Part shown: piece after piece, positions 1 to 64,000 of the stretch
How positions within the stretch are numbered: position 1 is the stretch's first letter
Layout: every line of letters begins with the position of its first letter
Sequence record: MN850633.1
Length of the DNA stretch: 64,000 bases
Origin: Escherichia phage allfine
Strand: one strand, 5' to 3'
Position numbers and translations under genes: made by a program
Notes under the pieces: model-generated
Seen by the model: the letters and a program-made list of their open reading frames with translations, nothing else
Told to the model about the DNA's origin: nothing
The model's database searches: none

Positions 1-323
1 TGAGCATTCTTTGCAAATGCTTCTAAGGTATTTGAAGGGTCTGTGTTGAGACTGCTAAGTTGCTTATATAGATTCTTCTTAGTCTGCTCTAACAAGGTCT
101 GTTTGTTTAGCATCATAGTGATTTCAAACAACCTACGATATACTTTACCAGAAGCTGAAGGAACCCCAATAACTTCTTGTAAATACATTAAAGCAGGATA
201 AGAAAAACCAGAGCTATGTTGACCTTGTTCTTGAAAATACCCAACTTGAGCATTAGCCGTTTGCAAGTTCTTCATAGCCCCGACTAATTTTGCTCTAGCG
301 GGGTGAATAACCCTTTTAACCAT
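1..323 (-). CDS. hypothetical protein, partial (N-terminal part only; gene runs off the window start)
   Basis: Minus-strand ORF starting at 323 (ATG overlaps stop of upstream gene, TAATG) and open to position 1; N-terminus MVKRVIHPARAKLVGAMKNLQ; lies downstream of capsid gene in head module. Confidence 0.4.
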   Translation of the reverse strand, partial: MVKRVIHPARAKLVGAMKNLQTANAQVGYFQEQGQHSSGFSYPALMYLQEVIGVPSASGKVYRRLFEITMMLNKQTLLEQTKKNLYKQLSSLNTDPSNTLEAFAKNA

Positions 324-772
324 TATTCATCTCGCTCGATAATAAATACGCCATTAACACGGTTGCAGTAATCTCTGCCTTCGTATCTGGCAGCATCACC
401 ATATTCTGTGTATTTCTTGACAGAGCAAGGATTCTGACGACGCATGTCAATATCACACTGATTAATACCACCTGCATAGGGTAGTCCTGAAACAGAGCTT
501 TTAACAAGGTCATCATAAACAGCTTTCAGAGATTTGAATCTGGAAGAGTTACGTAAATAAACACCACCAACCTTCTCATCTCCCATCTTGGCTACTTGAA
601 AGAGTAAATATTTAAGAGCTTTGATGGCTGCTTTCTTTTCATCCTTTCCAGATTCTAGATAGAACCACTCTAGCACAGACTGCTCAATAAGAATTTCATC
701 GTTATTGGTGTCTGTGCAGAGGATTCTTACTCTATCAAGAGGGTTATTGGCTGGGTCGCCTGTATAACACAT
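323..772 (-). CDS. hypothetical head-module protein (149 aa)
   Basis: ORF immediately downstream of putative major capsid gene, same strand; no recognisable motif. Confidence 0.5.
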   Translation of the reverse strand: MCYTGDPANNPLDRVRILCTDTNNDEILIEQSVLEWFYLESGKDEKKAAIKALKYLLFQVAKMGDEKVGGVYLRNSSRFKSLKAVYDDLVKSSVSGLPYAGGINQCDIDMRRQNPCSVKKYTEYGDAARYEGRDYCNRVNGVFIIERDE

Positions 773-793
773 TCATAACCCTCCTTAAGAATA

Positions 794-1900
794 TTAGTCA
801 GCTTTAGCGTCAGCGCGAACATCTACCAGCAACTGAGGACGGGTGCAGTATGGCAGCATGTAAGAGTGAGCTTCGAAGTCAATACCTTCGTCACGGTCTT
901 TTTCGTATTCGAATACGTACAGTTCCTGACCAAGTGTATTTGCATAACCCATCTTAGGACATGGACCATATGCAACTTCGAAGATGTTGTTTGCTTCACC
1001 CAGCATAGAAACGTTAGGGAAAGCATGACCAACACCAACAGTGTCTGCTACGCTATCAATGCTCACCAGAGTGTGAACCTTACCACGCTTGTCTTTGAAC
1101 TTACCGTTGTACTGGACAAACTTAACACCACCGTAGTAGAAAGTGTTCATATGAGCCTGAACGCCGTCAGTACCACCAGTTCTCAGAGAACCAGTAATCT
1201 GTTGCCAAGCCAGTGGAGTCTGCTGTGCAAGATAAGCGTCACGAATCTTAGGGTGTTTAGTCAGCTTGCTGAAGAACACACGGTCAACAACTACGTGAAT
1301 TTCTTCACCGTTGATTACAGTGCCAGTCTTAGCTTCATCTTCCATGTGCATACGCAGTTCTTCGATAGAAGCGTCGATGTCAGCATTAGGGTTGTCAAGG
1401 TCGAAGTAGATAGTCTTCTTAGTTACATCGAACTGTTTGTACAGGTCTGCGTACAGCGTACCACGAGCATCAACAACTTTACCCTTCAGAGCTTGCATAA
1501 ATAGGAACTCACGAGTAATATCGAACTTGGTACGAATCTTCATCAGCTTCTTAGCACGTACTACAGCTTCAGTAGTCAGTTCGTTTGCAGTGCCTGGCTG
1601 ACGTACACCCTGAATTTCATCAGGAGTGATGCTTTCAACTTCTTTGAAGTACATCATTGGGAAGCTGATTTGACGAACACGCTCAGGTGCGCTAGTCTCT
1701 GCTTTACGGCTATCACGGTCTACCGCATCAAGCAAGCTAACATCCCAATCAGTCAAGTCCATAAGGAAAGTAGTTTGGGTGATTGGTGCTGAACGGAACA
1801 GACCTAAGTTGGAAATATACCCATAAGTATTTGGGATAGACTGGACTTCACCAGTCAGGTCAGCAAGGAAAAATCTGCTTTTTTCAGAATTAGTCAACAT
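794..1900 (-). CDS. putative major capsid protein (368 aa)
   Basis: Size and position: follows terminase-portal-protease/scaffold-small head protein in canonical head-module order; no motif confirmation possible without search. Confidence 0.6.
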   Translation of the reverse strand: MLTNSEKSRFFLADLTGEVQSIPNTYGYISNLGLFRSAPITQTTFLMDLTDWDVSLLDAVDRDSRKAETSAPERVRQISFPMMYFKEVESITPDEIQGVRQPGTANELTTEAVVRAKKLMKIRTKFDITREFLFMQALKGKVVDARGTLYADLYKQFDVTKKTIYFDLDNPNADIDASIEELRMHMEDEAKTGTVINGEEIHVVVDRVFFSKLTKHPKIRDAYLAQQTPLAWQQITGSLRTGGTDGVQAHMNTFYYGGVKFVQYNGKFKDKRGKVHTLVSIDSVADTVGVGHAFPNVSMLGEANNIFEVAYGPCPKMGYANTLGQELYVFEYEKDRDEGIDFEAHSYMLPYCTRPQLLVDVRADAKAD

Positions 1901-1933
1901 TGTAAAATTCTCCAGAATGTCTTATTATTGTTA

Positions 1934-2311
1934 TTACAGGCCAGTTGGTACGAAATCAATACCTTTAGCAGCCAGAGCTTTCTTGACTTCATCAGCATTA
2001 ACGCTTGATTCAAGAGTTAGCATGTCTTTCAGTTCTGCGTCACGGTAAATACCAACAACTTTCAACTGACCGTGGTAAGACAGTTGCAGGTCTGCATAAA
2101 AGTTAACGATACATACAGAATCAGCCTGAGCTTCTTCCCCTGCTGCAACTTTAGTACCATCTGCTTTCAGAACTTCACCTACACGATATTCTGTGGATGC
2201 CTGTGGAGTGTACTCTTTACGAGAGTGGCCTGTTGGGGTAACCTGTTCCCAAAGAATGATATCATTCAGAGGTTCTCTTTTACCTAACTTAGTAAAACCT
2301 TGATATGCCAT
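1934..2311 (-). CDS. small head protein, possible decoration protein (125 aa)
   Basis: Small ORF between protease/scaffold and capsid genes. Confidence 0.4.
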   Translation of the reverse strand: MAYQGFTKLGKREPLNDIILWEQVTPTGHSRKEYTPQASTEYRVGEVLKADGTKVAAGEEAQADSVCIVNFYADLQLSYHGQLKVVGIYRDAELKDMLTLESSVNADEVKKALAAKGIDFVPTGL

Positions 2312-2322
2312 TATTGTGTTCC

Positions 2323-3669
2323 TTATTTGATAAGAGATTTTAGAGCATTCTGGAGAGCCAGTTTGCGTTGTTCAGCGGTGTCTTCGGAAGCATTCTTAGC
2401 TGGTTCTTTTTCTTCTTCAACCAAATCAGCTTCGCCGTCATTACCCACTTCTTCCATAGCGTTGGAGTGTTCAAGAACAGCACCAGCAGTTTCTTTCAGC
2501 TTGGTAATTTCTGATTCTTTTTCTTCCATTGCAGAAGCGTGGGATGCGATAGTTTCATTAAGTTTCTGGTTAGCACCTTCCATAGCATTCATAAACAGAA
2601 CACTCAGAGGGTTATCAAGACCAGCACCTAAAATAGTCGTTGCAGCTTCTTTTGCATCAAATCCAAAAGCTTCAGCAGAAGCAGAAATCTTATTAGTCAA
2701 ATCTGACAAAGCAGCTTCCTGTTCTTTAGCTTTCATTTGAGCAACCTGAAGACGCAAAGCTTCTAGTTCTTGCTTTTCTTGTTCAGTCATTTCTTCACCT
2801 GAATTGTTAACGTTTAAACTTACAGGAGCCTCTTCAGAACCTTGTAAGTAATTTAAGAAATCATCTTGAGACATGATTGAGTTAATTAAACCAAGTTCAA
2901 GAGCTTCCTGAGCAGAATAAACATTCGCCTCAGTATTCTTTACAGCTTCTTCAGAGAGATTACGAGATTCGGCTACAAAACCTGTAAAGGTTGCGTAGGT
3001 ATCATTAATTCTCTTTTGAAGTCTTTCTTTGCTTTCTTCTGAAAGTGCTTGGAATGGTGAACCCATACCTTTAAACTCACCAGCTTTAATGACGTTAATT
3101 GTTACGCCATTCTTTTCAAATGCCTTAGTTAATTCCTGATGAACCATGATTACACCAATAGAACCAACATCTGCATCTGGTGATGCAATAATTTCTTCAG
3201 CAGAAGATGCAAGAGCGTATGCAGCGGAACAAGCGAACTCATCTACATAAGCAATAATTTTCTTTTGGCCTCTTGAAGCCATAATGTGACGTGCTAATTC
3301 AAAGCAACCTGAAGCTTCACCACCACCAGAATCAATGTGCAGAACAATAGTCTTAATTGACTCATCTGCTAAAGCTTCGTCAAAGCCTCTACGCAAACCT
3401 TCATAAGAGCTTAAACCACCTGTACACATTGCATCAATGAATGTCATACGATGGGTTAAACCACCCATAATAGGGATAATAGCAATGTCATCTTTCACTT
3501 TTAAAAGACTTCTTGCTTCACCTTTGGGTTTATCAAAGTTTACTGCTGCTTGGACATCACCCAGCAATCTGTTATTCACATAAGTTGCTGCTGAGTGAGC
3601 TAATGATTCAGTGGCTAGTAAAGGTTGGTTGAACAATCTATCAGCAAGTCTGAAGATATTCGAACTCAT
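2323..3669 (-). CDS. prohead protease (S49/ClpP-like) fused to scaffold-like coiled-coil domain (448 aa)
   Basis: N-terminal region resembles signal-peptide-peptidase/ClpP fold (IPIMGGL...HIDSGGGEASG); C-terminal half is Glu/Lys/Ala-rich coiled coil typical of scaffolds; located between portal and capsid. Confidence 0.7.
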   Translation of the reverse strand: MSSNIFRLADRLFNQPLLATESLAHSAATYVNNRLLGDVQAAVNFDKPKGEARSLLKVKDDIAIIPIMGGLTHRMTFIDAMCTGGLSSYEGLRRGFDEALADESIKTIVLHIDSGGGEASGCFELARHIMASRGQKKIIAYVDEFACSAAYALASSAEEIIASPDADVGSIGVIMVHQELTKAFEKNGVTINVIKAGEFKGMGSPFQALSEESKERLQKRINDTYATFTGFVAESRNLSEEAVKNTEANVYSAQEALELGLINSIMSQDDFLNYLQGSEEAPVSLNVNNSGEEMTEQEKQELEALRLQVAQMKAKEQEAALSDLTNKISASAEAFGFDAKEAATTILGAGLDNPLSVLFMNAMEGANQKLNETIASHASAMEEKESEITKLKETAGAVLEHSNAMEEVGNDGEADLVEEEKEPAKNASEDTAEQRKLALQNALKSLIK

Positions 3670-3680
3670 TTTTACTCACC

Positions 3681-4013
3681 CTATTTGTTTAAATCTACAG
3701 AGACTGAAGAGATAACATAGATACCTTCTTCAGCGAAGAATTGAGGTTTGCTAAGAGCACCAGTTGCCACGCATTTATCGTTAGCATCCCACAAGCTATA
3801 GTGTGAGACCGTTGCAGAAGCTGGAACAGTAATATTAACTGTGTCTTCTGAGGCAATTAAGCCATTATCCGGTTCAGAAAAATAAATAGCCACTGGCTGA
3901 GTAACCTTATTTGCTGTAGGGTCTGCCGTTGGGTCTACATTGTGTAAAATAATAGTCGTTGGGGTTAGCGTGGCGAGGATTTTATTCTTACCATCAATAG
4001 TTAATGTTCCCAT
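3681..4013 (-). CDS. hypothetical protein (110 aa)
   Basis: ORF in head module, stop/start abutting neighbours. Confidence 0.45.
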   Translation of the reverse strand: MGTLTIDGKNKILATLTPTTIILHNVDPTADPTANKVTQPVAIYFSEPDNGLIASEDTVNITVPASATVSHYSLWDANDKCVATGALSKPQFFAEEGIYVISSVSVDLNK

Positions 4014-4513
4014 TAATTAAACCTTACTTTTTGTTTAAGGACTGTTGAATGGTTACCAGATTCATCTACCACATTTACAATCATATCATATACTTTGCCT
4101 TTGACAAGTACTTTGTAATCATTTTGTGAAAAAATGTATTCAAGTCTGTTTGTTTCTTTATTAACCGTCATTGGAGATTGAAATGCAGTGTCGAGGGTAA
4201 TGAAAGCGGCTTCAATGCTATTAACATTGATACGTTTATTCTCGCAGTTATATAACTTTACACCCAAAAGGCATGAACTGTCAAATGGAATTTTAACAAT
4301 TTCACTACAATTTCCTGAAATAAACGGTTTTCCACTCATTGGTGCATCAAGTAACCTGCAAATAGTGAAAACGTCAGAGGTTCCACCATCACTTACATAA
4401 CCTGAAAGGCTGACCCTTGAGCCAGCCTCTACAGATAACTTGTCAGTAATGATAAGAACACCTCTATACGAATGCACTCGTGTAGCATTTGAAATAGAGA
4501 TAACTTCAGCCAT
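4013..4513 (-). CDS. hypothetical protein (166 aa)
   Basis: ORF between portal and protease genes. Confidence 0.45.
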   Translation of the reverse strand: MAEVISISNATRVHSYRGVLIITDKLSVEAGSRVSLSGYVSDGGTSDVFTICRLLDAPMSGKPFISGNCSEIVKIPFDSSCLLGVKLYNCENKRINVNSIEAAFITLDTAFQSPMTVNKETNRLEYIFSQNDYKVLVKGKVYDMIVNVVDESGNHSTVLKQKVRFN

Positions 4514-5988
4514 TATTTATTTGCCTTATTTGCTGTGCTTGGGTCTTTCGCTGAAGGTGTCTTTGCAGTACCTTCTCCAGCGGTCTTATAACCATCTCCT
4601 GAACGGCTTTGGCTATTCGGAGAAAGCTTTTCAGATACTGGTTGAGACTCATCAGCAGGAGGAAGACCAATATGCTCTCTAAGCTTGTTAGATAGCTCTT
4701 TGTCAACTTCCAAAGCACCTACTGCAACGGTCTTCTGAATATAAGAACCAATTGCTTCAAGGTCTGGAGTTTCGATATCATCATAAGTGATTTGTACATG
4801 TTCTTCATCGTCCCACATATTAAGAGCATAAGTCTGTGCAACTAAATCACGGTTAATTACGTTCTTAATTTGCTTCAGCAGAATATCTACTGACATTGCT
4901 AGTAAGCTTGTCTTAGAATCTGCAAGAGAGAATGAACCATATTTTGACTGACCCATAGCAAGAACATCTGACATAAATGCCATCATAATCTGCTTGGAAT
5001 ATCTGTCAATAATAGAACCTGTATCGTATGCTTTAGCACCCTGTCTAGAAACTAATGAGAACTCAAAAATATCCTCTTTAGTATCTGGGTCGATATATCT
5101 AGGCCAGATTAAACCTGCTCTGTCGTTAGCAATCATATCATTAACAACAGTTTTGCAGTATTGTACGAAAGCTTTCTTTTCAGGTTCTGCATTTTCATCC
5201 AGATAGTCTGGTGGTAAACCAATCTTTGGCATACCTACCAAGTCTCTTGAAACACCAACAGCTTCATACTCTTCAATCTGTACTTTATACTTCCACGGTA
5301 CATAAGCGTTAAGTAATGGTGAACGACCTTCTGGGTTACCATACTCATCATCATACTTAAACAGCATGAATTTAGCTCGTGGAAGTTTTCTTGTTAGTGG
5401 TCTTTCTCCAAGATTAATTGCTCCAGCAATATGTGAAACATTTCTCAGATTCTGTCTAACACCAGTAACTTTTCTAAAGTCTTCGTCAAAATACCACTTA
5501 TCAAGTGTTGATTGGTTTCTGATTGGTAATTTAGCCCACCCAATTAGACCATCATCAAATTTTGACTGGTACTTTCCTTTTTTACCCTGACGTTTCTTAT
5601 AAACCTTTTCGTTAACACAGAACCCATAAGTGCAGAATGACATTACAGAGTTAATAAAATCTGCCCAATCATGCTCCATGTCATCCATTAAAGAATTAAA
5701 GAAGTCTGCTCTTTCAAGCATTTTAGGGTCTTGCTCTTTTCCCTTTGGAGGTACGAATCTCCAGTTGACTTTTCTGACAAACATCTTAATAATATTTACA
5801 GATGCTGCTACAGCAGGGTCACGCATCATTAATTGGAAAGTTTTAATACTTTCAGGGAACCTTAGTGCCTGACGAGGTTCTTCATAGATTCTTCCATTCT
5901 TAACCTTCAGACCCAAAGAACCTACTTCACCCATTCTAAATGGTGGTAAGCTTTCTTGTGTTTCTGTAATATCTGCCATTCTTCTCAC
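4513..5988 (-). CDS. putative portal protein (491 aa)
   Basis: Large ORF immediately downstream of large terminase on same strand; size typical of portal; no motif verification. Confidence 0.6.
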   Translation of the reverse strand: MRRMADITETQESLPPFRMGEVGSLGLKVKNGRIYEEPRQALRFPESIKTFQLMMRDPAVAASVNIIKMFVRKVNWRFVPPKGKEQDPKMLERADFFNSLMDDMEHDWADFINSVMSFCTYGFCVNEKVYKKRQGKKGKYQSKFDDGLIGWAKLPIRNQSTLDKWYFDEDFRKVTGVRQNLRNVSHIAGAINLGERPLTRKLPRAKFMLFKYDDEYGNPEGRSPLLNAYVPWKYKVQIEEYEAVGVSRDLVGMPKIGLPPDYLDENAEPEKKAFVQYCKTVVNDMIANDRAGLIWPRYIDPDTKEDIFEFSLVSRQGAKAYDTGSIIDRYSKQIMMAFMSDVLAMGQSKYGSFSLADSKTSLLAMSVDILLKQIKNVINRDLVAQTYALNMWDDEEHVQITYDDIETPDLEAIGSYIQKTVAVGALEVDKELSNKLREHIGLPPADESQPVSEKLSPNSQSRSGDGYKTAGEGTAKTPSAKDPSTANKANK

Positions 5989-5995
5989 CTAGCTA

Positions 5996-7612
5996 TCAAC
6001 GTCTAAGCCCCTCATATGGGTTTCCTCTCACTAAGTCTGTGTGAGCACCCATTGATGGTGGCTTGAATAATTTAACTTCGTTAAGACTGTTGAAAGCATC
6101 ACTGGTAGCGTCCACTTGGTCATCTTTAGTTTTACCATCACCACAAAAGCCTTCAAGCTCTTGAAAGTAAGCTTCATTCCAACTACCTCTCAAGACTTTT
6201 ACAAGTCCAGCTTCAGAAGCAGCAGAAAACCCCGCAAATCGGGTAACTTTATCTTTATTTGTTGGTTTGGCTCTTGCTCGATAACCTTTCTCGGCAAGTT
6301 TCCTGATGAGGGATGTTGCGTAGGATTTACCAGCAGCGCCTGGGTCTTGAGGGATAAAAATACCAGTTCGCTTACCGTCACTTTCAGCAGTCAAATTAAT
6401 TTGTGTTTCGACTCCAGAGGGTCTATCTCTAAATCTTACTACATCAATGATATAATAGCAACCGTCTTTTTTAGATTTACCCATCTTAACACCTGCTGTC
6501 CAGTCTGGATTAGGGTTAATCTCAGATGGTAAAGTTGCTGCTAAGTCCCATGCTCTAACATCGAATACATCTTCTGGGAGTGAATCAACAATTTCACACC
6601 ATTGTCTTTGCCAATAGTTTGAACCTTCTGCACGAGCCTTCCAGTTACCGAAACGAAGTCTTGCAACGTTTACAGGGGTGTTATTTTCCAACTTACCGCG
6701 ATACTTTGGTTCTAAAAAGTCAAGAATTGGGTTATCATCAATCGTACCAGAGATGAAGGTGTATGTTTGAGGAATCTCAAGAGGGAACATTTCAAGAATC
6801 TTGTCTCTCTCCCAATCAGAAACCATCACACCATCATTCATAACATACCAACGAATACGACCACACTTTTCAGGGTCTGGATAACCTTCTTCATCTAAGA
6901 ATGGTTCTACCCAATCATAAATAAAGTGGTCTCTGTCTGGGTTCATGGAAATCTTCATGTATGAATCACCTTCAGCACCAGAACGTAGACGGGTTTGTAG
7001 GTATGAAATCTGTGAAGCAGAGAAGTGTGTACCTTCGTCAAAGTAAATAGCTGAGTATTCAATACCCTGATGGCCTTCAGCGTGCTTTTCAAGTTCTAGG
7101 TAGGTAAACTTGATAGTTGCCCCAGAAGGGAATGTGATAGTCATTTTCTGCTCGTGAGGAATCCCACCAAACTTACCAAATAGTTTCTTTGCAGCAGGCC
7201 ATAAACCACCTTGCAACTGTGTTGTATTTCGACGGAAATATACAGCATTATAGTTAGGGTCTTCAATAAATCTTAAAGAGTCCATTAACAATGCGGCAGT
7301 CTTACCAGCACCAGCAGCACCACCATAGAGAACCAAGTCAGCATTAGTATTTAAAAAGACCTCTTGAGAACCCGGCTGAGGGGCTACATAGTTCTTATCA
7401 GTCATCAATTTAAAGATGAGGCGAACTTGGTCTGGTGTGTATCTTAATAAAGTCAGAATTTGAGTTGGAAGGAATTTAGAGGGGTCTTTACCGAATGATT
7501 TGATAATTTCTTTTACTTCATCAGAAAGCCCCAACTCTCCAGCTAGGACTTTCCTAACATCTTCCACTCGCTTCTGCTTAACAGCATTTAAGTCCATTAA
7601 GCGCCTCCGCAA
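5996..7612 (-). CDS. terminase large subunit (538 aa)
   Basis: Walker A P-loop LYGGAAGAGKTAAL near N-terminus, nuclease-type C-terminal half, position at start of head module. Confidence 0.85.
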   Translation of the reverse strand: MRRRLMDLNAVKQKRVEDVRKVLAGELGLSDEVKEIIKSFGKDPSKFLPTQILTLLRYTPDQVRLIFKLMTDKNYVAPQPGSQEVFLNTNADLVLYGGAAGAGKTAALLMDSLRFIEDPNYNAVYFRRNTTQLQGGLWPAAKKLFGKFGGIPHEQKMTITFPSGATIKFTYLELEKHAEGHQGIEYSAIYFDEGTHFSASQISYLQTRLRSGAEGDSYMKISMNPDRDHFIYDWVEPFLDEEGYPDPEKCGRIRWYVMNDGVMVSDWERDKILEMFPLEIPQTYTFISGTIDDNPILDFLEPKYRGKLENNTPVNVARLRFGNWKARAEGSNYWQRQWCEIVDSLPEDVFDVRAWDLAATLPSEINPNPDWTAGVKMGKSKKDGCYYIIDVVRFRDRPSGVETQINLTAESDGKRTGIFIPQDPGAAGKSYATSLIRKLAEKGYRARAKPTNKDKVTRFAGFSAASEAGLVKVLRGSWNEAYFQELEGFCGDGKTKDDQVDATSDAFNSLNEVKLFKPPSMGAHTDLVRGNPYEGLRR

Positions 7613-7618
7613 ATAGAA

Positions 7619-7819
7619 TTATTCAGAGTCTGTAGCAGTCTCTTCTTTTTTAACTTCGAACTTTTCATCAACAGCATCAAGAAGTGCATCCATAGATGCT
7701 TCTTTAATATCAATACCTGTTGCTACAGACAATCTGTCTGCAATTGCCATGATAGTATTCTGCATAAATTCTAGCTTCTTATTAGCTTCATAAAGTTCTT
7801 TATAAACGGTCTCGCTCAT
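7619..7819 (-). CDS. hypothetical small protein (66 aa)
   Basis: ORF with GGAG Shine-Dalgarno about 10 nt upstream of ATG; directly upstream of large terminase. Confidence 0.45.
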   Translation of the reverse strand: MSETVYKELYEANKKLEFMQNTIMAIADRLSVATGIDIKEASMDALLDAVDEKFEVKKEETATDSE

Positions 7820-7854
7820 TATGTTTTCTCCAAATAGTTAACCATGTTTCCCCT

Positions 7855-7879
7855 TAAAAAAGACGGCACAGAGACCGTC
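7855..7879 (-). terminator. rho-independent terminator (minus strand)
   Basis: On minus strand GACGGUCUCUGUGCCGUC hairpin followed by UUUUUU; sits between tRNA array and head module. Confidence 0.5.
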
Positions 7880-7944
7880 AAGGAGAAACCACAATGTACG
7901 TCAGAGACATACTGTATAAGTCTTCTTATAAAGTATAACTCTGT

Positions 7945-8018
7945 AAAAAAGCCCTGTCTAAAAATACTCTTCGGTAGCGAAAGGAAGAATACTTATAGCA
8001 GGGCATTATTATTATTTT
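7945..8018. terminator. long hairpin with flanking A/T tracts, possible bidirectional terminator after tRNA array
   Basis: GCCCUG ... CAGGGC closing stem around an internally paired region, A6 tract on one side and ATTATTATTATTTT on the other. Confidence 0.4.
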
Positions 8019-8041
8019 AATTGAGAGAGAGTAAAATAACT

Positions 8042-8117
8042 TGGAGAATCCGAAGGGACTCGAACCCTTATAAACCTGTTTTGCAGACAGGCACATAGCC
8101 ATTTCTGTCACGGATTC
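8042..8117 (-). tRNA. tRNA-Cys (GCA)
   Basis: Hand fold: acceptor GAAUCCG/CGGAUUC, anticodon stem CCUGU/ACAGG with loop CUGCAAA, T-loop UUCGAGU, encoded CCA. Confidence 0.7.
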
Positions 8118-8121
8118 AAAT

Positions 8122-8214
8122 TGGAGGAAGATACCAGACTTGAACTGGTACACCGATTTCTCAGCTACTGGCAGTTTAGCAAACTGCTCCCTTACCTTTT
8201 AGGGTTAATCTTCC
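8122..8214 (-). tRNA. tRNA-Ser (GCU), type II with long variable arm
   Basis: Acceptor GGAAGAU/AUCUUCC, anticodon loop UUGCUAA, T-arm ACCAG-UUCAAGU-CUGGU, 93 nt. Confidence 0.6.
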
Positions 8215-8215
8215 A

Positions 8216-8950
8216 TTATTTCTGTAATGCGCTCTTCATTTCTGGTGTTGCAATAGTGTCAATTACACCAGTTTTACAGGCATCATCAAACCAGTCTGGT
8301 AAGATACCTGCTAAGAACCCATTGATATTCGTTTTAAGGTACTCTGCAATAAGGGCAGCTTCTTCTTCAATCATCTGCACAACTTCATCTGCATAAGCTG
8401 TAATCTTTGAGATACCTTCATTAATCTTACTGACAGCTTGGTTAGCTAAATCAGAAACAGTATCAAGACCCTTGTCAATAGCGTCTTGTAAGTCACTTAA
8501 TACATCGTTAACACTCTCTAGTGTACTGTTAATCGTATCAATAGCTTTTTGACCATATTCTGTAGCAACACCCATAATACCACTGAACGGTGTACAACCA
8601 ACTTGTTCTCCTGCTGCACCCATAACATTGGAATATCCCTTTGCTACCTGCATACGTGATGAAAACTCATCAATAGACTTTTGACCGTAGTCTGTTAGGG
8701 TCTTAGTAGTTGCTGTAGTGCTTGTAAGGCTTGTTGTAAAGCTGTTTAGAAGGACTGTTGTAAGTCCAGCAGCAACAAGTTTCTCCTGCATTGTAGGGTC
8801 TGTTACAGAACTAATAGAGCTTACAAGTGATGTAGAAGCAGCTACGGTTCCACCGAGAACTGCTGCACCAGTAATAAGTGGGTTAGAAAACCCTTTACCG
8901 GTTTTTAAGAGATTAAAAATCTCCTTACCTTGTTCTGTCATCTCTTTCAT
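8216..8950 (-). CDS. hypothetical Ser/Thr-rich protein (about 244 aa from internal Met)
   Basis: ORF 8216-9013 in track; upstream 60 nt overlaps a tRNA, so start placed at Met 22 (8950); embedded inside tRNA array. Confidence 0.45.
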   Translation of the reverse strand: MKEMTEQGKEIFNLLKTGKGFSNPLITGAAVLGGTVAASTSLVSSISSVTDPTMQEKLVAAGLTTVLLNSFTTSLTSTTATTKTLTDYGQKSIDEFSSRMQVAKGYSNVMGAAGEQVGCTPFSGIMGVATEYGQKAIDTINSTLESVNDVLSDLQDAIDKGLDTVSDLANQAVSKINEGISKITAYADEVVQMIEEEAALIAEYLKTNINGFLAGILPDWFDDACKTGVIDTIATPEMKSALQK

Positions 8951-8969
8951 TAAGCACCTTTGAAATTGG

Positions 8970-9043
8970 TAGTCCAGTGGGATTTGAACCCTCTTCTCAT
9001 GTTTTTCAGACACGCGCTTTAACCATATAAGCTACTTGGACTA
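8970..9043 (-). tRNA. tRNA-Phe (GAA), imperfect fold
   Basis: T-arm GAGGG-UUCAAAU-CCCAC, acceptor UAGUCCA/UGGACUA, anticodon stem CGUGU/ACAUG loop CUGAAAA; D-arm register ambiguous. Confidence 0.5.
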
Positions 9044-9048
9044 TAAAT

Positions 9049-9124
9049 TGGGGTGACCTACGGGATTTGAACCCGTATAGACCATGTTCACAGCATGGGT
9101 CATTACCATTTATGATAAGGCCAC
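9049..9124 (-). tRNA. tRNA-His (GUG)
   Basis: Acceptor GUGGCCU/AGGUCAC, D-stem UCAU/AUGA, anticodon stem CCAUG/CAUGG loop CUGUGAA, T-arm ACGGG-UUCAAAU-CCCGU, CCA encoded. Confidence 0.8.
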
Positions 9125-9155
9125 ATTTAAGGACTCTCGTAAGAATCCTTAGAAG

Positions 9156-9231
9156 TGGCAGCGGCATAAGGATTTGAACCTTAATAAGACAGCTTCAGAG
9201 ACTGCTGCATTGCCAGTTATGCTATACCGCT
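9156..9231 (-). tRNA. tRNA-Gln (CUG)
   Basis: Acceptor AGCGGUA/UGCCGCU, D-stem GCAU/AUGC, anticodon loop CUCUGAA, T-arm UAAGG-UUCAAAU-CCUUA. Confidence 0.7.
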
Positions 9232-9236
9232 AAATT

Positions 9237-9315
9237 TGGTACTCCATATCGGATTCGAACCGATACATAACACAGATTTTAAGTCTGGCCTCTCTGCCAA
9301 TTGGAGTAATGGAGC
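9237..9315 (-). tRNA. tRNA-Leu (UAA)?, Leu-like D-loop AAUUGGCAGAG but short variable region
   Basis: T-arm AUCGG-UUCGAAU-CCGAU, acceptor GCUCCAU/AUGGAGU, anticodon loop CUUAAAA; atypical for a type II tRNA. Confidence 0.45.
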
Positions 9316-9317
9316 AT

Positions 9318-9392
9318 TGGCGGGGGATGTTGGAATTGAACCAACTTCTTCGATTTCAAAGACCGAGGTTTTAACCTTGTAAACTAATCCCC
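9318..9392 (-). tRNA. tRNA-Gln (UUG)
   Basis: Anticodon stem UCGGU/AUCGA loop CUUUGAA, T-arm GUUGG-UUCAAUU-CCAAC; acceptor pairing imperfect. Confidence 0.55.
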
Positions 9393-9401
9393 TTTAAATC
9401 T

Positions 9402-9959
9402 TTACTTTCTCAGTGGATGAATAAAGAATGCCAACATAACTCTTTCCCTTGAGAATGCTCTTTCTTCTGGGACAACACTTTTTAGTTTCCATCCAATATA
9501 AATTCTCCAGTAAAATTGTTTACCAAAGATTTTAATTGATGGGATAAAAGCGAATAATCCCCAAGCATTCCTGTTCCACATTAGGAGATAACCAGTCTGA
9601 TTATCTTCAGGGTTAGAACTTACGTTGATATTACCTTTCCACTTAGTAACATCTTTTACATCTCTTCCTAACACATGGTAAGAGAAGTTATAAGCTTTGT
9701 TTCTCCAGAGCCATCCAACTCTTTGCATGTAGACACCTAGTTTACCAATCCATCTAATATTAGCCCATCTTTTAACGTGACCTTCATCACCATCAATTGG
9801 GTTGTCATAGGTCTCCATCCATCTGAATCCAAAAGGTAGATGTCCTTTCTTCTCACTGTAGAATGGAACTACAAAAGGTGCTAAGATAACTGCTAAGATT
9901 GCTGCAAATGGCTCTAACAAAGCTAAGAAAATCCATGAAGCATACTTCAAATATCTCAT
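9402..9959 (-). CDS. hypothetical membrane protein (185 aa)
   Basis: ORF with strongly hydrophobic N-terminus (two predicted TM helices), Trp-rich; embedded in tRNA array. Confidence 0.45.
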   Translation of the reverse strand: MRYLKYASWIFLALLEPFAAILAVILAPFVVPFYSEKKGHLPFGFRWMETYDNPIDGDEGHVKRWANIRWIGKLGVYMQRVGWLWRNKAYNFSYHVLGRDVKDVTKWKGNINVSSNPEDNQTGYLLMWNRNAWGLFAFIPSIKIFGKQFYWRIYIGWKLKSVVPEERAFSRERVMLAFFIHPLRK

Positions 9960-9978
9960 CTAAATAGCCTCTTTAAAT

Positions 9979-10054
9979 TGGCGCAGGATAAGGGATTCGA
10001 ACCCCTATTAACAGCTTCGTAGACTGTTGCTCTATCCATTTGAACTAATCCTGC
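9979..10054 (-). tRNA. tRNA-Arg (ACG)
   Basis: Acceptor GCAGGAU/AUCCUGC, D-stem GUUC/GAGC, anticodon stem ACAGU/GCUGU loop CUACGAA, T-arm AGGGG-UUCGAAU-CCCUU, CCA. Confidence 0.8.
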
Positions 10055-10059
10055 AAAAT

Positions 10060-10137
10060 TGGTGTTCCAAGACGGATTCGAACCGTCACTAGTACAAGGT
10101 TTGAGCTTGCATCCTCTGCCAATTGGGATACTGGAAC
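10060..10137 (-). tRNA. tRNA-Leu (CAA)?, Leu-like D-loop, short variable region
   Basis: Acceptor GUUCCAG/UUGGAAC, anticodon stem GCAAG/CUUGU loop CUCAAAC, T-arm GACGG-UUCGAAU-CCGUC. Confidence 0.5.
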
Positions 10138-10138
10138 A

Positions 10139-10213
10139 TGGTACTCACTAAAGGACTTGAACCTTTTTCTTCATCTTGTAAGGGTGATGTTTTACCATAT
10201 AAACTAAGCGAGT
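10139..10213 (-). tRNA. tRNA-Val (UAC)
   Basis: Acceptor ACUCGCU/AGUGAGU, D-stem GUUU/AAAC, anticodon loop CUUACAA, T-arm AAAGG-UUCAAGU-CCUUU. Confidence 0.65.
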
Positions 10214-10306
10214 ATGAAAGAGGTCTGGAGTTGTGCCGCTAACTCAACTCCGTGGAATTTGTTACGGTCTTCAGTTGACTCAAAGCGGTCTTTCACTTGA
10301 CCTCTG
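10214..10306. ncRNA. structured non-tRNA element inside tRNA array (candidate small RNA)
   Basis: Terminal 7-bp pairing AGAGGUC/GACCUCU enclosing hairpin GGAGUUG...CAACUCC; no T-arm consensus; fills gap between tRNA-Val and tRNA-Thr. Confidence 0.3.
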
Positions 10307-10309
10307 AAT

Positions 10310-10386
10310 TGGTGCTGCTCACAGGACTCGAACCTGCATTTCCATCCTTACAAGGGATGTGTAATAGCCAATTATACGAAAGCAGC
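10310..10386 (-). tRNA. tRNA-Thr (UGU)
   Basis: Acceptor GCUGCUU/GAGCAGC, anticodon stem CAUCC/GGAUG loop CUUGUAA, T-arm GCAGG-UUCGAGU-CCUGU. Confidence 0.8.
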
Positions 10387-10392
10387 ATTGTT

Positions 10393-10467
10393 TGGAGCAT
10401 CCAGAGGGAATCGAACCCTCAACCTCAGTTTGGAAGACTGTAATTTTCCCGTTTAAACTATGGATGC
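10393..10467 (-). tRNA. tRNA-Gly (UCC)
   Basis: Acceptor GCAUCCA/UGGAUGC, D-stem GUUU/AAAU, anticodon loop CUUCCAA, T-arm GAGGG-UUCGAUU-CCCUC. Confidence 0.75.
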
Positions 10468-10473
10468 ACTAAT

Positions 10474-10549
10474 TGGTGGAGAAGCAGGGAATTGAACCCT
10501 GTACTTAAGTTTGCAAAACTTATGTTTTAACCATGTAAACTACATCCCC
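10474..10549 (-). tRNA. tRNA-Ala (UGC)
   Basis: Anticodon stem UAAGU/ACUUA loop UUUGCAA; acceptor carries the G3-U70 wobble pair characteristic of tRNA-Ala; T-arm CAGGG-UUCAAUU-CCCUG. Confidence 0.8.
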
Positions 10550-10555
10550 ATTGTT

Positions 10556-10631
10556 TGGTACAGGTGGAGGGAATTGAACCCATCGTCTTACTGATTAAGA
10601 GTCAGCCGCATAACCATTTTGCTACACCTGC
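10556..10631 (-). tRNA. tRNA-Lys (CUU)
   Basis: Acceptor GCAGGUG/CACCUGU, anticodon stem GCUGA/UCAGU loop CUCUUAA; paralogous to the tRNA at 11790-11865. Confidence 0.6.
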
Positions 10632-10638
10632 ATTAATT

Positions 10639-10716
10639 TGGTAGGAGACAAGGGATTCGAACCCTCAAACATCTCGTTCTAAGCGAGATAGGTTTACCAA
10701 TTACCGTCAATCTCCC
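10639..10716 (-). tRNA. tRNA-Leu (UAG)?, atypical
   Basis: Acceptor GGGAGAU/GUCUCCU, anticodon stem UCUCG/CGAGA loop CUUAGAA, T-arm GAGGG-UUCGAAU-CCCUU; D-arm irregular. Confidence 0.5.
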
Positions 10717-10975
10717 ATTAAATCTTTTTAGAGAACTTCTAAGAACCTAAGCAACAAGGTTCCACAACAAGCTGTAATAACCTTAGAAGCCCTCTAAAAA
10801 GACCTAAAAAGGTCTTTGCATAGTCTTGTTTAATCCGGTGACTAGAACCTTTGGAGAGCTTGATATTATCTCTTCTCCGTGACACCTACTAGGTGCTTTA
10901 CTGTGCGTGTACGACAATACACTAGGGATACCAAAGCAACATCCGAATGAAGCTTGGCTTTAAATCTTATTAGGC

Positions 10976-11061
10976 GGTAAGTAAAGGAGTCGAACCCTCA
11001 CCGTATCTCTACAGTGGCAACTGTTTTCAAGACAGTTTGGCTACCATTAGCCGCTACCTAC
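10976..11061 (-). tRNA. tRNA-Ser (UGA), type II
   Basis: Anticodon stem ACUGU/ACAGU loop CUUGAAA, long variable arm, acceptor GUAGGUA/UACUUAC; boundaries approximate. Confidence 0.6.
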
Positions 11062-11075
11062 CCCTAATAAGACTT

Positions 11076-11158
11076 TGGCATGGGACGGAGGAGTTGAACC
11101 ACTTTGAAACGGTTTTGGAGGCCGTTGCTCATGCCTTAGAGTCTTAACATCGTCCCAC
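11076..11158 (-). tRNA. tRNA-like, possible tRNA-Trp (CCA), atypical 5-prime half
   Basis: Acceptor GUGGGAC/GUCCCAU with encoded CCA, anticodon-like arm ACGGC-CUCCAAA-ACCGU, about 7 extra nt in D region. Confidence 0.4.
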
Positions 11159-11301
11159 ACTATAATTCGAAGCTTACCGTATTTTCACAACACTGTAAAG
11201 CCCCTTCTCAGATTATTTACATGTTCTGGAAAACATGAGATACAGACCACCTCCTTACACGGAGACCCGATAAGGTCGTCTAAGTAATCTGCTAACTAAA
11301 T

Positions 11302-11383
11302 TGGTCGAGGCGGCAGGACTCGAACCCGCATACTCCACTTACTCGGTTAACGGCGGTTTAGAAGACCGCTGAGATACGCCCCG
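11302..11383 (-). tRNA. tRNA-like, possible tRNA-Arg (UCU), lacks canonical D-arm
   Basis: Good T-arm GCGGG-UUCGAGU-CCUGC and acceptor CGGGGCG/CGCCUCG plus CCA; anticodon arm GCGGU-CUUCUAA-ACCGC directly after acceptor; 23-nt extra segment. Confidence 0.4.
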
Positions 11384-11631
11384 TAATTATCTTTAAAGAC
11401 TCTCTTAGAAAGCCCTTAAAGATGCCCACCTTATTAATCATACCGTGGGCTAGTACGCCAAATTCTTTGATGAGGGATTGGAAGACCTCACTGGTGTTTA
11501 GCCTATCAAGCTACTGCCAGAAAAACATTGTCGTTTGCATTTATTTTAAATTTGCAAAATAGACGCTACGCAACGAAAACTAAGGTTACTATAAAGTAGT
11601 CACATCTCAATGTCAACAACTTTATTGAAAT

Positions 11632-11707
11632 TGGTACTGGTAGGTGGAATCGAACCACCGATGTTCCCTTATCAGGGGAGTGTTATAACCTTCTTAACTA
11701 TACCAGC
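11632..11707 (-). tRNA. tRNA-Ile (GAU)
   Basis: Acceptor GCUGGUA/UACCAGU, D-stem GUUA/UAAC, anticodon loop CUGAUAA, T-arm GGUGG-UUCGAUU-CCACC. Confidence 0.75.
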
Positions 11708-11708
11708 T

Positions 11709-11785
11709 TGGAGGTTCAGATGGGAATCGAACCCACATTCATAGGGCTTATGAGACCCTTGCATTACCTTATCTGCGACTGAACC
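11709..11785 (-). tRNA. tRNA-Met (CAU), elongator-type acceptor
   Basis: Acceptor GGUUCAG/CUGAACC, anticodon stem AGGGU/GCCCU loop CUCAUAA, T-arm GUGGG-UUCGAUU-CCCAU. Confidence 0.75.
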
Positions 11786-11789
11786 ATAT

Positions 11790-11865
11790 TGGTAGAAGTG
11801 GAGGGATTCGAACCCATCGCCTGTCAGATTAAAAGTCTGCCGCATAACCATTTTGCTACACTTCC
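11790..11865 (-). tRNA. tRNA-Lys (UUU)
   Basis: Acceptor GGAAGUG/CACUUCU, anticodon loop CUUUUAA, D region identical to tRNA-Lys(CUU) paralog. Confidence 0.65.
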
Positions 11866-12122
11866 ATTAAATTACCTTTGTAGATAAGCTACCCAGACTT
11901 GCTTAAGGTCTGTAGCGATGTGCCTTGTTGGGTTTAAATCTAGAATTTACCCTTTCACCCTTTGTGGTCGCATACTCACAGGTAAGCTTAATAACTTATC
12001 TACAAAGATAATTACCAGACCGTTGTTTATCATCTTAAGTGCTACCATTACACCAACTCGACATCTGCCGAGTGAAGGAATCGAACCTTCGCCTTTTCTT
12101 TACCGGAGAAATAGATTGTTTA

Positions 12123-12152
12123 AGTTTTGCTGTAAACGGTCTTCTGTAAATT
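12123..12152. repeat. repeat motif TTGCTGTAA-N2-GGTCTTCTGTAAA, copy 1 of 4 in tRNA array
   Basis: Near-identical copies at about 12205-12232, 12596-12629 and 12763-12790; CCAGACC partner forms long-range inverted repeat with GGTCTTCTG. Confidence 0.5.
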
Positions 12153-12204
12153 TGTTGAGCCAGACCAAGTTTTAAATTTTCAAAATTAAATTGGCTTGAA
12201 ATTT

Positions 12205-12232
12205 CATACATTCTTGCTGTATTTGGTCTTCT
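12205..12232. repeat. repeat motif copy 2 (TTGCTGTATTTGGTCTTCTG)
   Basis: Shares core with copies at 12123, 12596, 12763; upstream partner CCAGACCAAG at about 12163. Confidence 0.45.
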
Positions 12233-12294
12233 GCTCCTTTAAAGAATACTCGTAAGAACTCTTTAAGGGAGGGGCTAAATAGCCCTCTCAAAAT

Positions 12295-12371
12295 TGGCGG
12301 CTACGATGAGACTTGAACTCACATCATCTCCCGTGACAGGGGAGTATTTTCTCCAGTTAAACTACATAGCC
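12295..12371 (-). tRNA. tRNA-Asp (GUC)
   Basis: Acceptor GGCUAUG/CGUAGCC, anticodon stem CUCCC/GGGAG loop CUGUCAC, T-arm GUGAG-UUCAAGU-CUCAU, CCA encoded. Confidence 0.85.
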
Positions 12372-12376
12372 TTTAT

Positions 12377-12464
12377 TGGTGTGCCGTGTAGGAGTCGAAC
12401 CTACCGAGTCTCAATGACAAGGGATTTACAGTCCCCACCGCTACCATCTACGGGATAACGACAC
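12377..12464 (-). tRNA. tRNA-Tyr (GUA), type II
   Basis: Acceptor GUGUCGU/ACGGCAC, anticodon stem GGGGA/UCCCU loop CUGUAAA, long variable arm, T-arm GUAGG-UUCGACU-CCUAC. Confidence 0.75.
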
Positions 12465-12476
12465 ATTTAAATTTTG

Positions 12477-12550
12477 CGGTTAGTCAGGGATTCGAACCCT
12501 GTGCCATTCGCTTAACAGGCGACCGCACATACCTTATGTGCTTCCTAACC
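12477..12550 (-). tRNA. tRNA-Asn (GUU)
   Basis: D-stem GCAC/GUGC, anticodon loop CUGUUAA, T-arm CAGGG-UUCGAAU-CCCUG; CCA not encoded. Confidence 0.75.
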
Positions 12551-12595
12551 TTAATACATTGCCAGACCGTGTTTTTCTTTTATCCGCAAAAAGTA

Positions 12596-12629
12596 GTTTG
12601 TTGCTGAATACGGTCTTCTGTAAATTTGG
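12596..12629. repeat. repeat motif copy 3 (TTGTTGCTGAATACGGTCTTCTGTAAATTTGG) with upstream CCAGACCG partner at about 12571
   Basis: Same core as 12123 and 12763 copies. Confidence 0.5.
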
Positions 12630-12703
12630 AGGCGGGTGCAGGAGTCGAACCTGCCGATACCATGCTAATGAGACATGTGAGACGCCCTTTCTCTATACCC
12701 GCA
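12627..12703 (-). tRNA. tRNA-Met or Ile2 (CAU)
   Basis: Anticodon stem CAUGU/GCAUG loop CUCAUUA, D-stem GAGA/UCUC, T-arm GCAGG-UUCGACU-CCUGC; position 1-72 mismatch in one register. Confidence 0.6.
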
Positions 12704-12762
12704 ATTCTTAATGACCAGACCAAATATCTTCTTTGTCCGATTTCGTGTCAGATGAGTAGATT

Positions 12763-12790
12763 AAGTTTGCTGTAATTGGTCTTCTGTCAA
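12763..12790. repeat. repeat motif copy 4 (TTGCTGTAATTGGTCTTCTGTCAAAA) with upstream CCAGACCAA partner at about 12714
   Basis: Same core as other copies; on minus strand reads TTGACAGAAGACC. Confidence 0.5.
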
Positions 12791-12793
12791 AAC

Positions 12794-12871
12794 TGGCGTT
12801 CCAGAAGGGATTTGAACCCTCAAATATCCACTTTGAAAGAGTGGTGACTTTACCATTTTGTCTACTGGAAC
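12794..12871 (-). tRNA. tRNA-Glu (UUC)
   Basis: Acceptor GUUCCAG/CUGGAAC, anticodon stem CCACU/AGUGG loop CUUUCAA, T-arm GAGGG-UUCAAAU-CCCUU, CCA. Confidence 0.8.
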
Positions 12872-12878
12872 ATTAATT

Positions 12879-12955
12879 TGGTCTCTGTTGGAGGACTTGA
12901 ACCTCCGGCCTTACCGCCCCAAACGGAACGCTCTACCAAGCTGAGCTAAACAGAG
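12879..12955 (-). tRNA. tRNA-Pro (UGG)
   Basis: Acceptor CUCUGUU/AACAGAG with C1-G72 typical of bacterial tRNA-Pro, D-stem GCUC/GAGC, anticodon loop UUUGGGG, T-arm GGAGG-UUCAAGU-CCUCC. Confidence 0.8.
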
Positions 12956-13072
12956 ATAAATTTTTCAAACTCTATGTAACCACTTTAACATTATTTTTTA
13001 GTGATTGTCAAGAACTTTTTTAAAATATCTTTCAGTATCTTAGAAAAGCTCTCGTTTCGTTTCTATGTAGAA

Positions 13073-13101
13073 CATATTAAAGGGTATTAAACACATTGTC
13101 A
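13073..13101 (-). promoter_or_regulatory. sigma70-like promoter TTGACA-N17-TAATAT with hairpin in spacer, facing tRNA array
   Basis: Minus strand reads GTATTGACAatgtgtttaatacccttTAATATG; 9-bp inverted repeat AAGGGTATT/AATACCCTT overlaps spacer; about 110 nt upstream of first tRNA. Confidence 0.5.
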
Positions 13102-13120
13102 ATACCCTTTTTAAAACTTT

Positions 13121-14536
13121 TTACCAGATGTAACGGTCAATCATTACTGCTTTGAGCATTACGCTGATTGGGTCAAACTTCTCACCACCAAGCAGAGCTT
13201 TTAAAGTGGCTGGAGAGAACCCTGATACCATTGCTACACCGTTATCCTTAACAGATACTTCGCAAGTACCATTACGGTTTGCTAAGTACCAGAATACCAG
13301 TTGTGGCATCTCATATCCAGCTTTTTTGTACTTACTCTGAATTGCTTCAAAGTTTGTACGACCGTTAGCTCCATCAACCTGATTGAACTCCATATCGGAG
13401 AAGATGATAAGCTTACTTGGCATATCTTTCTGAGTCAAGTTGTTTCTTTTACCTGTTTCAAGAATGCGGTCAAAAGCTGCTTGTAAGTTAGTTGAGCCAT
13501 ATTCAACGTGTCGCATCACCTGACGATGACGGTTTCGTAAATCACCACTCAGTTCGATGAAGTGAGGGTTTGTTGAGTAAACCATTAACTCATTCTTAAA
13601 GCAACCAGTATTGCGTTCTGCTACATACAAGGCAAGTGATACACCAATATCAAGGGCAGTGATTGAACCAAGATTCACCCAAGACATTGAGCTTGAAACA
13701 TCGGTCATACACAAGATGTTCTCACCTTCTGCCATCCAGTTTGGTAGTGCTTTCCACTGCTCATTGGCAACATCTGCATTACCATGCTTGATAGACTTAA
13801 TCACATCGTATGGGTAAACAGCACCAGCGTTAATCTTAGCCTCACCCTTTGAGAGTGATTCGATGTAAGCTTTGTAACGTTCTCCATCTTTACGGTTAAA
13901 GAGCTTTTGGTAACGTGCAGCAGCGAGTGAAGGAATCTTGCTGTAGTCAATCTTACCAAACTCATTAGCAGAGATTTTTTGCTCAACTGTATCAGATAGT
14001 GCAGACAACAGTGTGCGGTACTCTTTCTCACTCAAGTTGGCAAACTTGCAGAAACGTTTTATAAACTGCTTATGACGTGGTTTGACTCGTGGTAACCACT
14101 TAGCCGCCAAACCTGCTGTTGCAGGGTCTAGTAATGCTGCTTCTAGATGTTTGAAGGCATCTGTCTCGAAACGAGTACCTACGAAGATTTTGAAGTCATC
14201 AAAACGACCAAGTTCTGCAATCTTATCCATAATGCGAAGAACCTGCGTAGGCTCTAAAACTTTGTCTTCAATCGCTTGAAGTAAAACAGTTCTGAAGGCT
14301 TTACGCTCACCCATACCTTCTCGTACATCTCGCATATGAAGCAAAATACGAACTGCAACATCAACATCCTCACGCAAAGCTTTGTAGAACAGGTCTGGTA
14401 AGATTTCTACGTTGCTACGGCTTGAACCAGCAGCTTTGTAAAAGTCTACAAGAGCAGACATTGATGAAGTATGGTTTACAGCACCATTTTCAGTTCGACC
14501 TGCATGAAGGTGCGCATGTTTAAATAATTCGCTCAT
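13121..14536 (-). CDS. vWA-domain protein, possibly TROVE/Ro60-like (471 aa)
   Basis: MIDAS-type motif MTDVSSSM followed about 100 aa later by LIIFSDMEF beta strand (vWA fold) in C-terminal third; N-terminal 270 aa helical; co-directional and immediately upstream of tRNA/tRNA-like array. Confidence 0.5.
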   Translation of the reverse strand: MSELFKHAHLHAGRTENGAVNHTSSMSALVDFYKAAGSSRSNVEILPDLFYKALREDVDVAVRILLHMRDVREGMGERKAFRTVLLQAIEDKVLEPTQVLRIMDKIAELGRFDDFKIFVGTRFETDAFKHLEAALLDPATAGLAAKWLPRVKPRHKQFIKRFCKFANLSEKEYRTLLSALSDTVEQKISANEFGKIDYSKIPSLAAARYQKLFNRKDGERYKAYIESLSKGEAKINAGAVYPYDVIKSIKHGNADVANEQWKALPNWMAEGENILCMTDVSSSMSWVNLGSITALDIGVSLALYVAERNTGCFKNELMVYSTNPHFIELSGDLRNRHRQVMRHVEYGSTNLQAAFDRILETGKRNNLTQKDMPSKLIIFSDMEFNQVDGANGRTNFEAIQSKYKKAGYEMPQLVFWYLANRNGTCEVSVKDNGVAMVSGFSPATLKALLGGEKFDPISVMLKAVMIDRYIW

Positions 14537-14617
14537 ATTTTACTCTCTTCTCTCATTTGTTTGTTGATGTGACAGACTTTAGAGCAACTTTGTAGAGTCT
14601 GTCAACACCTTTTAAAA

Positions 14618-14989
14618 TTATTTTTTGAGAGTCGCTACAGCAGAGAACGTTGGTTTGTTATCTGTCTGAGACTGACCACCATTATCAGGGGTCTTCTTAG
14701 TGTCTGCTGCAATCGCTTTCATCTCACCTGCTGAGTGAGTCATGATGGTTTTACCAGCCTCCATCATCGACTTCAGGTTTACATCGTCAGTCGTCAAACC
14801 GAACTCTGCAAGCTTAGCAGCATCCCTTGTAACAACCGCCTCAAACAACTTTGCAGCAAACTCAGCAGAATTATCAATGGTCAGTTGAGCTTTTACAAGT
14901 GAGCTTTTGTTACGAGAGCCTTTTGGTCTTCCAGATGGGTTTCCAGACTGGCCTTTTTTAAACTGGCCTTTGTTTGTTCTGTTTTTCAT
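14618..14989 (-). CDS. hypothetical basic protein with GNPSGRPKG motif (123 aa)
   Basis: N-terminal KGQSGNPSGRPKGS motif seen in small phage DNA-binding proteins; first gene of minus-strand unit. Confidence 0.5.
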   Translation of the reverse strand: MKNRTNKGQFKKGQSGNPSGRPKGSRNKSSLVKAQLTIDNSAEFAAKLFEAVVTRDAAKLAEFGLTTDDVNLKSMMEAGKTIMTHSAGEMKAIAADTKKTPDNGGQSQTDNKPTFSAVATLKK

Positions 14990-15116
14990 TGGTATGCCTC
15001 TTATAAGACCTCTTAAAAGGCTTTTAAGATAAAAGATAGATATCCAGAAAGATATCTGTTTAAATAGCCTTTTTAGAGGAACCTTTTAAGTTATCTTCTA
15101 AGTATTTATAAGCCTA

Positions 15117-15138
15117 CACCTTGTCAAGTACTTTGTCA
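15117..15138. promoter_or_regulatory. conserved 22-bp motif CCTTGTCAAGTACTTTGTCAAC at strand-switch region
   Basis: Near-identical copy at 60186-60207 in the other divergent region; contains two TTGTCAA half-sites around AGTAC; related shorter variants in array cassettes. Confidence 0.45.
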
Positions 15139-15160
15139 ACAACTTTTTTAACTTGCAATA

Positions 15161-15189
15161 GTTCTTGACTTGTTGTATGGATTACTGTA
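15161..15189 (+). promoter_or_regulatory. candidate promoter TTGACT-N17-TACCAT for plus-strand small-gene block
   Basis: -35-like TTGACT and weak -10 about 50 nt upstream of first plus-strand ORF. Confidence 0.3.
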
Positions 15190-15238
15190 CCATCTTACTT
15201 AAAGCTGTAGGTCTGCCTTGTTCTACAAAGGAGACTTA

Positions 15239-15400
15239 ATGAGAAAATCAAACAACCCGAAGAAAGGTAAAAATACCAATCACTGTAAGGAATCAAAAAG
15301 GGTAGAGTTACTCTACTATTCATCCTCTGAAATTGGTCTGTACCTGTTCTTTCAAAATTACAGAAGACAAGAGGATTATCTATGTGTAGTTCCCAATTAG
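15239..15400 (+). CDS. hypothetical small basic protein (53 aa)
   Basis: ATG at 15239 preceded by AAGGAGA Shine-Dalgarno; track ORF 15218 used an upstream alternative start. Confidence 0.4.
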   Translation: MRKSNNPKKGKNTNHCKESKRVELLYYSSSEIGLYLFFQNYRRQEDYLCVVPN

Positions 15401-15615
15401 AAATCGCAGATATTATAGATTTATATCAAACTGCAAAGAGTCATGGCTATATAACCTCAATTGGAAAGAATAGTCACTATGATGCTTTGACTGGAATGTA
15501 TTTCAGGGCAATGGCTCAATCTAGTGAACAACACTTAATGGTTTCTTCCAGTGAGTTTACTTCGTTTCTCTATTGCAGCAAAATTATAAATCGCAGGAGA
15601 ACTGAAAAATGTTAA
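15382..15615 (+). CDS. hypothetical protein (77 aa)
   Basis: ORF in tightly packed plus-strand block. Confidence 0.4.
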   Translation: MCSSQLEIADIIDLYQTAKSHGYITSIGKNSHYDALTGMYFRAMAQSSEQHLMVSSSEFTSFLYCSKIINRRRTEKC

Positions 15616-16199
15616 CAGTAAGTTTTAATTACAATAGTGATGGCTCTGTATCAATTAACTCACCTTATGCAAATGACCTACTTAAAGAGCTAGTCAATCA
15701 GTGTGAGAGGGGTCTTCACTATGTTCAAAATTCTTTTAAACAGAAGACTATTGCTAATAACTTGATGCGTGTAACAGTGACGGCATCGAATCCAAATTAT
15801 GACTTTGATAGCGAAAGTCCGTACTCATTAGTTGCGCTTGGAGAGAGCAGCCAATTCAAACTTGTTTGCCACGACTCAGAAACATTTCTTAAGGTATTTT
15901 CCAACCTTATCCATAATAATAAGTACAGCTACGTTGATGGTAGTGTAAACTTCTATCCAGCAAACTATACATGTTTGTTGGTTGATAATATGAGAAAAAG
16001 TAAGCAAGAGCCTACAGAAATTTCATTTGATGTGAACTCTAGTCCAGACGCAGAAACAAGTAAGAACTTTGATATGAGTTACGCATTGTCACTCAGTAAG
16101 AAATCCGAGTTCATTGATTATGTCAATGGATTTGGTTTTAAGTTTGATGAGAGTATGAATCTTAAAAAACTTAAGAACCTACTTAAGACCAAAGCTTAA
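15609..16199 (+). CDS. hypothetical protein (196 aa)
   Basis: ORF overlapping upstream stop; no known motif. Confidence 0.5.
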   Translation: MLTVSFNYNSDGSVSINSPYANDLLKELVNQCERGLHYVQNSFKQKTIANNLMRVTVTASNPNYDFDSESPYSLVALGESSQFKLVCHDSETFLKVFSNLIHNNKYSYVDGSVNFYPANYTCLLVDNMRKSKQEPTEISFDVNSSPDAETSKNFDMSYALSLSKKSEFIDYVNGFGFKFDESMNLKKLKNLLKTKA

Positions 16200-16246
16200 G
16201 TGTGAATAGGGGCTGATGCCCCTTTAACTATTTATAAGGATATTTA

Positions 16247-16618
16247 ATGAAAGCTAAGAGTGCAAAAGACTTTTATTGCTTCCTACAATCCTATATCAAT
16301 TCCGTGCAAAATGGTGAAAGGTACAACCTTAATGATGTTATCCCAACACCTTTGACATGGAGACTCAGTAAATGGCCTGAAGAAGATATTACACCAACAA
16401 GCGAACAGCGTACCTACAAACCTGAAATCAATATTCCAGATTCTGAGAATCTATTATATCCAATGTTCCATATCGTTGGTCTTGGAAGATTCCTTATGGA
16501 TATCCAGTATGTAATTGGTAAAGGTTATAAGGTTAAAGTTATTGTTGTTGGTGATGTATCTCCGCATCACAAAGGTTATTTTAGACTAAACGCACATTTA
16601 GAGGCTAAAAAGAAATGA
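16247..16618 (+). CDS. hypothetical protein, paralog of N-terminal domain of next gene (123 aa)
   Basis: Shares Y..F..I..V..G.RY...........W/LSKWPE.DI....E...YKP.......LLY with N-terminus of 16615-17499. Confidence 0.5.
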   Translation: MKAKSAKDFYCFLQSYINSVQNGERYNLNDVIPTPLTWRLSKWPEEDITPTSEQRTYKPEINIPDSENLLYPMFHIVGLGRFLMDIQYVIGKGYKVKVIVVGDVSPHHKGYFRLNAHLEAKKK

Positions 16619-17499
16619 TTAAAGCAAAGACTTACCCAGACTTCAAAGAGTTTGTGAAGGGTTTCATTGCAAATGTAAAGGCTGGTAAGAGATATGATTT
16701 TAGAACATATCAAGAGGCTATTTTACCACTTACCTATAGTTCATATTGGCCTGAAGCTGATATTGCAGAAGTTGAGAAGTTTGACTACAAACCAGACTAC
16801 AAAGTTCCATTTAGTGATGAATTGCTTTACAGTGTTGGTGCACAGATGAGAACTGCTGATTTCTTCATGGATTTGCAGTATGCAATCATCAATGGTAAAG
16901 ATGTTGACACAATTTACTGTGAATGGTTGGCAAGAGTTAAGCCGTTCTCAATGTTGAATGCTAAGTTGAAGGATGCTATTAAGCCACCATCAATTACTCA
17001 GCAACCAACAGGTCAAACAGTCAATGAGGGTGGCACACTTACTCTAAGCATTCTAGCAACTAACGCCACTGGATATCAATGGAAAAAGGATGGTGAGGAC
17101 ATCCCTAGTGCCAATTCTGCAACTTACACAAAACAGTCAGTAGCACCTTCTGACGCTGGTTCATACACTTGTGTTGTATCTGGAGAGGGTGGAACAAGTG
17201 TTACCTCAGATGCAGCAACAGTTACTGTGAATGCACTTCCAGTAATCACTCAACAGCCAACCAATCAAGAAATCACTGAAGGTGATACCTTAACGCTGAA
17301 TGTTGTGGCAACAGGTGCAACAAGTTACCAGTGGAAGAAAGGTGAGGAAGACATCCTCGATGCAACTACTGCAACTTACACCAAAGAAGGTGCAACCGCT
17401 GCTGATTCAGGAAGCTACACCTGTGTAGTTACTGGTGCAGGTGGCTCTGTAACATCTAACGCAGCAACAGTTACAGTTAATCCAGCAGGGGAGGCATAA
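16615..17499 (+). CDS. protein with two tandem Ig-like domains (294 aa)
   Basis: Two about 80-aa repeats ITQQPT.Q...EG.TLTL...ATGA.SYQWKK.GEDI...TSATYTK......DSGSYTCVV.G.GG...S.AATVTVN typical of Ig-like domains; N-terminal domain paralogous to previous ORF. Confidence 0.6.
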   Translation: MIKAKTYPDFKEFVKGFIANVKAGKRYDFRTYQEAILPLTYSSYWPEADIAEVEKFDYKPDYKVPFSDELLYSVGAQMRTADFFMDLQYAIINGKDVDTIYCEWLARVKPFSMLNAKLKDAIKPPSITQQPTGQTVNEGGTLTLSILATNATGYQWKKDGEDIPSANSATYTKQSVAPSDAGSYTCVVSGEGGTSVTSDAATVTVNALPVITQQPTNQEITEGDTLTLNVVATGATSYQWKKGEEDILDATTATYTKEGATAADSGSYTCVVTGAGGSVTSNAATVTVNPAGEA

Positions 17500-17963
17500 T
17501 GCAACTCTCAAGAAAAGGTTTAGAGGCTATTAAGTTCTTTGAAGGTCTGAAGTTAGAGGCTTACGAAGACTCTGCCGGAATCCCAACAATCGGTTATGGA
17601 ACAATCCGTATTGGTGGGAAGCCTGTTAAGATGGGTATGAAAATTACGGCTGAACAAGCTGAACAGTATCTTCTTGCAGATGTTGAAAAATTCGTTGCAG
17701 CAGTTAACAAAGCTATCAAGGTTCCAACTTCTCAGAATGAGTTTGATGCACTTGTAAGTGAAACATACAACATTGGTATCACGGCTATGCAGGACTCCAC
17801 ATTTATCAAGCGCCACAATGCTGGTAATAAGGTTGGTTGTGCAGAAGCTATGCAGTGGTGGAACAAGGTCACAGTCAAAGGTAAGAAGGTCACTTCAAAC
17901 GGCCTGAAAAACAGACGTAGAATGGAAGCTGACATTTATCTTGACAGTGTATATCCAAAGTAA
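17499..17963 (+). CDS. lysozyme/endolysin, T4-lysozyme-like GH24 (154 aa)
   Basis: N-terminal catalytic pattern LEAYEDSAGIPTIGYG aligns with T4 lysozyme E11/D20/T26 region. Confidence 0.85.
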   Translation: MQLSRKGLEAIKFFEGLKLEAYEDSAGIPTIGYGTIRIGGKPVKMGMKITAEQAEQYLLADVEKFVAAVNKAIKVPTSQNEFDALVSETYNIGITAMQDSTFIKRHNAGNKVGCAEAMQWWNKVTVKGKKVTSNGLKNRRRMEADIYLDSVYPK

Positions 17964-17973
17964 TATCTTCATA

Positions 17974-17997
17974 GGCTCCTTCGGGAGCCTTTTTTAT
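17974..17997 (+). terminator. rho-independent terminator
   Basis: GGCUCC-UUCG-GGAGCC hairpin followed by UUUUUU immediately after lysozyme stop. Confidence 0.8.
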
Positions 17998-18014
17998 TTT
18001 CTAAGGAGAAAACT

Positions 18015-18413
18015 ATGAAGCTTTGGGCTAGTGACTTTGGGACTTTTAAGTACACTCGTGATGGTTCAATGGTGAGAATTATTGGCAGCCAGATTGTAGT
18101 AATGGGTGATGAGGTTTGTACAAAGTTCACTGTAGAGTTAGCTGAACTATCACCTATTACCCGTGCTAAGAATGGGTTTTTCAGGTTCGAGACTTACAAA
18201 GTAGATGAGTACGGGAGGTTCAACCCTCTTGGAGAGAGTGGATTAGATATTATTTCTGAACACCCATTGACAGCAGAGCAATTGTCAGGTTATTATAAAA
18301 CTCTACTTGAAAGAGAGTTAGCAACCCATGAGTGTGAAGCAAAATACCACATAGAGCGTTGTGAAACTCTCAAAGAAAAGATAAAACTAGCAGAGAGAGG
18401 TTTTTATGAATAA
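18015..18413 (+). CDS. hypothetical protein (132 aa)
   Basis: ORF with GGAGAA Shine-Dalgarno, after terminator. Confidence 0.5.
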   Translation: MKLWASDFGTFKYTRDGSMVRIIGSQIVVMGDEVCTKFTVELAELSPITRAKNGFFRFETYKVDEYGRFNPLGESGLDIISEHPLTAEQLSGYYKTLLERELATHECEAKYHIERCETLKEKIKLAERGFYE

Positions 18414-18801
18414 TAACAGTCATATCCATGTTAAAGTTGATGTCAGTCGTTACAGCGAAAATGAGGAACTAGACCTGCAAGATGCTCTTCTCTTTGAGAA
18501 GAATGGCAATCTTCATTTGCATTTTGAAGGTACGAATACATATCTCCACAGATGCCGAGATGATGCAGACGGTTGTCCTGTTTTTGCTTGGTATAATTTA
18601 GAGTTTCCTCTTTATGCAATCCACTATCCAGATGGTGGAGAAGACTGGACAACTCAATCAATCTTTGATGAGCTTAATGGTGTTCCCGTTGAGCAAGAAG
18701 AGCAAGAACCTGTTGAACTTACATTCACTTTTATCAAAGAAGAGAAAGTAGGTGACTTGTCAGTAACTGAAGCAATTCAAGTCTCACAGGTTATTCGTTA
18801 A
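18406..18801 (+). CDS. hypothetical protein (131 aa)
   Basis: ORF overlapping neighbours by a few nt. Confidence 0.5.
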   Translation: MNNNSHIHVKVDVSRYSENEELDLQDALLFEKNGNLHLHFEGTNTYLHRCRDDADGCPVFAWYNLEFPLYAIHYPDGGEDWTTQSIFDELNGVPVEQEEQEPVELTFTFIKEEKVGDLSVTEAIQVSQVIR

Positions 18802-19094
18802 TGAGTAAATTACAGGTTGTTTTCCCTATTTGTGACTTCTCACTAGAGCGTGAACTTGACCTGTACGAAGAAATTACTGACGAAATTATCTGGTCTGTTG
18901 TAGAAGAGGCTATCAAGAAGCTGTATGGTGGCCTCTTAAATCCATCAAGTAAGAAGTTAAGCACTAAGCAAGTAGCTGACCCATATATTTCATACGATGC
19001 CTACAACAAACCTTTTGAAAATACCTGCTTTGACCTTATGGTAGGTAATAACAAAGTCAACTATTTCTTCGTCAGAGAGTTTAACGATGAGTAA
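18801..19094 (+). CDS. hypothetical protein (97 aa)
   Basis: ORF, start overlaps upstream stop. Confidence 0.5.
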   Translation: MSKLQVVFPICDFSLERELDLYEEITDEIIWSVVEEAIKKLYGGLLNPSSKKLSTKQVADPYISYDAYNKPFENTCFDLMVGNNKVNYFFVREFNDE

Positions 19095-19431
19095 GCTCCA
19101 TGTCACAGTGTACAAAAACTTCTCAGATATTAAAGAGTCTTTAACAAATAAGCTTGACTTACAACGTAAAAGACTCTTTTTAATGTACGATATAGACAAC
19201 TACAACCATCCTAAAGAGTTTAACTACAAAGATGGTACAAAGGTTGTTGAGTTTGAAGATTCTGTGACGGTATATGTCAAGCATGACTTACCAGCAAAGT
19301 ACATAGGGATGCTAGAGTACTACATATTCAAACATACTGGTATGCGTGGTGAATCTGTCAAGATATCTTCTATAGAAGTTTTTGAGAAACCTAACACACA
19401 ACTTAAAAAGTATTTAATGAGGAAACTGTAA
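19087..19431 (+). CDS. hypothetical protein (114 aa)
   Basis: ORF in plus-strand block. Confidence 0.5.
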   Translation: MSKLHVTVYKNFSDIKESLTNKLDLQRKRLFLMYDIDNYNHPKEFNYKDGTKVVEFEDSVTVYVKHDLPAKYIGMLEYYIFKHTGMRGESVKISSIEVFEKPNTQLKKYLMRKL

Positions 19432-20012
19432 TGTCCGAAGAGCAACAGGATATCATTCCACAAGTAACACTTGTACAACACTTTGGAAATATTGAAGGGT
19501 GTGTTGCACTTTTTCAACCAAGCATCAACTCTCCTGCAAAAGTTTGCAAGCTGACTATGAATGTTAACAACATCAGTGTTTGCCTTGTGGAAGAAGTTCA
19601 ATATTTCAAGTTTAATGACAGAGAGGTTGATGCTGCACTCTTGAAGTATCGAGCAAACCTCGAAAAAGATATTGACCACAAAGAACTTGTAACATTGTTT
19701 GGTGACCTTCACAAGCTTCTTGAAAAGGTTATTAAGCGCACATATTACATGAACAATGGTTCAATCATCACCACTTTGATTTCACCATGTATTTCAGAGC
19801 CAATTTTAACTGATGACGGTGGATACTACGTGGTAGCATCAGCAGACTCTGATTGGTGGATGAAGAACACAGCACTTAAAACAGTGATTGAGGCTATCCG
19901 CGAACATATCCCTTCATTCAGCCCGTGGAAAGGTAAAAGTGATGATTTCATTGCACTATTGAGTGAAGAGAGTAACAAGCGCAGTGCATTGCTGCCTAAA
20001 AAATACTCTTGA
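19431..20012 (+). CDS. hypothetical protein (193 aa)
   Basis: ORF in plus-strand block. Confidence 0.5.
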   Translation: MSEEQQDIIPQVTLVQHFGNIEGCVALFQPSINSPAKVCKLTMNVNNISVCLVEEVQYFKFNDREVDAALLKYRANLEKDIDHKELVTLFGDLHKLLEKVIKRTYYMNNGSIITTLISPCISEPILTDDGGYYVVASADSDWWMKNTALKTVIEAIREHIPSFSPWKGKSDDFIALLSEESNKRSALLPKKYS

Positions 20013-20095
20013 CCGAGTATACAATATTGACTATGATGGGAGCTATCGAGAGGTAGTTCCCTTTTTAGTTTCTAGATAAGAGACATGGTAAAAGA

Positions 20096-20314
20096 ATGAA
20101 AAAGTTAACTACAGTTGAAGATTACTACAAACTTTCCCTGTTAGAACAGTATCGTAGAAGCCAGAATATCAGAAAATGCTACGGTAAACACGCTGAAGGT
20201 GACTTTTACCGTTGCTATGATGCAGATTTAAAAGGCGTAACACCTAGAGGGAAAGTCCTGCAAAGACTTGTTGACCTTGAGTGGAACAAACGATTGAGAG
20301 GGGTTGGAAAATGA
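20096..20314 (+). CDS. hypothetical protein (72 aa)
   Basis: ORF with upstream AAGA-rich RBS. Confidence 0.45.
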   Translation: MKKLTTVEDYYKLSLLEQYRRSQNIRKCYGKHAEGDFYRCYDADLKGVTPRGKVLQRLVDLEWNKRLRGVGK

Positions 20315-20814
20315 TTTACGAAGAAAGATACAAGATAGATTTTCAAGATACTTGCCATCATACTTCTTTAAGAGTGACGAAACCAAATGGAGAGGTTGGT
20401 ATCATAGCACATTTTGGTGGTGATTATTGGTATGGTACAGGTTGCTTTGAAGGCTACACTCAAGAATACCTGAAAGCTTTCTACAGAGACTTTGCAAATG
20501 ACTACAACAGAGTTGTTGACGAAAAGAATAAGTGCATTAAGCATGAACACCATGCCAGAGGCTGCCTAAGTATTGTTATGGTACTGGCGTTCTTCTTAGC
20601 AATGCTACTGGCAGTATCAGCAATTAGCTGCATAGCTCAAGATTTGACAATTACACAGATTACTACAAAGATACACGATATCTGGTACTTGTATGCTGTT
20701 CCTTTAGCTGGTATCATCATCTCACTAATAAGGTTCAGAGTTCATAAGAAACGCCTTAAGGACTCTGAGGTTAAACTTGAAGAGGTAAGTAAAGAATGCA
20801 ACCTACAATTATAG
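20281..20814 (+). CDS. hypothetical membrane-anchored protein (177 aa)
   Basis: Two hydrophobic helices in C-terminal half (LSIVMVLAFFLAMLLAV, LYAVPLAGIIISLI). Confidence 0.5.
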   Translation: MEQTIERGWKMIYEERYKIDFQDTCHHTSLRVTKPNGEVGIIAHFGGDYWYGTGCFEGYTQEYLKAFYRDFANDYNRVVDEKNKCIKHEHHARGCLSIVMVLAFFLAMLLAVSAISCIAQDLTITQITTKIHDIWYLYAVPLAGIIISLIRFRVHKKRLKDSEVKLEEVSKECNLQL

Positions 20815-20890
20815 CTGTATGTGTTCGTTTTGCAATCGCTGAAATGATTAACAAGGCAATCTTAAAAGATGCCTATGGAGAGACTAAGTA

Positions 20891-21115
20891 ATGATTAAAA
20901 CACCTGTACCAATTTTTGGATTTCCTTCTATAGAAGAGTTTAAAGTTTATCTTGACAAAAACTTCTACAACGAGCAGCCTGTTACTTTGCTGAAGAGTGA
21001 CTTATCAGAGCTTCTTGATATGGTTATCAAGGCAACTCCTGAGAAGGAGCCTGAACAGAAAGCTGAGAAGAAGACTAGTAAGAAATCCGATAAGAAGACT
21101 GAAAAGTCTGAGTAG
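20891..21115 (+). CDS. hypothetical protein with Lys/Glu-rich tail (74 aa)
   Basis: ORF in plus-strand block. Confidence 0.45.
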   Translation: MIKTPVPIFGFPSIEEFKVYLDKNFYNEQPVTLLKSDLSELLDMVIKATPEKEPEQKAEKKTSKKSDKKTEKSE

Positions 21116-21169
21116 TAACTTGAGGGGTTACTTGATAGCCCCTTTGTAGAAACTTAGAAGGTAGCGAAT

Positions 21170-21721
21170 ATGCAAGTTTTTAAAGATGTAAAAGAGGTTG
21201 AAGGTAACTACCTAGTACTTGATTGGAATGATATTCGGGAAGCACTCTCCGAAGAAAATCTTGACTGGTTTGAACAAATTATCTTTGCAGTACGGCATAA
21301 CAGAGAAGTTGAAAATGGTAAAGAGCCATTAGAAGGAATCTTTGTAGAGAAGTCTTATCAGTTCTATGAAGACACTTTACAGAAAGTTAAAATGTACTTC
21401 AGACAGAAGAACCGTAAAGTGGTCACTATGGTGTCTCTTGGTGGACAGAGTATGTCTATTATGGAAGATATCAACCCTAAGAGGCCGAGTAAAGGTGTCT
21501 GTATAAAAATCACAGGCCATGAAGAGTATATCTCAGCAAGTGATTTTAGTGTATTCTGTAATGGTTCTGCTGTATTTAATGGGTTTCATTATGATATCCG
21601 AGTGTACCCAATTAAGGGAGATGATATCATGATGCAGGTATTCGATAACAACAATGGGTTCACTCATTTTTACCAGACAACTAAGTCATCCTTGAAGACA
21701 GTTTTAGAAAGCCTGATTTAA
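21170..21721 (+). CDS. hypothetical protein (183 aa)
   Basis: Last ORF of plus-strand block, AGGTAGCGAATATG RBS. Confidence 0.5.
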   Translation: MQVFKDVKEVEGNYLVLDWNDIREALSEENLDWFEQIIFAVRHNREVENGKEPLEGIFVEKSYQFYEDTLQKVKMYFRQKNRKVVTMVSLGGQSMSIMEDINPKRPSKGVCIKITGHEEYISASDFSVFCNGSAVFNGFHYDIRVYPIKGDDIMMQVFDNNNGFTHFYQTTKSSLKTVLESLI

Positions 21722-22936
21722 AATATCTTAAGAGCCTCCTTAATTGGGGGTTTTTTAATTTTTTATAAAATTTTATCGGTTGTCCCAACCTCTGGGTCAC
21801 CATCATATGTGAATAAAGTATCTATCCTTTTTAACAACCTTCTTAATCTTACTCTCTATATAGTTATATAGTACTATATAGTATCTTAGTATCTATCTAG
21901 TGGTCTTAATAGCCCCTCTGTATAACCCTTCTAACAAGCCCTCTAACAAGCCATCTAAACACTCTTCTAACAAGCCTTCTAAACAACCTATACAATCATC
22001 TTAACCATCTCTCTATATCCTCTTAGAAGCTCCTATACACCTCTTAATCTCTAGGTTAGCTATGTTACCCTCTATAGGTGTTCACTAGGTACTACTAAGC
22101 CTCTATATAGACTGTTTTAACAAACTTAACAGGAATATCTTCACAGACCTTATCTCACAAGGTCTAACACGGTACTAACAAGGTATCTTATAAGCCTGTT
22201 ATTACCTGTATTTTTAAAAGACTGTCTAGGTAATTATTCAGAATCTTAAAATTTTTATAAAATAGGACTATCAAGTCATTTTTTAGGGTCTTTGAAGGAA
22301 CTGAAAAATATCTGATTAGGATGTATATCTGCTTGGTAGCCCTTAACAGCTCCCTTACAAGTACTTTGCAAAATTTTAAAATATCCTTAACAATTTCTTA
22401 ACAACTCTCTCAAGCTCTTAACAAATCTTCAAAGGTCTTAACAGATTCTTAACAGAACTAACAAGGATGTAACAGTTTCTTAACAGTTGATACATAGTCT
22501 TTACAGAGTCTTAACAGATGACTAACAAGAGTTAATTAGTTAATTTTAAAGAGTTATTTTGTTAAGATAATTAACAAGTTCCTAACAAGTGTTTAATCTT
22601 TTTAACAAGCTATTAACATGGTCACTATCTCTTGGTCTATAGTTCCCTTTCCTTCTTAGTGATTCTTTAAACATACCTCTTAAAAGCTCTCTATAGCTCT
22701 TCATAGGCTCTTTTAAGTCTCTTCCTAGTAGTTACACCCCAACTGTACAGACACCTCTTTATAGGGCTTTACAGGAGCTTTTAAGGCTATGTCAAAGACT
22801 CTTACAAGGCTTTTACGTGGTCTTAACAGAGATTTAACAAGGGGCTAACAAGTTGCTAACAAGTGCCTTAAAAGCATAACTATGTAGGGATTGTTAAGAA
22901 ATTGTTAAGAAAATGTTAAGGGGGCTAGCATTTACG

Positions 22937-22990
22937 TAACTTTTAAACTACTTCAAAATAACTTTTAAACTACTTCAAAATAACTTTATA
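22937..22990. repeat. tandem direct repeat, 22-bp unit TAACTTTTAAACTACTTCAAAA x2 plus partial third
   Basis: Perfect tandem duplication read directly in sequence. Confidence 0.85.
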
Positions 22991-23309
22991 GCCCCCTTCT
23001 TAGATATTCACAAGATAGCTAACGAGATAATAAAGCTTACACCCTTATAAGATTCTTTTAAGTCTCTGGGAAGCTTTATAAAGGGCTTTTTAGGGTGAGT
23101 TAATGCAATCCCTTAAGTTAGGTTGATAAGGCTGTTATAGAGCTTTATAGAGCGTTTAAACGGTTGCCCTTCCCTTTCGGGTTATGGGCTTATATTTAAG
23201 TTGATTTGATAAAAGGCTATAGAGTAGACTATAGAGTTATTGCTTTTTAAGGTCTGATAAGATTCTGGAAAGGAAAGGGAAAGGGTTGTATAAGGGATTT
23301 GATAAGACG

Positions 23310-23336
23310 TAAAAAAGCCCCTATGGGAAAGGGGCT
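23310..23336 (-). terminator. rho-independent terminator at end of small-ORF array
   Basis: Minus strand AGCCCCUUUCCCAUAGGGGCU hairpin followed by UUUUUU, just downstream of stop at 23375. Confidence 0.7.
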
Positions 23337-23374
23337 GTAAAGGTATCTGGGGCTATTTAGCCCCGTTGCGGCGT

Positions 23375-23623
23375 TTAGTTAGTGCCTTTTTTGTCGTAGT
23401 ACAGGGAGACAATTTTTTCACCCCAGTAGTGGTATGTATAACCCTCTTTGAGAACTTCCTGTTTTGTTTCTTTCCAGAATTCATCAGAGGGGTTGTAGTC
23501 ACTGATGGTCTGGCTGATAAGGCCTTTCACCATTTCAAAGGTGTTATCAGTACCTACAAGGTCAAATTTAACGTCCAGAGAGTAGAAGCCGAATTCGTTA
23601 ACAGTTGCGCGGATAGTAGCCAT
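23375..23623 (-). CDS. hypothetical protein (82 aa), array gene 15
   Basis: ORF preceded by conserved cassette (GGAG RBS plus stem-loop). Confidence 0.55.
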   Translation of the reverse strand: MATIRATVNEFGFYSLDVKFDLVGTDNTFEMVKGLISQTISDYNPSDEFWKETKQEVLKEGYTYHYWGEKIVSLYYDKKGTN

Positions 23624-23700
23624 TTTAGAATCTCCAGTTTAGGAAGTTGATTAAGGGTTTTATTTAGTGGGGAAGGTCATTCCCTCCCCGTTGATTGACA
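23624..23700 (-). repeat. intergenic cassette type A: RBS CTAAACTGGAGATTCTAAAATG plus hairpin GGGGAGGGAAUGACCUUCCCC
   Basis: Near-identical copies at 24234-24300, 24796-24870, 26020-26090, 26884-26960. Confidence 0.7.
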
Positions 23701-23702
23701 AT

Positions 23703-24233
23703 TTACAGACTTTTGATTGTCTCGTCAATATCTTTTTCAATATCTTTTAAAGTTTTTTCTAAGTTCTTGATATTGAAAGATAAGCCCTCTCCTAGTGTCT
23801 TAGAGTAACCGCTAGGACGTGAGTTATATAGTTCGATTTCTTCCACTTCGAAGAGACTAACCAACTCACCGCTTACACTGTAAGCCATTGAAACAGTATT
23901 TACAGGGGCTTTATAAAACTTGTTTAAGGACTTGATAGAACGTTCATAAGCCATTTTATAACCGTTTAAAAGGTTTTTAACGTGGTTACGAACGTTTTTG
24001 CACTCATCTAAGTAAATCTCTAAGAATAACGGTAATAATTCCGCTACAGCTTGCATAAAGTGAGAGACTACAACAGTAGAAACATTACGGCGATGAATGT
24101 AATAAGCCCCGTTTTCTGACTTAGTGATGGTTGCAAAGTGTACCCCATTGCAGCGAAATTCGTATGTGTCTTTTACAGGTTTTGACATTACAGCATTTGA
24201 ACGAATGAAGTTGATAGCTTTAAACTTGTTCAT
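23703..24233 (-). CDS. hypothetical protein (176 aa), array gene 14
   Basis: ORF preceded by type A cassette. Confidence 0.55.
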   Translation of the reverse strand: MNKFKAINFIRSNAVMSKPVKDTYEFRCNGVHFATITKSENGAYYIHRRNVSTVVVSHFMQAVAELLPLFLEIYLDECKNVRNHVKNLLNGYKMAYERSIKSLNKFYKAPVNTVSMAYSVSGELVSLFEVEEIELYNSRPSGYSKTLGEGLSFNIKNLEKTLKDIEKDIDETIKSL

Positions 24234-24300
24234 TTTGACTCTCCTAGTTTAAGGATTTTATTTAGTGAGGAAGGTCATCCCTCCCGTTGATTAGTAATTT
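24234..24300 (-). repeat. intergenic cassette type A
   Basis: CATTTTGACTCTCCTAGTTTAAGG...GAGGAAGGTCATCCCTCCC copy. Confidence 0.65.
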
Positions 24301-24453
24301 ACTTGTTTTGATAGCTGATTGCAAGCAATTTTTTAAGCTTATCTATAAAGAATCTTTTAAGTGAATCCCTTTTAGATAAACCCCCTCGAACAAAGTTACC
24401 AATGTCAAGGGGTATTGTCAACACTTTTTTAAAAGTTTTTTGTAAGTTATTGA

Positions 24454-24795
24454 TTAACTGATGAATATTTTTTCAGGCTTTACATAGCTGATACGTTGAC
24501 TTTTTAGAAGGTCATCCCAGATTATCGCGGCAATGTGACCATATCCGGCCTCACGTAAGAGCTTCATTGCTTTACTTCTCGTTTCAAAACGGCTTGCGTA
24601 GTACTCACTATTCAGAGTTGTTTTCTTCCCTTCATTGTCTACATGAATAATCTGCATTACGTGAAAGGGGCTTGTGTCCTCGCCTTTGTTCCACTGTTCA
24701 AAGTATTTTAGGCACTGCATAGGCGACATCTTATCACTAACCTGAGTTGACCAAGATGCGCCAGCTTTATCGGTAATTACGGTTACATAAGCCAT
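24454..24795 (-). CDS. hypothetical protein (113 aa), array gene 13
   Basis: ORF preceded by type A cassette. Confidence 0.55.
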   Translation of the reverse strand: MAYVTVITDKAGASWSTQVSDKMSPMQCLKYFEQWNKGEDTSPFHVMQIIHVDNEGKKTTLNSEYYASRFETRSKAMKLLREAGYGHIAAIIWDDLLKSQRISYVKPEKIFIS

Positions 24796-24870
24796 TTTTA
24801 GAATCTCCAGTTTAGGACTTCATTTAGTGGGGAAGGTCATTCCCTCCCCGTTGATTGACAATTTACAGAC
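24796..24870 (-). repeat. intergenic cassette type A
   Basis: Conserved RBS block and hairpin GGGGAAGGTCATTCCCTCCCC. Confidence 0.7.
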
Positions 24871-24885
24871 TTTTATCAGGCTTGT

Positions 24886-25119
24886 CTAGTCTTTTTCAAT
24901 GATAATTTCATATTGACCGTCAACGCTGTCAAAATAGATGCCGTCTTTATCTTCTGTCTTAAAGTAGCATTGTATATCATCACTTGCGGGATAGTCTTGC
25001 CGTGCTATCTGGCAAACTTGAATAGCATTTTCTTTACTTCCTGTAAACTCTTCAAGCCCTTTAAAATCGCATGAATGACCATTACAGATGGAAAGGATGA
25101 GGTAAACGGTTGTAAGCAT
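24886..25119 (-). CDS. hypothetical protein with hydrophobic N-terminus (77 aa), array gene 12
   Basis: ORF; N-terminus MLTTVYLILSICNG may be signal or lipoprotein-like. Confidence 0.45.
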   Translation of the reverse strand: MLTTVYLILSICNGHSCDFKGLEEFTGSKENAIQVCQIARQDYPASDDIQCYFKTEDKDGIYFDSVDGQYEIIIEKD

Positions 25120-25162
25120 GATTTAAGCCCCCTAAAAGCCCCTACAAGGGGCTGATTAGTGT

Positions 25163-25729
25163 TTATAAGGTGATTGCATAGGTTTTTAAAAAAAAGCTCT
25201 TTAAATCCTCTTCTGCGATGTTTCCTGCCAGTGTATCCATGATGTCACAAAAAACCTGAATGCTGTCCGACTGTTGAACGCTTTTAGCAAGAAGCTCCAG
25301 AGACTCATCAAGATAGTTTAAATTTGGGTTATCCAATGAAGGAAGACAAAAAGGCGAAAACATCGCATTAAACTCGGTTACGTAAACCTTTTTAATCCAA
25401 TTTAAATCGAAGTATTCTGTAAAACTTGCTACGCCAGACATATTATCACAAGAATAATCATCATTTAATTCGTCCTCTGGAATATCAAGTTCCAAGATAA
25501 CAATGTTTTGGGTTTTCATCTGGAAAGCTGCCGTGATAGTGGCATTTCCTAACGCCTGTTGAATACCTTCGGATACTATCTCTTCCTCATCGTCACCATA
25601 GATTTTATTTTCTGGGTATACGTAAAAATTGCCATCCATATCCGAACAATTCCATGCACCTGATGGCTTATCACCATTATTAATCAGGTTGATAAAGTTT
25701 TCTTGAGTAGTACCGTGAAAGCATTTCAT
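25163..25729 (-). CDS. hypothetical acidic protein (188 aa), array gene 11
   Basis: ORF preceded by type B cassette. Confidence 0.55.
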   Translation of the reverse strand: MKCFHGTTQENFINLINNGDKPSGAWNCSDMDGNFYVYPENKIYGDDEEEIVSEGIQQALGNATITAAFQMKTQNIVILELDIPEDELNDDYSCDNMSGVASFTEYFDLNWIKKVYVTEFNAMFSPFCLPSLDNPNLNYLDESLELLAKSVQQSDSIQVFCDIMDTLAGNIAEEDLKSFFLKTYAITL

Positions 25730-25815
25730 TTTTTGAATCTCCAGTTTAGGATTTAGTGGTAAAGCTCTTTATCTGGGGCTTACTTTATCGAACTATAAGC
25801 CCCTTGTAAAGTACT
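25730..25815 (-). repeat. intergenic cassette type B: RBS CTAAACTGGAGATTCAAAAAATG plus hairpin GGGGCTTATAGTTCGATAAAGTAAGCCCC and upstream AAAGTACTTTACAAGG motif
   Basis: Copies at 26525-26610, 27594-27685, 28199-28286, 28545-28633, 29015-29102. Confidence 0.7.
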
Positions 25816-26019
25816 TTATTTGTTATTTTTGACAACTTTTAAGACTGCAAGATACCCTAAGCAATAAGAATCACCGAAGAGAGTCCTACCCATGAAAGAA
25901 TCCTCTTTGATATCCTTTGTAGTGACAGTTTTTTCTACGCCGTGGGAAAGGACTATATCGCCAACTTTGATATCTTTGATGTGTGTAGTTTCAATGTTTA
26001 AGCCGTTAATAATAGCCAT
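25816..26019 (-). CDS. hypothetical protein (67 aa), array gene 10
   Basis: ORF preceded by type A cassette. Confidence 0.5.
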   Translation of the reverse strand: MAIINGLNIETTHIKDIKVGDIVLSHGVEKTVTTKDIKEDSFMGRTLFGDSYCLGYLAVLKVVKNNK

Positions 26020-26090
26020 TTTAGAATCTCCAGTTTAGGACTTTACTTAGTGGGGAAGGTCATTCCCTCCCCGTTGATGTGTAATTTAAT
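26020..26090 (-). repeat. intergenic cassette type A
   Basis: Conserved RBS block and hairpin. Confidence 0.7.
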
Positions 26091-26119
26091 CTATCTAAAA
26101 ACCGGTGTCAACAAAATTT

Positions 26120-26524
26120 TTAGAGTTCTGCATAAATTGCATCACAGACATCACGAAAATCGTGATTTGTCAAATTACGTTGTAACCAAGTGGCAAAGAA
26201 ATCAGCGATTGCAAAATTAGCGTCATACTCGACGGATAGCCATACTTTAACAGCAAATCGAAACATTTTTAAATCAAGCTCTTTATTCATTATCTTTGAT
26301 TTGCCTAACATGTCAGCCATTTCATATTGTGCGCCGTCTAGCGTGATACCTGATGCAACGTCAGCCAATGATTTTTTTACGTTTTCAACGTCTAAGATAA
26401 CGCTTTGAATCTTCCCGATAATGTTGTGCAATGTCTCATCAGGCGCTGATGACGTGATAACATTAATCCGGTTAACGGTCAAACGTGCTTTTAAGATTGA
26501 TAATTCACGGTTATTAATAGCCAT
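26120..26524 (-). CDS. hypothetical protein (134 aa), array gene 9
   Basis: ORF preceded by type B cassette. Confidence 0.55.
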   Translation of the reverse strand: MAINNRELSILKARLTVNRINVITSSAPDETLHNIIGKIQSVILDVENVKKSLADVASGITLDGAQYEMADMLGKSKIMNKELDLKMFRFAVKVWLSVEYDANFAIADFFATWLQRNLTNHDFRDVCDAIYAEL

Positions 26525-26610
26525 TTTTAAGTTCTCCAGTTTAGGATTTAGTGGTAAAGCTCTTTATCTGGGGCTTACTTTATCGAACTATAAGCCCCCT
26601 GTAAAGTACT
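26525..26610 (-). repeat. intergenic cassette type B
   Basis: Conserved RBS block and hairpin. Confidence 0.7.
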
Positions 26611-26883
26611 TTACACTAAATGCAGCTTTTTACCTTTTACTATGATGTAACTCGATGCGCTATTGCTTTGCACATCCTGATAAATTCTGCGCAAACGGCC
26701 TTCGTAGTATACTTTCCAACTGGTTGGAATCTTTTTCCCGTATCCTGTAGCAGTTTTTTGTAGTCCTGCAAGTTGCCAATCTAAGATATGTTGTTCGGCT
26801 TGTAAATCTTCGAAGTGCATTACACCGTTCACATAGTGACGAATGGTTACGTTTAAGGTGCGACCGTTGTTAGTAGTGTACAT
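26611..26883 (-). CDS. hypothetical protein (90 aa), array gene 8
   Basis: ORF preceded by type A cassette. Confidence 0.55.
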   Translation of the reverse strand: MYTTNNGRTLNVTIRHYVNGVMHFEDLQAEQHILDWQLAGLQKTATGYGKKIPTSWKVYYEGRLRRIYQDVQSNSASSYIIVKGKKLHLV

Positions 26884-26960
26884 TTTGAATCTCCTAGTTT
26901 AAGGACTTTACTTAGTGGGGAGGTTATTACCTCCCGTTGATTAGTAATTTACTTGTTTTA
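26884..26960 (-). repeat. intergenic cassette type A variant
   Basis: CATTTTGAATCTCCTAGTTTAAGG...GGGGAGGTTATTACCTCCC. Confidence 0.65.
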
Positions 26961-26970
26961 AAAACCAAAA

Positions 26971-27303
26971 TCAAGAGGAATTTTTTCGTTTGCTCAATTC
27001 TTGAACAATTACAGCGTAGTAGTCTTTTAAGTCACTGACATTTAAAGCATTTATCAGAGAATTATAATCATCGACTAACTGAAAATCATCTTTGAAAATG
27101 TCGCTGATTTGATAAGTTTTTGATTGAAATCTGAAGCTCATTTCTAACCGTTTTATTTGTTCATCACTTAAACGCTCCAGAAAGCTCATTACAAGGCTAT
27201 TATTGACCTGTTGCGTGATTGCCTTATTTGCTAGATTATAGGCTTTATATGCCTTATATAGCGCGAAAATGGCAAGGATTGCGGTGATGCCAGTCATTAA
27301 CAT
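26971..27303 (-). CDS. hypothetical membrane-anchored protein (110 aa), array gene 7
   Basis: N-terminal TM helix MLMTGITAILAIFALYKAY. Confidence 0.5.
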   Translation of the reverse strand: MLMTGITAILAIFALYKAYKAYNLANKAITQQVNNSLVMSFLERLSDEQIKRLEMSFRFQSKTYQISDIFKDDFQLVDDYNSLINALNVSDLKDYYAVIVQELSKRKNSS

Positions 27304-27593
27304 GGTGTTTCCTCTTTACGTGATACTTTGCCATTTACAGTTATCTCATAGGATTCTAATAAGTCACTTTTAGACTTTACTGGACTTTTAAAAGTATCAT
27401 CATAAATATTTACTTGCAATACAGGTTTTTTATACTCCCTGCAACTATTCCATAAGCAAATCACTACGCGACGGCCTTTTATTTTGCCGTGCAACCATTC
27501 CATAACATCATGATTATTTCTTGATGTCTCGATAAAATCAATTTTGTTGAGTAATTTGCTCAGATTTTCACGCACTTGATTTGATAATTTCAT
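27297..27593 (-). CDS. hypothetical protein (98 aa), array gene 6
   Basis: ORF preceded by type B cassette; overlaps downstream gene start by 7 nt. Confidence 0.55.
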   Translation of the reverse strand: MKLSNQVRENLSKLLNKIDFIETSRNNHDVMEWLHGKIKGRRVVICLWNSCREYKKPVLQVNIYDDTFKSPVKSKSDLLESYEITVNGKVSRKEETPC

Positions 27594-27685
27594 TTTAGAA
27601 TCTCCTAGTTTAAGGGCTTTATTTGATAAATCTCTTTATCTGGGGCTATCTTACCAGCTTGATAACCCCGTGTAAAGAAATCTAT
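27594..27685 (-). repeat. intergenic cassette type B variant
   Basis: Conserved RBS block; hairpin GGGGCTATCTTACCAGCTTGATAACCCC. Confidence 0.6.
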
Positions 27686-28198
27686 TTAGTTCTTAAAGAT
27701 ATTCATCACTGAGTCTTTCAACGATTCCAAACGTTCTAATACTTCAGTTTCTGCGTCTGAATTGTTCACCTCTTCTTTTAGTCTATCTTCTAAATCCTCA
27801 CCGTCACTATAGCACCAATCGAAAGCGTAACCAATATAAAAGCTGTCTAAAACCGTTTTACCGTTTGCATCTACAACTTTCGCGGCAATGTTATACTCTG
27901 AAGCTTCTAAATCTCTTTCTAGTTCTTTTTGTAAGCTGATGTAAGCCTCTTTTGATGGATTTTCCCGGCCTTGTTTTGCATAGTCACTTGAAAGCTGTTT
28001 AAGGCTGTAATGCAAAGGGATTGCATATTTAAATGCATTATGCTGATAGTTAGGATTTTTAACAGTCACGCCGCCTTGATGGTCATCTGTAAACTTCCAA
28101 TTATCAAGGTTATGGCTTGCTTCGTAGCAATTTACCGCTTCATAGATAATGGTGAATTTTTCTTTTACAACTTCAAAAGTAGCGTCTACAGTTTTCAT
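27686..28198 (-). CDS. hypothetical acidic protein (170 aa), array gene 5
   Basis: ORF preceded by type B cassette. Confidence 0.55.
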   Translation of the reverse strand: MKTVDATFEVVKEKFTIIYEAVNCYEASHNLDNWKFTDDHQGGVTVKNPNYQHNAFKYAIPLHYSLKQLSSDYAKQGRENPSKEAYISLQKELERDLEASEYNIAAKVVDANGKTVLDSFYIGYAFDWCYSDGEDLEDRLKEEVNNSDAETEVLERLESLKDSVMNIFKN

Positions 28199-28286
28199 TT
28201 TTGAATCTCCAGTTTAGGATTTAGTGGTAAAGCTCTTTATCTGGGGCTTAAGATATCAACTTTTAAGCCCCTTGTAAAGTACTTTA
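28199..28286 (-). repeat. intergenic cassette type B
   Basis: Conserved RBS block and hairpin. Confidence 0.7.
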
Positions 28287-28544
28287 TCAGATTAAATTGC
28301 CAGTTAATGATAAGTGCATTTTATAGCCTTTTTTGGTAAAGACGTTCACTTTACCGAGTGATTTTACACCTTTAAAAAGGTTGTTTGAACTGCGTTTTAA
28401 GGTTAGTTGTTTATCAGCCTTTACTCCCCATCTTACAGCGGATTGTTTTCCGTTGTCAACCACTTTCCCGCATAACTTTTTAGCCATAACGCGAGCGTCA
28501 TCACGAGTTTTTGCAGCAATTACAACGTTTTTGATAATAGCCAT
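28287..28544 (-). CDS. hypothetical basic protein (85 aa), array gene 4
   Basis: Start placed at Met 6 of track ORF because conserved cassette RBS is positioned for ATG at 28544. Confidence 0.5.
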   Translation of the reverse strand: MAIIKNVVIAAKTRDDARVMAKKLCGKVVDNGKQSAVRWGVKADKQLTLKRSSNNLFKGVKSLGKVNVFTKKGYKMHLSLTGNLI

Positions 28545-28633
28545 TTTTAAGTTCTCCAATTTAGGATTTAGTGGTAAAGCTCTTTATCTGGGGCTTACTT
28601 TATCGAACTATAAGCCCCTTGTAAAGTACTTTA
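28545..28633 (-). repeat. intergenic cassette type B
   Basis: Conserved RBS block and hairpin. Confidence 0.7.
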
Positions 28634-29014
28634 TCAGTTAATTTTGAAAATTGTCACATAGCCGTCACTGCCGATTATTTGAGACACTCCAGCTTTTTCC
28701 ACTGAATAGCCCATATTTTCAAGATGATAAACAGCATCATCATAACCATATGCGCCACCCTGATAACGTCTCTTATCGCATCTTATCAGGTTTTTACCAC
28801 GTCCTGCAAGTGCATTCAGTACAGCTTTTTCACTTGATAGCGTACCATCTAACATGGTTGCCGTGTAATGGTTGATTTTATTCCCGTTAATATCATACTT
28901 AAAATTGAATGCGTGAATAACAATCAATTTGCCGTTAAATTTTTCATCAAGTGACTTCTCCAGTGCGTTGCGGAAGTTGTCTTTGTTGATGAATTTCGGT
29001 GCACGATAAGCCAT
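28634..29014 (-). CDS. hypothetical protein (126 aa), array gene 3
   Basis: ORF preceded by type B cassette. Confidence 0.55.
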   Translation of the reverse strand: MAYRAPKFINKDNFRNALEKSLDEKFNGKLIVIHAFNFKYDINGNKINHYTATMLDGTLSSEKAVLNALAGRGKNLIRCDKRRYQGGAYGYDDAVYHLENMGYSVEKAGVSQIIGSDGYVTIFKIN

Positions 29015-29102
29015 TTTTGAATCTCCTAGTTTAAGGTTAATGTAGTAAAGCTCTTTATCTGGGGCTTACTTTATCGAACTATAAGCCCCTTGTAAAGTAC
29101 TT
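29015..29102 (-). repeat. intergenic cassette type B
   Basis: Conserved RBS block and hairpin. Confidence 0.7.
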
Positions 29103-29309
29103 TTATCTATCGTAATAGTAAACCGCTGTCTGTTTTATATGTCGCTTTGTATTCTTCGTAAGGTAGCAATTAGAGTTGATTGCCGTTTCTACATAGTTGC
29201 AATAATCAGCTTCTGATATTCTACGCCATGCGCCGCACACTTGCATGTAAAAACGTTTTACCTTTGTATTAACGTTGGTTGTAACCATCAATTCACGGCT
29301 GTAAATCAT
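29103..29309 (-). CDS. hypothetical protein (68 aa), array gene 2
   Basis: Start taken at ATG overlapping upstream stop (TAATG) rather than track start 29324. Confidence 0.45.
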   Translation of the reverse strand: MIYSRELMVTTNVNTKVKRFYMQVCGAWRRISEADYCNYVETAINSNCYLTKNTKRHIKQTAVYYYDR

Positions 29310-29497
29310 TATTTCGCGCTCCATTTCTCAAAGAGTTCAGCAGGGAAACGTTCGCTATAACCTTTTAAGGAAAAAGTGTTATCTTTGTGGATAGCTTCCA
29401 CCTGATAAACCTTATAAGAACGTATAGTTAGCATTTTGTAAGAGTATTCGTGCTTAATGTTAACCTCATCGCCAACTTTAATTTTTCTTGATGCCAT
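29309..29497 (-). CDS. hypothetical protein (62 aa), array gene 1
   Basis: First ORF of array, preceded by GGAGAATCTAAGAAATG RBS and candidate promoter. Confidence 0.5.
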   Translation of the reverse strand: MASRKIKVGDEVNIKHEYSYKMLTIRSYKVYQVEAIHKDNTFSLKGYSERFPAELFEKWSAK

Positions 29498-29548
29498 TTC
29501 TTAGATTCTCCAGTTTAGGAAGTGGGCTTGATTGCCCGTCTGATGCAG

Positions 29549-29577
29549 ATATTAGATAACCATACTCAAAGAGTCAA
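29549..29577 (-). promoter_or_regulatory. sigma70-like promoter TTGACT-N17-TAATAT driving small-ORF array
   Basis: Minus strand reads TATTGACTctttgagtatggttatcTAATAT, about 45 nt upstream of first array ATG; same -10 as tRNA-array promoter. Confidence 0.5.
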
Positions 29578-29754
29578 TAGGAATTTTAAAAATATTTTTT
29601 TTTGCAAAGATTGTAATGAAACGGGTGCGCGCGACTACCATAAAACAGAACTACAATCAAGAATTATTTTTCAATCCGCTACAAATTTTTCTGTTGACTT
29701 TTATTTCCAGATGTGGTAGCCTTGTGAGAAATGGCGACATCCCTACCTGCACCC

Positions 29755-29945
29755 ACCTACCTGCACAATTCTAAAATGATTTTTCTTGCCCGACCTGATT
29801 TTTCTCTGCACGTTTTGAAAATGAAAAAGCTCTTTGGAGATTACCTGCACAGTTTGAAAATGAATTTTCCCTTTGGAGTTCAAAATTTTCTCTACAGATT
29901 TCTCTACAGAACTCTACCTGCACAATCCTGAAATGAAAAAGCCCC
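29755..29945. repeat. four direct repeats CTGCACA(A/G)T(T/C)(C/T)TGAAAATGA in non-coding leader region
   Basis: Copies at about 29762, 29806, 29852, 29922; region 29498-30009 has no convincing ORF. Confidence 0.6.
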
Positions 29946-30009
29946 CCTTACCTGAAAAATTTACCAGATAAGAAAGGCTTAGTCTATTGTGAATACTATA
30001 CAGAATTTC

Positions 30010-30795
30010 TTAGTTCTTTGCGTCTAAGAAGGTTACTTCCGGTGAAGAGAAAACCGTCTCGATATCCTCATCATTTCTTGCATAGATGTAAGCATCTGCA
30101 TCACTGCCAAATGTTACTGCAATTCTGTGATTGCTCTTCGACAGGTGGGTAACTAGAGCGTTACTTAGAGACATCTTCTCAACCGGAGGGTTACTTTGAT
30201 GTATCTTACCTTTTCTTCGTCTGAAGAGGGTAACTGTATCATCTGTGAACATTACTACACCTGCAAAGTATTCTGGTTCACAGTAGTTATTCCAACCTGA
30301 GCGTAACTTGTGGTACATCTCTCCTTCGTAGACATACAGATAAACATCTACACTCTTCATCACCTGATTAATGATAACTGTGACGGCTTGAGGGTCTAGC
30401 CCACCGATACCTGCACCAATCATAGGTAGACCAACTTTCTTCAACTGATTGACTTCACAGTATCTGTTAAGCTGTTTCAAAGATGATTCTAAAGCACTGT
30501 ATCGGGCATCTTTACCAGTCTTAAGCTGAGTGTAAAGGTTAGCTATTCGACCTTGTTTTAAACGTGCTACAGAGAAATTACCCAGTAAATTTTCACAGGG
30601 TTTGTGTCCTATACCACCTGCATATAGATAAACTTCTGTATCGGTCTCATATGCTTTTGGGTAAAGTTTAGAAATCTTGTCAGCGATACCTGCACCCATT
30701 AAATTCATACAGTTGCAACCGTGACCGATGATGTCAAACTTACCTTTATCAAATGCGGCAAAGATATCACCATTGATTATTTTTACAATACCCAT
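30010..30795 (-). CDS. macro-domain protein (ADP-ribose binding/hydrolase family) with about 100-aa C-terminal extension (261 aa)
   Basis: Macro-domain signatures IINGDIF...DIIGHGCNCMNLMGAGIA and VGLPMIGAGIGGLDPQAV. Confidence 0.7.
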   Translation of the reverse strand: MGIVKIINGDIFAAFDKGKFDIIGHGCNCMNLMGAGIADKISKLYPKAYETDTEVYLYAGGIGHKPCENLLGNFSVARLKQGRIANLYTQLKTGKDARYSALESSLKQLNRYCEVNQLKKVGLPMIGAGIGGLDPQAVTVIINQVMKSVDVYLYVYEGEMYHKLRSGWNNYCEPEYFAGVVMFTDDTVTLFRRRKGKIHQSNPPVEKMSLSNALVTHLSKSNHRIAVTFGSDADAYIYARNDEDIETVFSSPEVTFLDAKN

Positions 30796-30996
30796 TTAAC
30801 ATCTCTCCCAAGATTCTTTATCTTCTGAAGGTTTTACACGTTGTCCTTCGTGGTCTACCCAGATACATCCACAACCTTCACAGATTACTGGCATTGCATA
30901 GCCAGCTTTAAAGTCATCTTCAGTGATAAGACCTTTTAAGTCACCTGTATCACGTCCGAACATTTCGATAGAACAGTCTTTGCAGAAGTCAGCCAT
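30796..30996 (-). CDS. small Cys-rich zinc-ribbon-like protein (66 aa)
   Basis: CKDC ... CEGCGC pattern; start placed at internal Met MADFCKDC; stop/start coupling with macro-domain gene. Confidence 0.45.
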   Translation of the reverse strand: MADFCKDCSIEMFGRDTGDLKGLITEDDFKAGYAMPVICEGCGCIWVDHEGQRVKPSEDKESWERC

Positions 30997-31216
30997 GAAT
31001 AATTGCCTCTTGAATGATGATGCCTTTACCACAACGACTTTTAAAGTCTTCCAACGGTTGGGAGATGAAGCCGCGCAAGCAATCACTAAATACTAAGTTT
31101 TTCCTGTAAGCTATCACAAAGTTTGTTGTAAACGGGATGACTTCATTTCTTCCAATGAATACTGCTGACCGGATGAGTTTCCGTGTCTTTTTATCTCTGG
31201 CTAGAATTACTCTCAT
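30989..31216 (-). CDS. hypothetical protein (75 aa)
   Basis: ORF in operon-like run. Confidence 0.4.
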   Translation of the reverse strand: MRVILARDKKTRKLIRSAVFIGRNEVIPFTTNFVIAYRKNLVFSDCLRGFISQPLEDFKSRCGKGIIIQEAIIHG

Positions 31217-31517
31217 AATTTACCTTCTCAGTTAGCTCATATAAATCAACATGCTCAATACTATCAATGTTGATATCAATCTTTTTGAAACGTTCCATCA
31301 CTTCATTGTCAGTCATCCATATCAGACACCAATGATTGTGGATGGATTCTTCAAGAAGGTCAACACAATCTTTAAAAGTTTTTGTATCACTTCTTGTTCC
31401 TACTACTGCGATTGTTCCATATAGCCACTTACCATTGCCATAGGTTACCTGTGCTACACCAACTTCTTTATTGTTATCATAGTAAACGGCTACAAAGTCT
31501 CTTCCATTAATCTGCAT
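31191..31517 (-). CDS. hypothetical protein (108 aa)
   Basis: ORF in operon-like run. Confidence 0.5.
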   Translation of the reverse strand: MQINGRDFVAVYYDNNKEVGVAQVTYGNGKWLYGTIAVVGTRSDTKTFKDCVDLLEESIHNHWCLIWMTDNEVMERFKKIDINIDSIEHVDLYELTEKVNYESNSSQR

Positions 31518-31519
31518 AG

Positions 31520-31789
31520 CTACTTCCTCGTTTTAAGAACTGCTAAGATTTCTTTAGAATCTGGTAAGAACCATGTGTAGTGATTCTCTTTGATTTCTGG
31601 ATGAGTGTCAACCTTTATTTTGCACTCTTTGCCAACATGCTTAAGTTGTGCTGTGACACCTTGCATAAAGATATGACACATCACGTTATCCATAATGGTT
31701 GGTGAGAAATCAATTCGCATATAAGTCTCTTTTGGTCGTGGTAGCAGTAAGTACCCTTCTACGTAAAAAGTATCTTGATTCTCTGTCAT
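31520..31789 (-). CDS. hypothetical protein (89 aa)
   Basis: ORF in operon-like run. Confidence 0.5.
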   Translation of the reverse strand: MTENQDTFYVEGYLLLPRPKETYMRIDFSPTIMDNVMCHIFMQGVTAQLKHVGKECKIKVDTHPEIKENHYTWFLPDSKEILAVLKTRK

Positions 31790-32055
31790 TGCTGCTTATT
31801 CCCTAATAAAATCATGTCAATAAGGTTATTAGCTTTGATTGTACACTGGTAAAATCCGTCACGGTAGAACTCAAGTGCTGCTGCTACATCACTACCTGTG
31901 TTGCCTTTGATGATATACCGTGATTCTTCTTGAGTGTACTTATCACTCTCACTTACTTGGGAGTTTTTGAATGTACTGCTCACTTTGTTCGTTGAACACC
32001 CTGACATAATTATCAGTAACACAAACATTATAAAACTCTGGCTTAGTCTTTTCAT
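31786..32055 (-). CDS. lipoprotein, o-spanin-like (89 aa)
   Basis: Signal peptide with lipobox IMSGC; start embedded in 3-prime end of upstream membrane-anchored gene in another frame (Rz/Rz1-like overlap). Confidence 0.5.
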   Translation of the reverse strand: MKRLSQSFIMFVLLIIMSGCSTNKVSSTFKNSQVSESDKYTQEESRYIIKGNTGSDVAAALEFYRDGFYQCTIKANNLIDMILLGNKQQ

Positions 32056-32296
32056 ACGTTAGTACCTCTTTTGTATGCTTATTCTTAGCAAGCACATCTT
32101 TCAAATCATTTTTGTAATTGGTGCTCAGTGTGGCTAAACCTTCCTGATAAGCATCTTTGGCAACACTTATTAGTTTCTCATTATTTAGCTCAGTTTCAGC
32201 AACTTGATAGTCTCTGTAAGAGTATCCTCCCCAGACACCTGCACCAACTAAGAAAACAATTATGAAAGTAGCTTGACAGAACTCTTTAAATGTCAT
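31949..32296 (-). CDS. type II membrane protein, i-spanin-like (115 aa)
   Basis: N-terminal TM helix FIIVFLVGAGVWGGY followed by helical periplasmic domain; overlaps lipoprotein gene. Confidence 0.5.
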   Translation of the reverse strand: MTFKEFCQATFIIVFLVGAGVWGGYSYRDYQVAETELNNEKLISVAKDAYQEGLATLSTNYKNDLKDVLAKNKHTKEVLTYEKTKPEFYNVCVTDNYVRVFNEQSEQYIQKLPSK

Positions 32297-32315
32297 TTAA
32301 CAATCTCCTAAAATG

Positions 32316-32336
32316 AAAAAGGCTCCCGAAGGAGCC
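32316..32336 (-). terminator. rho-independent terminator
   Basis: Minus strand GGCUCCUUCGGGAGCC hairpin plus UUUUU after stop at 32349. Confidence 0.75.
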
Positions 32337-32348
32337 TGTATCTTAACC

Positions 32349-32813
32349 TTAACCGAGGACTTTAGCAAGGATATTCGCAGCCATCGAAGAAGCTTTTGCA
32401 GCAGCAACTACGCCAGCTTTGACAGTGCTATCCTTAATAGCAGATACCGTTGCAGCATCAGTAAAGAGATAAGTGATTGTTTTAGAACCACTTGTAAAGG
32501 AAAGCATAAGAGTAGTTTCCAGATTGAAAGAGCGATACGGAGCACCTTCTTTAACGATACCTTCAGCACCTAACTCTGAAGCCTTGCCCATATCATAGAT
32601 AGTCATCAGGTTTTCTTTGTGTGCAGTCGTTGAACCAGCACCTTTGACGTGTTTCTTAACATTTAAAAGAGCACGATACTCCCGAATGTTACCGTCTGCT
32701 TTTACATTGACAGCACGGAAGATTTTACCCTCAAAGTTGCTCTTGATAATGTTACGAACTACTTCAGATTTGTTTGCTGTAACGTCCAGTGCTACCGTGA
32801 TAATGTTGTTCAT
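32349..32813 (-). CDS. hypothetical protein (154 aa)
   Basis: ORF followed by strong terminator; Ala/Val-rich C-terminus. Confidence 0.5.
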   Translation of the reverse strand: MNNIITVALDVTANKSEVVRNIIKSNFEGKIFRAVNVKADGNIREYRALLNVKKHVKGAGSTTAHKENLMTIYDMGKASELGAEGIVKEGAPYRSFNLETTLMLSFTSGSKTITYLFTDAATVSAIKDSTVKAGVVAAAKASSMAANILAKVLG

Positions 32814-32823
32814 AAGTTTTCTC

Positions 32824-33519
32824 TCAATGTTTAACTAACATGGTTTTGATGTGTGGAAGGATTCTATTCACCTTCTGCACATTCTTCTCTGTATCTTCTA
32901 TAAAACATACTATATTAAAGTAAGGCAGAATGCAAGACTGAATCATCCTCACTTTCAAACTTTCTGCACTTATAGAGTTAGTCCCAAAACCACGCATAAA
33001 AAGCATGTAGTCATGCTCTGTGTTATGCCTTAAAAACATCTCAGTAGGTATTCTCTGAGATTCGCCTCTCGCTGTCAAGAGTCCAACGGCAGCATGATTA
33101 GCAATTGCATCAATGATATTGAAAACATACGTTGGTTTTGCTCTTACAGAGTCAAGAAGATTAGTGTACTGTGAAAATGAACCATCAGTCAGTTCCGTTG
33201 AACAATCTTCGTGATTAAAATTTGTAAGAACACCATCAATATCTGCTAAGATGAGATTCCCTTTTTCTATAAGGTCTTTATTGACTATGACTAAACTATC
33301 ACGTTTTACACCTATGGATTGTCCAGTCTTTTTGTCCACAACGTTCACAATTGGTTCTGACGTGTGGAACTCTTCAAGTGAACATACAACTTCTCTTGCG
33401 GTGTCTTCAAAGTCTCTACACTGTTCTGGAGTCCATACACAGGAATCAAGACCTAACTCATGAGGATGTAAGTCATAAGCATGACACAGTACTTCATCAG
33501 ACTTTTTTAATTTTTTCAT
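32824..33519 (-). CDS. HAD-superfamily hydrolase, possible 5-prime nucleotidase (231 aa)
   Basis: HAD motif I LADIDGVLTNF in central region. Confidence 0.5.
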   Translation of the reverse strand: MKKLKKSDEVLCHAYDLHPHELGLDSCVWTPEQCRDFEDTAREVVCSLEEFHTSEPIVNVVDKKTGQSIGVKRDSLVIVNKDLIEKGNLILADIDGVLTNFNHEDCSTELTDGSFSQYTNLLDSVRAKPTYVFNIIDAIANHAAVGLLTARGESQRIPTEMFLRHNTEHDYMLFMRGFGTNSISAESLKVRMIQSCILPYFNIVCFIEDTEKNVQKVNRILPHIKTMLVKH

Positions 33520-34045
33520 GGTTTACCTTAGAAATGTTTGTTGCAAATTCACATTGAGCAATAACTTTCATGTTGTTATAGACATCTTGAGAATATTTCT
33601 TAGCTTTAGGGATTTTGTACGAATACCCAGCATTATATGATGCTAAAACTTTTTGTAAAGTCTTCTTTGACTTTGGCTGACCATGCACCTTTGTCCAAAA
33701 CTCAAGCTCTTTGTGAGTTTCCTTCGCAGCATAATCAAAGTCTCTTAAGAGTTTCTTTTTAGCCACATTAGGACTAATTTTGTTACGCTTTACAACAGTC
33801 TTCAAGTGATTCTGGAAGATACCATAATCATGTGTCTTTTTATTCTCTACCTTCAGACCTAACTCTGACTCTTGTAAGGCTATAGCAGCTAGAGTGATAC
33901 CCCAACCTTTACCCATGTTATTCTCACCATACTGGTAAGCTTTTAACATGTTTACTTTTTGGCTAATTGATAGCTCTGGGCAGTCAACTGCATAAGATAA
34001 GTGTGCTGTAAACATTAAGCACAAACCTAGAATCAATTTCTTCAT
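33497..34045 (-). CDS. secreted lytic transglycosylase-like protein (182 aa)
   Basis: N-terminal signal peptide MKKLILGLCLMFTAHLSYA; QESELG ... YGIFQ resembles SLT catalytic ES and GLMQ motifs. Confidence 0.45.
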   Translation of the reverse strand: MKKLILGLCLMFTAHLSYAVDCPELSISQKVNMLKAYQYGENNMGKGWGITLAAIALQESELGLKVENKKTHDYGIFQNHLKTVVKRNKISPNVAKKKLLRDFDYAAKETHKELEFWTKVHGQPKSKKTLQKVLASYNAGYSYKIPKAKKYSQDVYNNMKVIAQCEFATNISKVNHEKIKKV

Positions 34046-34103
34046 TGGTTCTCCTGTTTAGTTTATCGTGACAACAATTATACAGCACTCTGCACAAAAT
34101 ACA

Positions 34104-34128
34104 AATAAAAAAGGCCGCCGAAGCAGCC
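34104..34128 (-). terminator. rho-independent terminator
   Basis: Minus strand GGCUGCUUCGGCGGCC hairpin followed by UUUUUUUAUUU after stop at 34146. Confidence 0.6.
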
Positions 34129-34145
34129 TTTTAAGAAATTACTTA

Positions 34146-35255
34146 TTAGATTTCACGTTTACGTTGGGAGATTAGTTCACCAGCAGTGCCAACGATGACA
34201 TGCAAAGCTTCAGTCTTGCCATCCCATTCTTTCAGCACTTTACGTTGATTATCAACGATTGCTGCAACTTCATAACGAGACGAACGCATCTTCATATCGT
34301 TGTAATCAGTTGGAACAGATACAACATCTCGTGGATGGACACGAACCTTCAGGATTGTATCACCTGAGAAGCAACGAACATAATCCCAAGCACCAACGTG
34401 AAGACCCTGAGAGCAAGTCACGTTACGGTTATTATCAACCATCCAACGTGGCATTTCTACAATGTTACCCAAATCATTAGGTACTCTGTAGGTGTGGGAG
34501 TCAACCAGCTTGCCTTCATGAGTAGAGACTTTCTTCCAACCAATGATGTAGCCTTCTTCATCAATTTCAACATCAAGGTGAGATACGAATCCCCAAAGTT
34601 GTTCTACAGAGTCTTTAGATGGGTTTTCCATCAGTTTTTCGAAGAACATCACAAGGCGTTCAAAACCCTTATCTCCAGTCTTCATCATGTGAAGAATACG
34701 GTCAACCAGAGTAGAACGCATCTCAACAGCACCGTAGAATAACTTGTCACCTTTGATGGTGATAGCACCCTGAGTGAAGTTTTCGATAGACTTACGAATG
34801 TTCATCAGTTCGAAAGCTTTCTTATACTCACCGGATACAACAGCCATCACGATTTCTTTGTAGTTCGGATGGGTAGATTCAACGATTTCAGAATCTGCAC
34901 CGAAAGTCATGATAACAGAGTCGCCAGTAATCATGTACTCAATCTGGTTGCCATTCTGCATAGCTTCATGCAGTTTATTTACCGGAGCTTTCTGTACATC
35001 CTCGTTAACAGCCTTTTTAACTGGCTTGTCAGCTTTCTTTTTAACTGATTTAGCAACTTGCTTCAAAGTCTTCGTAGCTGGTTTAGAAGCTACCTTTTTC
35101 TTACCTTTTAAGGTTGCTTCATGACGCTCTACAGCACGACCAACTGAACGGGTTGAGGTGTTAAATTTCTGTGCAATAGCTGTTTTAGTCAGCTTACCCT
35201 CTTTAACCAGTTTGTAAATTTCTGCGTCAATCTGTGCTTTAGTTTTAGTAGTCAT
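34146..35255 (-). CDS. rIIB-like protein (369 aa), tentative
   Basis: Immediately downstream of rIIA-like gene; N-terminal HTH-like segment and Lys-rich linker; assignment by synteny only. Confidence 0.35.
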   Translation of the reverse strand: MTTKTKAQIDAEIYKLVKEGKLTKTAIAQKFNTSTRSVGRAVERHEATLKGKKKVASKPATKTLKQVAKSVKKKADKPVKKAVNEDVQKAPVNKLHEAMQNGNQIEYMITGDSVIMTFGADSEIVESTHPNYKEIVMAVVSGEYKKAFELMNIRKSIENFTQGAITIKGDKLFYGAVEMRSTLVDRILHMMKTGDKGFERLVMFFEKLMENPSKDSVEQLWGFVSHLDVEIDEEGYIIGWKKVSTHEGKLVDSHTYRVPNDLGNIVEMPRWMVDNNRNVTCSQGLHVGAWDYVRCFSGDTILKVRVHPRDVVSVPTDYNDMKMRSSRYEVAAIVDNQRKVLKEWDGKTEALHVIVGTAGELISQRKREI

Positions 35256-35299
35256 CTTATTACTCTCTCTTGTTAGTTAATAAATCATTTTGTGAGACT

Positions 35300-35329
35300 A
35301 TTCTAAGGGGCTTCAAAGCCCCTTGTCAA
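35300..35329 (-). promoter_or_regulatory. sigma70-like promoter TTGACA-N18-TAGAAT with GGGGCUUUGAAGCCCC hairpin in spacer
   Basis: Minus strand GTTTGACAaggggctttgaagccccTTAGAAT about 45 nt upstream of ATG at 35255. Confidence 0.5.
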
Positions 35330-35334
35330 ACACT

Positions 35335-37701
35335 TTAATCGTAAATTGTAGTCCCTTCTGGAACACACTTCACATCAAAGCCCAAGAACTTACTCACTTC
35401 GATGGGTGACACTTTATTCCAATCTAAATGAGAAAGCAAGAAGTTTTCTTGTTTCCTTTTTGAGAAGTAGTTTGTCACCTTAATAAACATACGGTCACCA
35501 GCTTTCTTAATTTTCTTGTAAAGCTTTGTATCATTATCAAGACACCTTTTCAAATCTTGCAACACACTAATAGTGTAAGTGTATGCAAATTGTGCAGCAA
35601 TGTATTGGATTTTACCGAACATTGCCTCAACAGCATCTTCATTACCTTCTAGGAAGATAGTTTTGTTTGTATCCCGTGAATAGCAATAACCATCAGAAAT
35701 CTTCCTGTTATTGAACGTAAAGTTTCTGGTAATAATCCAACAGCTTGTAAGGTCTAGGACACCACGCATACAGACGCGTGTCATATACCTGTTATGATTA
35801 ATCCAATGAACATCAGTTAAGCTGTCGTTCAAGAGCTTCTCATCTACTTCAATCCAGTCTTCTGGTATCTTTTTCCAATTTGCTTTTCGGAAAACATAGA
35901 CTGTCTTTCCAATGACATTGGCAACTGACTTAGCTACATCATCTGGAGATGAGCAAAAACATTCGCCATCAACTGTGTCACCTACTGCCTTAATATAAAG
36001 CTGAGGCTCTTCAATCGTGTCTAAGTCTTCTGACACCTCTGTGTATGAGGCTACACCTTCTGCTGGAACAGCTTTCCAGAGTTTTACAACACCTCTTACA
36101 GCTTCTTTACGCTGATAGTGATGTTCCTTATCAGACATCTTCACAATCTTTAACAAGCTTTTATCAAGTTTGTGTAGGTTGATTAAGTCATCTAGCTCTT
36201 TTTCAGTCGAGAATACAAACACAATACCATTATATCTGTGAAACAGACTTGACTCACTGGCGTAATCTCGACATGCACCACGCAGAATCTGATTGCGGCC
36301 TACAGTCTTCTCAGTGCCATTTTTATTACGACGGTCATTAATCACGAACAAAAACTGTTCAATTTGGCTTTTACGCATTGCACCAAAGATATTGAACATA
36401 CTTGCCTCTTGAGTGTAGGAAAGTGCTGTTGCACGAATCTTACTCTCTAAAGAGTTGAACTTGACATAAGCAACTGGATTATAAAGATAATCCACTTTAG
36501 GGATATTGTTCCCGTTCCTATCAACCTTGATATTACCTTTACCGTCACGTTCATAAATGACTGAGCCGTCTTCTGCGTAGATAATCCCACGACGGATGTT
36601 TAGTAATTCTACTTCCAGAGAATCAAGCTTAACGCCTCCCCACTCTAGCTTTGGACACACAACATTAAACATCTCTCGTGAGTTCAAACGTAACTCAGCA
36701 TAAGCCTGTGCAGCATCCATGAGTGTAGGTTGGCTGTTAACTTTCTTGATAACATCCTTTGTAATGGCTTCAGTTATCTTTTTAGTAGCCTCAATGATAA
36801 CATTTTTTGTCGTATCATTCATCTGCAATGCTTCACGAGAAGCTGCAATAGCAACTGAACCAATAGGCATGTAAATGTTTACAAGGTCTACGCTCCTACG
36901 GAAAAACTCTGGCAAGACTTTGAAGAAATCATCACCAAGTAATGCTTCCATATTAACTGGATAGGCAATATTACCCATCACCACATTAAACTCTGTCCTG
37001 TTACCACTAGAACGCCAGCTTTGCTTATGAATCATAGCGTCATAAACACCTTCTTCACGAGCAATGACATTCATGTCTGCTAACACGTCATCATATACAA
37101 TATTACTTTCTGGTTTTACAGCAAAGTATGAGTATACGTGACCAGCCTCTTCAAAGAACTTTGAAATACGGTGGTCAGCAACTGCCACACGTACAGCTAA
37201 ACCATTAGGTTCTTTTGTTGGGTTAGTGGTCAGCTTAGTTACTTGAGGGATACCATTCTCAAGGTAAACAGAGTACTTATTAACAACACCATCAACATAG
37301 CTAGATACTGTGAATGACTGAGCAATTGCAAATGGAGATTTTGAACCGATACCCATTGCACCAATGTAATCATTAGAGTCATTCTTCGTAGAAGCCCCGT
37401 AGTTTAGGTACAAACTCATAACTTTATCATGAGTCAATCCAGTTCCAAAATCACGGACTTCAAAGTAAGGCTCAAAACGAGTAGGTAAATGCACATGGAA
37501 CGGGATATTCTCTTTTCCAGCTTCTTTCTGAGCATCTACTGCGTTACATGACAGTTCACGAATCACTGCCCTTTCTTTAAAGGTATATACACCAGAACTC
37601 AAAAGGCTGAACATTTCAGGTGTCATTGTAATCTGTGCTTGAGATGTCTCCAAAGAAGTTGAACTCTTAATCACTTCTGCGTGGTCATTTACCATGCGCA
37701 T
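35335..37701 (-). CDS. rIIA: rIIA-like protein with N-terminal GHKL-type ATPase fold (788 aa)
   Basis: Bergerat-fold N box RELSCNAVDA and G1 box RDFGTGL near N-terminus; size and pairing with downstream gene as in T4 rIIA-rIIB. Confidence 0.55.
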   Translation of the reverse strand: MRMVNDHAEVIKSSTSLETSQAQITMTPEMFSLLSSGVYTFKERAVIRELSCNAVDAQKEAGKENIPFHVHLPTRFEPYFEVRDFGTGLTHDKVMSLYLNYGASTKNDSNDYIGAMGIGSKSPFAIAQSFTVSSYVDGVVNKYSVYLENGIPQVTKLTTNPTKEPNGLAVRVAVADHRISKFFEEAGHVYSYFAVKPESNIVYDDVLADMNVIAREEGVYDAMIHKQSWRSSGNRTEFNVVMGNIAYPVNMEALLGDDFFKVLPEFFRRSVDLVNIYMPIGSVAIAASREALQMNDTTKNVIIEATKKITEAITKDVIKKVNSQPTLMDAAQAYAELRLNSREMFNVVCPKLEWGGVKLDSLEVELLNIRRGIIYAEDGSVIYERDGKGNIKVDRNGNNIPKVDYLYNPVAYVKFNSLESKIRATALSYTQEASMFNIFGAMRKSQIEQFLFVINDRRNKNGTEKTVGRNQILRGACRDYASESSLFHRYNGIVFVFSTEKELDDLINLHKLDKSLLKIVKMSDKEHHYQRKEAVRGVVKLWKAVPAEGVASYTEVSEDLDTIEEPQLYIKAVGDTVDGECFCSSPDDVAKSVANVIGKTVYVFRKANWKKIPEDWIEVDEKLLNDSLTDVHWINHNRYMTRVCMRGVLDLTSCWIITRNFTFNNRKISDGYCYSRDTNKTIFLEGNEDAVEAMFGKIQYIAAQFAYTYTISVLQDLKRCLDNDTKLYKKIKKAGDRMFIKVTNYFSKRKQENFLLSHLDWNKVSPIEVSKFLGFDVKCVPEGTTIYD

Positions 37702-37729
37702 AATACTTTCCTCTTAGTTTACTGTTAAA

Positions 37730-37906
37730 TTACTTATTAAACATTTTACCAGAACCACCACACATAGGGCAACAACCTGCTCTTGTATACCCTTCCCCAT
37801 TGCAGTAATCACACTTCTTGTACTCTGCATAGTACTTGCAAAGAAGGTAAACAAAAACTGCTACACTACTAAGTGACAGTAAAATTTCTATCCAATATGC
37901 TTGCAT
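37730..37906 (-). CDS. small membrane-anchored protein with two DnaJ-type CxxCxGxG zinc-finger repeats (58 aa); absent from ORF track
   Basis: Hand translation MQAYWIEILLSLSSVAVFVYLLCKYYAEYKKCDYCNGEGYTRAGCCPMCGGSGKMFNK; start overlaps upstream stop. Confidence 0.4.
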   Translation of the reverse strand: MQAYWIEILLSLSSVAVFVYLLCKYYAEYKKCDYCNGEGYTRAGCCPMCGGSGKMFNK

Positions 37907-38223
37907 GACTCACCTCTCATATTTTTGTAAAGGATAAAGCTTCTGTCATGGACGATACTTGTAGATACTGCAAAGTTACTTTCAAGCATCTGTTTGTTTG
38001 GATTGTAGAAGCTTTCTTTAAACTCGTCAAGCGCAAATTGGTGATGTTGTGGAAGACCTTTTACACATATTTTTATTGTGATTGCTGCTGCAATCTTGCC
38101 AGTCAGTTCTTCTTTAGCTGCTACTAGAATTTTGCTAAGGAACTTTTTACCATCTTCAGGTTTCTTAATGTTCTCCCAACGTTCTTCTAAGACAATGTTG
38201 ATATTCATCTCTTTGATTTTCAT
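37888..38223 (-). CDS. hypothetical protein (111 aa)
   Basis: ORF after terminator, GGAGAAAACTATG RBS. Confidence 0.5.
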   Translation of the reverse strand: MKIKEMNINIVLEERWENIKKPEDGKKFLSKILVAAKEELTGKIAAAITIKICVKGLPQHHQFALDEFKESFYNPNKQMLESNFAVSTSIVHDRSFILYKNMRGESCKHIG

Positions 38224-38240
38224 AGTTTTCTCCAGAAATT

Positions 38241-38261
38241 AAAAAGGCTCCCGTAGGAGCC
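38241..38261 (-). terminator. rho-independent terminator
   Basis: Minus strand GGCUCCUACGGGAGCC hairpin plus UUUUU after NAMPT-family gene stop. Confidence 0.75.
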
Positions 38262-38276
38262 TCTTATCATATACTT

Positions 38277-40058
38277 TTAAAGCTGCTTGTCAATATTATT
38301 TCGAATATCACCAAGAGTTGTGTAACCGAACTGTTCAGAGTCACTAAAAATTAAGCGTAGAGCACAAGCTGGGTGGTCAAGTGCATCTGCAAAGCTCTGG
38401 AATCCATAGCCATCTACAGCTTTCAGCTTCTCACCATCCCACATAGGTGCTACACCACCAAAGGCAGATTTCTTAACACCACTATCTGTTTTAGGGTCTT
38501 TTGCAAGCATAATCTCTTTACCACCAATGCTTGCAAGAGTTGCTTTGACAGCAAATGCAAAGGTGTCACGAGTCATGTACTGGTAAGTGTAAGAACCTAC
38601 GCCAAACACTACGTTAGAGCTTGCAAAACCCATTTCATACAGACGCTTCAGGATTTCGTTTGCACGTTCCAGCGTGATAGAGTCACCATAGATAAGTCCG
38701 ATATGCTCATCCAGTACCTTAAACCCTTTAGAGTTAATAGTTCCCCCAAAGATGTTGTACAGTGTCTTAATAGCTCCATCAATCTCAGCTACAGGACGTG
38801 TTACAACGTTTGCAGAACCAACCATATAAGCATTTTTCAACAGCACTGTATCAGCAACTTCAAAGTCTTCTCTGTCAACAACCATTTCGTAGCCTTCTGA
38901 CAGTAGCCATCCAGCAATACCATAATTGATGTTTTCAAGCTTCATGTTCAGGACAGAGTTCAGCATTGTGTCACTTGCCTCTAGCTTGCTTAGGTGCTCG
39001 TAATAAGCCTTCTTAGCACACTCTAAGTGGATTGCTTTATAGCCTGTGACAATATGTACAGGGTCTCCAGAGTCAGGACGAATTACCAGTTTGCCATCAC
39101 GTTCCATAATTTCTTTACGGAGTGCTGGTAAGATTTCTGACACAGTTCTCCAGAAGTTATAAGTATCTGAAACAATACTTACAATACCAGTTGGGTAAGT
39201 TTCTGTTAAGAAACGACGGAAGGTTTGTAACTCACCTTTAAAGCGTCTTTCTTCTTCAATCAGTTCATTACCACCTTCCCAAGCAATGTTTGCACACATT
39301 ACAGAGTGTTCAGTGGCTGGTACAGAACTACCAATATCAGAAATTGGGTAAGACTGTCCATAGATGCGTTTAGCCGTGTATACAGCAGGGAAACTATCAG
39401 TTCCTTTAAAGCTGGTTAAGTGACCTACAGCATTAAATGCGTCATCGGTAAAGCCGGACATACCACGCATAGCAAAGTCATGGCACTGATAAGGTAAATG
39501 TAAGTCGTTATCGCAAGTAAGGTCAGCCCACTTCTTACAGATACGTTTGTAGTGCAATGCGATAGTTGCAATGGTGCAAGCCTTCCAAATCTCAGCAGAG
39601 AAAGCATCTTCCAGATAACCTGCTACCCAATGGAAACCTGAAACAGTGTTCTGGAAGACAATCATTGGGACACGCATCGGGACAACTGTGCCTTCTTCTA
39701 CAGCGTATACTTCAACTGGCAGATAACCTAAGTCGTGAAGTGCTTCCCAATGCTCTCGACCGATAGCATCTTTACCCAGAACACCATTCATGACTTCTAA
39801 GATTTCGTCAATTGCTTCTTTTTTATCACGTTCAAAGAAAGTGGCGTTCCAGTGGTCTATCAAGTAATCTTTAACAAAACGTTGAATACCAAAAGCCACT
39901 ACACCATCAATTGCTAAAGGGCTGTTAAACCATTTGTCGCTACGTGGTGTCAGGTTGAACATCAAGTACTCTGTTGCACTAGGATACTGGTAAACATGAC
40001 CAGATTTGTAAGCATCTGCGTTTAAACCTGCTGGTACTGCATAAAGCGATTTAGTCAT
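38277..40058 (-). CDS. nicotinamide phosphoribosyltransferase family protein (NAMPT/NadV or Namat-like, 593 aa)
   Basis: N-terminal DAYKSGHVYQYP matches NAMPT DSYKVTHYKQYP; C-terminal GDSITLE...FGVGSYTYQ matches NAMPT core. Confidence 0.85.
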   Translation of the reverse strand: MTKSLYAVPAGLNADAYKSGHVYQYPSATEYLMFNLTPRSDKWFNSPLAIDGVVAFGIQRFVKDYLIDHWNATFFERDKKEAIDEILEVMNGVLGKDAIGREHWEALHDLGYLPVEVYAVEEGTVVPMRVPMIVFQNTVSGFHWVAGYLEDAFSAEIWKACTIATIALHYKRICKKWADLTCDNDLHLPYQCHDFAMRGMSGFTDDAFNAVGHLTSFKGTDSFPAVYTAKRIYGQSYPISDIGSSVPATEHSVMCANIAWEGGNELIEEERRFKGELQTFRRFLTETYPTGIVSIVSDTYNFWRTVSEILPALRKEIMERDGKLVIRPDSGDPVHIVTGYKAIHLECAKKAYYEHLSKLEASDTMLNSVLNMKLENINYGIAGWLLSEGYEMVVDREDFEVADTVLLKNAYMVGSANVVTRPVAEIDGAIKTLYNIFGGTINSKGFKVLDEHIGLIYGDSITLERANEILKRLYEMGFASSNVVFGVGSYTYQYMTRDTFAFAVKATLASIGGKEIMLAKDPKTDSGVKKSAFGGVAPMWDGEKLKAVDGYGFQSFADALDHPACALRLIFSDSEQFGYTTLGDIRNNIDKQL

Positions 40059-40104
40059 CTTTTAATCTCTCTCAAAATGGGGCTTAAAAGCCCCCTATAA
40101 AGTT

Positions 40105-41004
40105 TTAATCAAGGTTTGCTACAGTAACTTGACCATAATGTGTTAAGCCACGGTCTTTAGCTTCCCCTAAAGAGTTTGTAGTGTAAATGTGGTCAATACC
40201 ATTGTCAAGAAGGTTTTCAACACCTTTAGAGAAGATACCATGTGTTACATAGAGTTCCACACGTTTTGCACCTGCTTCACGAAGATGTTTAGCTGCTTCT
40301 ATGAATGTTCGACCACCATCACAGATATCGTCGAGAATCATAACAGTTTTATCGGTCAAATCAACATCATCAAGGATTCGCATACCAGTAATTTCACCAG
40401 TCTTAAGGTTACGTACTTTAGACATTGTGATGTATGGTTTATCCACCTCTTTAGCAGTCTCTGCAATCTTCTTAGAAGCACCTGCATCTGGGGCTACTAA
40501 GTAATCAACCAGAGGGTCATTCGCATAGTGAACTGCGACTTCCTTTTGAGGAATGCTTTGGAAGCAGTTAAATAGGTTGTCTGGTACATAACTGTGAGGG
40601 TCAACTGCACAGACTGCACCAAACCCCATTGCATTAACCTGTTTAGCAAAAACCTTCAAAGCTGCTGCATCACCTTTAAACATGTGACGGTCATATCGTG
40701 CATTTGGTAAGTAGTAAAAAATGACAGTCTTTAAGGCATATTCATGAGGAACTAAATCATCAATTGCTTCTTTAGCAAGTGCCACAGCAAACAATGTGTC
40801 TTTATCATAACCTTTTACAATCATAATCACATTGTTGATGGATGATGCTGCGTGAGCAGTAAAGTCAACAAGCTCTTGTGAAAAGTGTCCACCAATCTCA
40901 CCAGAAGGGAACTGGATGAGGTTAAACTCTTCTTCATGAGACCCTTTTGTCGGTGAATGAATTATAACACGGATAGATGTTTTCATAGTTTTACTCTCAA
41001 TCAA
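40105..41004 (-). CDS. ribose-phosphate pyrophosphokinase (Prs) family protein, possible ADP-ribose pyrophosphokinase (299 aa)
   Basis: Type I PRTase/Prs motif MILDDICDGGRTF; size and N-terminal domain like Prs; adjacent to NAMPT-family gene. Confidence 0.7.
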   Translation of the reverse strand: MIESKTMKTSIRVIIHSPTKGSHEEEFNLIQFPSGEIGGHFSQELVDFTAHAASSINNVIMIVKGYDKDTLFAVALAKEAIDDLVPHEYALKTVIFYYLPNARYDRHMFKGDAAALKVFAKQVNAMGFGAVCAVDPHSYVPDNLFNCFQSIPQKEVAVHYANDPLVDYLVAPDAGASKKIAETAKEVDKPYITMSKVRNLKTGEITGMRILDDVDLTDKTVMILDDICDGGRTFIEAAKHLREAGAKRVELYVTHGIFSKGVENLLDNGIDHIYTTNSLGEAKDRGLTHYGQVTVANLD

Positions 41005-41275
41005 AAGTCACGAATGTCACAGCCATAGCTGTTTTGCATTTTTGTGGATTCACAATGTGATAGATTACTGAACAGTTACCTGTGCTATCTGGTACTGGTT
41101 TTGTCCAAGTGCGTTCAACATTTGGTTCACCTAGTTCTTTGTAGAATCCGTTTGTGTGACGGTCAATCATCTCAAGAGCTAATGGGTCTGGTATATGGCC
41201 ACGAAGCATATACATCTCACAACCATTTCCAGCATCACTTATTAGGTCTTTTATTTCCCAATCTGCTTTAGCCAT
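40997..41275 (-). CDS. hypothetical protein (92 aa)
   Basis: ORF overlapping neighbours by 8 nt each side. Confidence 0.45.
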   Translation of the reverse strand: MAKADWEIKDLISDAGNGCEMYMLRGHIPDPLALEMIDRHTNGFYKELGEPNVERTWTKPVPDSTGNCSVIYHIVNPQKCKTAMAVTFVTFD

Positions 41276-41783
41276 TGTAAGTTGCCCTATAAACTGTCTC
41301 GAACTTCAACAGGAGAGATATTGCCAAATCTGTATAGCTGTTGTCAAGCACATCTGGCATATTGTTTTTGATATATTTCTCTTGCTCTTCATAGGTCATC
41401 TTAGAGGTGCTTAAAAGTCTATCTCCTTGCTTCTGATTATCAGCTTTAGTCTGGATAAACCAGTTTGCACAGTGATGTTCACCACCTTTTGTAACAGGCT
41501 TGTGGTGGCCTAATGTGAAGGACTGGTTACCTGTGTATCTGCAAAGCTTATTGAGTACTGTAATGGTGTTCTTCACAACAAAACATTCATACAGGTTATC
41601 TATGGTGTAATGTGGGTAATAGTGGAATAGTGCTCTTTCACGAGTACTCTCACGATTCCAGAGAATCATGTGATTGGAGTTGGAAGGGTCATATTGGTGG
41701 GAGTCAATGAACTCTTGACGTTCCTCAAAGCTGAGCCTTAACACTGACATTGCAGCCGAACGTTTCAGGTTTGACAGGTACAT
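41268..41783 (-). CDS. hypothetical protein with HNH-like motif (171 aa)
   Basis: GHHKPVTKGGEHHCANW resembles HNH nuclease core. Confidence 0.4.
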   Translation of the reverse strand: MYLSNLKRSAAMSVLRLSFEERQEFIDSHQYDPSNSNHMILWNRESTRERALFHYYPHYTIDNLYECFVVKNTITVLNKLCRYTGNQSFTLGHHKPVTKGGEHHCANWFIQTKADNQKQGDRLLSTSKMTYEEQEKYIKNNMPDVLDNSYTDLAISLLLKFETVYRATYNG

Positions 41784-41834
41784 ATTATCTCCAAAATAAA
41801 AAGGGAACCTTTACAGTTCCCTAATCATAGACTC

Positions 41835-42146
41835 TTACTGAACTAATTTCAATACTTTGAAGAAACCTTCTTCACCAATTGCATCATAGACCTTTTCAGT
41901 TGGCTTGATAAGGTTGTTCAAGCAGATTATTTTCTTACGTTTCTTATCATAAGAAAGTTTAAGCTGCTTCAGCTCTTTATCATCTTCAGGGTGCTCATTG
42001 TACATCTTTACAGCCTCTTTGAAGCTAATGTAACCGCCGCCAAGAGTAAGGAAACCTGTGCCACAATAATGTGAATTGTGCTTATCAGCCATAAACTGAC
42101 ACAGAATAGAAATCTGAATTTTACGGGTGTTATAAATCTTTTCCAT
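41835..42146 (-). CDS. hypothetical protein (103 aa)
   Basis: ORF. Confidence 0.45.
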   Translation of the reverse strand: MEKIYNTRKIQISILCQFMADKHNSHYCGTGFLTLGGGYISFKEAVKMYNEHPEDDKELKQLKLSYDKKRKKIICLNNLIKPTEKVYDAIGEEGFFKVLKLVQ

Positions 42147-42157
42147 TTTGGTTATCC

Positions 42158-42415
42158 TTACTTGTTGCGTTTACGGTTACGAGCTTTCTTAGCTGCTCGT
42201 TTAATAGCTGCTGCACCAGACGGACGGTGGGCTTGCTTCTTACCACCTTTACCACGTCCAACATGAATGTAAGGCTGCTGTTCAATCTGGCTTGCAAGAA
42301 CCTGTGCAACTGCTGAAGCATCTACACCGACCTGCTTACCCGTCATAGAAACAATTGCTGCTGCTTTTGCCAGTGCAGCTAAGAAACCAGCTTTCATATT
42401 ACCTAAAATTCCCAT
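42158..42415 (-). CDS. hypothetical protein with basic C-terminus (85 aa)
   Basis: ORF; C-terminal KRAAKKARNRKRNK. Confidence 0.45.
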   Translation of the reverse strand: MGILGNMKAGFLAALAKAAAIVSMTGKQVGVDASAVAQVLASQIEQQPYIHVGRGKGGKKQAHRPSGAAAIKRAAKKARNRKRNK

Positions 42416-42430
42416 TTTTAGCCTCTCTCA

Positions 42431-42712
42431 TTAAAGTTTAATACAGAACTGGTCTAGTTCTTCTTTTTCAATACCAACTTGAACATCTCCGTATGCTACG
42501 TCAGTGAAAAATGTCTGTCCATCATTAAATGCGCTTTCTGAATCAACGTGGAAAGTAACACGTTTAACAATCTCTGCTAGAGCTACTAACCCACTTTTCC
42601 CAAACTTCTCATGGGTCTTTACCATCCACTCATCAAGTGAGTTAATATTATAAGTCCACTTACCGGAGTAGCTACTCTGCTCTCCACTGACAGTCACCTT
42701 GCCACCCATATT
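42431..42712 (-). CDS. hypothetical protein (about 93 aa)
   Basis: Track ORF 42431-42790 trimmed to internal Met to limit overlap with nrdG. Confidence 0.4.
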   Translation of the reverse strand, partial: NMGGKVTVSGEQSSYSGKWTYNINSLDEWMVKTHEKFGKSGLVALAEIVKRVTFHVDSESAFNDGQTFFTDVAYGDVQVGIEKEELDQFCIKL

Positions 42713-43157
42713 CTTTTCTCCACAAGTTTTGGTTGTCTGAACCACGATATGGTTTGTTCGTTGGTTTAGAAGAATCATACTTACCATCAATTACAACGTC
42801 AACATATTTCATCACTTCATGGTGGATTTTTTCGTGTAACTGAAAACCTGTCCAAAGCCATATAGATTTTTCTGGGTAAACAGTTTTAATACGTTTGCAT
42901 ATGTTGGTGACCTCTTGAATGTTTCTGTCATCCAGAGGCTCTCCACCAAGTATTGACAACCCACTAATGGCCTTATCATCCATTAACTTAATGATGCCGT
43001 AGAGGTTTGCATAAGTAAACTCTTTACCAGCATTAAACTTCCAAGACTCCCTGTTAAAGCAGCCTTCACAGTGATGTTTACAGCCAGCTACGAAGAGGCT
43101 TACCCGAACCCCTTCACCATTAGCTGTGTCAAATGGTCGAATCTCCATGTAATTCAT
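42672..43157 (-). CDS. nrdG: anaerobic ribonucleotide reductase activating protein (radical SAM)
   Basis: Radical-SAM CxxxCxxC motif CKHHCEGC near N-terminus; size and proximity to nrdD. Confidence 0.8.
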   Translation of the reverse strand: MNYMEIRPFDTANGEGVRVSLFVAGCKHHCEGCFNRESWKFNAGKEFTYANLYGIIKLMDDKAISGLSILGGEPLDDRNIQEVTNICKRIKTVYPEKSIWLWTGFQLHEKIHHEVMKYVDVVIDGKYDSSKPTNKPYRGSDNQNLWRKEYGWQGDCQWRAE

Positions 43158-43192
43158 CTAGTTACCTCACCAATACTATTTAATTGTTTTAC

Positions 43193-43588
43193 TCATTCAA
43201 ACACTACCTGACAAGGAACCTGTTTAGTAATAAACTCTTCACAGTGCTCTTTAATGAAGTTTTGTAATGGAACACAGTCTTGTGCACAAGTCATTAGCAT
43301 AATGTACTCTGGGTTCATGATGTTTTCAAGGGTGTAGAAGACAACATCGTCAGATAGTTCGTGACCATCTTCTTCAGACCAAGTTCCAGAGACTACAGCC
43401 AGTTTATCAAGTAATTCATTAGGCAATACTACACCATCTTCTACAGAATCACTTAGAACATTTTCACCGATATACAATGTGAAGACCGTGTGGAATGTTG
43501 AGTACCTTACGTGATTCTTTTCACAAGAGCCACACTCTGAGGCGTAATCCTTAATCCACTCTAACTGTTTTTGGCTCAACTTAATCAT
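43193..43588 (-). CDS. hypothetical protein (131 aa)
   Basis: ORF. Confidence 0.5.
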   Translation of the reverse strand: MIKLSQKQLEWIKDYASECGSCEKNHVRYSTFHTVFTLYIGENVLSDSVEDGVVLPNELLDKLAVVSGTWSEEDGHELSDDVVFYTLENIMNPEYIMLMTCAQDCVPLQNFIKEHCEEFITKQVPCQVVFE

Positions 43589-43800
43589 AATTTCACCTTA
43601 GTTGGTAATGCACTGAATGCTATAGCTAACCCTAAAAATGGTTTGAAACATGACCATAAATCCATCTGACCATGATATGAGAGACTCCATTGTGGGTCTG
43701 AAAAACCCCATACCATGACACTAACCCCAAAGAAGAAGATTAGTATGTGGAGTATGGGTATCAATACTTTTAAGAGTGTTGTCATTGTTAATTCCACCAT
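43585..43800 (-). CDS. hypothetical small membrane protein (71 aa)
   Basis: Two hydrophobic segments. Confidence 0.4.
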   Translation of the reverse strand: MVELTMTTLLKVLIPILHILIFFFGVSVMVWGFSDPQWSLSYHGQMDLWSCFKPFLGLAIAFSALPTKVKL

Positions 43801-44174
43801 ATAGTTTTACCATTATCACATGTGTAAAGATACTCTACAGAAGTTTGTGGTACAAGTATAGTGGTGCTACCACTAAGTACACTCACAAAATGAGTAACCT
43901 CACGATGCTGATGAGTTTTTACACAATTGTTTGCCTCCATCCATATCACAGTTTTGTATGAATAGAACACTGCCAAGACACAAAGGACAATAACCCCAAC
44001 TATCATGGCAAACTCAGGCAAAAAATCTGACTGTATGATGTCTCTAAATCGCATTACTCCAAGAATAAATAAGATTATCAGACATACAATCCCACAAACT
44101 GCTACATAAAGCCACAAGTCCATAATGTAACTCCAAATAAAAAGGTGATGTAAGCCTATCAAGACCCACACCAC
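43788..44174 (-). CDS. hypothetical membrane protein (128 aa)
   Basis: Multiple hydrophobic helices. Confidence 0.45.
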   Translation of the reverse strand: MVWVLIGLHHLFIWSYIMDLWLYVAVCGIVCLIILFILGVMRFRDIIQSDFLPEFAMIVGVIVLCVLAVFYSYKTVIWMEANNCVKTHQHREVTHFVSVLSGSTTILVPQTSVEYLYTCDNGKTIWWN

Positions 44175-44185
44175 CTTGTCAAGTT

Positions 44186-45133
44186 TTACATAGAGACTCT
44201 ATCACGAATCTCAGCGATTTTTGCATCATTCATTCGAGACTGACCTTTAATTTTTGTGAATGACAAGTACCCGCACACCCTGTTAATCACAGAAATATCA
44301 TGTGAATGACAAACCTCACATTCTTCAACATCAGCCTTTGGTCTGTCACCACAATGTTCACAGATTGCTAAGTCAAAGTTAAGTCCCTGATAGAAACCTT
44401 TCAACATCCCTCTTGTAATACAACTCTTAAGTGCTGATAAGTTTTCTGGATTAGCTACCCTTACATACTGGATTCTGCCGCCTCTACAGATATGGAAGAA
44501 GGGTTCTTCTAAGTCCTGCTTCTCAAATGGTGTAATATCTGCTGCAACATTCATATGGAAACTATTTGTAAAGTATTCTTTATCAGAAACACCTTTGATA
44601 ACGCCAAACATATCTCTGAACTGTTTTAACTGAGTTCCACAAAGTGATTCTGCTGGAGTGCCATATACCGCATACAAGAAGCCATCTTCGTTCTTAAACT
44701 CTTCAGTTTTCATGTTAATGTATGCCAGAACATCGTATGTAAAACTACAGCTTCCAACTTCATGAAGCCGTTTACCTTCAGCAAGAACAGATAGCTCATC
44801 AAGCGCAGTAACCCCAAAAGAAGCTGTGAAGGACTTCACAATATCCCAACCAACCTTGTCAGTAGGCTTCTTAGTTCCTTTGTACAGACCACCTTGTGTA
44901 AATGCAAGAGGGTTAGAACTTGCTGGCATATTGGCAATCATTTCATAGCGTTTCTTGTGGAAACTACGAATCATCTCTAGGTACTTATCAAGCTCTTTCC
45001 AGAAATCTAAACCATTCTCTTTAGAATACTGGTAAATCATTGGTAAGTTCAAAGATACAGCACCAATGTTAGCACGACCAACATAGAACTCTTCCCCATT
45101 ATCGTTAAGATATGGTGATAAGAACGCTCTACA
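44186..45133 (-). CDS. nrdD: anaerobic ribonucleoside-triphosphate reductase, exon 2 (C-terminal part)
   Basis: Begins CRAFLSPYL directly after predicted 3-prime splice site; C-terminal CEHCG...CEVC zinc site and glycyl-radical motif RVCGYL. Confidence 0.8.
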   Translation of the reverse strand, partial: CRAFLSPYLNDNGEEFYVGRANIGAVSLNLPMIYQYSKENGLDFWKELDKYLEMIRSFHKKRYEMIANMPASSNPLAFTQGGLYKGTKKPTDKVGWDIVKSFTASFGVTALDELSVLAEGKRLHEVGSCSFTYDVLAYINMKTEEFKNEDGFLYAVYGTPAESLCGTQLKQFRDMFGVIKGVSDKEYFTNSFHMNVAADITPFEKQDLEEPFFHICRGGRIQYVRVANPENLSALKSCITRGMLKGFYQGLNFDLAICEHCGDRPKADVEECEVCHSHDISVINRVCGYLSFTKIKGQSRMNDAKIAEIRDRVSM

Positions 45134-45875
45134 CTTGTTGTTCAGGTAAGTTCGCTAAGCTTACCCCGCTTTATTCAAGCTGCTTACTGTCGCCAGTAAG
45201 TCCAGACTATATCTTCTACTTATTTCTAAGTAGCGTACCATTTCGAGTCGCTTGACCCTACACCGCTACATTCATCACGGTTAGTCGTTCGGCATTTAGA
45301 TGTATTCAAACTCATATTCGAAGTTATTATGCTCTTTTACACCCTTCAATATTGAAGAGATGGTCTTGCGATTGTGTCCAAGTATATTGGATAACTCTCG
45401 TATTGACTTAGTAACAATAACTTCCTTTGTCACTTTGTGTGTGGCTTTCACGGCATATGAACGCTTGTGGAACTTGTAACATCCGTTCTCATAACCCTCT
45501 TTAGCATTCTCAGAATGAGTACCCCATTCTAAGTTAGATGCGTGGTTATTTAGTTTGTTATCGTCCTTATGTTTTACAATTGGAAGATTATTCGGGTTAG
45601 GTACATATTTCTCAGCAACTAACCTGTGGACATACATGTCACGATTCTTCTTACCGTAAAACCTCACTTTCATATACCCAGTGTTGGATTTCCACTGCGT
45701 AAGCTCTACACCATTTTCCCTAAAGACTTTTCCATCTTCAGTGACGTGATAGTTTGGCATGTAAGACTCCTATGTTGTATAGTTTCTTACATCGTACATC
45801 ATTTAGCACAGGATTGTCTACATCTGTAGAGTTTCCCTGTTTAGGCACGTTTTAGATGAGCTATAGAGCTTGTTA
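45134..45875 (-). mobile_element. putative group I intron in nrdD carrying HNH homing endonuclease ORF
   Basis: Exon 1 ends ...ISPMG then stop; exon 2 resumes CRAFLS in frame, reconstituting conserved PMGCR motif; upstream exon ends in U, intron ends in G; P7-like pairing CGACUAA / UAUAGUC. Confidence 0.65.
45296..45760 (-). CDS. HNH homing endonuclease (intron-encoded, 154 aa)
   Basis: HNH core HRLVAEKYVPNPNNLPIVKHKDDNKLNNHASNLEWGTHSEN; own AGGAG RBS. Confidence 0.8.
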   Translation of the reverse strand: MPNYHVTEDGKVFRENGVELTQWKSNTGYMKVRFYGKKNRDMYVHRLVAEKYVPNPNNLPIVKHKDDNKLNNHASNLEWGTHSENAKEGYENGCYKFHKRSYAVKATHKVTKEVIVTKSIRELSNILGHNRKTISSILKGVKEHNNFEYEFEYI

Positions 45876-47072
45876 ACCCATCGGTGAAATTACCTTGCCA
45901 GAACGCTCAAAAGCTTCTGCTACAGCACCATGACCAGATACACTTAAGAAATCTGGATACATTGCTTTAGAGCAGCACTCAATAGCTTTACTGTACAGGT
46001 GGCCTTGACAGATATTCTCATTATGTCTCTTCTGGTCATAAATATAAACCAGTTTAGGGAATACAACAGGCTTCTTGCTCTTACCTTGTCCATTCATACG
46101 AACATCTAGGAGAGTACTTGCAATTATATATTGCAGTCGGTTATCTTCATTGGACATATCTGAGTCAAGTAACCCGAATGTCAAAGTTGTGAATGCAAAA
46201 TCCCCACGACTACAAGGTACAGTATTTAGTTTCATTTCAAGTGACTGGAAACCTTGAGTTAGCTCAATCTGTAGCTGCTCCATGACATAATTGTGGTAAT
46301 GCTCTTTAGGAATACCATAAGATGCTGCTTTCTCAGCATGATAGCGTAGAGACTTCTTAGCATACGGTACAAGTACCTTATCAATCTCTGCTAAAGTAAA
46401 GCCACCAAATTGCTGTGCAGTTGCTGAAAGAACTACATCGCCAATAACCTGTAATGCTGACAGTACAGACTTCGGTTCACAATATTCAATGCCAGACATT
46501 TCAAAGCCACCTTTCAGCACTTTACCAATGTCAAACAGGCAACAGTTGATACCACCAAAAATTAGGTCTCTTAAATCATGGATATAGATAAACCCTTTTT
46601 CAATGGCTTCAAGTTCCTCTGGTGTTAAATGGTACTGCTTAAAGATTTCTTTAGTCAGGTAACCACGAATAATTGAACCTTTTGTAGAAATTAAACTGCT
46701 GTCAAAGTTAGCATTCTCCCTGTCACCTAAGAAGAGTGTATCTTTGGTCTTCTGGTAAAGTTCATCCCAATTTTGAGCAACCTCTTTACGGTAATTTCTA
46801 TATGTTGAGTAAGACTCATAAATCTCGTGATTGACTTCTGCCAAAGCACCCTCAACAATACTGTGAATATCATTTACAGAAATTAGCAAATTATTCTGTT
46901 TAGTAGATTTTACCAGAATCCTCATAAATGCTGACTCAAGAGCTTGGGTAACATCTGGTGGGAGTTCTTTATATCCAACCCTATTAGCTGACTTTGTGAC
47001 TGCTGCTAAAACTTTTTTGATATCAGGTTCTTCGAGTGAGCCATTCTTTTTAATAATCTGTACTTTGTTCAT
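45876..47072 (-). CDS. nrdD: anaerobic ribonucleoside-triphosphate reductase, exon 1 (N-terminal part)
   Basis: N-terminal ATP-cone-like start MNKVQIIKKNGSLEEPDIKKV; ends SPMG at predicted 5-prime splice site. Confidence 0.8.
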
Positions 47073-47090
47073 TATTGCCCCTTTACATGC

Positions 47091-47111
47091 TAAAAAGGTC
47101 TCCGAAGAGAC
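47091..47111 (-). terminator. rho-independent terminator
   Basis: Minus strand GGUCUCUUCGGAGACC hairpin plus UUUUU. Confidence 0.7.
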
Positions 47112-47120
47112 CCTTTCATT

Positions 47121-47327
47121 TTAAATCTTTTTAGAAAACTTCGCAAAGAGTTCTCTTAGTTTTTCAGTGATACCTAGCTGTATCTCTAATATTTCAAAGA
47201 TAACCCATAGTAACATGGCTCCAAACAATGAACCTTGTTCAAAATCAGTAAATAGGTTAACAACAAGCATACCAATCACAATAGCTGGTGCATCAACAAC
47301 CAAACCTTCCCAAAGGCGTTTAAGCAT
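47121..47327 (-). CDS. hypothetical small membrane protein (68 aa)
   Basis: Two hydrophobic helices. Confidence 0.4.
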   Translation of the reverse strand: MLKRLWEGLVVDAPAIVIGMLVVNLFTDFEQGSLFGAMLLWVIFEILEIQLGITEKLRELFAKFSKKI

Positions 47328-47562
47328 TATTCACCTCTGCCATAAAATTCTGTAGCGTTCCAACAGGTTTTAGGTTTTGACCGTCAGTTTTCATGATGAA
47401 TGGCATCTGACGAACTGGCATCTGTGCAATATCCATCAGGTCTGGCAGTTCATAATCCTGCCCTAACATTCTCACAACATGGTCAATACCACGAGCTTTC
47501 GCAAAATTCTTTGCAGTCTCACACTGAGGGCATCCAGTTTTGGAGTAAATTACATAAGTCAT
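47320..47562 (-). CDS. glutaredoxin/NrdH-like redoxin (80 aa)
   Basis: CPQC active-site motif near N-terminus; sits between RNR genes. Confidence 0.7.
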   Translation of the reverse strand: MTYVIYSKTGCPQCETAKNFAKARGIDHVVRMLGQDYELPDLMDIAQMPVRQMPFIMKTDGQNLKPVGTLQNFMAEVNNA

Positions 47563-48635
47563 TAAGGAACCTCTAAAAATCCACTATTCAAATCATCTAC
47601 AACAGTATTCAATAAATACGCACCGTTCTGTTGCTCCTGATTAGCATTCTGCTCTTTATCAATTTCCATCTTCTTAATCATATACTTCAAAGGTGGTTCT
47701 TTAGGAGCTACAAAATCTCTGGGAATGCCAAACATGTCATACAGTGGGGCAGCATTATAGTAAACCCACTCATGAAGAAGCTTTGTATTTAACCCAACTA
47801 CAGCACGTCCTTCGGAGAAGATATAATACGACCATTTCTCTTCACTTTCAACCACTTCATCTAAGATTACTTTAATCTCTGGAAGAATTTGTTGGAAAGC
47901 TTTTTGCCACTCATCATCTCTTAAAGTTTCTTTTAAAACTTCAATATCAATTTTAGTGTGAAGGATTTCGTCAAGCATAATTTTCTGGACAGCTTGAGCA
48001 ATACCCTGAAATTTATCTTGAGCATCAAGTGCAAAAGTACATGCAAAGGATGCCATAAAAGATATACCTTCCAGTGCAGTCACTGCAAATAGACCTTTCA
48101 GAATCACTTTATGGAAGTGCAAAGGGTCTTTGTCCAGAAGTGAGTCACGCACATAACTCAGACGATAGTTTATACCTTCATCCAGTAATTCTTCAAGAAC
48201 ACGATTCACAGTTTTTAATCGGTCTTGCACAGCAACATTCTGGTTAATCTCATCTAAGATTGTTTCAGGGTTTTTAATACATTGCCTTACAATCTCTGAG
48301 TAAGTAAGGGCATGTAGGTTTTCAATCTCAGACTGCTTCATAATTGCAGTTGCATAGATGTCATCAGAGATAAAGGGTGCAAAGGCAAATGCCAAGCTCT
48401 TAGCAACTTGAGTATCTGCTTCCCATTGCCACTTAAGAATCTCAAGCATTACACCTGACATTGATGCTGGAACACTCTCAAAATCAAGACGTGATTGTTC
48501 AAAAGGGAACTCATCTTCTGACCAGTCTTGTGCTTTTTGTTGTTTATAAAGTTCAAAGATTTTTGGGTAGTGCTTATTAAGTGAGTCAAAAGTTTTTCTC
48601 TCACCACCTAAAAAGATTGGGTGCTGGTTAATCAT
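47562..48635 (-). CDS. nrdB: ribonucleotide reductase small subunit
   Basis: Ferritin-like di-iron protein directly downstream of nrdA; start set at MINQHPIF with AGGAG RBS. Confidence 0.8.
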   Translation of the reverse strand: MINQHPIFLGGERKTFDSLNKHYPKIFELYKQQKAQDWSEDEFPFEQSRLDFESVPASMSGVMLEILKWQWEADTQVAKSLAFAFAPFISDDIYATAIMKQSEIENLHALTYSEIVRQCIKNPETILDEINQNVAVQDRLKTVNRVLEELLDEGINYRLSYVRDSLLDKDPLHFHKVILKGLFAVTALEGISFMASFACTFALDAQDKFQGIAQAVQKIMLDEILHTKIDIEVLKETLRDDEWQKAFQQILPEIKVILDEVVESEEKWSYYIFSEGRAVVGLNTKLLHEWVYYNAAPLYDMFGIPRDFVAPKEPPLKYMIKKMEIDKEQNANQEQQNGAYLLNTVVDDLNSGFLEVP

Positions 48636-48889
48636 AGCGTGATTTCTCCTTTCTTTATCATTTCTAAGGCTTGTTTTCTGTCTAAAACTTCCCAATTTTC
48701 TTTGTTGAACATCTCATAAGGTCTTGCGTAGATTTTACCATCTGCTGTAGAGATGTAAGAGATACCAGCAACCCATGAGTCATCCTTTTGTTTTATCATC
48801 ATGTCTGTGCTACTCACATAGTACATCGTTTTCCGAGGCTTGTGGAGCAAGTATATAGGTCGCTTATGTTTTTCTATTAAATCTTTCAT
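48632..48889 (-). CDS. hypothetical protein between nrdA and nrdB (85 aa)
   Basis: Start at internal Met MKDLIEKHK with GGAGAGAC RBS. Confidence 0.45.
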   Translation of the reverse strand: MKDLIEKHKRPIYLLHKPRKTMYYVSSTDMMIKQKDDSWVAGISYISTADGKIYARPYEMFNKENWEVLDRKQALEMIKKGEITL

Positions 48890-48944
48890 GGTCTCTCCAA
48901 AGTTATTTTTAGAGGGTCTTTTACGACCCTCATAGTTGTTAAAA

Positions 48945-51179
48945 CTAAACACCACAACCCTCGCAATAAGCATCTTGCAGTGCGGATTTACCTACACCAA
49001 TGCGGCTGTTAAGGTAGTACATGGTTTTCATACCTACCGAGTTGGCATAAATCATGTACTTCAAAGCTTGAGCCAATGATACCTTCTTAGACTTTGCATA
49101 GTCAACATAGAAGTCTGAAGAGATAGCTTGACCAGTGAACTTTTGAACAATTGCATAACAGTCAATCATATCAAAGGTGTCGATATCCCAAGCAATTTCA
49201 TAGACATACTTCAACTCTTCATAATCTGGAACAATAAACAGCACGTTACCAGTTGCAGACTTTTTAGTTAAAATAAAGTCACGAATTGGGTACAAGCCAT
49301 TTGTCGTATTAGTTGCTAGTGAAGAACTCTCATTAGGCATGTAAGCTTCTAATACAGAGTTTCGGATGCCACCGTTTTCTTTGATACGTTGTGCTAAGTC
49401 ATCCCAATCATATCTTAGTTTTGCATCATGCTTCTCATCAATCTTCTTGTTAGCTGTCTTTGGAGGAACCCAGCCTTCAGGGTACTTAGTGAACTTCATG
49501 TACTCTGGAACACCACGCTCTTTAGCAAGTCTCAGAGAGGCTTCATGCAGATAGTAAGAGTGCATCTCTGCAAGTTCATGAAGTTTCGTTTTACCTGCTC
49601 GTGAAGAGTAGTTCACGTAGTTCTTCGCAAGGTAATGAGCCACATTTGTAAGGCCAATCCCAACAGAACGACGCTTCTGAACATGGTTACGCATCGACGG
49701 ATACGGATAATCCATAAGGTCAATAACGGAGTCAACCATTGCAAGAGCATAATAAGCAACGTCAGCGTATTCATCTTCTGAAATTCTCCCTGCAACCAAA
49801 CTAGCTAGGAAGCAAAGAGCCACCTCACCATCCTCTTTCACAGCATCATCTCTGTAAAGGTCTGTCTCTTTCTCAAAACCATACACTGGCAACACAATTT
49901 CCATACAAAGATTTGACATCTTCAATGGTTCTTTAAATGGTGTATGTGTGTTCGCATTGTTAGTGAAGAATGGATACACACGACCTGTAGCATAACGCTG
50001 TTGAATAAACAGCTTAGCAATTTCACGAGCCTTGACTCGTCTATGTTTAACACCTGAATGTACTGCATGACCAACTGCCATAGCAAACTCATCAGCAGAT
50101 GCTGTGTAGAACATGTCATAGAGTTTTGGTGCATCTTTGTAAGAGAATAGCAACCAATCTGTATCATACTGAACACACTGCCAGAAATAATCGTTTGTGC
50201 CGAATGAGTAGTCCATCTCGTTAATGCGTTTAGAAGGAACCGTTGTAGGGTGCTTCAAACGCAGTAAATCTTCAATCTGCGGGTCTAGAGCAGTGTAGAA
50301 GTTATTAGCTGAACCACCACGACTCTTCTGTTTATTTGCCTCTACAGATGAACGTACAAGCTTGTAATAAGGTAGCTTACCCATGTGCTCAATAGTATTT
50401 TGACGGATACCATCACCAATAGTGCGAGTCTCCATCAGCATACCAATACCAGCTTGCTTTGTAGTCATATCATAAGCAACCTTTGCAGCAATACCAAGTG
50501 ATTCAGCAGTATCATTTGCCTTAATCAAACAGCATGACGCATAACCTGATTTAGTAGCTCTTAAACTATTTAAATAAGGTGTAGGAGCGTTAATCTTCAG
50601 GTCAGATAGGTAAGTGTACAGCTTGATAACATCTTGCAGTCTACGGTGCTTTGGTTGCTTCTCAAAGGCTTTCATAGCCATACCCATAAACATAAATTGT
50701 GGTGACTCAAAAAGTCTTCCCGTTTTAATATCACGGATACCATACTTGTCTCTGAACTGTTTCAAGACTGCATAACCGTAAGAGATATCTTTTGAGTGCA
50801 CGATGTAACCTTGCAGGTATTCAAGCTCTTCCTGTGAGTAATCCATCTTCTCCCAAAGTCCTGCTCTCTCCATATTTTTAACGAAGGTAATCAGCGTAGG
50901 AACCTTAGTAAAGCCTCCAAAGGCTTCTTTGTAGATAATCCCCAGAAGTAGCCGTCCAGCCATATCTGAGTACTCTTGAGTTTGTTTATCAACACAAACA
51001 TCAATCATGGCTTGGTGCATCTCTTTTGTAGTGCAACCCTCATAGACACGTTTCATAGCTTCCATAGTGACTTCTGACCAGATAATTCCACGCTTATCTG
51101 CCCATGATGCCCACTTATTCAGTCTTTCTGGGTCAAAGTTTACTACTGTACCATTTGATTTTTTAATTGTCTTAATCAT
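48945..51179 (-). CDS. nrdA: ribonucleotide reductase large subunit
   Basis: N-terminal ATP cone; class I active-site motif KMSNLCMEIVLP; 744 aa. Confidence 0.9.
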   Translation of the reverse strand: MIKTIKKSNGTVVNFDPERLNKWASWADKRGIIWSEVTMEAMKRVYEGCTTKEMHQAMIDVCVDKQTQEYSDMAGRLLLGIIYKEAFGGFTKVPTLITFVKNMERAGLWEKMDYSQEELEYLQGYIVHSKDISYGYAVLKQFRDKYGIRDIKTGRLFESPQFMFMGMAMKAFEKQPKHRRLQDVIKLYTYLSDLKINAPTPYLNSLRATKSGYASCCLIKANDTAESLGIAAKVAYDMTTKQAGIGMLMETRTIGDGIRQNTIEHMGKLPYYKLVRSSVEANKQKSRGGSANNFYTALDPQIEDLLRLKHPTTVPSKRINEMDYSFGTNDYFWQCVQYDTDWLLFSYKDAPKLYDMFYTASADEFAMAVGHAVHSGVKHRRVKAREIAKLFIQQRYATGRVYPFFTNNANTHTPFKEPLKMSNLCMEIVLPVYGFEKETDLYRDDAVKEDGEVALCFLASLVAGRISEDEYADVAYYALAMVDSVIDLMDYPYPSMRNHVQKRRSVGIGLTNVAHYLAKNYVNYSSRAGKTKLHELAEMHSYYLHEASLRLAKERGVPEYMKFTKYPEGWVPPKTANKKIDEKHDAKLRYDWDDLAQRIKENGGIRNSVLEAYMPNESSSLATNTTNGLYPIRDFILTKKSATGNVLFIVPDYEELKYVYEIAWDIDTFDMIDCYAIVQKFTGQAISSDFYVDYAKSKKVSLAQALKYMIYANSVGMKTMYYLNSRIGVGKSALQDAYCEGCGV

Positions 51180-51196
51180 TTTTGAATCCTACAGAT

Positions 51197-51218
51197 GAAA
51201 AGAGCCTCCGAAGAGGCT
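51197..51218 (-). terminator. rho-independent terminator
   Basis: Minus strand GAGCCUCUUCGGAGGCUC hairpin followed by UUUUC. Confidence 0.6.
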
Positions 51219-51225
51219 CCCTAGT

Positions 51226-51564
51226 TTAAATCTTGAAAATTTGCTCATTCTGCCACATATCGTAAAACTTATCACTTACTTTTGTGACTGAAGAAGTGTG
51301 CATACAATTCAGGGAGAACCATGATGATGTATTATCATCCATAAGTGTTTCAAGTTTTTGTGTAACATTCACACCCATGTCTGCAACAACGTAATTGCCT
51401 CGCATCTTGCAAACAATTCTTCCAAACAAGATTGCACTTCTCCCTCTTTGGTCATCACAGTACATAACTGTGTCTCCGTGCTTAACATCTTGTCCGATAC
51501 TATCAACACCTAATTTAGCACCTAAGATAATGTCATCATAAGATAGCTTTTTTGCTTTAGACAC
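51226..51564 (-). CDS. hypothetical protein (112 aa)
   Basis: ORF. Confidence 0.5.
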   Translation of the reverse strand: MSKAKKLSYDDIILGAKLGVDSIGQDVKHGDTVMYCDDQRGRSAILFGRIVCKMRGNYVVADMGVNVTQKLETLMDDNTSSWFSLNCMHTSSVTKVSDKFYDMWQNEQIFKI

Positions 51565-51889
51565 GGTATTTCTCCAAGTTTCTTTTTAGATACAACCAAC
51601 CATCGTCAGTTCTTTCTACACCCATAAAGAGGGGAGCCATCACGACTTTACCGAAAGTATTTCTGTGTTGGCAGATTTCAAAAGAATATTCTTTCTCAAT
51701 ATCAATCCCGTATTTGTACAGGACTGCTTTTAAAACTTGTTCATTGTCCAGAAGTGTATCTGGAGTCTCACCATACTTTTCAAGTAACGGGTCATTCATA
51801 AACACCGTCATAGAAATATTGTAGTTTGAGAAGTGGCTCTTCTGAGCCACACCCTCTTTATTAATGTTCTGTGAATCCATTATAACCAA
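51557..51889 (-). CDS. hypothetical protein (110 aa)
   Basis: ORF. Confidence 0.5.
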   Translation of the reverse strand: MVIMDSQNINKEGVAQKSHFSNYNISMTVFMNDPLLEKYGETPDTLLDNEQVLKAVLYKYGIDIEKEYSFEICQHRNTFGKVVMAPLFMGVERTDDGWLYLKRNLEKYRV

Positions 51890-52616
51890 CCCCTTTTAAC
51901 CAGCACTTCAGGTTATTAGCATCATAATTCAGTTTCGGGTATGAGGTTACATGGAACTGCTCACCATCATAGTAGACAATATCTGCAATCCATAGTCCAT
52001 TCTCTTTACAGAAGTCTTTATCTGCTTTAGAGGTAATTGGATTAACTTCTACAAAACCATCTACACCCAAATCCTTTAAGCTACCTACAAGACCTTTGCA
52101 GATAACGCATGTCTCAGATACTACCACAAAAAGTTCTTGGCTTTCAAGTTCTACAATGTATTCACCAAGCTGTACTTTAGGGAGATTCGATTGCTTCATA
52201 ATCTTCCCATCTGCTGCACGAACAATTGCATACCACTCTTTACCATCAACTACTGACATTCTGATAATACACTCTTGACCAGTACGCTTTTCAATGTCTG
52301 CAAGACGCTTTAAAGCTTCTTCATAGTCATCTGTGTACTTCAGGTCATTATTATGGCAAACAGCTTTCATAGCACCGTTATGGTCATGTTGTGACAGGTA
52401 AATCAAGCCGTCAAGAACATATTGTAAATCTGCCTGAGCATCCAGTGTCTCAATGGGGTCTTTCTCTTCAATTGCTTTTACAAGCTCTTTTGCTTCTTCA
52501 AGCATACACAGAGATTGAGATTTTAAAGATTCCCAATACTCATCACTGTAAGGTTGCTTTTGAGTGTTTCCACAACGAAGGTTCCAGTTTTTTACTGATT
52601 CTCTTGAGTTAAACAT
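51861..52616 (-). CDS. hypothetical protein (251 aa)
   Basis: ORF; acidic helical N-terminal region, CxxC (CVIC) in C-terminal half. Confidence 0.5.
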   Translation of the reverse strand: MFNSRESVKNWNLRCGNTQKQPYSDEYWESLKSQSLCMLEEAKELVKAIEEKDPIETLDAQADLQYVLDGLIYLSQHDHNGAMKAVCHNNDLKYTDDYEEALKRLADIEKRTGQECIIRMSVVDGKEWYAIVRAADGKIMKQSNLPKVQLGEYIVELESQELFVVVSETCVICKGLVGSLKDLGVDGFVEVNPITSKADKDFCKENGLWIADIVYYDGEQFHVTSYPKLNYDANNLKCWLKGVGYNGFTEH

Positions 52617-52855
52617 TCGGACTCCTTAAAATATTTGTTAACCTTTAGCTCTCGTGTTTCAATATATTCTAGATGTTCACGTAGCTCTTGACGTTTAAGC
52701 ATTAGGTGCTGCATTTGAGATTCAACAGCTTCAACTTCTTTAATTATTGACTCTTTAGCATTTGCAAGAATGCGCTCAAGTTCTTCAATCTTGCTGTCAA
52801 CTTTTGCTACATGGCTTACAGCTTTACTTTTGTTAAACATTTTATTCTCTCTCAA
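52592..52855 (-). CDS. hypothetical coiled-coil protein (87 aa)
   Basis: ORF, Glu/Lys-rich helical. Confidence 0.45.
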   Translation of the reverse strand: MRENKMFNKSKAVSHVAKVDSKIEELERILANAKESIIKEVEAVESQMQHLMLKRQELREHLEYIETRELKVNKYFKESECLTQENQ

Positions 52856-52861
52856 TAGTTA

Positions 52862-53359
52862 TCAAGCACAATTTGCTTTCATTACCTTATGGATTCTTTT
52901 TTCAGCATCTTCATAAGTTTCTTTAGTAATAAACTTAATTGCTGCAATATTGGCATTGTAGAAGAGTCTGAGCTTCGAGTCAATCCTTTTTGTCATTACA
53001 TCGAACTTATGTTGAAGGTTTGCTTCACCATAAACTAGACCACCTTTTGTGCAGTAGGTTTGGATAATGTAAAAGTCAAAAAATTCTTTTCCAAAGCTCT
53101 CAATATCTTTTTTAATATACTCAGAAGAAGTCTCGTAAGTCATCCAATCACTCTCCTTAGTGACTACCTTCTTCCGAGTCTTCCCAGCAACTTTTCTTTT
53201 GGTCACACTGTTAAACTGTTTCTTTCCTATATAATATTGTCCAGTCTTCTTACAATGTACTAAATAGACAAAGCCAAAATGTTTAGTTGGGTCAACTTCC
53301 CCACATAAAGATACCCAATGACCATAGGTGGGGCAATTGCCAAATCCTTTAATCTTCAT
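52862..53359 (-). CDS. GIY-YIG family nuclease, possible free-standing homing endonuclease (165 aa)
   Basis: N-terminal FGFVYLVHCKKTGQYYIGKK matches GIY-(10)-YIG motif. Confidence 0.6.
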   Translation of the reverse strand: MKIKGFGNCPTYGHWVSLCGEVDPTKHFGFVYLVHCKKTGQYYIGKKQFNSVTKRKVAGKTRKKVVTKESDWMTYETSSEYIKKDIESFGKEFFDFYIIQTYCTKGGLVYGEANLQHKFDVMTKRIDSKLRLFYNANIAAIKFITKETYEDAEKRIHKVMKANCA

Positions 53360-54389
53360 TCATACAAGGCTCCCAATTATATTTCTTAAAAGTAAAATCG
53401 TCTTTCTTGTTTCTTTCCTGATAAGCTAAGAAAAAGTGTTGCTGCATTAACTCTAAAGGTGTTCTGGTAATTGTTTGACCATCCCACGAGACATAAGTGT
53501 ATGACTCTTTCTTAGCATAAAGTTCATAGATAGCATCAAGACACTCTTTGTAAGTGGTTTTACCTTCAAGGGCTTTCATTATAGTAGCCTTACCAACACC
53601 CTTTAAACCAAAATAATTATCCGCATTATCACCAGCCACAGCTTGGTAACAAAGGAATTTAAAACCTACCCCAACTGTCTTCTTAGCTTTTGGTGTCGAT
53701 TTTATTGGACAATCCCAAATTTCACCAACGTTGTTATCAGCAATGAAAATCAAAGGTGACTTTTCATAGGTCATATCAATACAGTAAGTCCCTTCAGCTT
53801 GGCGAAGGTCTTTATCAATACTCATTAAGGCAGCCTTTTTTCCCATCTTTTCAGCTTTAGCAATAACGATAGAGTCAGCTTCAAATCCATCAAGAATCAA
53901 TTTGAACTCTGGTCTTGACAGAAGATATTCACGACAAGCAACTAAGTGTGTTGGTGTGACAGCATCTTTACGGTTACCTTGGTATTGGTGCTCAAGACCT
54001 TTAATGTCTTTGTGTTTATGCACACCTTTCTCTGTTAAATAACCTACCCAAGTTCTCTCTTTACCAACAACCTTAAGCCATTCCTGAAGCACCTGTTGAG
54101 TAGCCATGATAGCTTCTTTTTCACTCTTAGCTTCTTTCCAAGTCTGTCTTTCCCATTCATCTTCATCAAATGTCAGGCCAAGTTCTTCCACAAGGATTCT
54201 CTGGTCTGCTAACCATCTTGCAGCATCTTTTGCATTATCAAATGGTTCAGATTCTTCTGCTGTGAGTTTATTGACATATTTATATTTTGCTTTCTCAACT
54301 ACACAAGCACCTTTATAGGCAATGCTGTCAGAGTCAATAAAAACATGTGTAACTGAATCGGGAAGTTTTGTTAATGTGTACTTCTCCAT
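53349..54389 (-). CDS. 5-prime-3-prime exonuclease / flap endonuclease (346 aa)
   Basis: PIN-like N-terminus HVFIDSDSIAYKG, acidic cluster LILDGFEADS, H3TH motif GLKGVGKATIMKAL. Confidence 0.8.
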   Translation of the reverse strand: MEKYTLTKLPDSVTHVFIDSDSIAYKGACVVEKAKYKYVNKLTAEESEPFDNAKDAARWLADQRILVEELGLTFDEDEWERQTWKEAKSEKEAIMATQQVLQEWLKVVGKERTWVGYLTEKGVHKHKDIKGLEHQYQGNRKDAVTPTHLVACREYLLSRPEFKLILDGFEADSIVIAKAEKMGKKAALMSIDKDLRQAEGTYCIDMTYEKSPLIFIADNNVGEIWDCPIKSTPKAKKTVGVGFKFLCYQAVAGDNADNYFGLKGVGKATIMKALEGKTTYKECLDAIYELYAKKESYTYVSWDGQTITRTPLELMQQHFFLAYQERNKKDDFTFKKYNWEPCMNED

Positions 54390-54451
54390 TATGGCTCTCC
54401 ATATGAAAAAGCCCCATACTAAGTACAGGGCTTTAAAGTAACTTTTAGAGA

Positions 54452-55318
54452 TTAGTCTTCTGTATCGAAGTCTTCATCTTCTTCGTCATCTGGGTCTGGC
54501 AAATCTTCATCATCACCGTCATCAGAATCATCAGAATCATTCGAAGGTTTGTGGTCTGTTGCGTCTTCTTCAGTGATTTCACCGTTATCTTCAACACCAT
54601 CAAGACCAAGCATAGCCAGTTCATCTTCATCCAGTTCAGGTTCACCATTAGCACCGTTACCACCAGTGTAAGGTACAAGAGTATCAATGATAAACTGTTC
54701 CTGAATAGGTTTTGTCAGAACATTGTTCTCAAAAGTGTAGAAGTGAGTAGAAAGAATCACACTACCAAAAGAACCGTTACCAACTGCAATATCTGGATGA
54801 ATTACATCATAGTTCTTGTCATCTTCATGTTTATCAGATGCTTGAGCTTTAATTTTCTTCATCGGCTGTTTAACAGCTACACGCTTACCATTTACTTCTT
54901 CAATAAGCATAACAGGGAATGACTGTTTAGCTGTCCATACAGCACCATCTTTATAAGCTGCTGCACGACTTACTTTCAAGATGTAGTAAGTGTCTGCTTC
55001 AAATGGTGGTTTGCAGCCAAACTTCTCTTCGAAGTCATCTGCATCAACTGCTTCAGTAGTAACTTTATCCCAACCTTCTGGGTTCTTCTTAGACTTAGTA
55101 AACTCTTTAAAGAGCTTGTTACCATCTTCTGCCAGAATTGAAACACTGTAGTTGCAGTCTTTTCCTGGGAATTTCTTATCAATGGATTTACCTTTACCCG
55201 GACGTGGTGAAGTGTTCAGGTAATAAAACCAGACATCTTTCAGCAGGTAACGCAGAGTTTGACGTTCAGTACCGTTGTACTTCTCTACCGGAGCTTTCAT
55301 TTTAACAACTTTAGACAT
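54452..55318 (-). CDS. single-stranded DNA-binding protein-like, acidic C-terminal tail (288 aa)
   Basis: Position between primase-helicase and exonuclease; extremely acidic C-terminal tail ending DEEDEDFDTED. Confidence 0.5.
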   Translation of the reverse strand: MSKVVKMKAPVEKYNGTERQTLRYLLKDVWFYYLNTSPRPGKGKSIDKKFPGKDCNYSVSILAEDGNKLFKEFTKSKKNPEGWDKVTTEAVDADDFEEKFGCKPPFEADTYYILKVSRAAAYKDGAVWTAKQSFPVMLIEEVNGKRVAVKQPMKKIKAQASDKHEDDKNYDVIHPDIAVGNGSFGSVILSTHFYTFENNVLTKPIQEQFIIDTLVPYTGGNGANGEPELDEDELAMLGLDGVEDNGEITEEDATDHKPSNDSDDSDDGDDEDLPDPDDEEDEDFDTED

Positions 55319-55390
55319 TATTTAAACCTCTATCTCAATTTATGAAGAGTACCAATTCTAATTTGTTGATACTCTATTGTCAAACATTAA

Positions 55391-55540
55391 TTACTGGAAG
55401 TTGTGCTTATCTTTAGAAGCTGCTTTACGTGCGGTTTTTCCAGTTCTTACACGCTTCTCTTCATAGTATTTTGCTGGTTTTCCAGCAGTGGCTTTTAAGG
55501 AATCCCCAAAAACTTTTTCAAATGCTTTAGAGTGTTTCAT
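55391..55540 (-). CDS. small basic protein (49 aa); absent from ORF track
   Basis: Hand translation MKHSKAFEKVFGDSLKATAGKPAKYYEEKRVRTGKTARKAASKDKHNFQ; ATGA overlap with upstream ORF and GGAG RBS. Confidence 0.35.
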   Translation of the reverse strand: MKHSKAFEKVFGDSLKATAGKPAKYYEEKRVRTGKTARKAASKDKHNFQ

Positions 55541-55824
55541 GATATTCTCCGATATACTTGATATTCAAACACATTTTCTTTAATTATAAACAGCCAACTG
55601 ATATTATGCTTAGGCAGTGCAACGATGACTGTAATCGTGCTTTGGTAGAAATCTTCTTTTATCTCAACCTCCCCATTGCATTTCATGAGGAGCATTCTAT
55701 AGAACCTATCAATCTTTGTCAAACACTCTTCCTGAAATTCATTTAAACTTTTTTCTTCAAAGAAGGGTATAAACCCCTCTCTTTTATAACTATCACTCAG
55801 TTTCGAACGGGCAGTCATCTGCAT
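55537..55824 (-). CDS. hypothetical protein (up to 95 aa)
   Basis: ORF overlapping 3-prime end of primase-helicase gene; true start may be an internal Met. Confidence 0.35.
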   Translation of the reverse strand: MQMTARSKLSDSYKREGFIPFFEEKSLNEFQEECLTKIDRFYRMLLMKCNGEVEIKEDFYQSTITVIVALPKHNISWLFIIKENVFEYQVYRRIS

Positions 55825-57784
55825 CCTCGCTTAATACAGGTGGAATTGTTGAACTTTGACGCTGTTCTTCAGTATAGACTTCACCAGTCTCACGGTCAAA
55901 CACTTCATCCTCATAATGAGGTAAAGAGTCATCGTAATGGTCTTCAGCTTCACCAATGCCAAACTGTTGACGAATATTTTCTGCTGCACCATCAATGTCA
56001 ACACCACATCCAGAAGCTTTGATAAGGCGGCCTGTATCTGGATTGTACCAAGTATGACCAGCAATACCTGTTGACTTACCATGACGACGACACTTAGTTA
56101 ACTTGATTTTTGTCAAGTTTTTCTTAACAGGGTCTGGGTCAACCTTGTTACGCATTAACAGAATGTTGTTCATGGAAATCTGGAAATACGCACCAGAACC
56201 TTTAATGTCCTCTTCAGAGATATCTCCACCTTCAGAGTTAGCTTTCTGACCACCTGCACTCTTACGAACGTGACAGACGTTCACCTGTGCGTACTGGTAG
56301 CGTTTGCAACGACGCAATAGCTCAGACAAAACTTCCTCTTCATCCGTATCTGAACGTGACAGAGCCAACGTAATAGGGTCAAGAATGATAATCTTACAGT
56401 CTAAACTATTAACAAGATAGTCAACAAACTCCAGCAGGTTATCTTGGTCAATTGCCCCTTGATGGTCAACGATATGGATGCGACGACCTTTTGAAAGCTC
56501 GGCGTGTGCTCCCTTTAGTTCATCCCAATCTCGTTCATCATAAGGAATCTCAGAAATCTGCTTGCTTAGGTGGATTGCACAGAGCATCTCCATCAACTCT
56601 TCATAGGTATCTTCTACAGGAATTACACCGATATTATAATCAGTTTCTTTCCAAGCTGAATAAATCATCTCACGAGTGTAAGCTGATTTACCTACTGAAG
56701 ACGGTGCTGCAATAGTCGTAATCTCACCTAAACCGTAACCACCATAAGTCAACCTGTTCAAATCTCCGAAAGATTCTGGGAAGGGAATCAATGGAATCTG
56801 ACCACGATTCTTCATTGCCTCAAAACCATCTGCGAAGTTCTTGATACCAGCAGGGCAGTAACGAGGTGCGTTGTAGATACGCTGTTTAAATCCTTCCAGA
56901 ACTGTGTCTTTCTCTTTATAGAACTTTGTCCACCATTCGTTAAGGTCTTTTACACCTTCTGGATACTGGAATAAACGAACCTTCTCAATAGGTAGGATAC
57001 CAGCAGCTTCTTTGGTAGCTTTAGCACCTGCTTCATCGTTATCAAAGCACAAGTAAATCTCATCAAATGATGTAATGTACTGATAGTTGTCTTTGATAGA
57101 CTTAATGTTTGCACCTGATGGAACAGATACGTGACAGTAATTCTTACGACGAGACTTGTCCTTAATCGCCAAAGAAGTCATGTAGATAGCTGTCGCACAT
57201 TCCATCTCACCTTCCCAGATGAATAGACGGTTACCACCTTCTGGAGCAATCCATGAACCGAACATTGCTAGTTCACCTTTAATGTCTCCAACACCACCAG
57301 AAAAGTCTTTTAGCTTACCACGTAGGTGCTCTTTTGGATGGTCTTCTGGGTAACGGTGACGAACACGGTAGCCAACATGTTCTAGCTTACCATCTTCATT
57401 ACGTTTGTAAGTTGGATAGAAGTGCGCATCAATTTCACCGTCACTGTCAATGTCAACCTTGATACCTAAGCGTTCAAGGACTTTTGCAGGAATCTTCCTA
57501 TCCTTTAAGTCCATTGCTTCAAGGTTTTCTTTCACATCGTCTAAATCCATTCCACGGAAAGTACGGTTTTTATTGTCTGAACCAGTAGAATAAGTGCTCA
57601 CGATTTGTCCTTTATCAAAATCCCACTCTGGGAAACCTTTGTTACAACTAAAGCAAGTCATTGAATAAGAATCATTGTCATGATGATAGATTGAACCAGC
57701 ATCTGATGAACCACAACGTGGACATGCACAATGACCAATAAACTGACCAGCCTCTTTCAATTTACGACCTTTAGACATTAGCAC
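55793..57784 (-). CDS. DNA primase-helicase, T7 gp4-like (663 aa)
   Basis: N-terminal zinc ribbon CPRCGSSD...CFSCNKG, central TOPRIM-like region, C-terminal helicase Walker A APSSVGKSAYTREM. Confidence 0.85.
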   Translation of the reverse strand: MLMSKGRKLKEAGQFIGHCACPRCGSSDAGSIYHHDNDSYSMTCFSCNKGFPEWDFDKGQIVSTYSTGSDNKNRTFRGMDLDDVKENLEAMDLKDRKIPAKVLERLGIKVDIDSDGEIDAHFYPTYKRNEDGKLEHVGYRVRHRYPEDHPKEHLRGKLKDFSGGVGDIKGELAMFGSWIAPEGGNRLFIWEGEMECATAIYMTSLAIKDKSRRKNYCHVSVPSGANIKSIKDNYQYITSFDEIYLCFDNDEAGAKATKEAAGILPIEKVRLFQYPEGVKDLNEWWTKFYKEKDTVLEGFKQRIYNAPRYCPAGIKNFADGFEAMKNRGQIPLIPFPESFGDLNRLTYGGYGLGEITTIAAPSSVGKSAYTREMIYSAWKETDYNIGVIPVEDTYEELMEMLCAIHLSKQISEIPYDERDWDELKGAHAELSKGRRIHIVDHQGAIDQDNLLEFVDYLVNSLDCKIIILDPITLALSRSDTDEEEVLSELLRRCKRYQYAQVNVCHVRKSAGGQKANSEGGDISEEDIKGSGAYFQISMNNILLMRNKVDPDPVKKNLTKIKLTKCRRHGKSTGIAGHTWYNPDTGRLIKASGCGVDIDGAAENIRQQFGIGEAEDHYDDSLPHYEDEVFDRETGEVYTEEQRQSSTIPPVLSEDADDCPFETE

Positions 57785-57971
57785 CTCTTCGTTGTAGTTC
57801 TGCCTTCAATCCGTTTTCAATCTTGTCCAGTTCATGAATTTCATCTGCAATCTCTTTCCTTCGTGATTCAACTCTCTTAAGACGTTCAATCATTACCTCA
57901 TTGGAAAGAGATGAGAGTTCCACTAAACGGTGGTCAATAACTTTAAAATTGTCTTTTACTCTCATCTTCAT
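57771..57971 (-). CDS. hypothetical protein (66 aa)
   Basis: ORF, coiled-coil-like. Confidence 0.45.
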   Translation of the reverse strand: MKMRVKDNFKVIDHRLVELSSLSNEVMIERLKRVESRRKEIADEIHELDKIENGLKAELQRRGANV

Positions 57972-57979
57972 TCTCTCTT

Positions 57980-58723
57980 TTAAACTTTAATGATGGCTCT
58001 TAGCTTGTTCTCAAGGTCTGCAAGAGTACCATTATTATGAATAATGTCACGCTCATATTTTGTAGAAATCCCATTTTCTGAAACATGTGATGAAACTTTG
58101 TCCACATTGTCTCTTTTTACTTCAATAGTTTGGTGTGCAAATCTACTCAGCCATTCAGCTTCAGAGTCAAATCTTAAATCACTGATTAAGACAAAACCAT
58201 ATTGGTTTCTAAGTGAGCACATTTCATGGAATCTAACCATTCGTTTTTCGAGGTCTTTAGCCCAGAACTTGTCACCCATAACTTTACGGATGACTTCAGT
58301 GCCCCAAATCTGTTGGATTTGTCTTGATGAGAATTTATACTTCTTGCTAAATCCCAGACGTGTTAATAGAGTCGGTTTAGCAACCTTCTTAAGCTCCATA
58401 ATTAATCGCCCGGTTAGTTCTGACATAAGCTTAAAATCCATATGGTAACGCTCACCTTTGAAGGTAAACTCCATAGCTTCTGTAACTTTGAACATCAGTT
58501 CAGGATATGATAAGTCAAAAACCTGTGGAGTCTCTTTAGTTTCACCATACAGGTCATTCCAAGTTAGGTCAAATATCTTTGATGCAGATAGCTTAAGGTT
58601 GTCTGCATAAGCCATTACTGCAACATTGTAGCCGTACTCATCCTCTAAGATGTTCTTCACAATAGAACATGATGTGTCTTTTCCAGAACGTGCCTTTCCA
58701 GTAAATGCAATAATATTACTCAT
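57980..58723 (-). CDS. deoxynucleoside monophosphate kinase, T4 gp1-like (247 aa)
   Basis: P-loop AFTGKARSGKDT matches T4 dNMP kinase LSGVKRSGKDT. Confidence 0.75.
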   Translation of the reverse strand: MSNIIAFTGKARSGKDTSCSIVKNILEDEYGYNVAVMAYADNLKLSASKIFDLTWNDLYGETKETPQVFDLSYPELMFKVTEAMEFTFKGERYHMDFKLMSELTGRLIMELKKVAKPTLLTRLGFSKKYKFSSRQIQQIWGTEVIRKVMGDKFWAKDLEKRMVRFHEMCSLRNQYGFVLISDLRFDSEAEWLSRFAHQTIEVKRDNVDKVSSHVSENGISTKYERDIIHNNGTLADLENKLRAIIKV

Positions 58724-58784
58724 TTTATCTCCCTTAATTACTAAAAAGCCCCCAACTAAGGAGGCTTGTAAAATTTATAAAGAC

Positions 58785-59585
58785 TTAGTGCAGTTGCTCA
58801 GCATACTCTTTTTCAGCCATAGCTGAGATTTGCTTCACAAAATCATCACCGAAGTTAATGCGTAGTTTCTCTTCAATGATTGAAGCACCAATGTTCACCA
58901 AAACATCATTGATTGCTTGCATACTGACGCCACCAGTCATCTCTTCAATGAACTCAATACTCACACCCATCATCTGTGAAAGTTGGATTAGTGCAACAAT
59001 ATTCATCATCGTAGAGATAGCTGGAATCATCAGTGCAACTTTCACCTGAAGTGGTTCTATATCAGCTACAGAGTCATTTTCAACAGCTTCTTCCAAAGAC
59101 TCTTTAGTTTGCTGTATAATCTCTTTGATTCGTGGGTTTAATTCTTCTACGCCCCAATCAAGTTTTTCATATCGTGAAAGTTTCTCTTCCATACGCTTCT
59201 CAAGAACAGCCATAATAGCACTCGTTGATGAGATAAGCATATCAATAATGAAATCAGTGTCCTTAGTCAGCAACAGTTCCTTATCTTCGTCTGACATCCT
59301 GATATAGTCATTCTTTTGCATTTCATAAAAAATGAACTCAGCAAGTGCATCAACACCAACCGCAATAGATGCCAGAGCAAGTGTAGTGTCTGTCAACATC
59401 ATATTAACCTGTTCTGCAAAAGCACCGTTATCAGACTTGTCTTCAGGCAAGTTATAGCTTGCAGGCATAAACTGTTCTGTGTAGTTGTTGCCACGAAGAA
59501 TCATAGCCATGCTTTCTACGGCATTGATTAAGAACGCTTCGTCAATACCTTTTTCTTCAAGCATCTTTTCTACATCGATATTCAT
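58785..59585 (-). CDS. hypothetical protein (266 aa)
   Basis: ORF. Confidence 0.5.
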   Translation of the reverse strand: MNIDVEKMLEEKGIDEAFLINAVESMAMILRGNNYTEQFMPASYNLPEDKSDNGAFAEQVNMMLTDTTLALASIAVGVDALAEFIFYEMQKNDYIRMSDEDKELLLTKDTDFIIDMLISSTSAIMAVLEKRMEEKLSRYEKLDWGVEELNPRIKEIIQQTKESLEEAVENDSVADIEPLQVKVALMIPAISTMMNIVALIQLSQMMGVSIEFIEEMTGGVSMQAINDVLVNIGASIIEEKLRINFGDDFVKQISAMAEKEYAEQLH

Positions 59586-59586
59586 A

Positions 59587-60009
59587 TTATTTCTCTCTCA
59601 GTTGGTTAAGTTTCTTTCTAGAACATTTTAAGTTTTCGGATGAAGAAAAGTCAAGTGTCTTTTCAGAACGTGGATAATAGTGTCTATCCCAAGAAGTTTC
59701 AACATCGTTAATCAGTGACGCTAGATTACACAGGTCTGTACCACTTTGCAACCTCTTTTTAAGAGAATCTAGTAAAGCAACTGTGTCTTTAGCTTTACGT
59801 CTTGCTGTAGCAACATCTTTCATATGCTCAAATACAGAGCATTTTAAGTCATCTTCATAGTTTTCAGACAACTCTATTTCATGTTGTATATCAACCATTC
59901 TCCTGTGATGGTGAGCATATTCCCGTTGAGCAGCAATGTCAAGTTCTTCCAACTTCTGCAAAGCTCTAACAAAGTCAGCTATGTCTGGGTGAACAAACAT
60001 TTTCTGCAT
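59587..60009 (-). CDS. hypothetical protein (140 aa)
   Basis: First ORF of minus-strand unit next to divergent region. Confidence 0.5.
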   Translation of the reverse strand: MQKMFVHPDIADFVRALQKLEELDIAAQREYAHHHRRMVDIQHEIELSENYEDDLKCSVFEHMKDVATARRKAKDTVALLDSLKKRLQSGTDLCNLASLINDVETSWDRHYYPRSEKTLDFSSSENLKCSRKKLNQLREK

Positions 60010-60185
60010 GTAAGCCTCTTTTAAGTAACTATTAAGTTTTAATCTTTTATCTTAACGTATTCTATACGTTATACTTTAAAGCTTTTTAAAAGCTATTAAA
60101 TAATCTTTTAAGAGTTTTAAAGTATCTGTATAGTTAAACTGTTAAGTAACCTTTTAAGTAAAAACCCACTTCGCAAAGATTAACA

Positions 60186-60207
60186 CCTTGTCAAGTACAT
60201 TGTCAAC
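60186..60207. promoter_or_regulatory. conserved 22-bp motif CCTTGTCAAGTACATTGTCAAC in divergent region upstream of DNA polymerase
   Basis: 21 of 22 identical to motif at 15117-15138; surrounded by repeated CTTTTAAG motifs in AT-rich 258-bp spacer. Confidence 0.45.
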
Positions 60208-60267
60208 TTGCTTTTTATAATTTTTTGCAGTAATGTATGAGGTTAATGGTTTTAGAGGGAGTAAAAA

Positions 60268-62410
60268 ATGGAAAACGTAGATTTTAAAAACTTACATTTG
60301 GTTGGTGATACAGAGACTGATGGTTTACTCCTTGAGTTCACTAAAGTTCACGTAATGGCTTTTGCAGACTATAAATCTGACGATGAAGAGCCTCCTGTAT
60401 GGGTCTTTACAGATGAGCCTATCCTCGGTCACAAGTACACTAAGTACATCAAGGGTGGTTTACGTGAAGGTGTTGAATTTGTGTTAAAGGCAAAACGTCT
60501 TTGCATCCATAATGGTCTCGGTTATGACTGGTGGGTTTTCAATCACATTGCACCTGATTTATGGAACTTTGATAATCCAAAATGTAAGCCGTGGAGTAAT
60601 TTCTTTCAGGATTCTCTTATCCAGTCTCGTGTTCAGTGGATGGATAGACCAACTCCAAAGGGTTATAAAGGTGCTCATGGCTTGGCTGCATGGGGTGCTC
60701 GTGTTGGTGTCCGTAAACCAGAGATTGAGCATTGGGGTGTGTGGAATGCAGAAATCTTCACTCGTGTTGTAGAAGATATCCGTATTAACGCCAAAACTAA
60801 ACGGGCACTTGATAACGAGTATCTCAAGCTTAAGAAGTGTGGCATAGACACTTATGAAACCTACATGCGAGCTAAAGAAACATCTTTCTGGATGAGTCAA
60901 CAAGCTATCAATGGTTGGAAAGCTGATAAAGAGCTTATGGAGTTCCATGTAAAGGAACTTGACAAGTTGACTAATGAGCTTGCTTCAGAGGTTGAACCAC
61001 ATCTACCTCCAACTATTAAGACCAAAGGTAAAGTCACTGGAGAAGAGTTTGCAAAAGCTTGGAATGAGTATGTTGAAGCATTTGGTCATGCAGATGGACT
61101 GAAAAGAATTACCAAGTACCCTAAGACAAAGTATCGTCAGCAGGTACGTAATGGTGAGATGCAGACATACGAAATCAAACCATTTGGTAAGCCAACTACA
61201 AAGATTTTTAACATTGAAAAGAGAAATTGCTATACACCAACCAACTCTGTAACTGGTGAAGAGTACAAGGAAGGCTTTGTAGCAATGAAGGATGCTCGTG
61301 CAATTTGCAATGAGTTGAATGCAAAGATTGGTAAGAAATGCAAAGACTGGAAGCCAGTAAAAACAGTCAAAACTGTGAAGTACTATAACAGCCACGTTGT
61401 TAACCACTTTGAACTTGAGTCAAGTCGCTACACAGGTTTGATTGATGCACCATATACACCAATTGAGTTTGAAGTTTCTCGTATGACTCAGGTAGCAGTT
61501 GTTAAAGACTACTTGAAATCAGTTGGTTGGATTCCAGATGACTGGAACTACAAGAAAGACTCAGACGGTCGCCCTGTAAAAGTTTGTCGTTTCAAAGACA
61601 ATAAAAAGATGATTACAAAACATCCTAAGTGGCAGGAAATGGTTGAGCGGTGTGGTTTGAGTTATGTTGAACATGAAGGTGTGCAGTACATTGAGCATAA
61701 CTGGTCCGTGAAGAAATACACAGACTTGCTTGAGCCTTGCTTAATCCGTACTTCACCAAAACTTACTGAATCATCTTATGATACGATTGAAGGTGAACTT
61801 GGACAGAAGATTGCTAAGTACTATACTTTGATGCACAGACGCAGAACTATTGAGAACTCAAAGGATGATGAAAAAGGTTGGTTGAACCAGATTCGTCCTG
61901 ATGGTCGCCTTAGTGCTGGTGCGATGGTGTTCGGTACTTCAACTGGACGTATGACACAATATGGTATTGTAAACGTACCGTCTGGTGCTGCTGTCTATGG
62001 AGCACCTATGAGGGAGGTGTGGATTTGTGAAGAGGGGACTAACATTGTTTCTGTTGACCAGAACTCAGCTCAGCTTGTTTTACTGTGTAACTTTATGGGT
62101 GATAAAGATTTCACCAAAGCGGTAACTGAAGGTAAAGAGTTTGTAGAGTTCACTAAACAGGATGATGGACGATACTACTGCAAGCATCTTGATAAGTACC
62201 TAAATCCAGAGGCTGATAAATATTGTCGTTACGATGCTGATAACGATTTGTATGAAGTCTATACAGGTACTGATGCGCATACACTTAACAGTATCTATTT
62301 TGCATTGAACAAAGAAGAAGATATTATCCGTTGTAGAGAGACACAGGATGAGGAACTTCTTCACGAGATAACTAAAGGCCGTAAGAAGGCTAAGAATGGT
62401 ATCTATGCGT
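60268..62410 (+). CDS. DNA polymerase, family A (Pol I/T7-like), exon 1
   Basis: Exo I motif DTETDG at N-terminus, motif A VDQNSAQL, O-helix start RKKAKNGIYA truncated at predicted splice site. Confidence 0.85.
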
Positions 62411-63215
62411 CAGTGGCGCATGTAAAACGTTGTGAATTGCTGGAAGCCTAAGTCTGTAAAGATATGGTAATCAGCAGCGAAGTCTCTGTTAGGACTCCTA
62501 TAGTAGAAATGGGAGAGAGACAATGGCAGGTTATAAAGAAAGAGTTTGTTCCAGATGTGGCGAAGAGTTTAAGCCATATCAGTACAATCAAAAACGTTGT
62601 AGAAACTGCGTTCTTGAAGTAGACAGAAGAGCAGCAAGTCGTGTCATAGAAAAGGTATGTCCAAGCTGCAATAACCAATTCACACCTAGAACAGCAAGAC
62701 AGACATATTGCAGTTCTACATGTGGAGAAAAGGGAAGGGTAAAGAACTACTACTTAAGGACTTACGGCCTAGAAAGAGAAGAGGTTGAAGAGTTGTTAAG
62801 TAAATGTGGCCATAAGTGCCAAATCTGTGGCGGTGAAGGTTTCATCATGAATGGCTCAAGACATAAAGCTAAACTTGTTGTTGACCATGACCACAAAACA
62901 GGTAAGGTGAGAGGGATGTTGTGCCACAACTGTAACAGAGGTCTTGGCTTGTTCTCAGACAGTGTAGATAATATGCAGAGAGCAATTGCATACCTTAGTA
63001 AACAATAGTATTTTAGAGTTCCTAACAGAGAAACGTTCAGAGACTATCGAAAAGCATACTTAATGTGTGAACTGAGTAGAGTAGGATGGTAAGCTAATGA
63101 CCATTCCCAAGTGCAACGGTAGTATTACTACTACGTGATATAGTCCGACACTCCGTAGAAATGCGGAGAAGTTCATAAGAGAACTGGTACACCTTGCGAG
63201 TGTATTGACCAGATG
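62411..63215 (+). mobile_element. putative group I intron in DNA polymerase gene carrying endonuclease VII-type HNH ORF
   Basis: Splicing 62410 to 63216 gives in-frame ...KNGIYALLFGAGDEK..., matching T7 O-helix IYGFLYGAGDEK; exon ends in U, intron ends in G; P7-like pairing AGACUAU / AUAUAGUCC. Confidence 0.65.
62523..63008 (+). CDS. HNH endonuclease, endonuclease VII-type (intron-encoded, 161 aa)
   Basis: Multiple CxxC zinc knuckles plus LVVDHDHKTGKVRGMLCHNCNRGLG His-Me finger motif; own RBS. Confidence 0.8.
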   Translation: MAGYKERVCSRCGEEFKPYQYNQKRCRNCVLEVDRRAASRVIEKVCPSCNNQFTPRTARQTYCSSTCGEKGRVKNYYLRTYGLEREEVEELLSKCGHKCQICGGEGFIMNGSRHKAKLVVDHDHKTGKVRGMLCHNCNRGLGLFSDSVDNMQRAIAYLSKQ

Positions 63216-63772
63216 TATTGTTCGGTGCAGGTGATGAGAAGTTTGCCAAAACCATTAAGGCAGCTTCTACAGAGGAAGGTGCATTGACTAAGCAGACCTA
63301 CTATATGCGTCTACCAAAGATTAAGAAGCTACTTGACAGGTTAGAGGAAGACTTCAAAGCAACTAAGAAGGCACTTGAAGAGGTTTTTGGAAAAACTTCT
63401 GCAATTGCCAAAGGTGGTTATATCAAAGTCGCTGGAGCGTGGTTATGGTGTAAATCTCCACATAAGTTATTGAATTTCACACTCATGGGTAGTGAGGCGC
63501 AGGTTCAGAATGAAGCAATCAACCTTGCTTGCAGAAGAATGATTGATGAAGGTTTGATGAAGTTGAACGGTCGTAAACCAGCTATAGGTGCTCGTTTATT
63601 GTGCTCCTATCACGACGAGACGAGTTGGGAATGCCCAGAAAGTATGACGGCAGAAGTGAAAGCAGTTACTGACTGGTATTATGGACAAGCTTCTAAGAAC
63701 TTAGGTCTTAAGAAAGAAACACTTGTTACAGGTACTGGTAAGGTTGGTAAATCGTGGTATGAGGTACACTAA
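63216..63772 (+). CDS. DNA polymerase, family A, exon 2 (C-terminal part)
   Basis: Begins (L)LFGAGDEK completing O-helix; contains motif C LCSYHDE. Confidence 0.8.
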
Positions 63773-63828
63773 TTAGTATTGACAAGGTGCTCAGGGAAGA
63801 GTACCTTATACTATATCTTGTATAGGAG

Positions 63829-64000
63829 GACTTATGAGCCACCGTGGAAGAACCCATGCAGCAATGATGAAAGGTGCTTCAAAGGAAACTATCAAGAATC
63901 GTAAACAGAAGTTGTTTGAGAGAATGAACAGGTTAATTGAAAATTCATCTCTTTCAGGTTCTGAAAAGGTTTTCTTGAAAGGTAATCTGAAAAGTATTGC
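63829..64000 (+). CDS. hypothetical protein, partial (runs off window end)
   Basis: ATG at 63829 preceded by AGGAGGA RBS; N-terminus MSHRGRTHAAMMKGASKETIKNRKQKL; open to window end. Confidence 0.45.

Follow-up and report, generated by a model that had tools for sequence, protein, structure and literature searches.

A group IA2 intron with an HNH endonuclease gene in nrdD of Escherichia phage allfine: predicted splicing and probable mobility among Felix O1-like phages

In Escherichia phage allfine, nrdD occurs in two pieces that are separated by an insert with an open reading frame (ORF) of its own. The question is whether this is a gene that was broken into two, a gene with an insertion that is removed from the protein, or a gene with an intron that is removed from the mRNA. 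The DNA analyzed is a stretch of 64,000 nucleotides (sequence record MN850633.1, one strand), which is called the window in the following, and all coordinates refer to it unless stated otherwise. The window stems from a Felixounavirus, i.e., a Felix O1-like phage. The gene nrdD is located on the minus strand, and so are all features of the window that are described here. The neighbors around the insert on this strand are nrdB, a glutaredoxin gene, a gene for a small membrane protein, nrdD itself and nrdG. Many Felix O1-like myoviruses, e.g., the Salmonella phages pSJ21, Meda and Mushroom, have an nrdD region with 94-96.5% identity to that of the window. Two further features of the minus strand were seen. 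Directly after the nrdD stop codon there is a strong terminator-like hairpin of 16 pairs that is followed by a T-run (44142-44177), and wV8, Meda and Mordin have annotated terminators that match it. In addition, 24 tRNA matches are densely clustered at positions 8045-12955, which is typical for Felix O1-like phages; the tRNA match at 10976-11062 also had a weak tRNA-Sec score, which was below the threshold.

The first part of nrdD, exon 1 (45876..47072, minus strand), has 399 codons and encodes an ATP-cone and the N-terminal half of the NRDD domain. The Pfam search yielded E-values of 4e-12 for the ATP-cone and 4e-41 for NRDD, the latter covering profile positions 1-250. The last codons of exon 1 are ATT TCA CCG ATG GGT (...SPMG), and the stop codon TAA follows at 45875..45873. 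The second part, exon 2 (44186..45133, minus strand), has 315 codons and a stop codon that ends at 44186. It encodes the glycyl-radical domain, and the Pfam matches were to NRDD (1e-63, profile positions 264-560) and to Gly_radical. Its first codon encodes Cys, and from 45133 downward the sequence is TGT AGA GCG TTC TTA TCA, which is translated into CRAFLS. A first-pass annotation, made by a model from the letters and a list of ORFs, had stated that the N-terminal ORF ends at SPMG and that the C-terminal ORF resumes at CRAFLS. This was found to be accurate (47072..45876, then TAA; CRAFLS from 45133), and the strand, which had not been stated, is the minus strand.

In silico splicing of the two exons resulted in a single ORF of 714 amino acids, i.e., a gene of 2145 nt, with ...CCGAUGGGU|UGUAGAGCG as the predicted ligated exon junction. 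An alignment revealed that exon 1 and exon 2 are collinear with intronless nrdD. The continuous nrdD genes of wV8, finno and FO1a, which belong to the same genus, also have 2145 nt, the spliced gene of the window is 93-96% identical to them, and their SPMGCRAFLS motif is unbroken. The empty site in the nrdD gene of wV8 reads ...CCGATGGGT|TGCAGAGCC. As had been claimed, the excision of exactly 742 nt therefore restores the conserved motif. The comparison with uninterrupted homologues, which had been proposed as a check, showed that nrdD is one continuous gene in most relatives, and thus the two ORFs are not naturally separate genes.

In an alignment with the NrdD protein of phage T4 (1H78), the junction corresponds to Gly289|Cys290 (...SPMG289-C290-RSFLS), and Cys290 of T4 NrdD is the proposed thiyl-radical residue. 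The insertion is in phase 0, between the Gly and the Cys codon of the conserved SPMG|CR motif and directly before the codon for the catalytic cysteine. A position of this kind calls to mind an intein, or another insertion at the protein level that is removed after translation, because phage ribonucleotide reductase genes often have inteins at their catalytic sites (PMC3653736). However, the final codon of exon 1 is directly followed by an in-frame TAA, the HNH ORF has its own ribosome binding site and start codon and is fused to neither exon, and no intein domains were found in the Pfam search. An intein is therefore refuted by the sequence.

The insert itself (45134..45875, minus strand) has the boundaries of a group I intron. 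Its 742 nt start with UAA, which is the in-frame stop codon for exon 1, and end with a G at 45134, and the last base of exon 1 is a T (U in the RNA). The claim that the boundaries obey the group I rules was confirmed, and in addition a single uninterrupted stretch of the intron, the internal guide sequence (45855..45868, CUCUAUA|GCUCAUC), can form both P1 and P10; in this guide the P10 part is directly 5' of the P1 part. In P1, GCUCAUC of the guide (45855..45861) is paired with GAUGGGU, the final seven nucleotides of exon 1 (45876..45882), resulting in 7 bp with a U·G at the splice site. In P10, CUCUAUA of the guide (45862..45868) is paired with UGUAGAG, the first seven nucleotides of exon 2, again resulting in 7 bp. 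The U·G at the splice-site column is kept in eight of ten related introns, and the outer pair of P1 covaries (GC, UG, CG and AU). P10 covaries with exon 2, i.e., the start of exon 2 and the guide are UGCCGAUC and GAUUGGCA in Vibrio phage F96, compared with UGUAGAG and CUCUAUA in the window.

According to the structural model, the insert has the full fold of a group IA2 intron. Subgroup IA2 is the T4 td/nrdB/sunY type in the classification of Michel and Westhof, which has the extra helices P7.1/P7.2 between P7 and P3' as well as the extensions P9.1/P9.2. The intron was placed in this subgroup because P7.1/P7.2 are present and because its DNA matches the T4 td intron with an identity of about 71%. 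The 5' half of the ribozyme core (45795..45849) contains the 5' strand of P3 (45844..45849), P4 (45835..45840 with 45808..45813), the P5 hairpin (45817..45830), the 5' strand of P6 (45806..45807) and the 5' strand of P6a (45795..45800). The 3' half (45134..45304) contains P6a', P6', P7, P7.1 (ACCG/CGGU), P7.2, P3' (45234..45239), P8 with a GAAA loop (45216..45233), J8/7 (GAAGAUA), P9 with a GCGA loop (45183..45200), P9.1, P9.2 (45144..45166) and the terminal G. The P7-like pairing that had been noticed in the 3' portion corresponds to P7, which is formed by GACUA (45282..45286) and UAGUC (45205..45209). The exact 24-nt string of the P7/P7.1 region, GACTAACCGTGATGAATGTAGCGG, recurs in a second intron subfamily, which was found in virus contigs and in Firmicutes genomes, and some of its members are richer in GC. 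In three Firmicutes copies of this subfamily the downstream translation presumably resembles a RecT-type recombinase gene. A search for further td-like intron cores within the window yielded none.

Covariation was analyzed with a set of ten introns, from which the ORFs were cut out and which were aligned with MAFFT; the structure was drawn by hand from the window sequence. The set comprised the introns of the window, a second Felixounavirus allele, Vibrio phage F96, E. coli phage nieznany, 'Campylobacter phage A140', a 137-kb IMG/VR contig, the Aeromonas phages 4L372D and phiA047, and Vibrio phage S4-7, as well as the T4 td intron. The nine other introns are 62-71% identical to that of the window. 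In this alignment 95.2% of the cells pair, compared with 35-41% in controls with slid partners, a measure in which the structure drawn from the window is favored over the controls; the counts of double changes and the RNAalifold analysis are free of this bias. Changes on both sides were observed for 43 of the 71 pairs, and none of 500 shuffles reached any of the measures. Double changes were present in five of six pairs of P3, four of six pairs of P4, six of seven pairs of P8 and all four pairs of P7.1. P7 (GACUA/UAGUC) is invariant in all ten introns, J8/7 is conserved, and P7.2, P9.1 and P9.2 are present and covary. RNAalifold, which was blind to the drawn structure, recovered P3, P4, P6, P6a, P7.1, P8, P9, P9.1 and P9.2, i.e., all nested helices except for part of P5 and P7.2.

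The scan with the Rfam models, which had also been proposed as a check, led to a divided result. At the gathering threshold the scan of the whole window yielded tRNAs only and no intron match. At an E-value threshold the model Intron_gpI (RF00028) matched positions 45183..45363 with 33.1 bits and an E-value of 2e-6, and a second sub-hit was obtained at 45757..45840 (model positions 60-138). The copy of the window is thus under the gathering score, which is 50 bits. In contrast, a natural ORF-less copy of 316 nt from Salmonella phage MBP4696116, which is 99.4% identical to the window intron in the shared parts, reached 55.0 bits with an E-value of 3.5e-13 and passed. This indicates that the window copy fails to reach the threshold because its two core halves are kept apart by the 465-nt ORF. 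The single-sequence fold of the ORF-less copy showed the same helices, with z = -2.9. The initial reading of the insert as a group I intron is therefore well founded, based on the covarying core from P3 to P9.2, the Rfam E-value and the shuffling results.

These results also bear on the possibility that nrdD is a split gene without splicing, i.e., that a free-standing homing endonuclease cassette broke nrdD and that the two products assemble into an active enzyme. The annotation of most GenBank records would fit this, as they list two coding sequences for a 'ribonucleotide reductase class III large subunit' with an HNH gene in between, and the literature speaks only of a split gene that is interrupted by a homing endonuclease (PMC4837284). 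A precedent for a functional split ribonucleotide reductase is known from Aeromonas phage Aeh1, in which nrdA is split by mobE (PMC3653736). However, the 277 bases outside of the ORF make up a complete and strongly covarying group I core, which passes the Rfam threshold in the ORF-less form, and a nuclease cassette leaves unexplained that a 316-nt insert devoid of an ORF separates the exons in other phages. Furthermore, exon 2 has neither a start codon nor a ribosome binding site at the junction, its earliest mechanical start is a TTG 27 codons in, and the break is inside the catalytic finger-loop motif SPMG|C. It is therefore very improbable that nrdD is a split gene of this kind.

The ORF inside the intron (45296..45760, minus strand) is looped out of P6a and encodes an I-HmuI-like HNH protein of 154 amino acids, which is annotated here as a homing endonuclease gene. 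Its final two sense codons, UAC AUC, are the 3' strand of P6a, and the stop codon follows directly. The earlier description as an internal HNH ORF with its own ribosome binding site was correct, i.e., Pfam HNH_3 matched with an E-value of 1.3e-10 (41.2 bits, cut-off 24.8), and GGAG, which is part of AGGAG, is located at 45767..45770, six nucleotides 5' of the ATG. The structure of I-HmuI (PDB 1U3E) was matched over almost the entire length of the ORF with an E-value of 3.7e-9 (residues 3-152 of the ORF versus 12-169), and the residues of the HNH motif are conserved. PHROG 59 was matched with 1e-42, and His64, Asn76 and Asn85 are invariant in comparison with the homologue of Vibrio phage F96. 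The pN/pS ratio of the ORF is 0.06-0.25 overall and 0.06-0.08 between two Felixounavirus allele groups (pS 0.36-0.46, pN 0.02-0.03), and each of the 12 full-length copies that were examined has an intact gene. Because pN is low compared with pS and all full-length copies are intact, the sequences argue that the ORF is a maintained gene under purifying selection, with a predicted endonuclease activity.

The expression signals of the endonuclease gene were also inspected. A sigma-70 promoter scan for an internal promoter yielded nine sites, compared with 9.5 expected, i.e., no signal above chance. An 8-bp hairpin, AUGUAAGA/UCUUACAU, at about 45758-45793 (minus strand) brackets the ribosome binding site and overlaps the AUG, which recalls the translational control of T4 I-TevI, and by eye analogous pairings of the ribosome binding site seem possible in nieznany and F96. 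A T4-style translational block by this hairpin is not supported, since the fold was no better than that of shuffled sequences (z = -1.66, 14/200). Endonuclease paralogues were also sought, and within the window none were found.

Selection is informative also for a further explanation, namely that the insert is a former group I intron that no longer splices and that nrdD is a pseudogene in this phage. Such a decay would be in line with the score of the window copy under the Rfam gathering score and with the loss of the endonuclease gene in some relatives, and nrdD is probably dispensable during aerobic growth. Several observations stand against it. The non-coding parts of the intron differ between alleles at only 1-8 of 277 bases, though the synonymous divergence of the endonuclease gene reaches 0.45. 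The helices of the core are all intact, and so is the endonuclease gene in every full-length copy. Both nrdD exons are still under purifying selection in the intron-bearing lineages, with pN values of 0.009-0.033 compared with pS values of 0.17-0.32, resulting in pN/pS ratios of about 0.05-0.11. A decayed intron is thus regarded as highly unlikely.

The distribution of the intron was determined with an evenly spaced sample of 60 of the 242 related records, which was counted from the match table. In this sample 34 nrdD genes (~57%) are intronless, 16 (27%) have the 742-nt intron with the ORF, and 7 (12%) have the ORF-less intron of 316 nt. The insertion junction is identical in all of the 21 alleles that were examined. 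The identities of intron and host gene are discordant. The nrdD exons of pinkbiff and LNA6 are 91.6% and 91.2% identical to those of the window, respectively, compared with 99.2% and 99.1% for the introns, and the pS of the endonuclease gene is 0.03-0.04, compared with 0.29 for the exons. In one allele group introns with identities of 97.2-99.9% reside in genes with identities of 90.0-96.9%, and for most of this group the pS of the endonuclease gene is 0.01-0.06, compared with 0.19-0.29 for the exons. The presence/absence polymorphism and the discordance between intron and host gene point to a mobile intron that probably spreads by homing, and as a part of the overall explanation given below this is regarded as very likely.

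The ORF-less form of the intron is the result of a single in-frame deletion of 426 nt, which left the ribosome binding site, the ATG and a remnant of 12 codons (MPNNFEYEFGYI, then a stop codon). The endonuclease-less intron seems to spread, too, because the same deletion is found in three phages that have introns with 99.4% identity and exons that are only 90-94% alike. Other types of variation were also encountered at this locus. The intronless phage VpaE1 has a gene for a free-standing MobE-like homing endonuclease just downstream of nrdD (locus positions 2676-3212), and thus the nrdD region in this genus is host to more than one kind of selfish nuclease. Two relatives, vB_Si_CECAV_FGS030 and Alf5, matched the spliced-junction query abnormally, one of them in two pieces over 891 bp with a coverage of 72% and the other with exon 2 only, which hints at further rearrangements, or at an insert of another kind, at the nrdD locus.

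The exons around the insertion site were compared between 15 intron-bearing and 6 intronless alleles. At position +9 of exon 2 the 15 intron-bearing alleles all have a purine and the six intronless alleles all have a pyrimidine, and position +33 is also a fixed difference between the two classes. Position +3 is a T in all intron-bearing alleles, which completes P10. The tract in exon 2 reads TACCAT in intron-bearing and TATCTT in intronless alleles, and its length is variable; it is short in the window, where exon 2 is back to the intronless pattern from about +10 onwards. Fixed differences between the intron classes were absent from exon 1 in the 21 alleles, and the identity in the flanks of ±50 nt was not informative as a measure of co-conversion. 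The pattern in exon 2 resembles a one-sided co-conversion and is suggestive of it; as it stems from a small set of 21 related alleles that were compared without a phylogenetic correction, it could partly reflect shared ancestry.

Taken together, there is very little doubt for us that nrdD contains a mobile, self-splicing group IA2 intron of the T4 td type with an HNH homing endonuclease, in which self-splicing and cleavage are predicted properties. The boundaries, the covarying fold, the family of the ORF and the selection on it, the polymorphism and the discordance between intron and exons are direct observations, and by analogy with known systems the splicing chemistry, the endonuclease activity and the cut site would be as follows. 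The gene nrdD would be transcribed as a single pre-mRNA, and ribosomes on exon 1 would halt at the UAA that is formed by the first three bases of the intron. After folding of the intron the guide would pair with the end of exon 1 (P1, with the U·G) and with the start of exon 2 (P10). A free guanosine bound at P7 would attack the 5' splice site, the terminal G of the intron would then replace the guanosine, and the ligation of the exons would result in the mRNA for the 714-aa NrdD. During a mixed infection the endonuclease would nick or cut an intronless nrdD near the insertion site; the purifying selection on the ORF and the conversion-like tract in exon 2 are indirect signs of such an activity. 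Recombinational repair off the intron-bearing genome would then transfer the intron and a short part of exon 2 to the recipient, i.e., homing would occur.

The same xMG|CR site is occupied also outside of the genus, i.e., in nieznany (Phapecoctavirus), 'Campylobacter phage A140' (Vequintavirus), Vibrio phage F96, the 137-kb IMG/VR contig and an Eubacteriales MAG. These same-site introns have a homologous core with 64-71% identity, and most of them have a homologous HNH ORF, with an amino acid identity of 41% in the case of F96. They differ from the window intron in that several have a shorter P10 and that two phages carry a second intron in nrdD; they are uncharacterized and have been annotated as split genes. 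In Vibrio phage F96 (locus positions 725-1883 and 2388-3206) and in the 137-kb IMG/VR contig nrdD is interrupted twice by group I introns. Both introns of F96 have an HNH ORF of their own, and only the second intron is at the xMG|CR site. The intron of the Eubacteriales MAG JBGVLZ010000048.1 has an HNH-like ORF upstream, and its end reads ...GAACATAAATG|TGCAGAAGTTTCTTATCT (CRSFLS), which is the same site of nrdD on a Firmicutes-associated contig.

A wider reading would be that a single intron-endonuclease lineage has specialized on the boundary before the catalytic cysteine of NrdD and has moved between unrelated groups of phages, i.e., Felixounavirus, Phapecoctavirus, Vequintavirus, a Vibrio phage and the Firmicutes-associated contig. 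In the same reading, Felixounavirus would hold all three stages of the homing cycle, namely empty sites, endonuclease-bearing introns, and introns from which the endonuclease was cleanly lost in frame. The endonuclease would be an I-HmuI-like enzyme that has not been described so far, and its conversion tracts would be apparent only in exon 2. The chances that all parts of this reading hold jointly are put at about even.

Parts of this picture had been noticed before. The genome paper on Felix O1 reported the absence of introns (PMC3185647), which agrees with the empty site in Felix O1. For some Felix O1-like phages nrdD was described as 'split' by a homing endonuclease gene, without calling an intron (PMC4837284), and an earlier survey of Salmonella phages noted only that conserved genes of such phages, or the spaces between them, receive insertions of homing endonuclease genes (PMC3728262). 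A paper from 2023 listed 'two introns' among the results of an ncRNA scan of phage SPJ41 but gave no detail (PMC9951933); SPJ41 carries the ORF-less copy of the intron. In the GenBank record of Meda nrdD is annotated as a two-part join. The search of a literature library yielded neither a paper that links Felixounavirus with a group I intron nor a paper that characterizes this same-site lineage as a group I intron.

The intron is typical of the mobile group I introns of phages, a very well-known kind of element, and it does not change the general knowledge about group I introns. It is of importance for annotation: most of the related records examined list two truncated genes for the large subunit of a class III ribonucleotide reductase and a stray HNH gene, while the correct product would be one NrdD protein of 714 amino acids, translated from an mRNA that is predicted to be spliced. 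It is also a well-supported case for the rule that phage introns are found at the most conserved catalytic codons of genes for nucleotide metabolism. In addition, the phages, which are easy to grow and to cross, form a natural series in which the site is empty, occupied, or occupied by an intron devoid of the endonuclease, and this series is usable for the study of homing by an HNH enzyme that is probably a nicking enzyme.

Several known systems are similar to the intron described here. The introns in nrdE of Staphylococcus phage Twort and the intron with I-TevIII in nrdB of phage RB3 are also group I introns in phage ribonucleotide reductase genes near conserved catalytic residues (PMC3653736, PMC2988022). 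Some of them have HNH endonucleases, but the class of the reductase and the genes differ, and the DNA search with the window intron yielded no sequence match to them. The closest protein with a solved structure is I-HmuI (PDB 1U3E), which is likewise encoded in a phage group I intron, namely in the DNA polymerase gene of Bacillus phage SPO1. It differs in the host phage, the target gene and the intron. Enzymes of the I-HmuI type, including I-HmuI itself, were reported to nick one strand (PMC2988022), and the protein of the window may do so as well.

The intron in nrdD (sunY) of phage T4, which encodes I-TevII, has the same host gene and the same intron class and is also mobile (PMC2988022). 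However, it is located at about codon 180 of T4 NrdD and not at Gly289|Cys290, and its endonuclease is of the GIY-YIG type. Identity of the two introns was rejected based on the different site and on the DNA similarity to T4 td; the T4 nrdD intron was absent among the DNA matches. The closest characterized relative at the RNA level is the intron in td of T4 (IA2, with I-TevI), with an identity of 62% in the alignment from which the ORFs were cut out and of about 71% in the 3' half. Both introns have the helices P3 to P9.2 including P7.1/P7.2, an ORF that is looped out of P6a, UAA as the first bases and a host gene for nucleotide metabolism. The T4 intron differs in that its host gene is td, in that it has a P2 hairpin, which the window intron lacks, and in that its endonuclease, I-TevI, belongs to the GIY-YIG family and not to the HNH family.

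Follow-up and report, generated by a model that had tools for sequence, protein, structure and literature searches.

What interrupts the DNA polymerase gene of this phage, and how could one complete enzyme still be made from it? In the window, i.e. the whole 64,000-nucleotide stretch that was analysed, an insert of 805 nt at 62411-63215 (plus strand) splits a gene for a family A DNA polymerase. The polymerase region (60268-63772; 3.5 kb) is 97% identical over its full length to those of Salmonella phages SP4, SEP1 and SP2 and of Escherichia phage JLBYU32, and has matches in about 260 records from Felix O1-like myophages (Felixounavirus, Ounavirinae). By these matches the phage is assignable to Felixounavirus. 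The insert is, with a probability of about 0.93, a mobile group I intron of subgroup IA, a type often met in phages, residing in a Felix O1-like family A polymerase gene, and its splicing and homing are what we infer from the evidence below. The main features are:

60268..62410, plus strand: exon 1 of the DNA polymerase (family A), placed by the ORF list, Pfam DNA_pol_A, the in-frame join and the T7 alignment
62411..63215, plus strand: predicted group I intron, 805 nt, IA-type (P7.1/P7.2 present, no P2), with an ORF in the P6 loop
62523..63008, plus strand: intron ORF of 161 aa, placed by Pfam, PHROG, PDB and motif positions
63216..63772, plus strand: exon 2 of the DNA polymerase, placed by Pfam DNA_pol_A (positions 218-380), the in-frame join and the T7 alignment

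Joining of 60268-62410 to 63216-63772 yields 2700 nt, a single open frame without internal stop that encodes 899 aa and contains KGRKKAKNGIYALLFGAGDEKFAK. The joined exon DNA is ...TATGCGT/TATTGTTC, the predicted junction-spanning peptide is IYALLFGAGDEK, and the frame reads ...AKNGIYA/LLFGAGDEK across the junction. The boundaries, with T at position 62410 and G at position 63215, are precise. Read from the sequence, a shift of +1 or -1 base gives A-V-L or A-S-L and the conserved A-L-L is lost. The coordinates, the junction peptide and the in-frame join claimed by the sequence-only reading stand. Without splicing, the frame meets a stop (TAA 62449-62451) after 14 codons of the insert.

The interrupted position is a conserved catalytic element of the enzyme. 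In a phmmer comparison with the PDB, the window's GRKKAKNGIYALLFGAGDEK is aligned with TRDNAKTFIYGFLYGAGDEK of T7 DNA polymerase. The junction peptide aligns with the T7 O-helix (RDNAKTFIYGFLYGAGDEK), with T7 R518-K522-Y526...GAGDEK matched, and the motif B pattern R-x3-K-x3-[YF]-x3-[YF]-G is found, aligned to T7 R518/K522/Y526/Y530. The last base of exon 1, U62410, is the first base of the Leu codon aligned with T7 F528. The junction is thus placed between the residues aligned to T7 G527 and F528, within the O-helix and between two conserved aromatics, in agreement with the motif B location first suggested for it. The equivalent of T7 F528 is about L764 of E. coli Pol I. Motif A lies in exon 1, whereas exon 2 carries the remainder of motif B as well as motif C (...SYHDE...). 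From established family A enzymology, neither half alone could be active. Since motifs A and C are separated in this way and the early stop in the insert closes the unspliced frame, splicing would be obligatory.

The RNA helices of the insert were assigned from Rfam alignments of ORF-less copies found in relatives, together with inspection:

62404..62422, plus strand: P1 hairpin, placed by the Rfam alignment of the identical sequence in ORF-less relatives and by the unconstrained minimum free energy (MFE) fold
62404-62411 (exon UAUGCGU and intron C) with 62415-62422 (internal guide GGCGCAUG), plus strand: the P1 strands, 8 bp
P2: absent
62428-62434 (CGUUGUG) with 63112-63118, plus strand: P3, 7/7 pairs compensatory among relatives
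62438..62476, plus strand: P4-P5-P5a domain, placed by Rfam hit, helix assignment, covariation and MFE fold
62438-43 with 62471-76, plus strand: P4
62447-48 with 62466-67, plus strand: P5
62452-55 with 62460-63, plus strand: P5a, GUAA loop
62477-78 (GC) with 63035-36 (GU), plus strand: P6
62483-62494 (UCUCUGUUAGGA) with 63020-63031 (UCCUAACAGAGA), plus strand: P6a, 12 bp, an exact 12-nt complement that encloses the ORF
63042-63047 (GACUAU) with 63140-63145 (AUAGUC), plus strand: P7, the predicted guanosine-binding helix, forming a pseudoknot with P3
63055-63069, plus strand: P7.1, 5/5 pairs compensatory
63084-63106, plus strand: P7.2, 7/7 pairs compensatory
63119-63134, plus strand: P8 hairpin, placed by helix assignment and covariation
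63151-63168, plus strand: P9 hairpin, GAAA loop
63171-63184 (GUUCAUAAGAGAAC), plus strand: P9.1, a sequence common to the polymerase introns of a T7-like Yersinia phage and of Bas89
63185-63211, plus strand: P9.2, placed by the MFE fold
63215, plus strand: terminal guanosine (ωG)

The GACUAU/AUAGUC pairing, which had been noticed as P7-like from the letters, therefore has a definite place in this structure. At the 5' splice site, P1 contains the wobble U62410•G62416, and the last base of the intron is G63215 (ωG). The unconstrained MFE fold of the ORF-less intron recovers P1, P3, P4, P5, P5a, P7.1, P7.2, P8, P9, P9.1 and P9.2; its z-score is weak (-1.54) and the fold was used just for this recovery of helices. 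A P10 pairing was sought between the P1 loop (CAGUG) and the start of exon 2 (UAUUG), which are not complementary, and none was convincing. Many phage introns have a weak P10 or none, and its lack therefore does not exclude group I membership.

Subgroup IA is the usual type of phage group I intron. P7.1 and P7.2 would assign the window intron to this subgroup as a whole (IA1, IA2 and IA3 together). In subgroup IA2, these two extra helices lie between P7 and P3' and are linked by G-U-A (as quoted in PMC3428280). Both helices and such a linker (...GAGUAGAGUA) are present in the window. The G+C content of the intron (0.414) matches that of the exons (0.41-0.42); its composition thus gives no hint of a recent arrival from a foreign source. 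A scan of 60000-64000 for sigma-70 promoters and terminators returned fewer sites than shuffled sequence and nothing useful inside the intron.

The Rfam scores must be read with the position of the ORF in mind. At the gathering threshold, a scan of the whole window returned 24 tRNAs only and no intron. These tRNA genes, at 8045-12955 on the minus strand, fit the Felix O1-like group, Felix O1 itself containing 22 (PMC3185647). Against the group I family RF00028, whose gathering score is 50 bits, the window intron gives two sub-threshold hits of 22.9 bits (P4-P6) and 17.3 bits (P7-P9), because the core is divided by the ORF in P6. Copies at this site that lack the ORF, on the other hand, score 64.3, 61.7 and 62.9 bits (E-values 6e-15 to 4e-14), and the window core is about 95% identical to theirs. 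Between the window and the ORF-less form, P6a carries a compensatory change from C-G to U-A; P8 carries U-A versus C-G between the window and the phages BPSELC-1 and pSJ21.

The structure is also conserved among more distant relatives. A core covariance model (R1) was built from three Felixounavirus cores with the hand-checked structure, since MAFFT misaligned the intron of phage ZQ2 through P7.1-P8, and relatives were aligned to it by Infernal. For this purpose, 103 IMG/VR stretches sharing the 18-mer TTCAGAGACTATCGAAAA were fetched and 118 R1 matches were aligned; the window copy itself scores 160.4 and 69.1 bits. In the 118 relatives, 92.5% of the cells form standard pairs, a percentage inflated by the fitting of the alignment to the model structure, compared with 61.7% in shuffled controls and 32-44% when the partners are slid by 1-3 columns. 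Compensatory changes on both sides occur in 49 of the 56 pairs, and the covariation score is 0.401 (0.10 in shuffles, no more than 0.066 with slid partners). Both the slid controls and the number of pair types speak for a real covariation signal. P7 is near-invariant: it has no compensatory change and 84% of its cells are paired, with four of its six pairs varying on one side only and two departing only via unpaired cells, as expected for the catalytic centre. The group I assignment proposed by the sequence-only reading is upheld by the Rfam matches of the ORF-less homologs, the P1 U•G, the terminal G, this covariation and the intron-less alleles described below.

The relatives of the core interrupt an N4-like RNA polymerase gene, crAss-like family B polymerase genes and terminase-like and capsid-like genes, which makes the core part of a broad family of phage introns. 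A second intron, in the nrdD gene of the same window, had been pointed out earlier and is confirmed: RF00028 matches with 33.1 bits at 45183-45363 (minus strand), and an HNH_3 ORF lies between two NRDD halves. The R1 search detected neither this intron nor that of the T7-like Yersinia phage; both are different sublineages and not copies of the polymerase intron.

The ORF inside P6 is preceded by a candidate ribosome-binding site (purine-rich GGGAGAGAG), which ends 4 nt before the ATG. Residues 79-159 of its product match Pfam Endonuclease_7 (PF02945; E=8.7e-20, 70.9 bits, cut-off 23.6). The product also matches phrog_307 (endonuclease VII; 3.4e-43), more weakly phrog_1271 ('HNH endonuclease'; 6.8e-16) and, in the PDB, the restriction enzyme Hpy99I (2.2e-7) and T4 Endo VII (0.013). 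All Endo VII motif residues are present (C99/C102, D121-H122-D123-H124, R130, C134/C137 and N138), in the order CX2-4C...D-H-(D)-H...R...CX2C-N. The N-terminal part contains two zinc-finger-like CX2C...CX2-3C repeats (C9/C12/C26/C29 and C46/C49/C63/C67), which probably serve for DNA binding. This predicted layout of a C-terminal motif and a separate N-terminal DNA-binding part is that of the endonuclease clade and not of the resolvases. The Pfam scan returned only Endonuclease_7, and none of the classical HNH families at E<=0.01. The label 'endonuclease VII-type HNH' first given to the ORF is therefore right in its Endo VII part and needs one refinement, the product not being a classical HNH enzyme. 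The predicted product is a ββα-Me nuclease of the Endo VII or 'DHHRN' type, the latter being a family proposed by Fang et al. (PMC6083498). By its motifs it shares the ββα-Me superfamily with the HNH enzymes, from which it would differ at the level of family.

These parts suggest the following course of events. The polymerase would be transcribed as one pre-mRNA, in which the intron RNA folds into P1-P9 with P7.1 and P7.2. Attack by guanosine followed by exon ligation is the established chemistry of group I introns. An external guanosine bound in P7 would attack the bond after U62410, held in P1 by its wobble with G62416. Subsequently, the freed exon 1 would attack after G63215, the exons would be ligated and the O-helix would read ...AKNGIYALLFGAGDEK. 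In a mixed infection, the 161-aa protein, with two zinc fingers and an Endo VII-type nuclease, would, by analogy with characterised relatives, nick or cut intron-less alleles close to where the intron is inserted. With the intron-bearing genome as template for repair, the intron and adjoining exon sequence would then be copied into the recipient (homing).

Relatives of the phage contain the site in several states. Empty sites were sought with the joined exon flanks as query, a comparison that had been proposed from the start. In Felix O1, P219 and many other relatives, the polymerase gene is uninterrupted and the identical peptide NGIYALLFGAGDEK runs across the site. The uninterrupted sequence in Felix O1 and P219 is AAT GGC ATC TAC GCC CTG TTA TTT GGA GCC GGA GAC GAG AAG (ATCTACGCCCTGTTATTTGGAGCC being the Felix O1 allele), and 9 of these 14 codons have a synonymous change in the window. 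According to its genome paper, Felix O1 has no introns (PMC3185647), consistent with its empty polymerase site. BPSELC-1 and pSJ21 contain an insert of 268 nt at exactly the same nucleotide, collinear with both ends of the 805-nt insert and without the ORF. EC106 has a 311-nt form, in which the long stem that closes the ORF is kept and encloses a 31-nt remnant. In total, the intron is present in about 96 of the approximately 260 related phage records, and the ORF in about 40 of those (25 by megablast; 39 at >=80% protein identity). The existence of empty and ORF-less sites, like the anatomy and conservation of the element, is directly observed. A chance resemblance is excluded by the intron-less alleles and the ORF-less versions at the same nucleotide position.

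The exons around the site differ in their similarity to Felix O1. The identity is 95-100% from -1440 to -480, and only in the segment from -420 to +120 does it drop, from about 97% to 75-90%. Homing with co-conversion of the flanking exons produces such a local drop in exon identity, and the segment resembles a co-conversion tract. This tract and the patchy distribution of the intron would point to the 'active homing-element traffic' of the sequence-only reading. Taken with the decay of the ORF in some relatives, they fit a cycle of homing-element invasion, ORF decay and loss.

The strongest competing explanation accepts an intron that is real and spliced, and regards it as a relic now inherited vertically, whose endonuclease no longer drives homing here or has another role such as aiding splicing. 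The ORF has been lost in over half of the intron-bearing genomes (the 268-nt and 311-nt forms), and in VpaE1 it matches in two pieces, which suggests decay. The intron-less alleles, with their differences at 9 of 14 codons, may not be cleavable. Moreover, the joined-flank search found no intron-less allele with flanks identical to those of an intron-bearing one; the best uninterrupted match is 87% over the 600-nt joined flanks, so that a cognate homing target is not documented. On the other hand, the window ORF is full length, retains every catalytic and zinc-binding residue and is 98% identical to the ORFs of FSL SP-010/107, and the local drop in exon identity is the product expected of recent homing with co-conversion. 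On balance, a relic of this kind is unlikely, and an intron that is still mobile remains the preferred reading.

Far less probable is an arrangement without any splicing, in which the polymerase gene has been divided by a free-standing endonuclease gene and the enzyme is reassembled from two polypeptides, like the mobE-split nrdA of Aeromonas phage Aeh1. This is what the GenBank records depict with two 'DNA polymerase' CDSs, the second starting at TTG 63218, and one functional precedent is attributed to Friedrich et al. 2007, as cited in PMC8351571. The ORF of the window, however, is surrounded by a complete group I core, and in relatives ORF-less copies of 268 nt interrupt the gene at the same base. 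The interruption cuts through a codon halfway along the O-helix; at the junction, exon 2 lacks a start codon, and no ribosome-binding site is recognisable before TTG 63218. In addition, the P1 U•G and the terminal G stand at precisely those boundaries whose joining gives back the conserved peptide. Another intervening element, for which nothing speaks beyond the interruption of the gene, can be dismissed: an intein, as the insert is out of frame and has numerous stops (such as 62449-62451), with the ORF in a different frame; a group II intron, as Rfam has no group II family at E<=10 over the region; and a transposon or insertion sequence, as Pfam finds neither transposase nor reverse transcriptase and terminal repeats are not needed for the boundaries.

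A mobile group I intron calls for a different annotation of the locus: one spliced polymerase gene with a homing endonuclease, as opposed to the two 'DNA polymerase' genes and the unrelated 'endonuclease VII' of most GenBank records. Felix O1-like phages are used in the biocontrol of Salmonella and E. coli. The misannotation affects gene counts, core-gene phylogenies and the safety dossiers of these phages. The site also displays an intron life cycle within a single genus, in four states: empty, intron with ORF, ORF remnant and minimal ORF-less intron.

The element of the window is one more copy of an intron already recorded in deposited genomes and in one-line bioinformatic remarks. The deposited Felixounavirus EC6, FSL SP-010/012/107, SP4, SEP1, JLBYU32 and VpaE1 contain it at the same insertion site, with the region 88-97% identical (95% over the whole region for EC6 and FSL SP-010). 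In the records of this genus the ORF is annotated as 'endonuclease VII', and the ORF-less intron is found in Meda, BPSELC-1, pSJ21 and SPJ41. Fang et al. 2018 described the Endo VII-motif ORFs of EC6, FSL SP-010, JH2 and 2 JES-2013 as intron-encoded (PMC6083498), and the genome announcement of Meda mentions an HNH-less (i.e. ORF-less) intron in the polymerase gene (PMC6486253). No secondary structure, splice-site mapping, transcript data or splicing assay for the Felixounavirus polymerase intron was found in the literature searched.

Among introns of other phages, those of family A polymerase genes are the closest in setting. A 2012 study places introns with endonucleases at E. coli Pol I positions 674, 676 and 881 (PMC3428280), whereas the window site is at about 764, in motif B. 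The self-splicing IA2 introns of SPO1, SP82 and Bastille (I-HmuI, I-HmuII and I-BasI), Pf-WMP3 (I-PfoP3I), ΦI and W31 (I-TslI) and phiL7 have the subgroup IA architecture with P7.1/P7.2, like that of the window. ΦI, W31 and Pf-WMP3 have their ORF in P6a, and Pf-WMP3 lacks P2, as in the window; insertion in a conserved catalytic region of the polymerase is likewise common to the window and the SPO1-type introns (PMC3428280). On the other hand, the SPO1-type nucleases are classical HNH enzymes and that of the window is of the Endo VII type. Splicing and cleavage have been demonstrated experimentally for the SPO1-type introns, whereas those of the window intron are predicted. The window site adds a fourth polymerase insertion site to this series and reveals no new mechanism.

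Other likenesses concern the nuclease and the RNA core separately. F-CphI of cyanophage S-PM2, the founding DHHRN member, has the same CX2C...DHDH...R...CX2C-N at the C-terminus of a small phage protein (PMC6083498). F-CphI is free-standing beside an intron-containing psbA ('collaborative homing'), whereas the window ORF lies inside its intron. The core fold recurs at other sites in ZQ2 (N4-like RNA polymerase), in crAss-like family B polymerases and in IMG/VR terminase- and capsid-like genes, with long stretches (GAAUUGCUGGAA, UUCAGAGACUAUCGAAAA and GAUAUAGUCCGA) identical between the window core and these other-gene cores. The ZQ2 intron scores 91.8 bits with RF00028 and 124.7 bits with R1; its endonuclease ORF is located downstream of P9, in contrast with the P6 location in the window.

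The nearest insertions lie in the same helix. The intron of a T7-like Yersinia phage (OR671244, locus L112), likewise group I and in the O-helix of a family A polymerase, is inserted 11 nt upstream of the window site, by reading of the sequence after the second base of the T7 F524 codon. Its ORF is 49% identical over 117 aa to that of the window (one zinc finger and the nuclease domain), the window having an extra N-terminal zinc-finger repeat. Endo VII-motif endonucleases have also been noted in the polymerase introns of the T7-like Yersinia phages Berlin and YpP-G (Fang et al., PMC6083498). In Bas89 (PQ850613), another polymerase intron is found 6 nt downstream of the window site, and the P9.1 sequence AGUUCAUAAGAGAAC is common to the window, T7-like Yersinia and Bas89 introns. 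Consequently, three O-helix insertion points lie within 17 nt (T7-like Yersinia, Felixounavirus at +11 nt and Bas89 at a further +6 nt), and two of these three introns carry homologous Endo VII-type endonucleases (49% identity). It is tentatively proposed, with the balance slightly against it, that this segment is an intron hotspot, along which one intron and endonuclease lineage has been retargeted in small steps within one catalytic helix. If true, the O-helix introns would form a natural series for how homing endonucleases shift their specificity.

The polymerase intron is found in shorter forms in relatives, in which it lacks the ORF:
L001 1801-2068 and L002 1801-2068 (polymerase loci of two relatives), ORF-less intron, 268-nt minimal form
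L005 1201-1511 (polymerase locus of a third relative), ORF-less intron, 311-nt form

In the 268-nt minimal intron, P6a is a short hairpin (CCUC-UUNA-GAGG). The 311-nt intron retains a 12-bp P6a stem enclosing a 31-nt remnant, on which GenBank carries a spurious annotation of a 44-aa 'hypothetical protein'. The intron ORF of phage VpaE1 (KM657822 / NC_027337) is matched as two pieces, annotated as 'hypothetical protein' and 'endonuclease VII', which suggests that its endonuclease gene is frameshifted and decaying.

Over the final ~250 nt of the polymerase gene (window 63520-63772), identity to Felix O1 and P219 is only 45-75%, whereas it is 90-98% in the sequence immediately upstream. In these two phages the end of the polymerase gene is overlapped by a free-standing HNH endonuclease gene. 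Downstream of the polymerase the window carries a different ORF, which starts at 63834 and extends past the window end; Pfam gives no match to the first 55 aa of its product. A second mosaic boundary, again associated with an endonuclease, may lie here.

The interruption of nrdD is the first intron of the sequence-only reading:
45873-47072 and 44186-45052, minus strand, the two NRDD halves of the split nrdD
~45053-45875, minus strand, nrdD interruption (the gap separating the halves)
45296-45760, minus strand, HNH_3 ORF of 154 aa between the halves
45183-45363, minus strand, sub-threshold RF00028 (group I intron) match of 33.1 bits between the halves

The frame of nrdD exon 1 ends in ...SPMG followed immediately by a TAA stop. 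The endonucleases of the nrdD and polymerase introns belong to separate families, and the search of the window with the polymerase-intron model did not pick up the nrdD intron. The window also contains a tRNA gene cluster, typical of Felix O1-like phages:
8045-12955, minus strand, 24 tRNA genes (Rfam RF00005, 31.7-62.7 bits)

Related intron cores occur in other viruses. Some uncultured viral contigs (L110, at 1344-4791; also L035, L023, L020 and L022) hold four to six intron-core-model matches clustered within 1-3.5 kb, which suggests that their genes are interrupted by several related introns consecutively. Introns also lie in phage genes:
L006 460-1408, N4-like phage ZQ2, RF00028 match of 91.8 bits
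L112 2320-2999, Yersinia T7-like phage OR671244, group I intron in the O-helix segment of the family A polymerase
L008 2458-3237, phage Bas89, group I intron in the O-helix segment of the family A polymerase

The ZQ2 core is the nearest outside Felixounavirus (72% identity); its host gene is an RNA polymerase, interrupted directly past ...TVHD, and its HNH ORF is located downstream of P9, not in P6. The OR671244 and Bas89 splice points were inferred from the U•G and terminal-G rules and from the restored TFIYGFLYGAG and IYAFNYGAGDAK. These introns lie in the same O-helix segment as the Felixounavirus site, 11 nt upstream of it in OR671244 and 6 nt downstream in Bas89, and the three insertion sites therefore fall within 17 nt.
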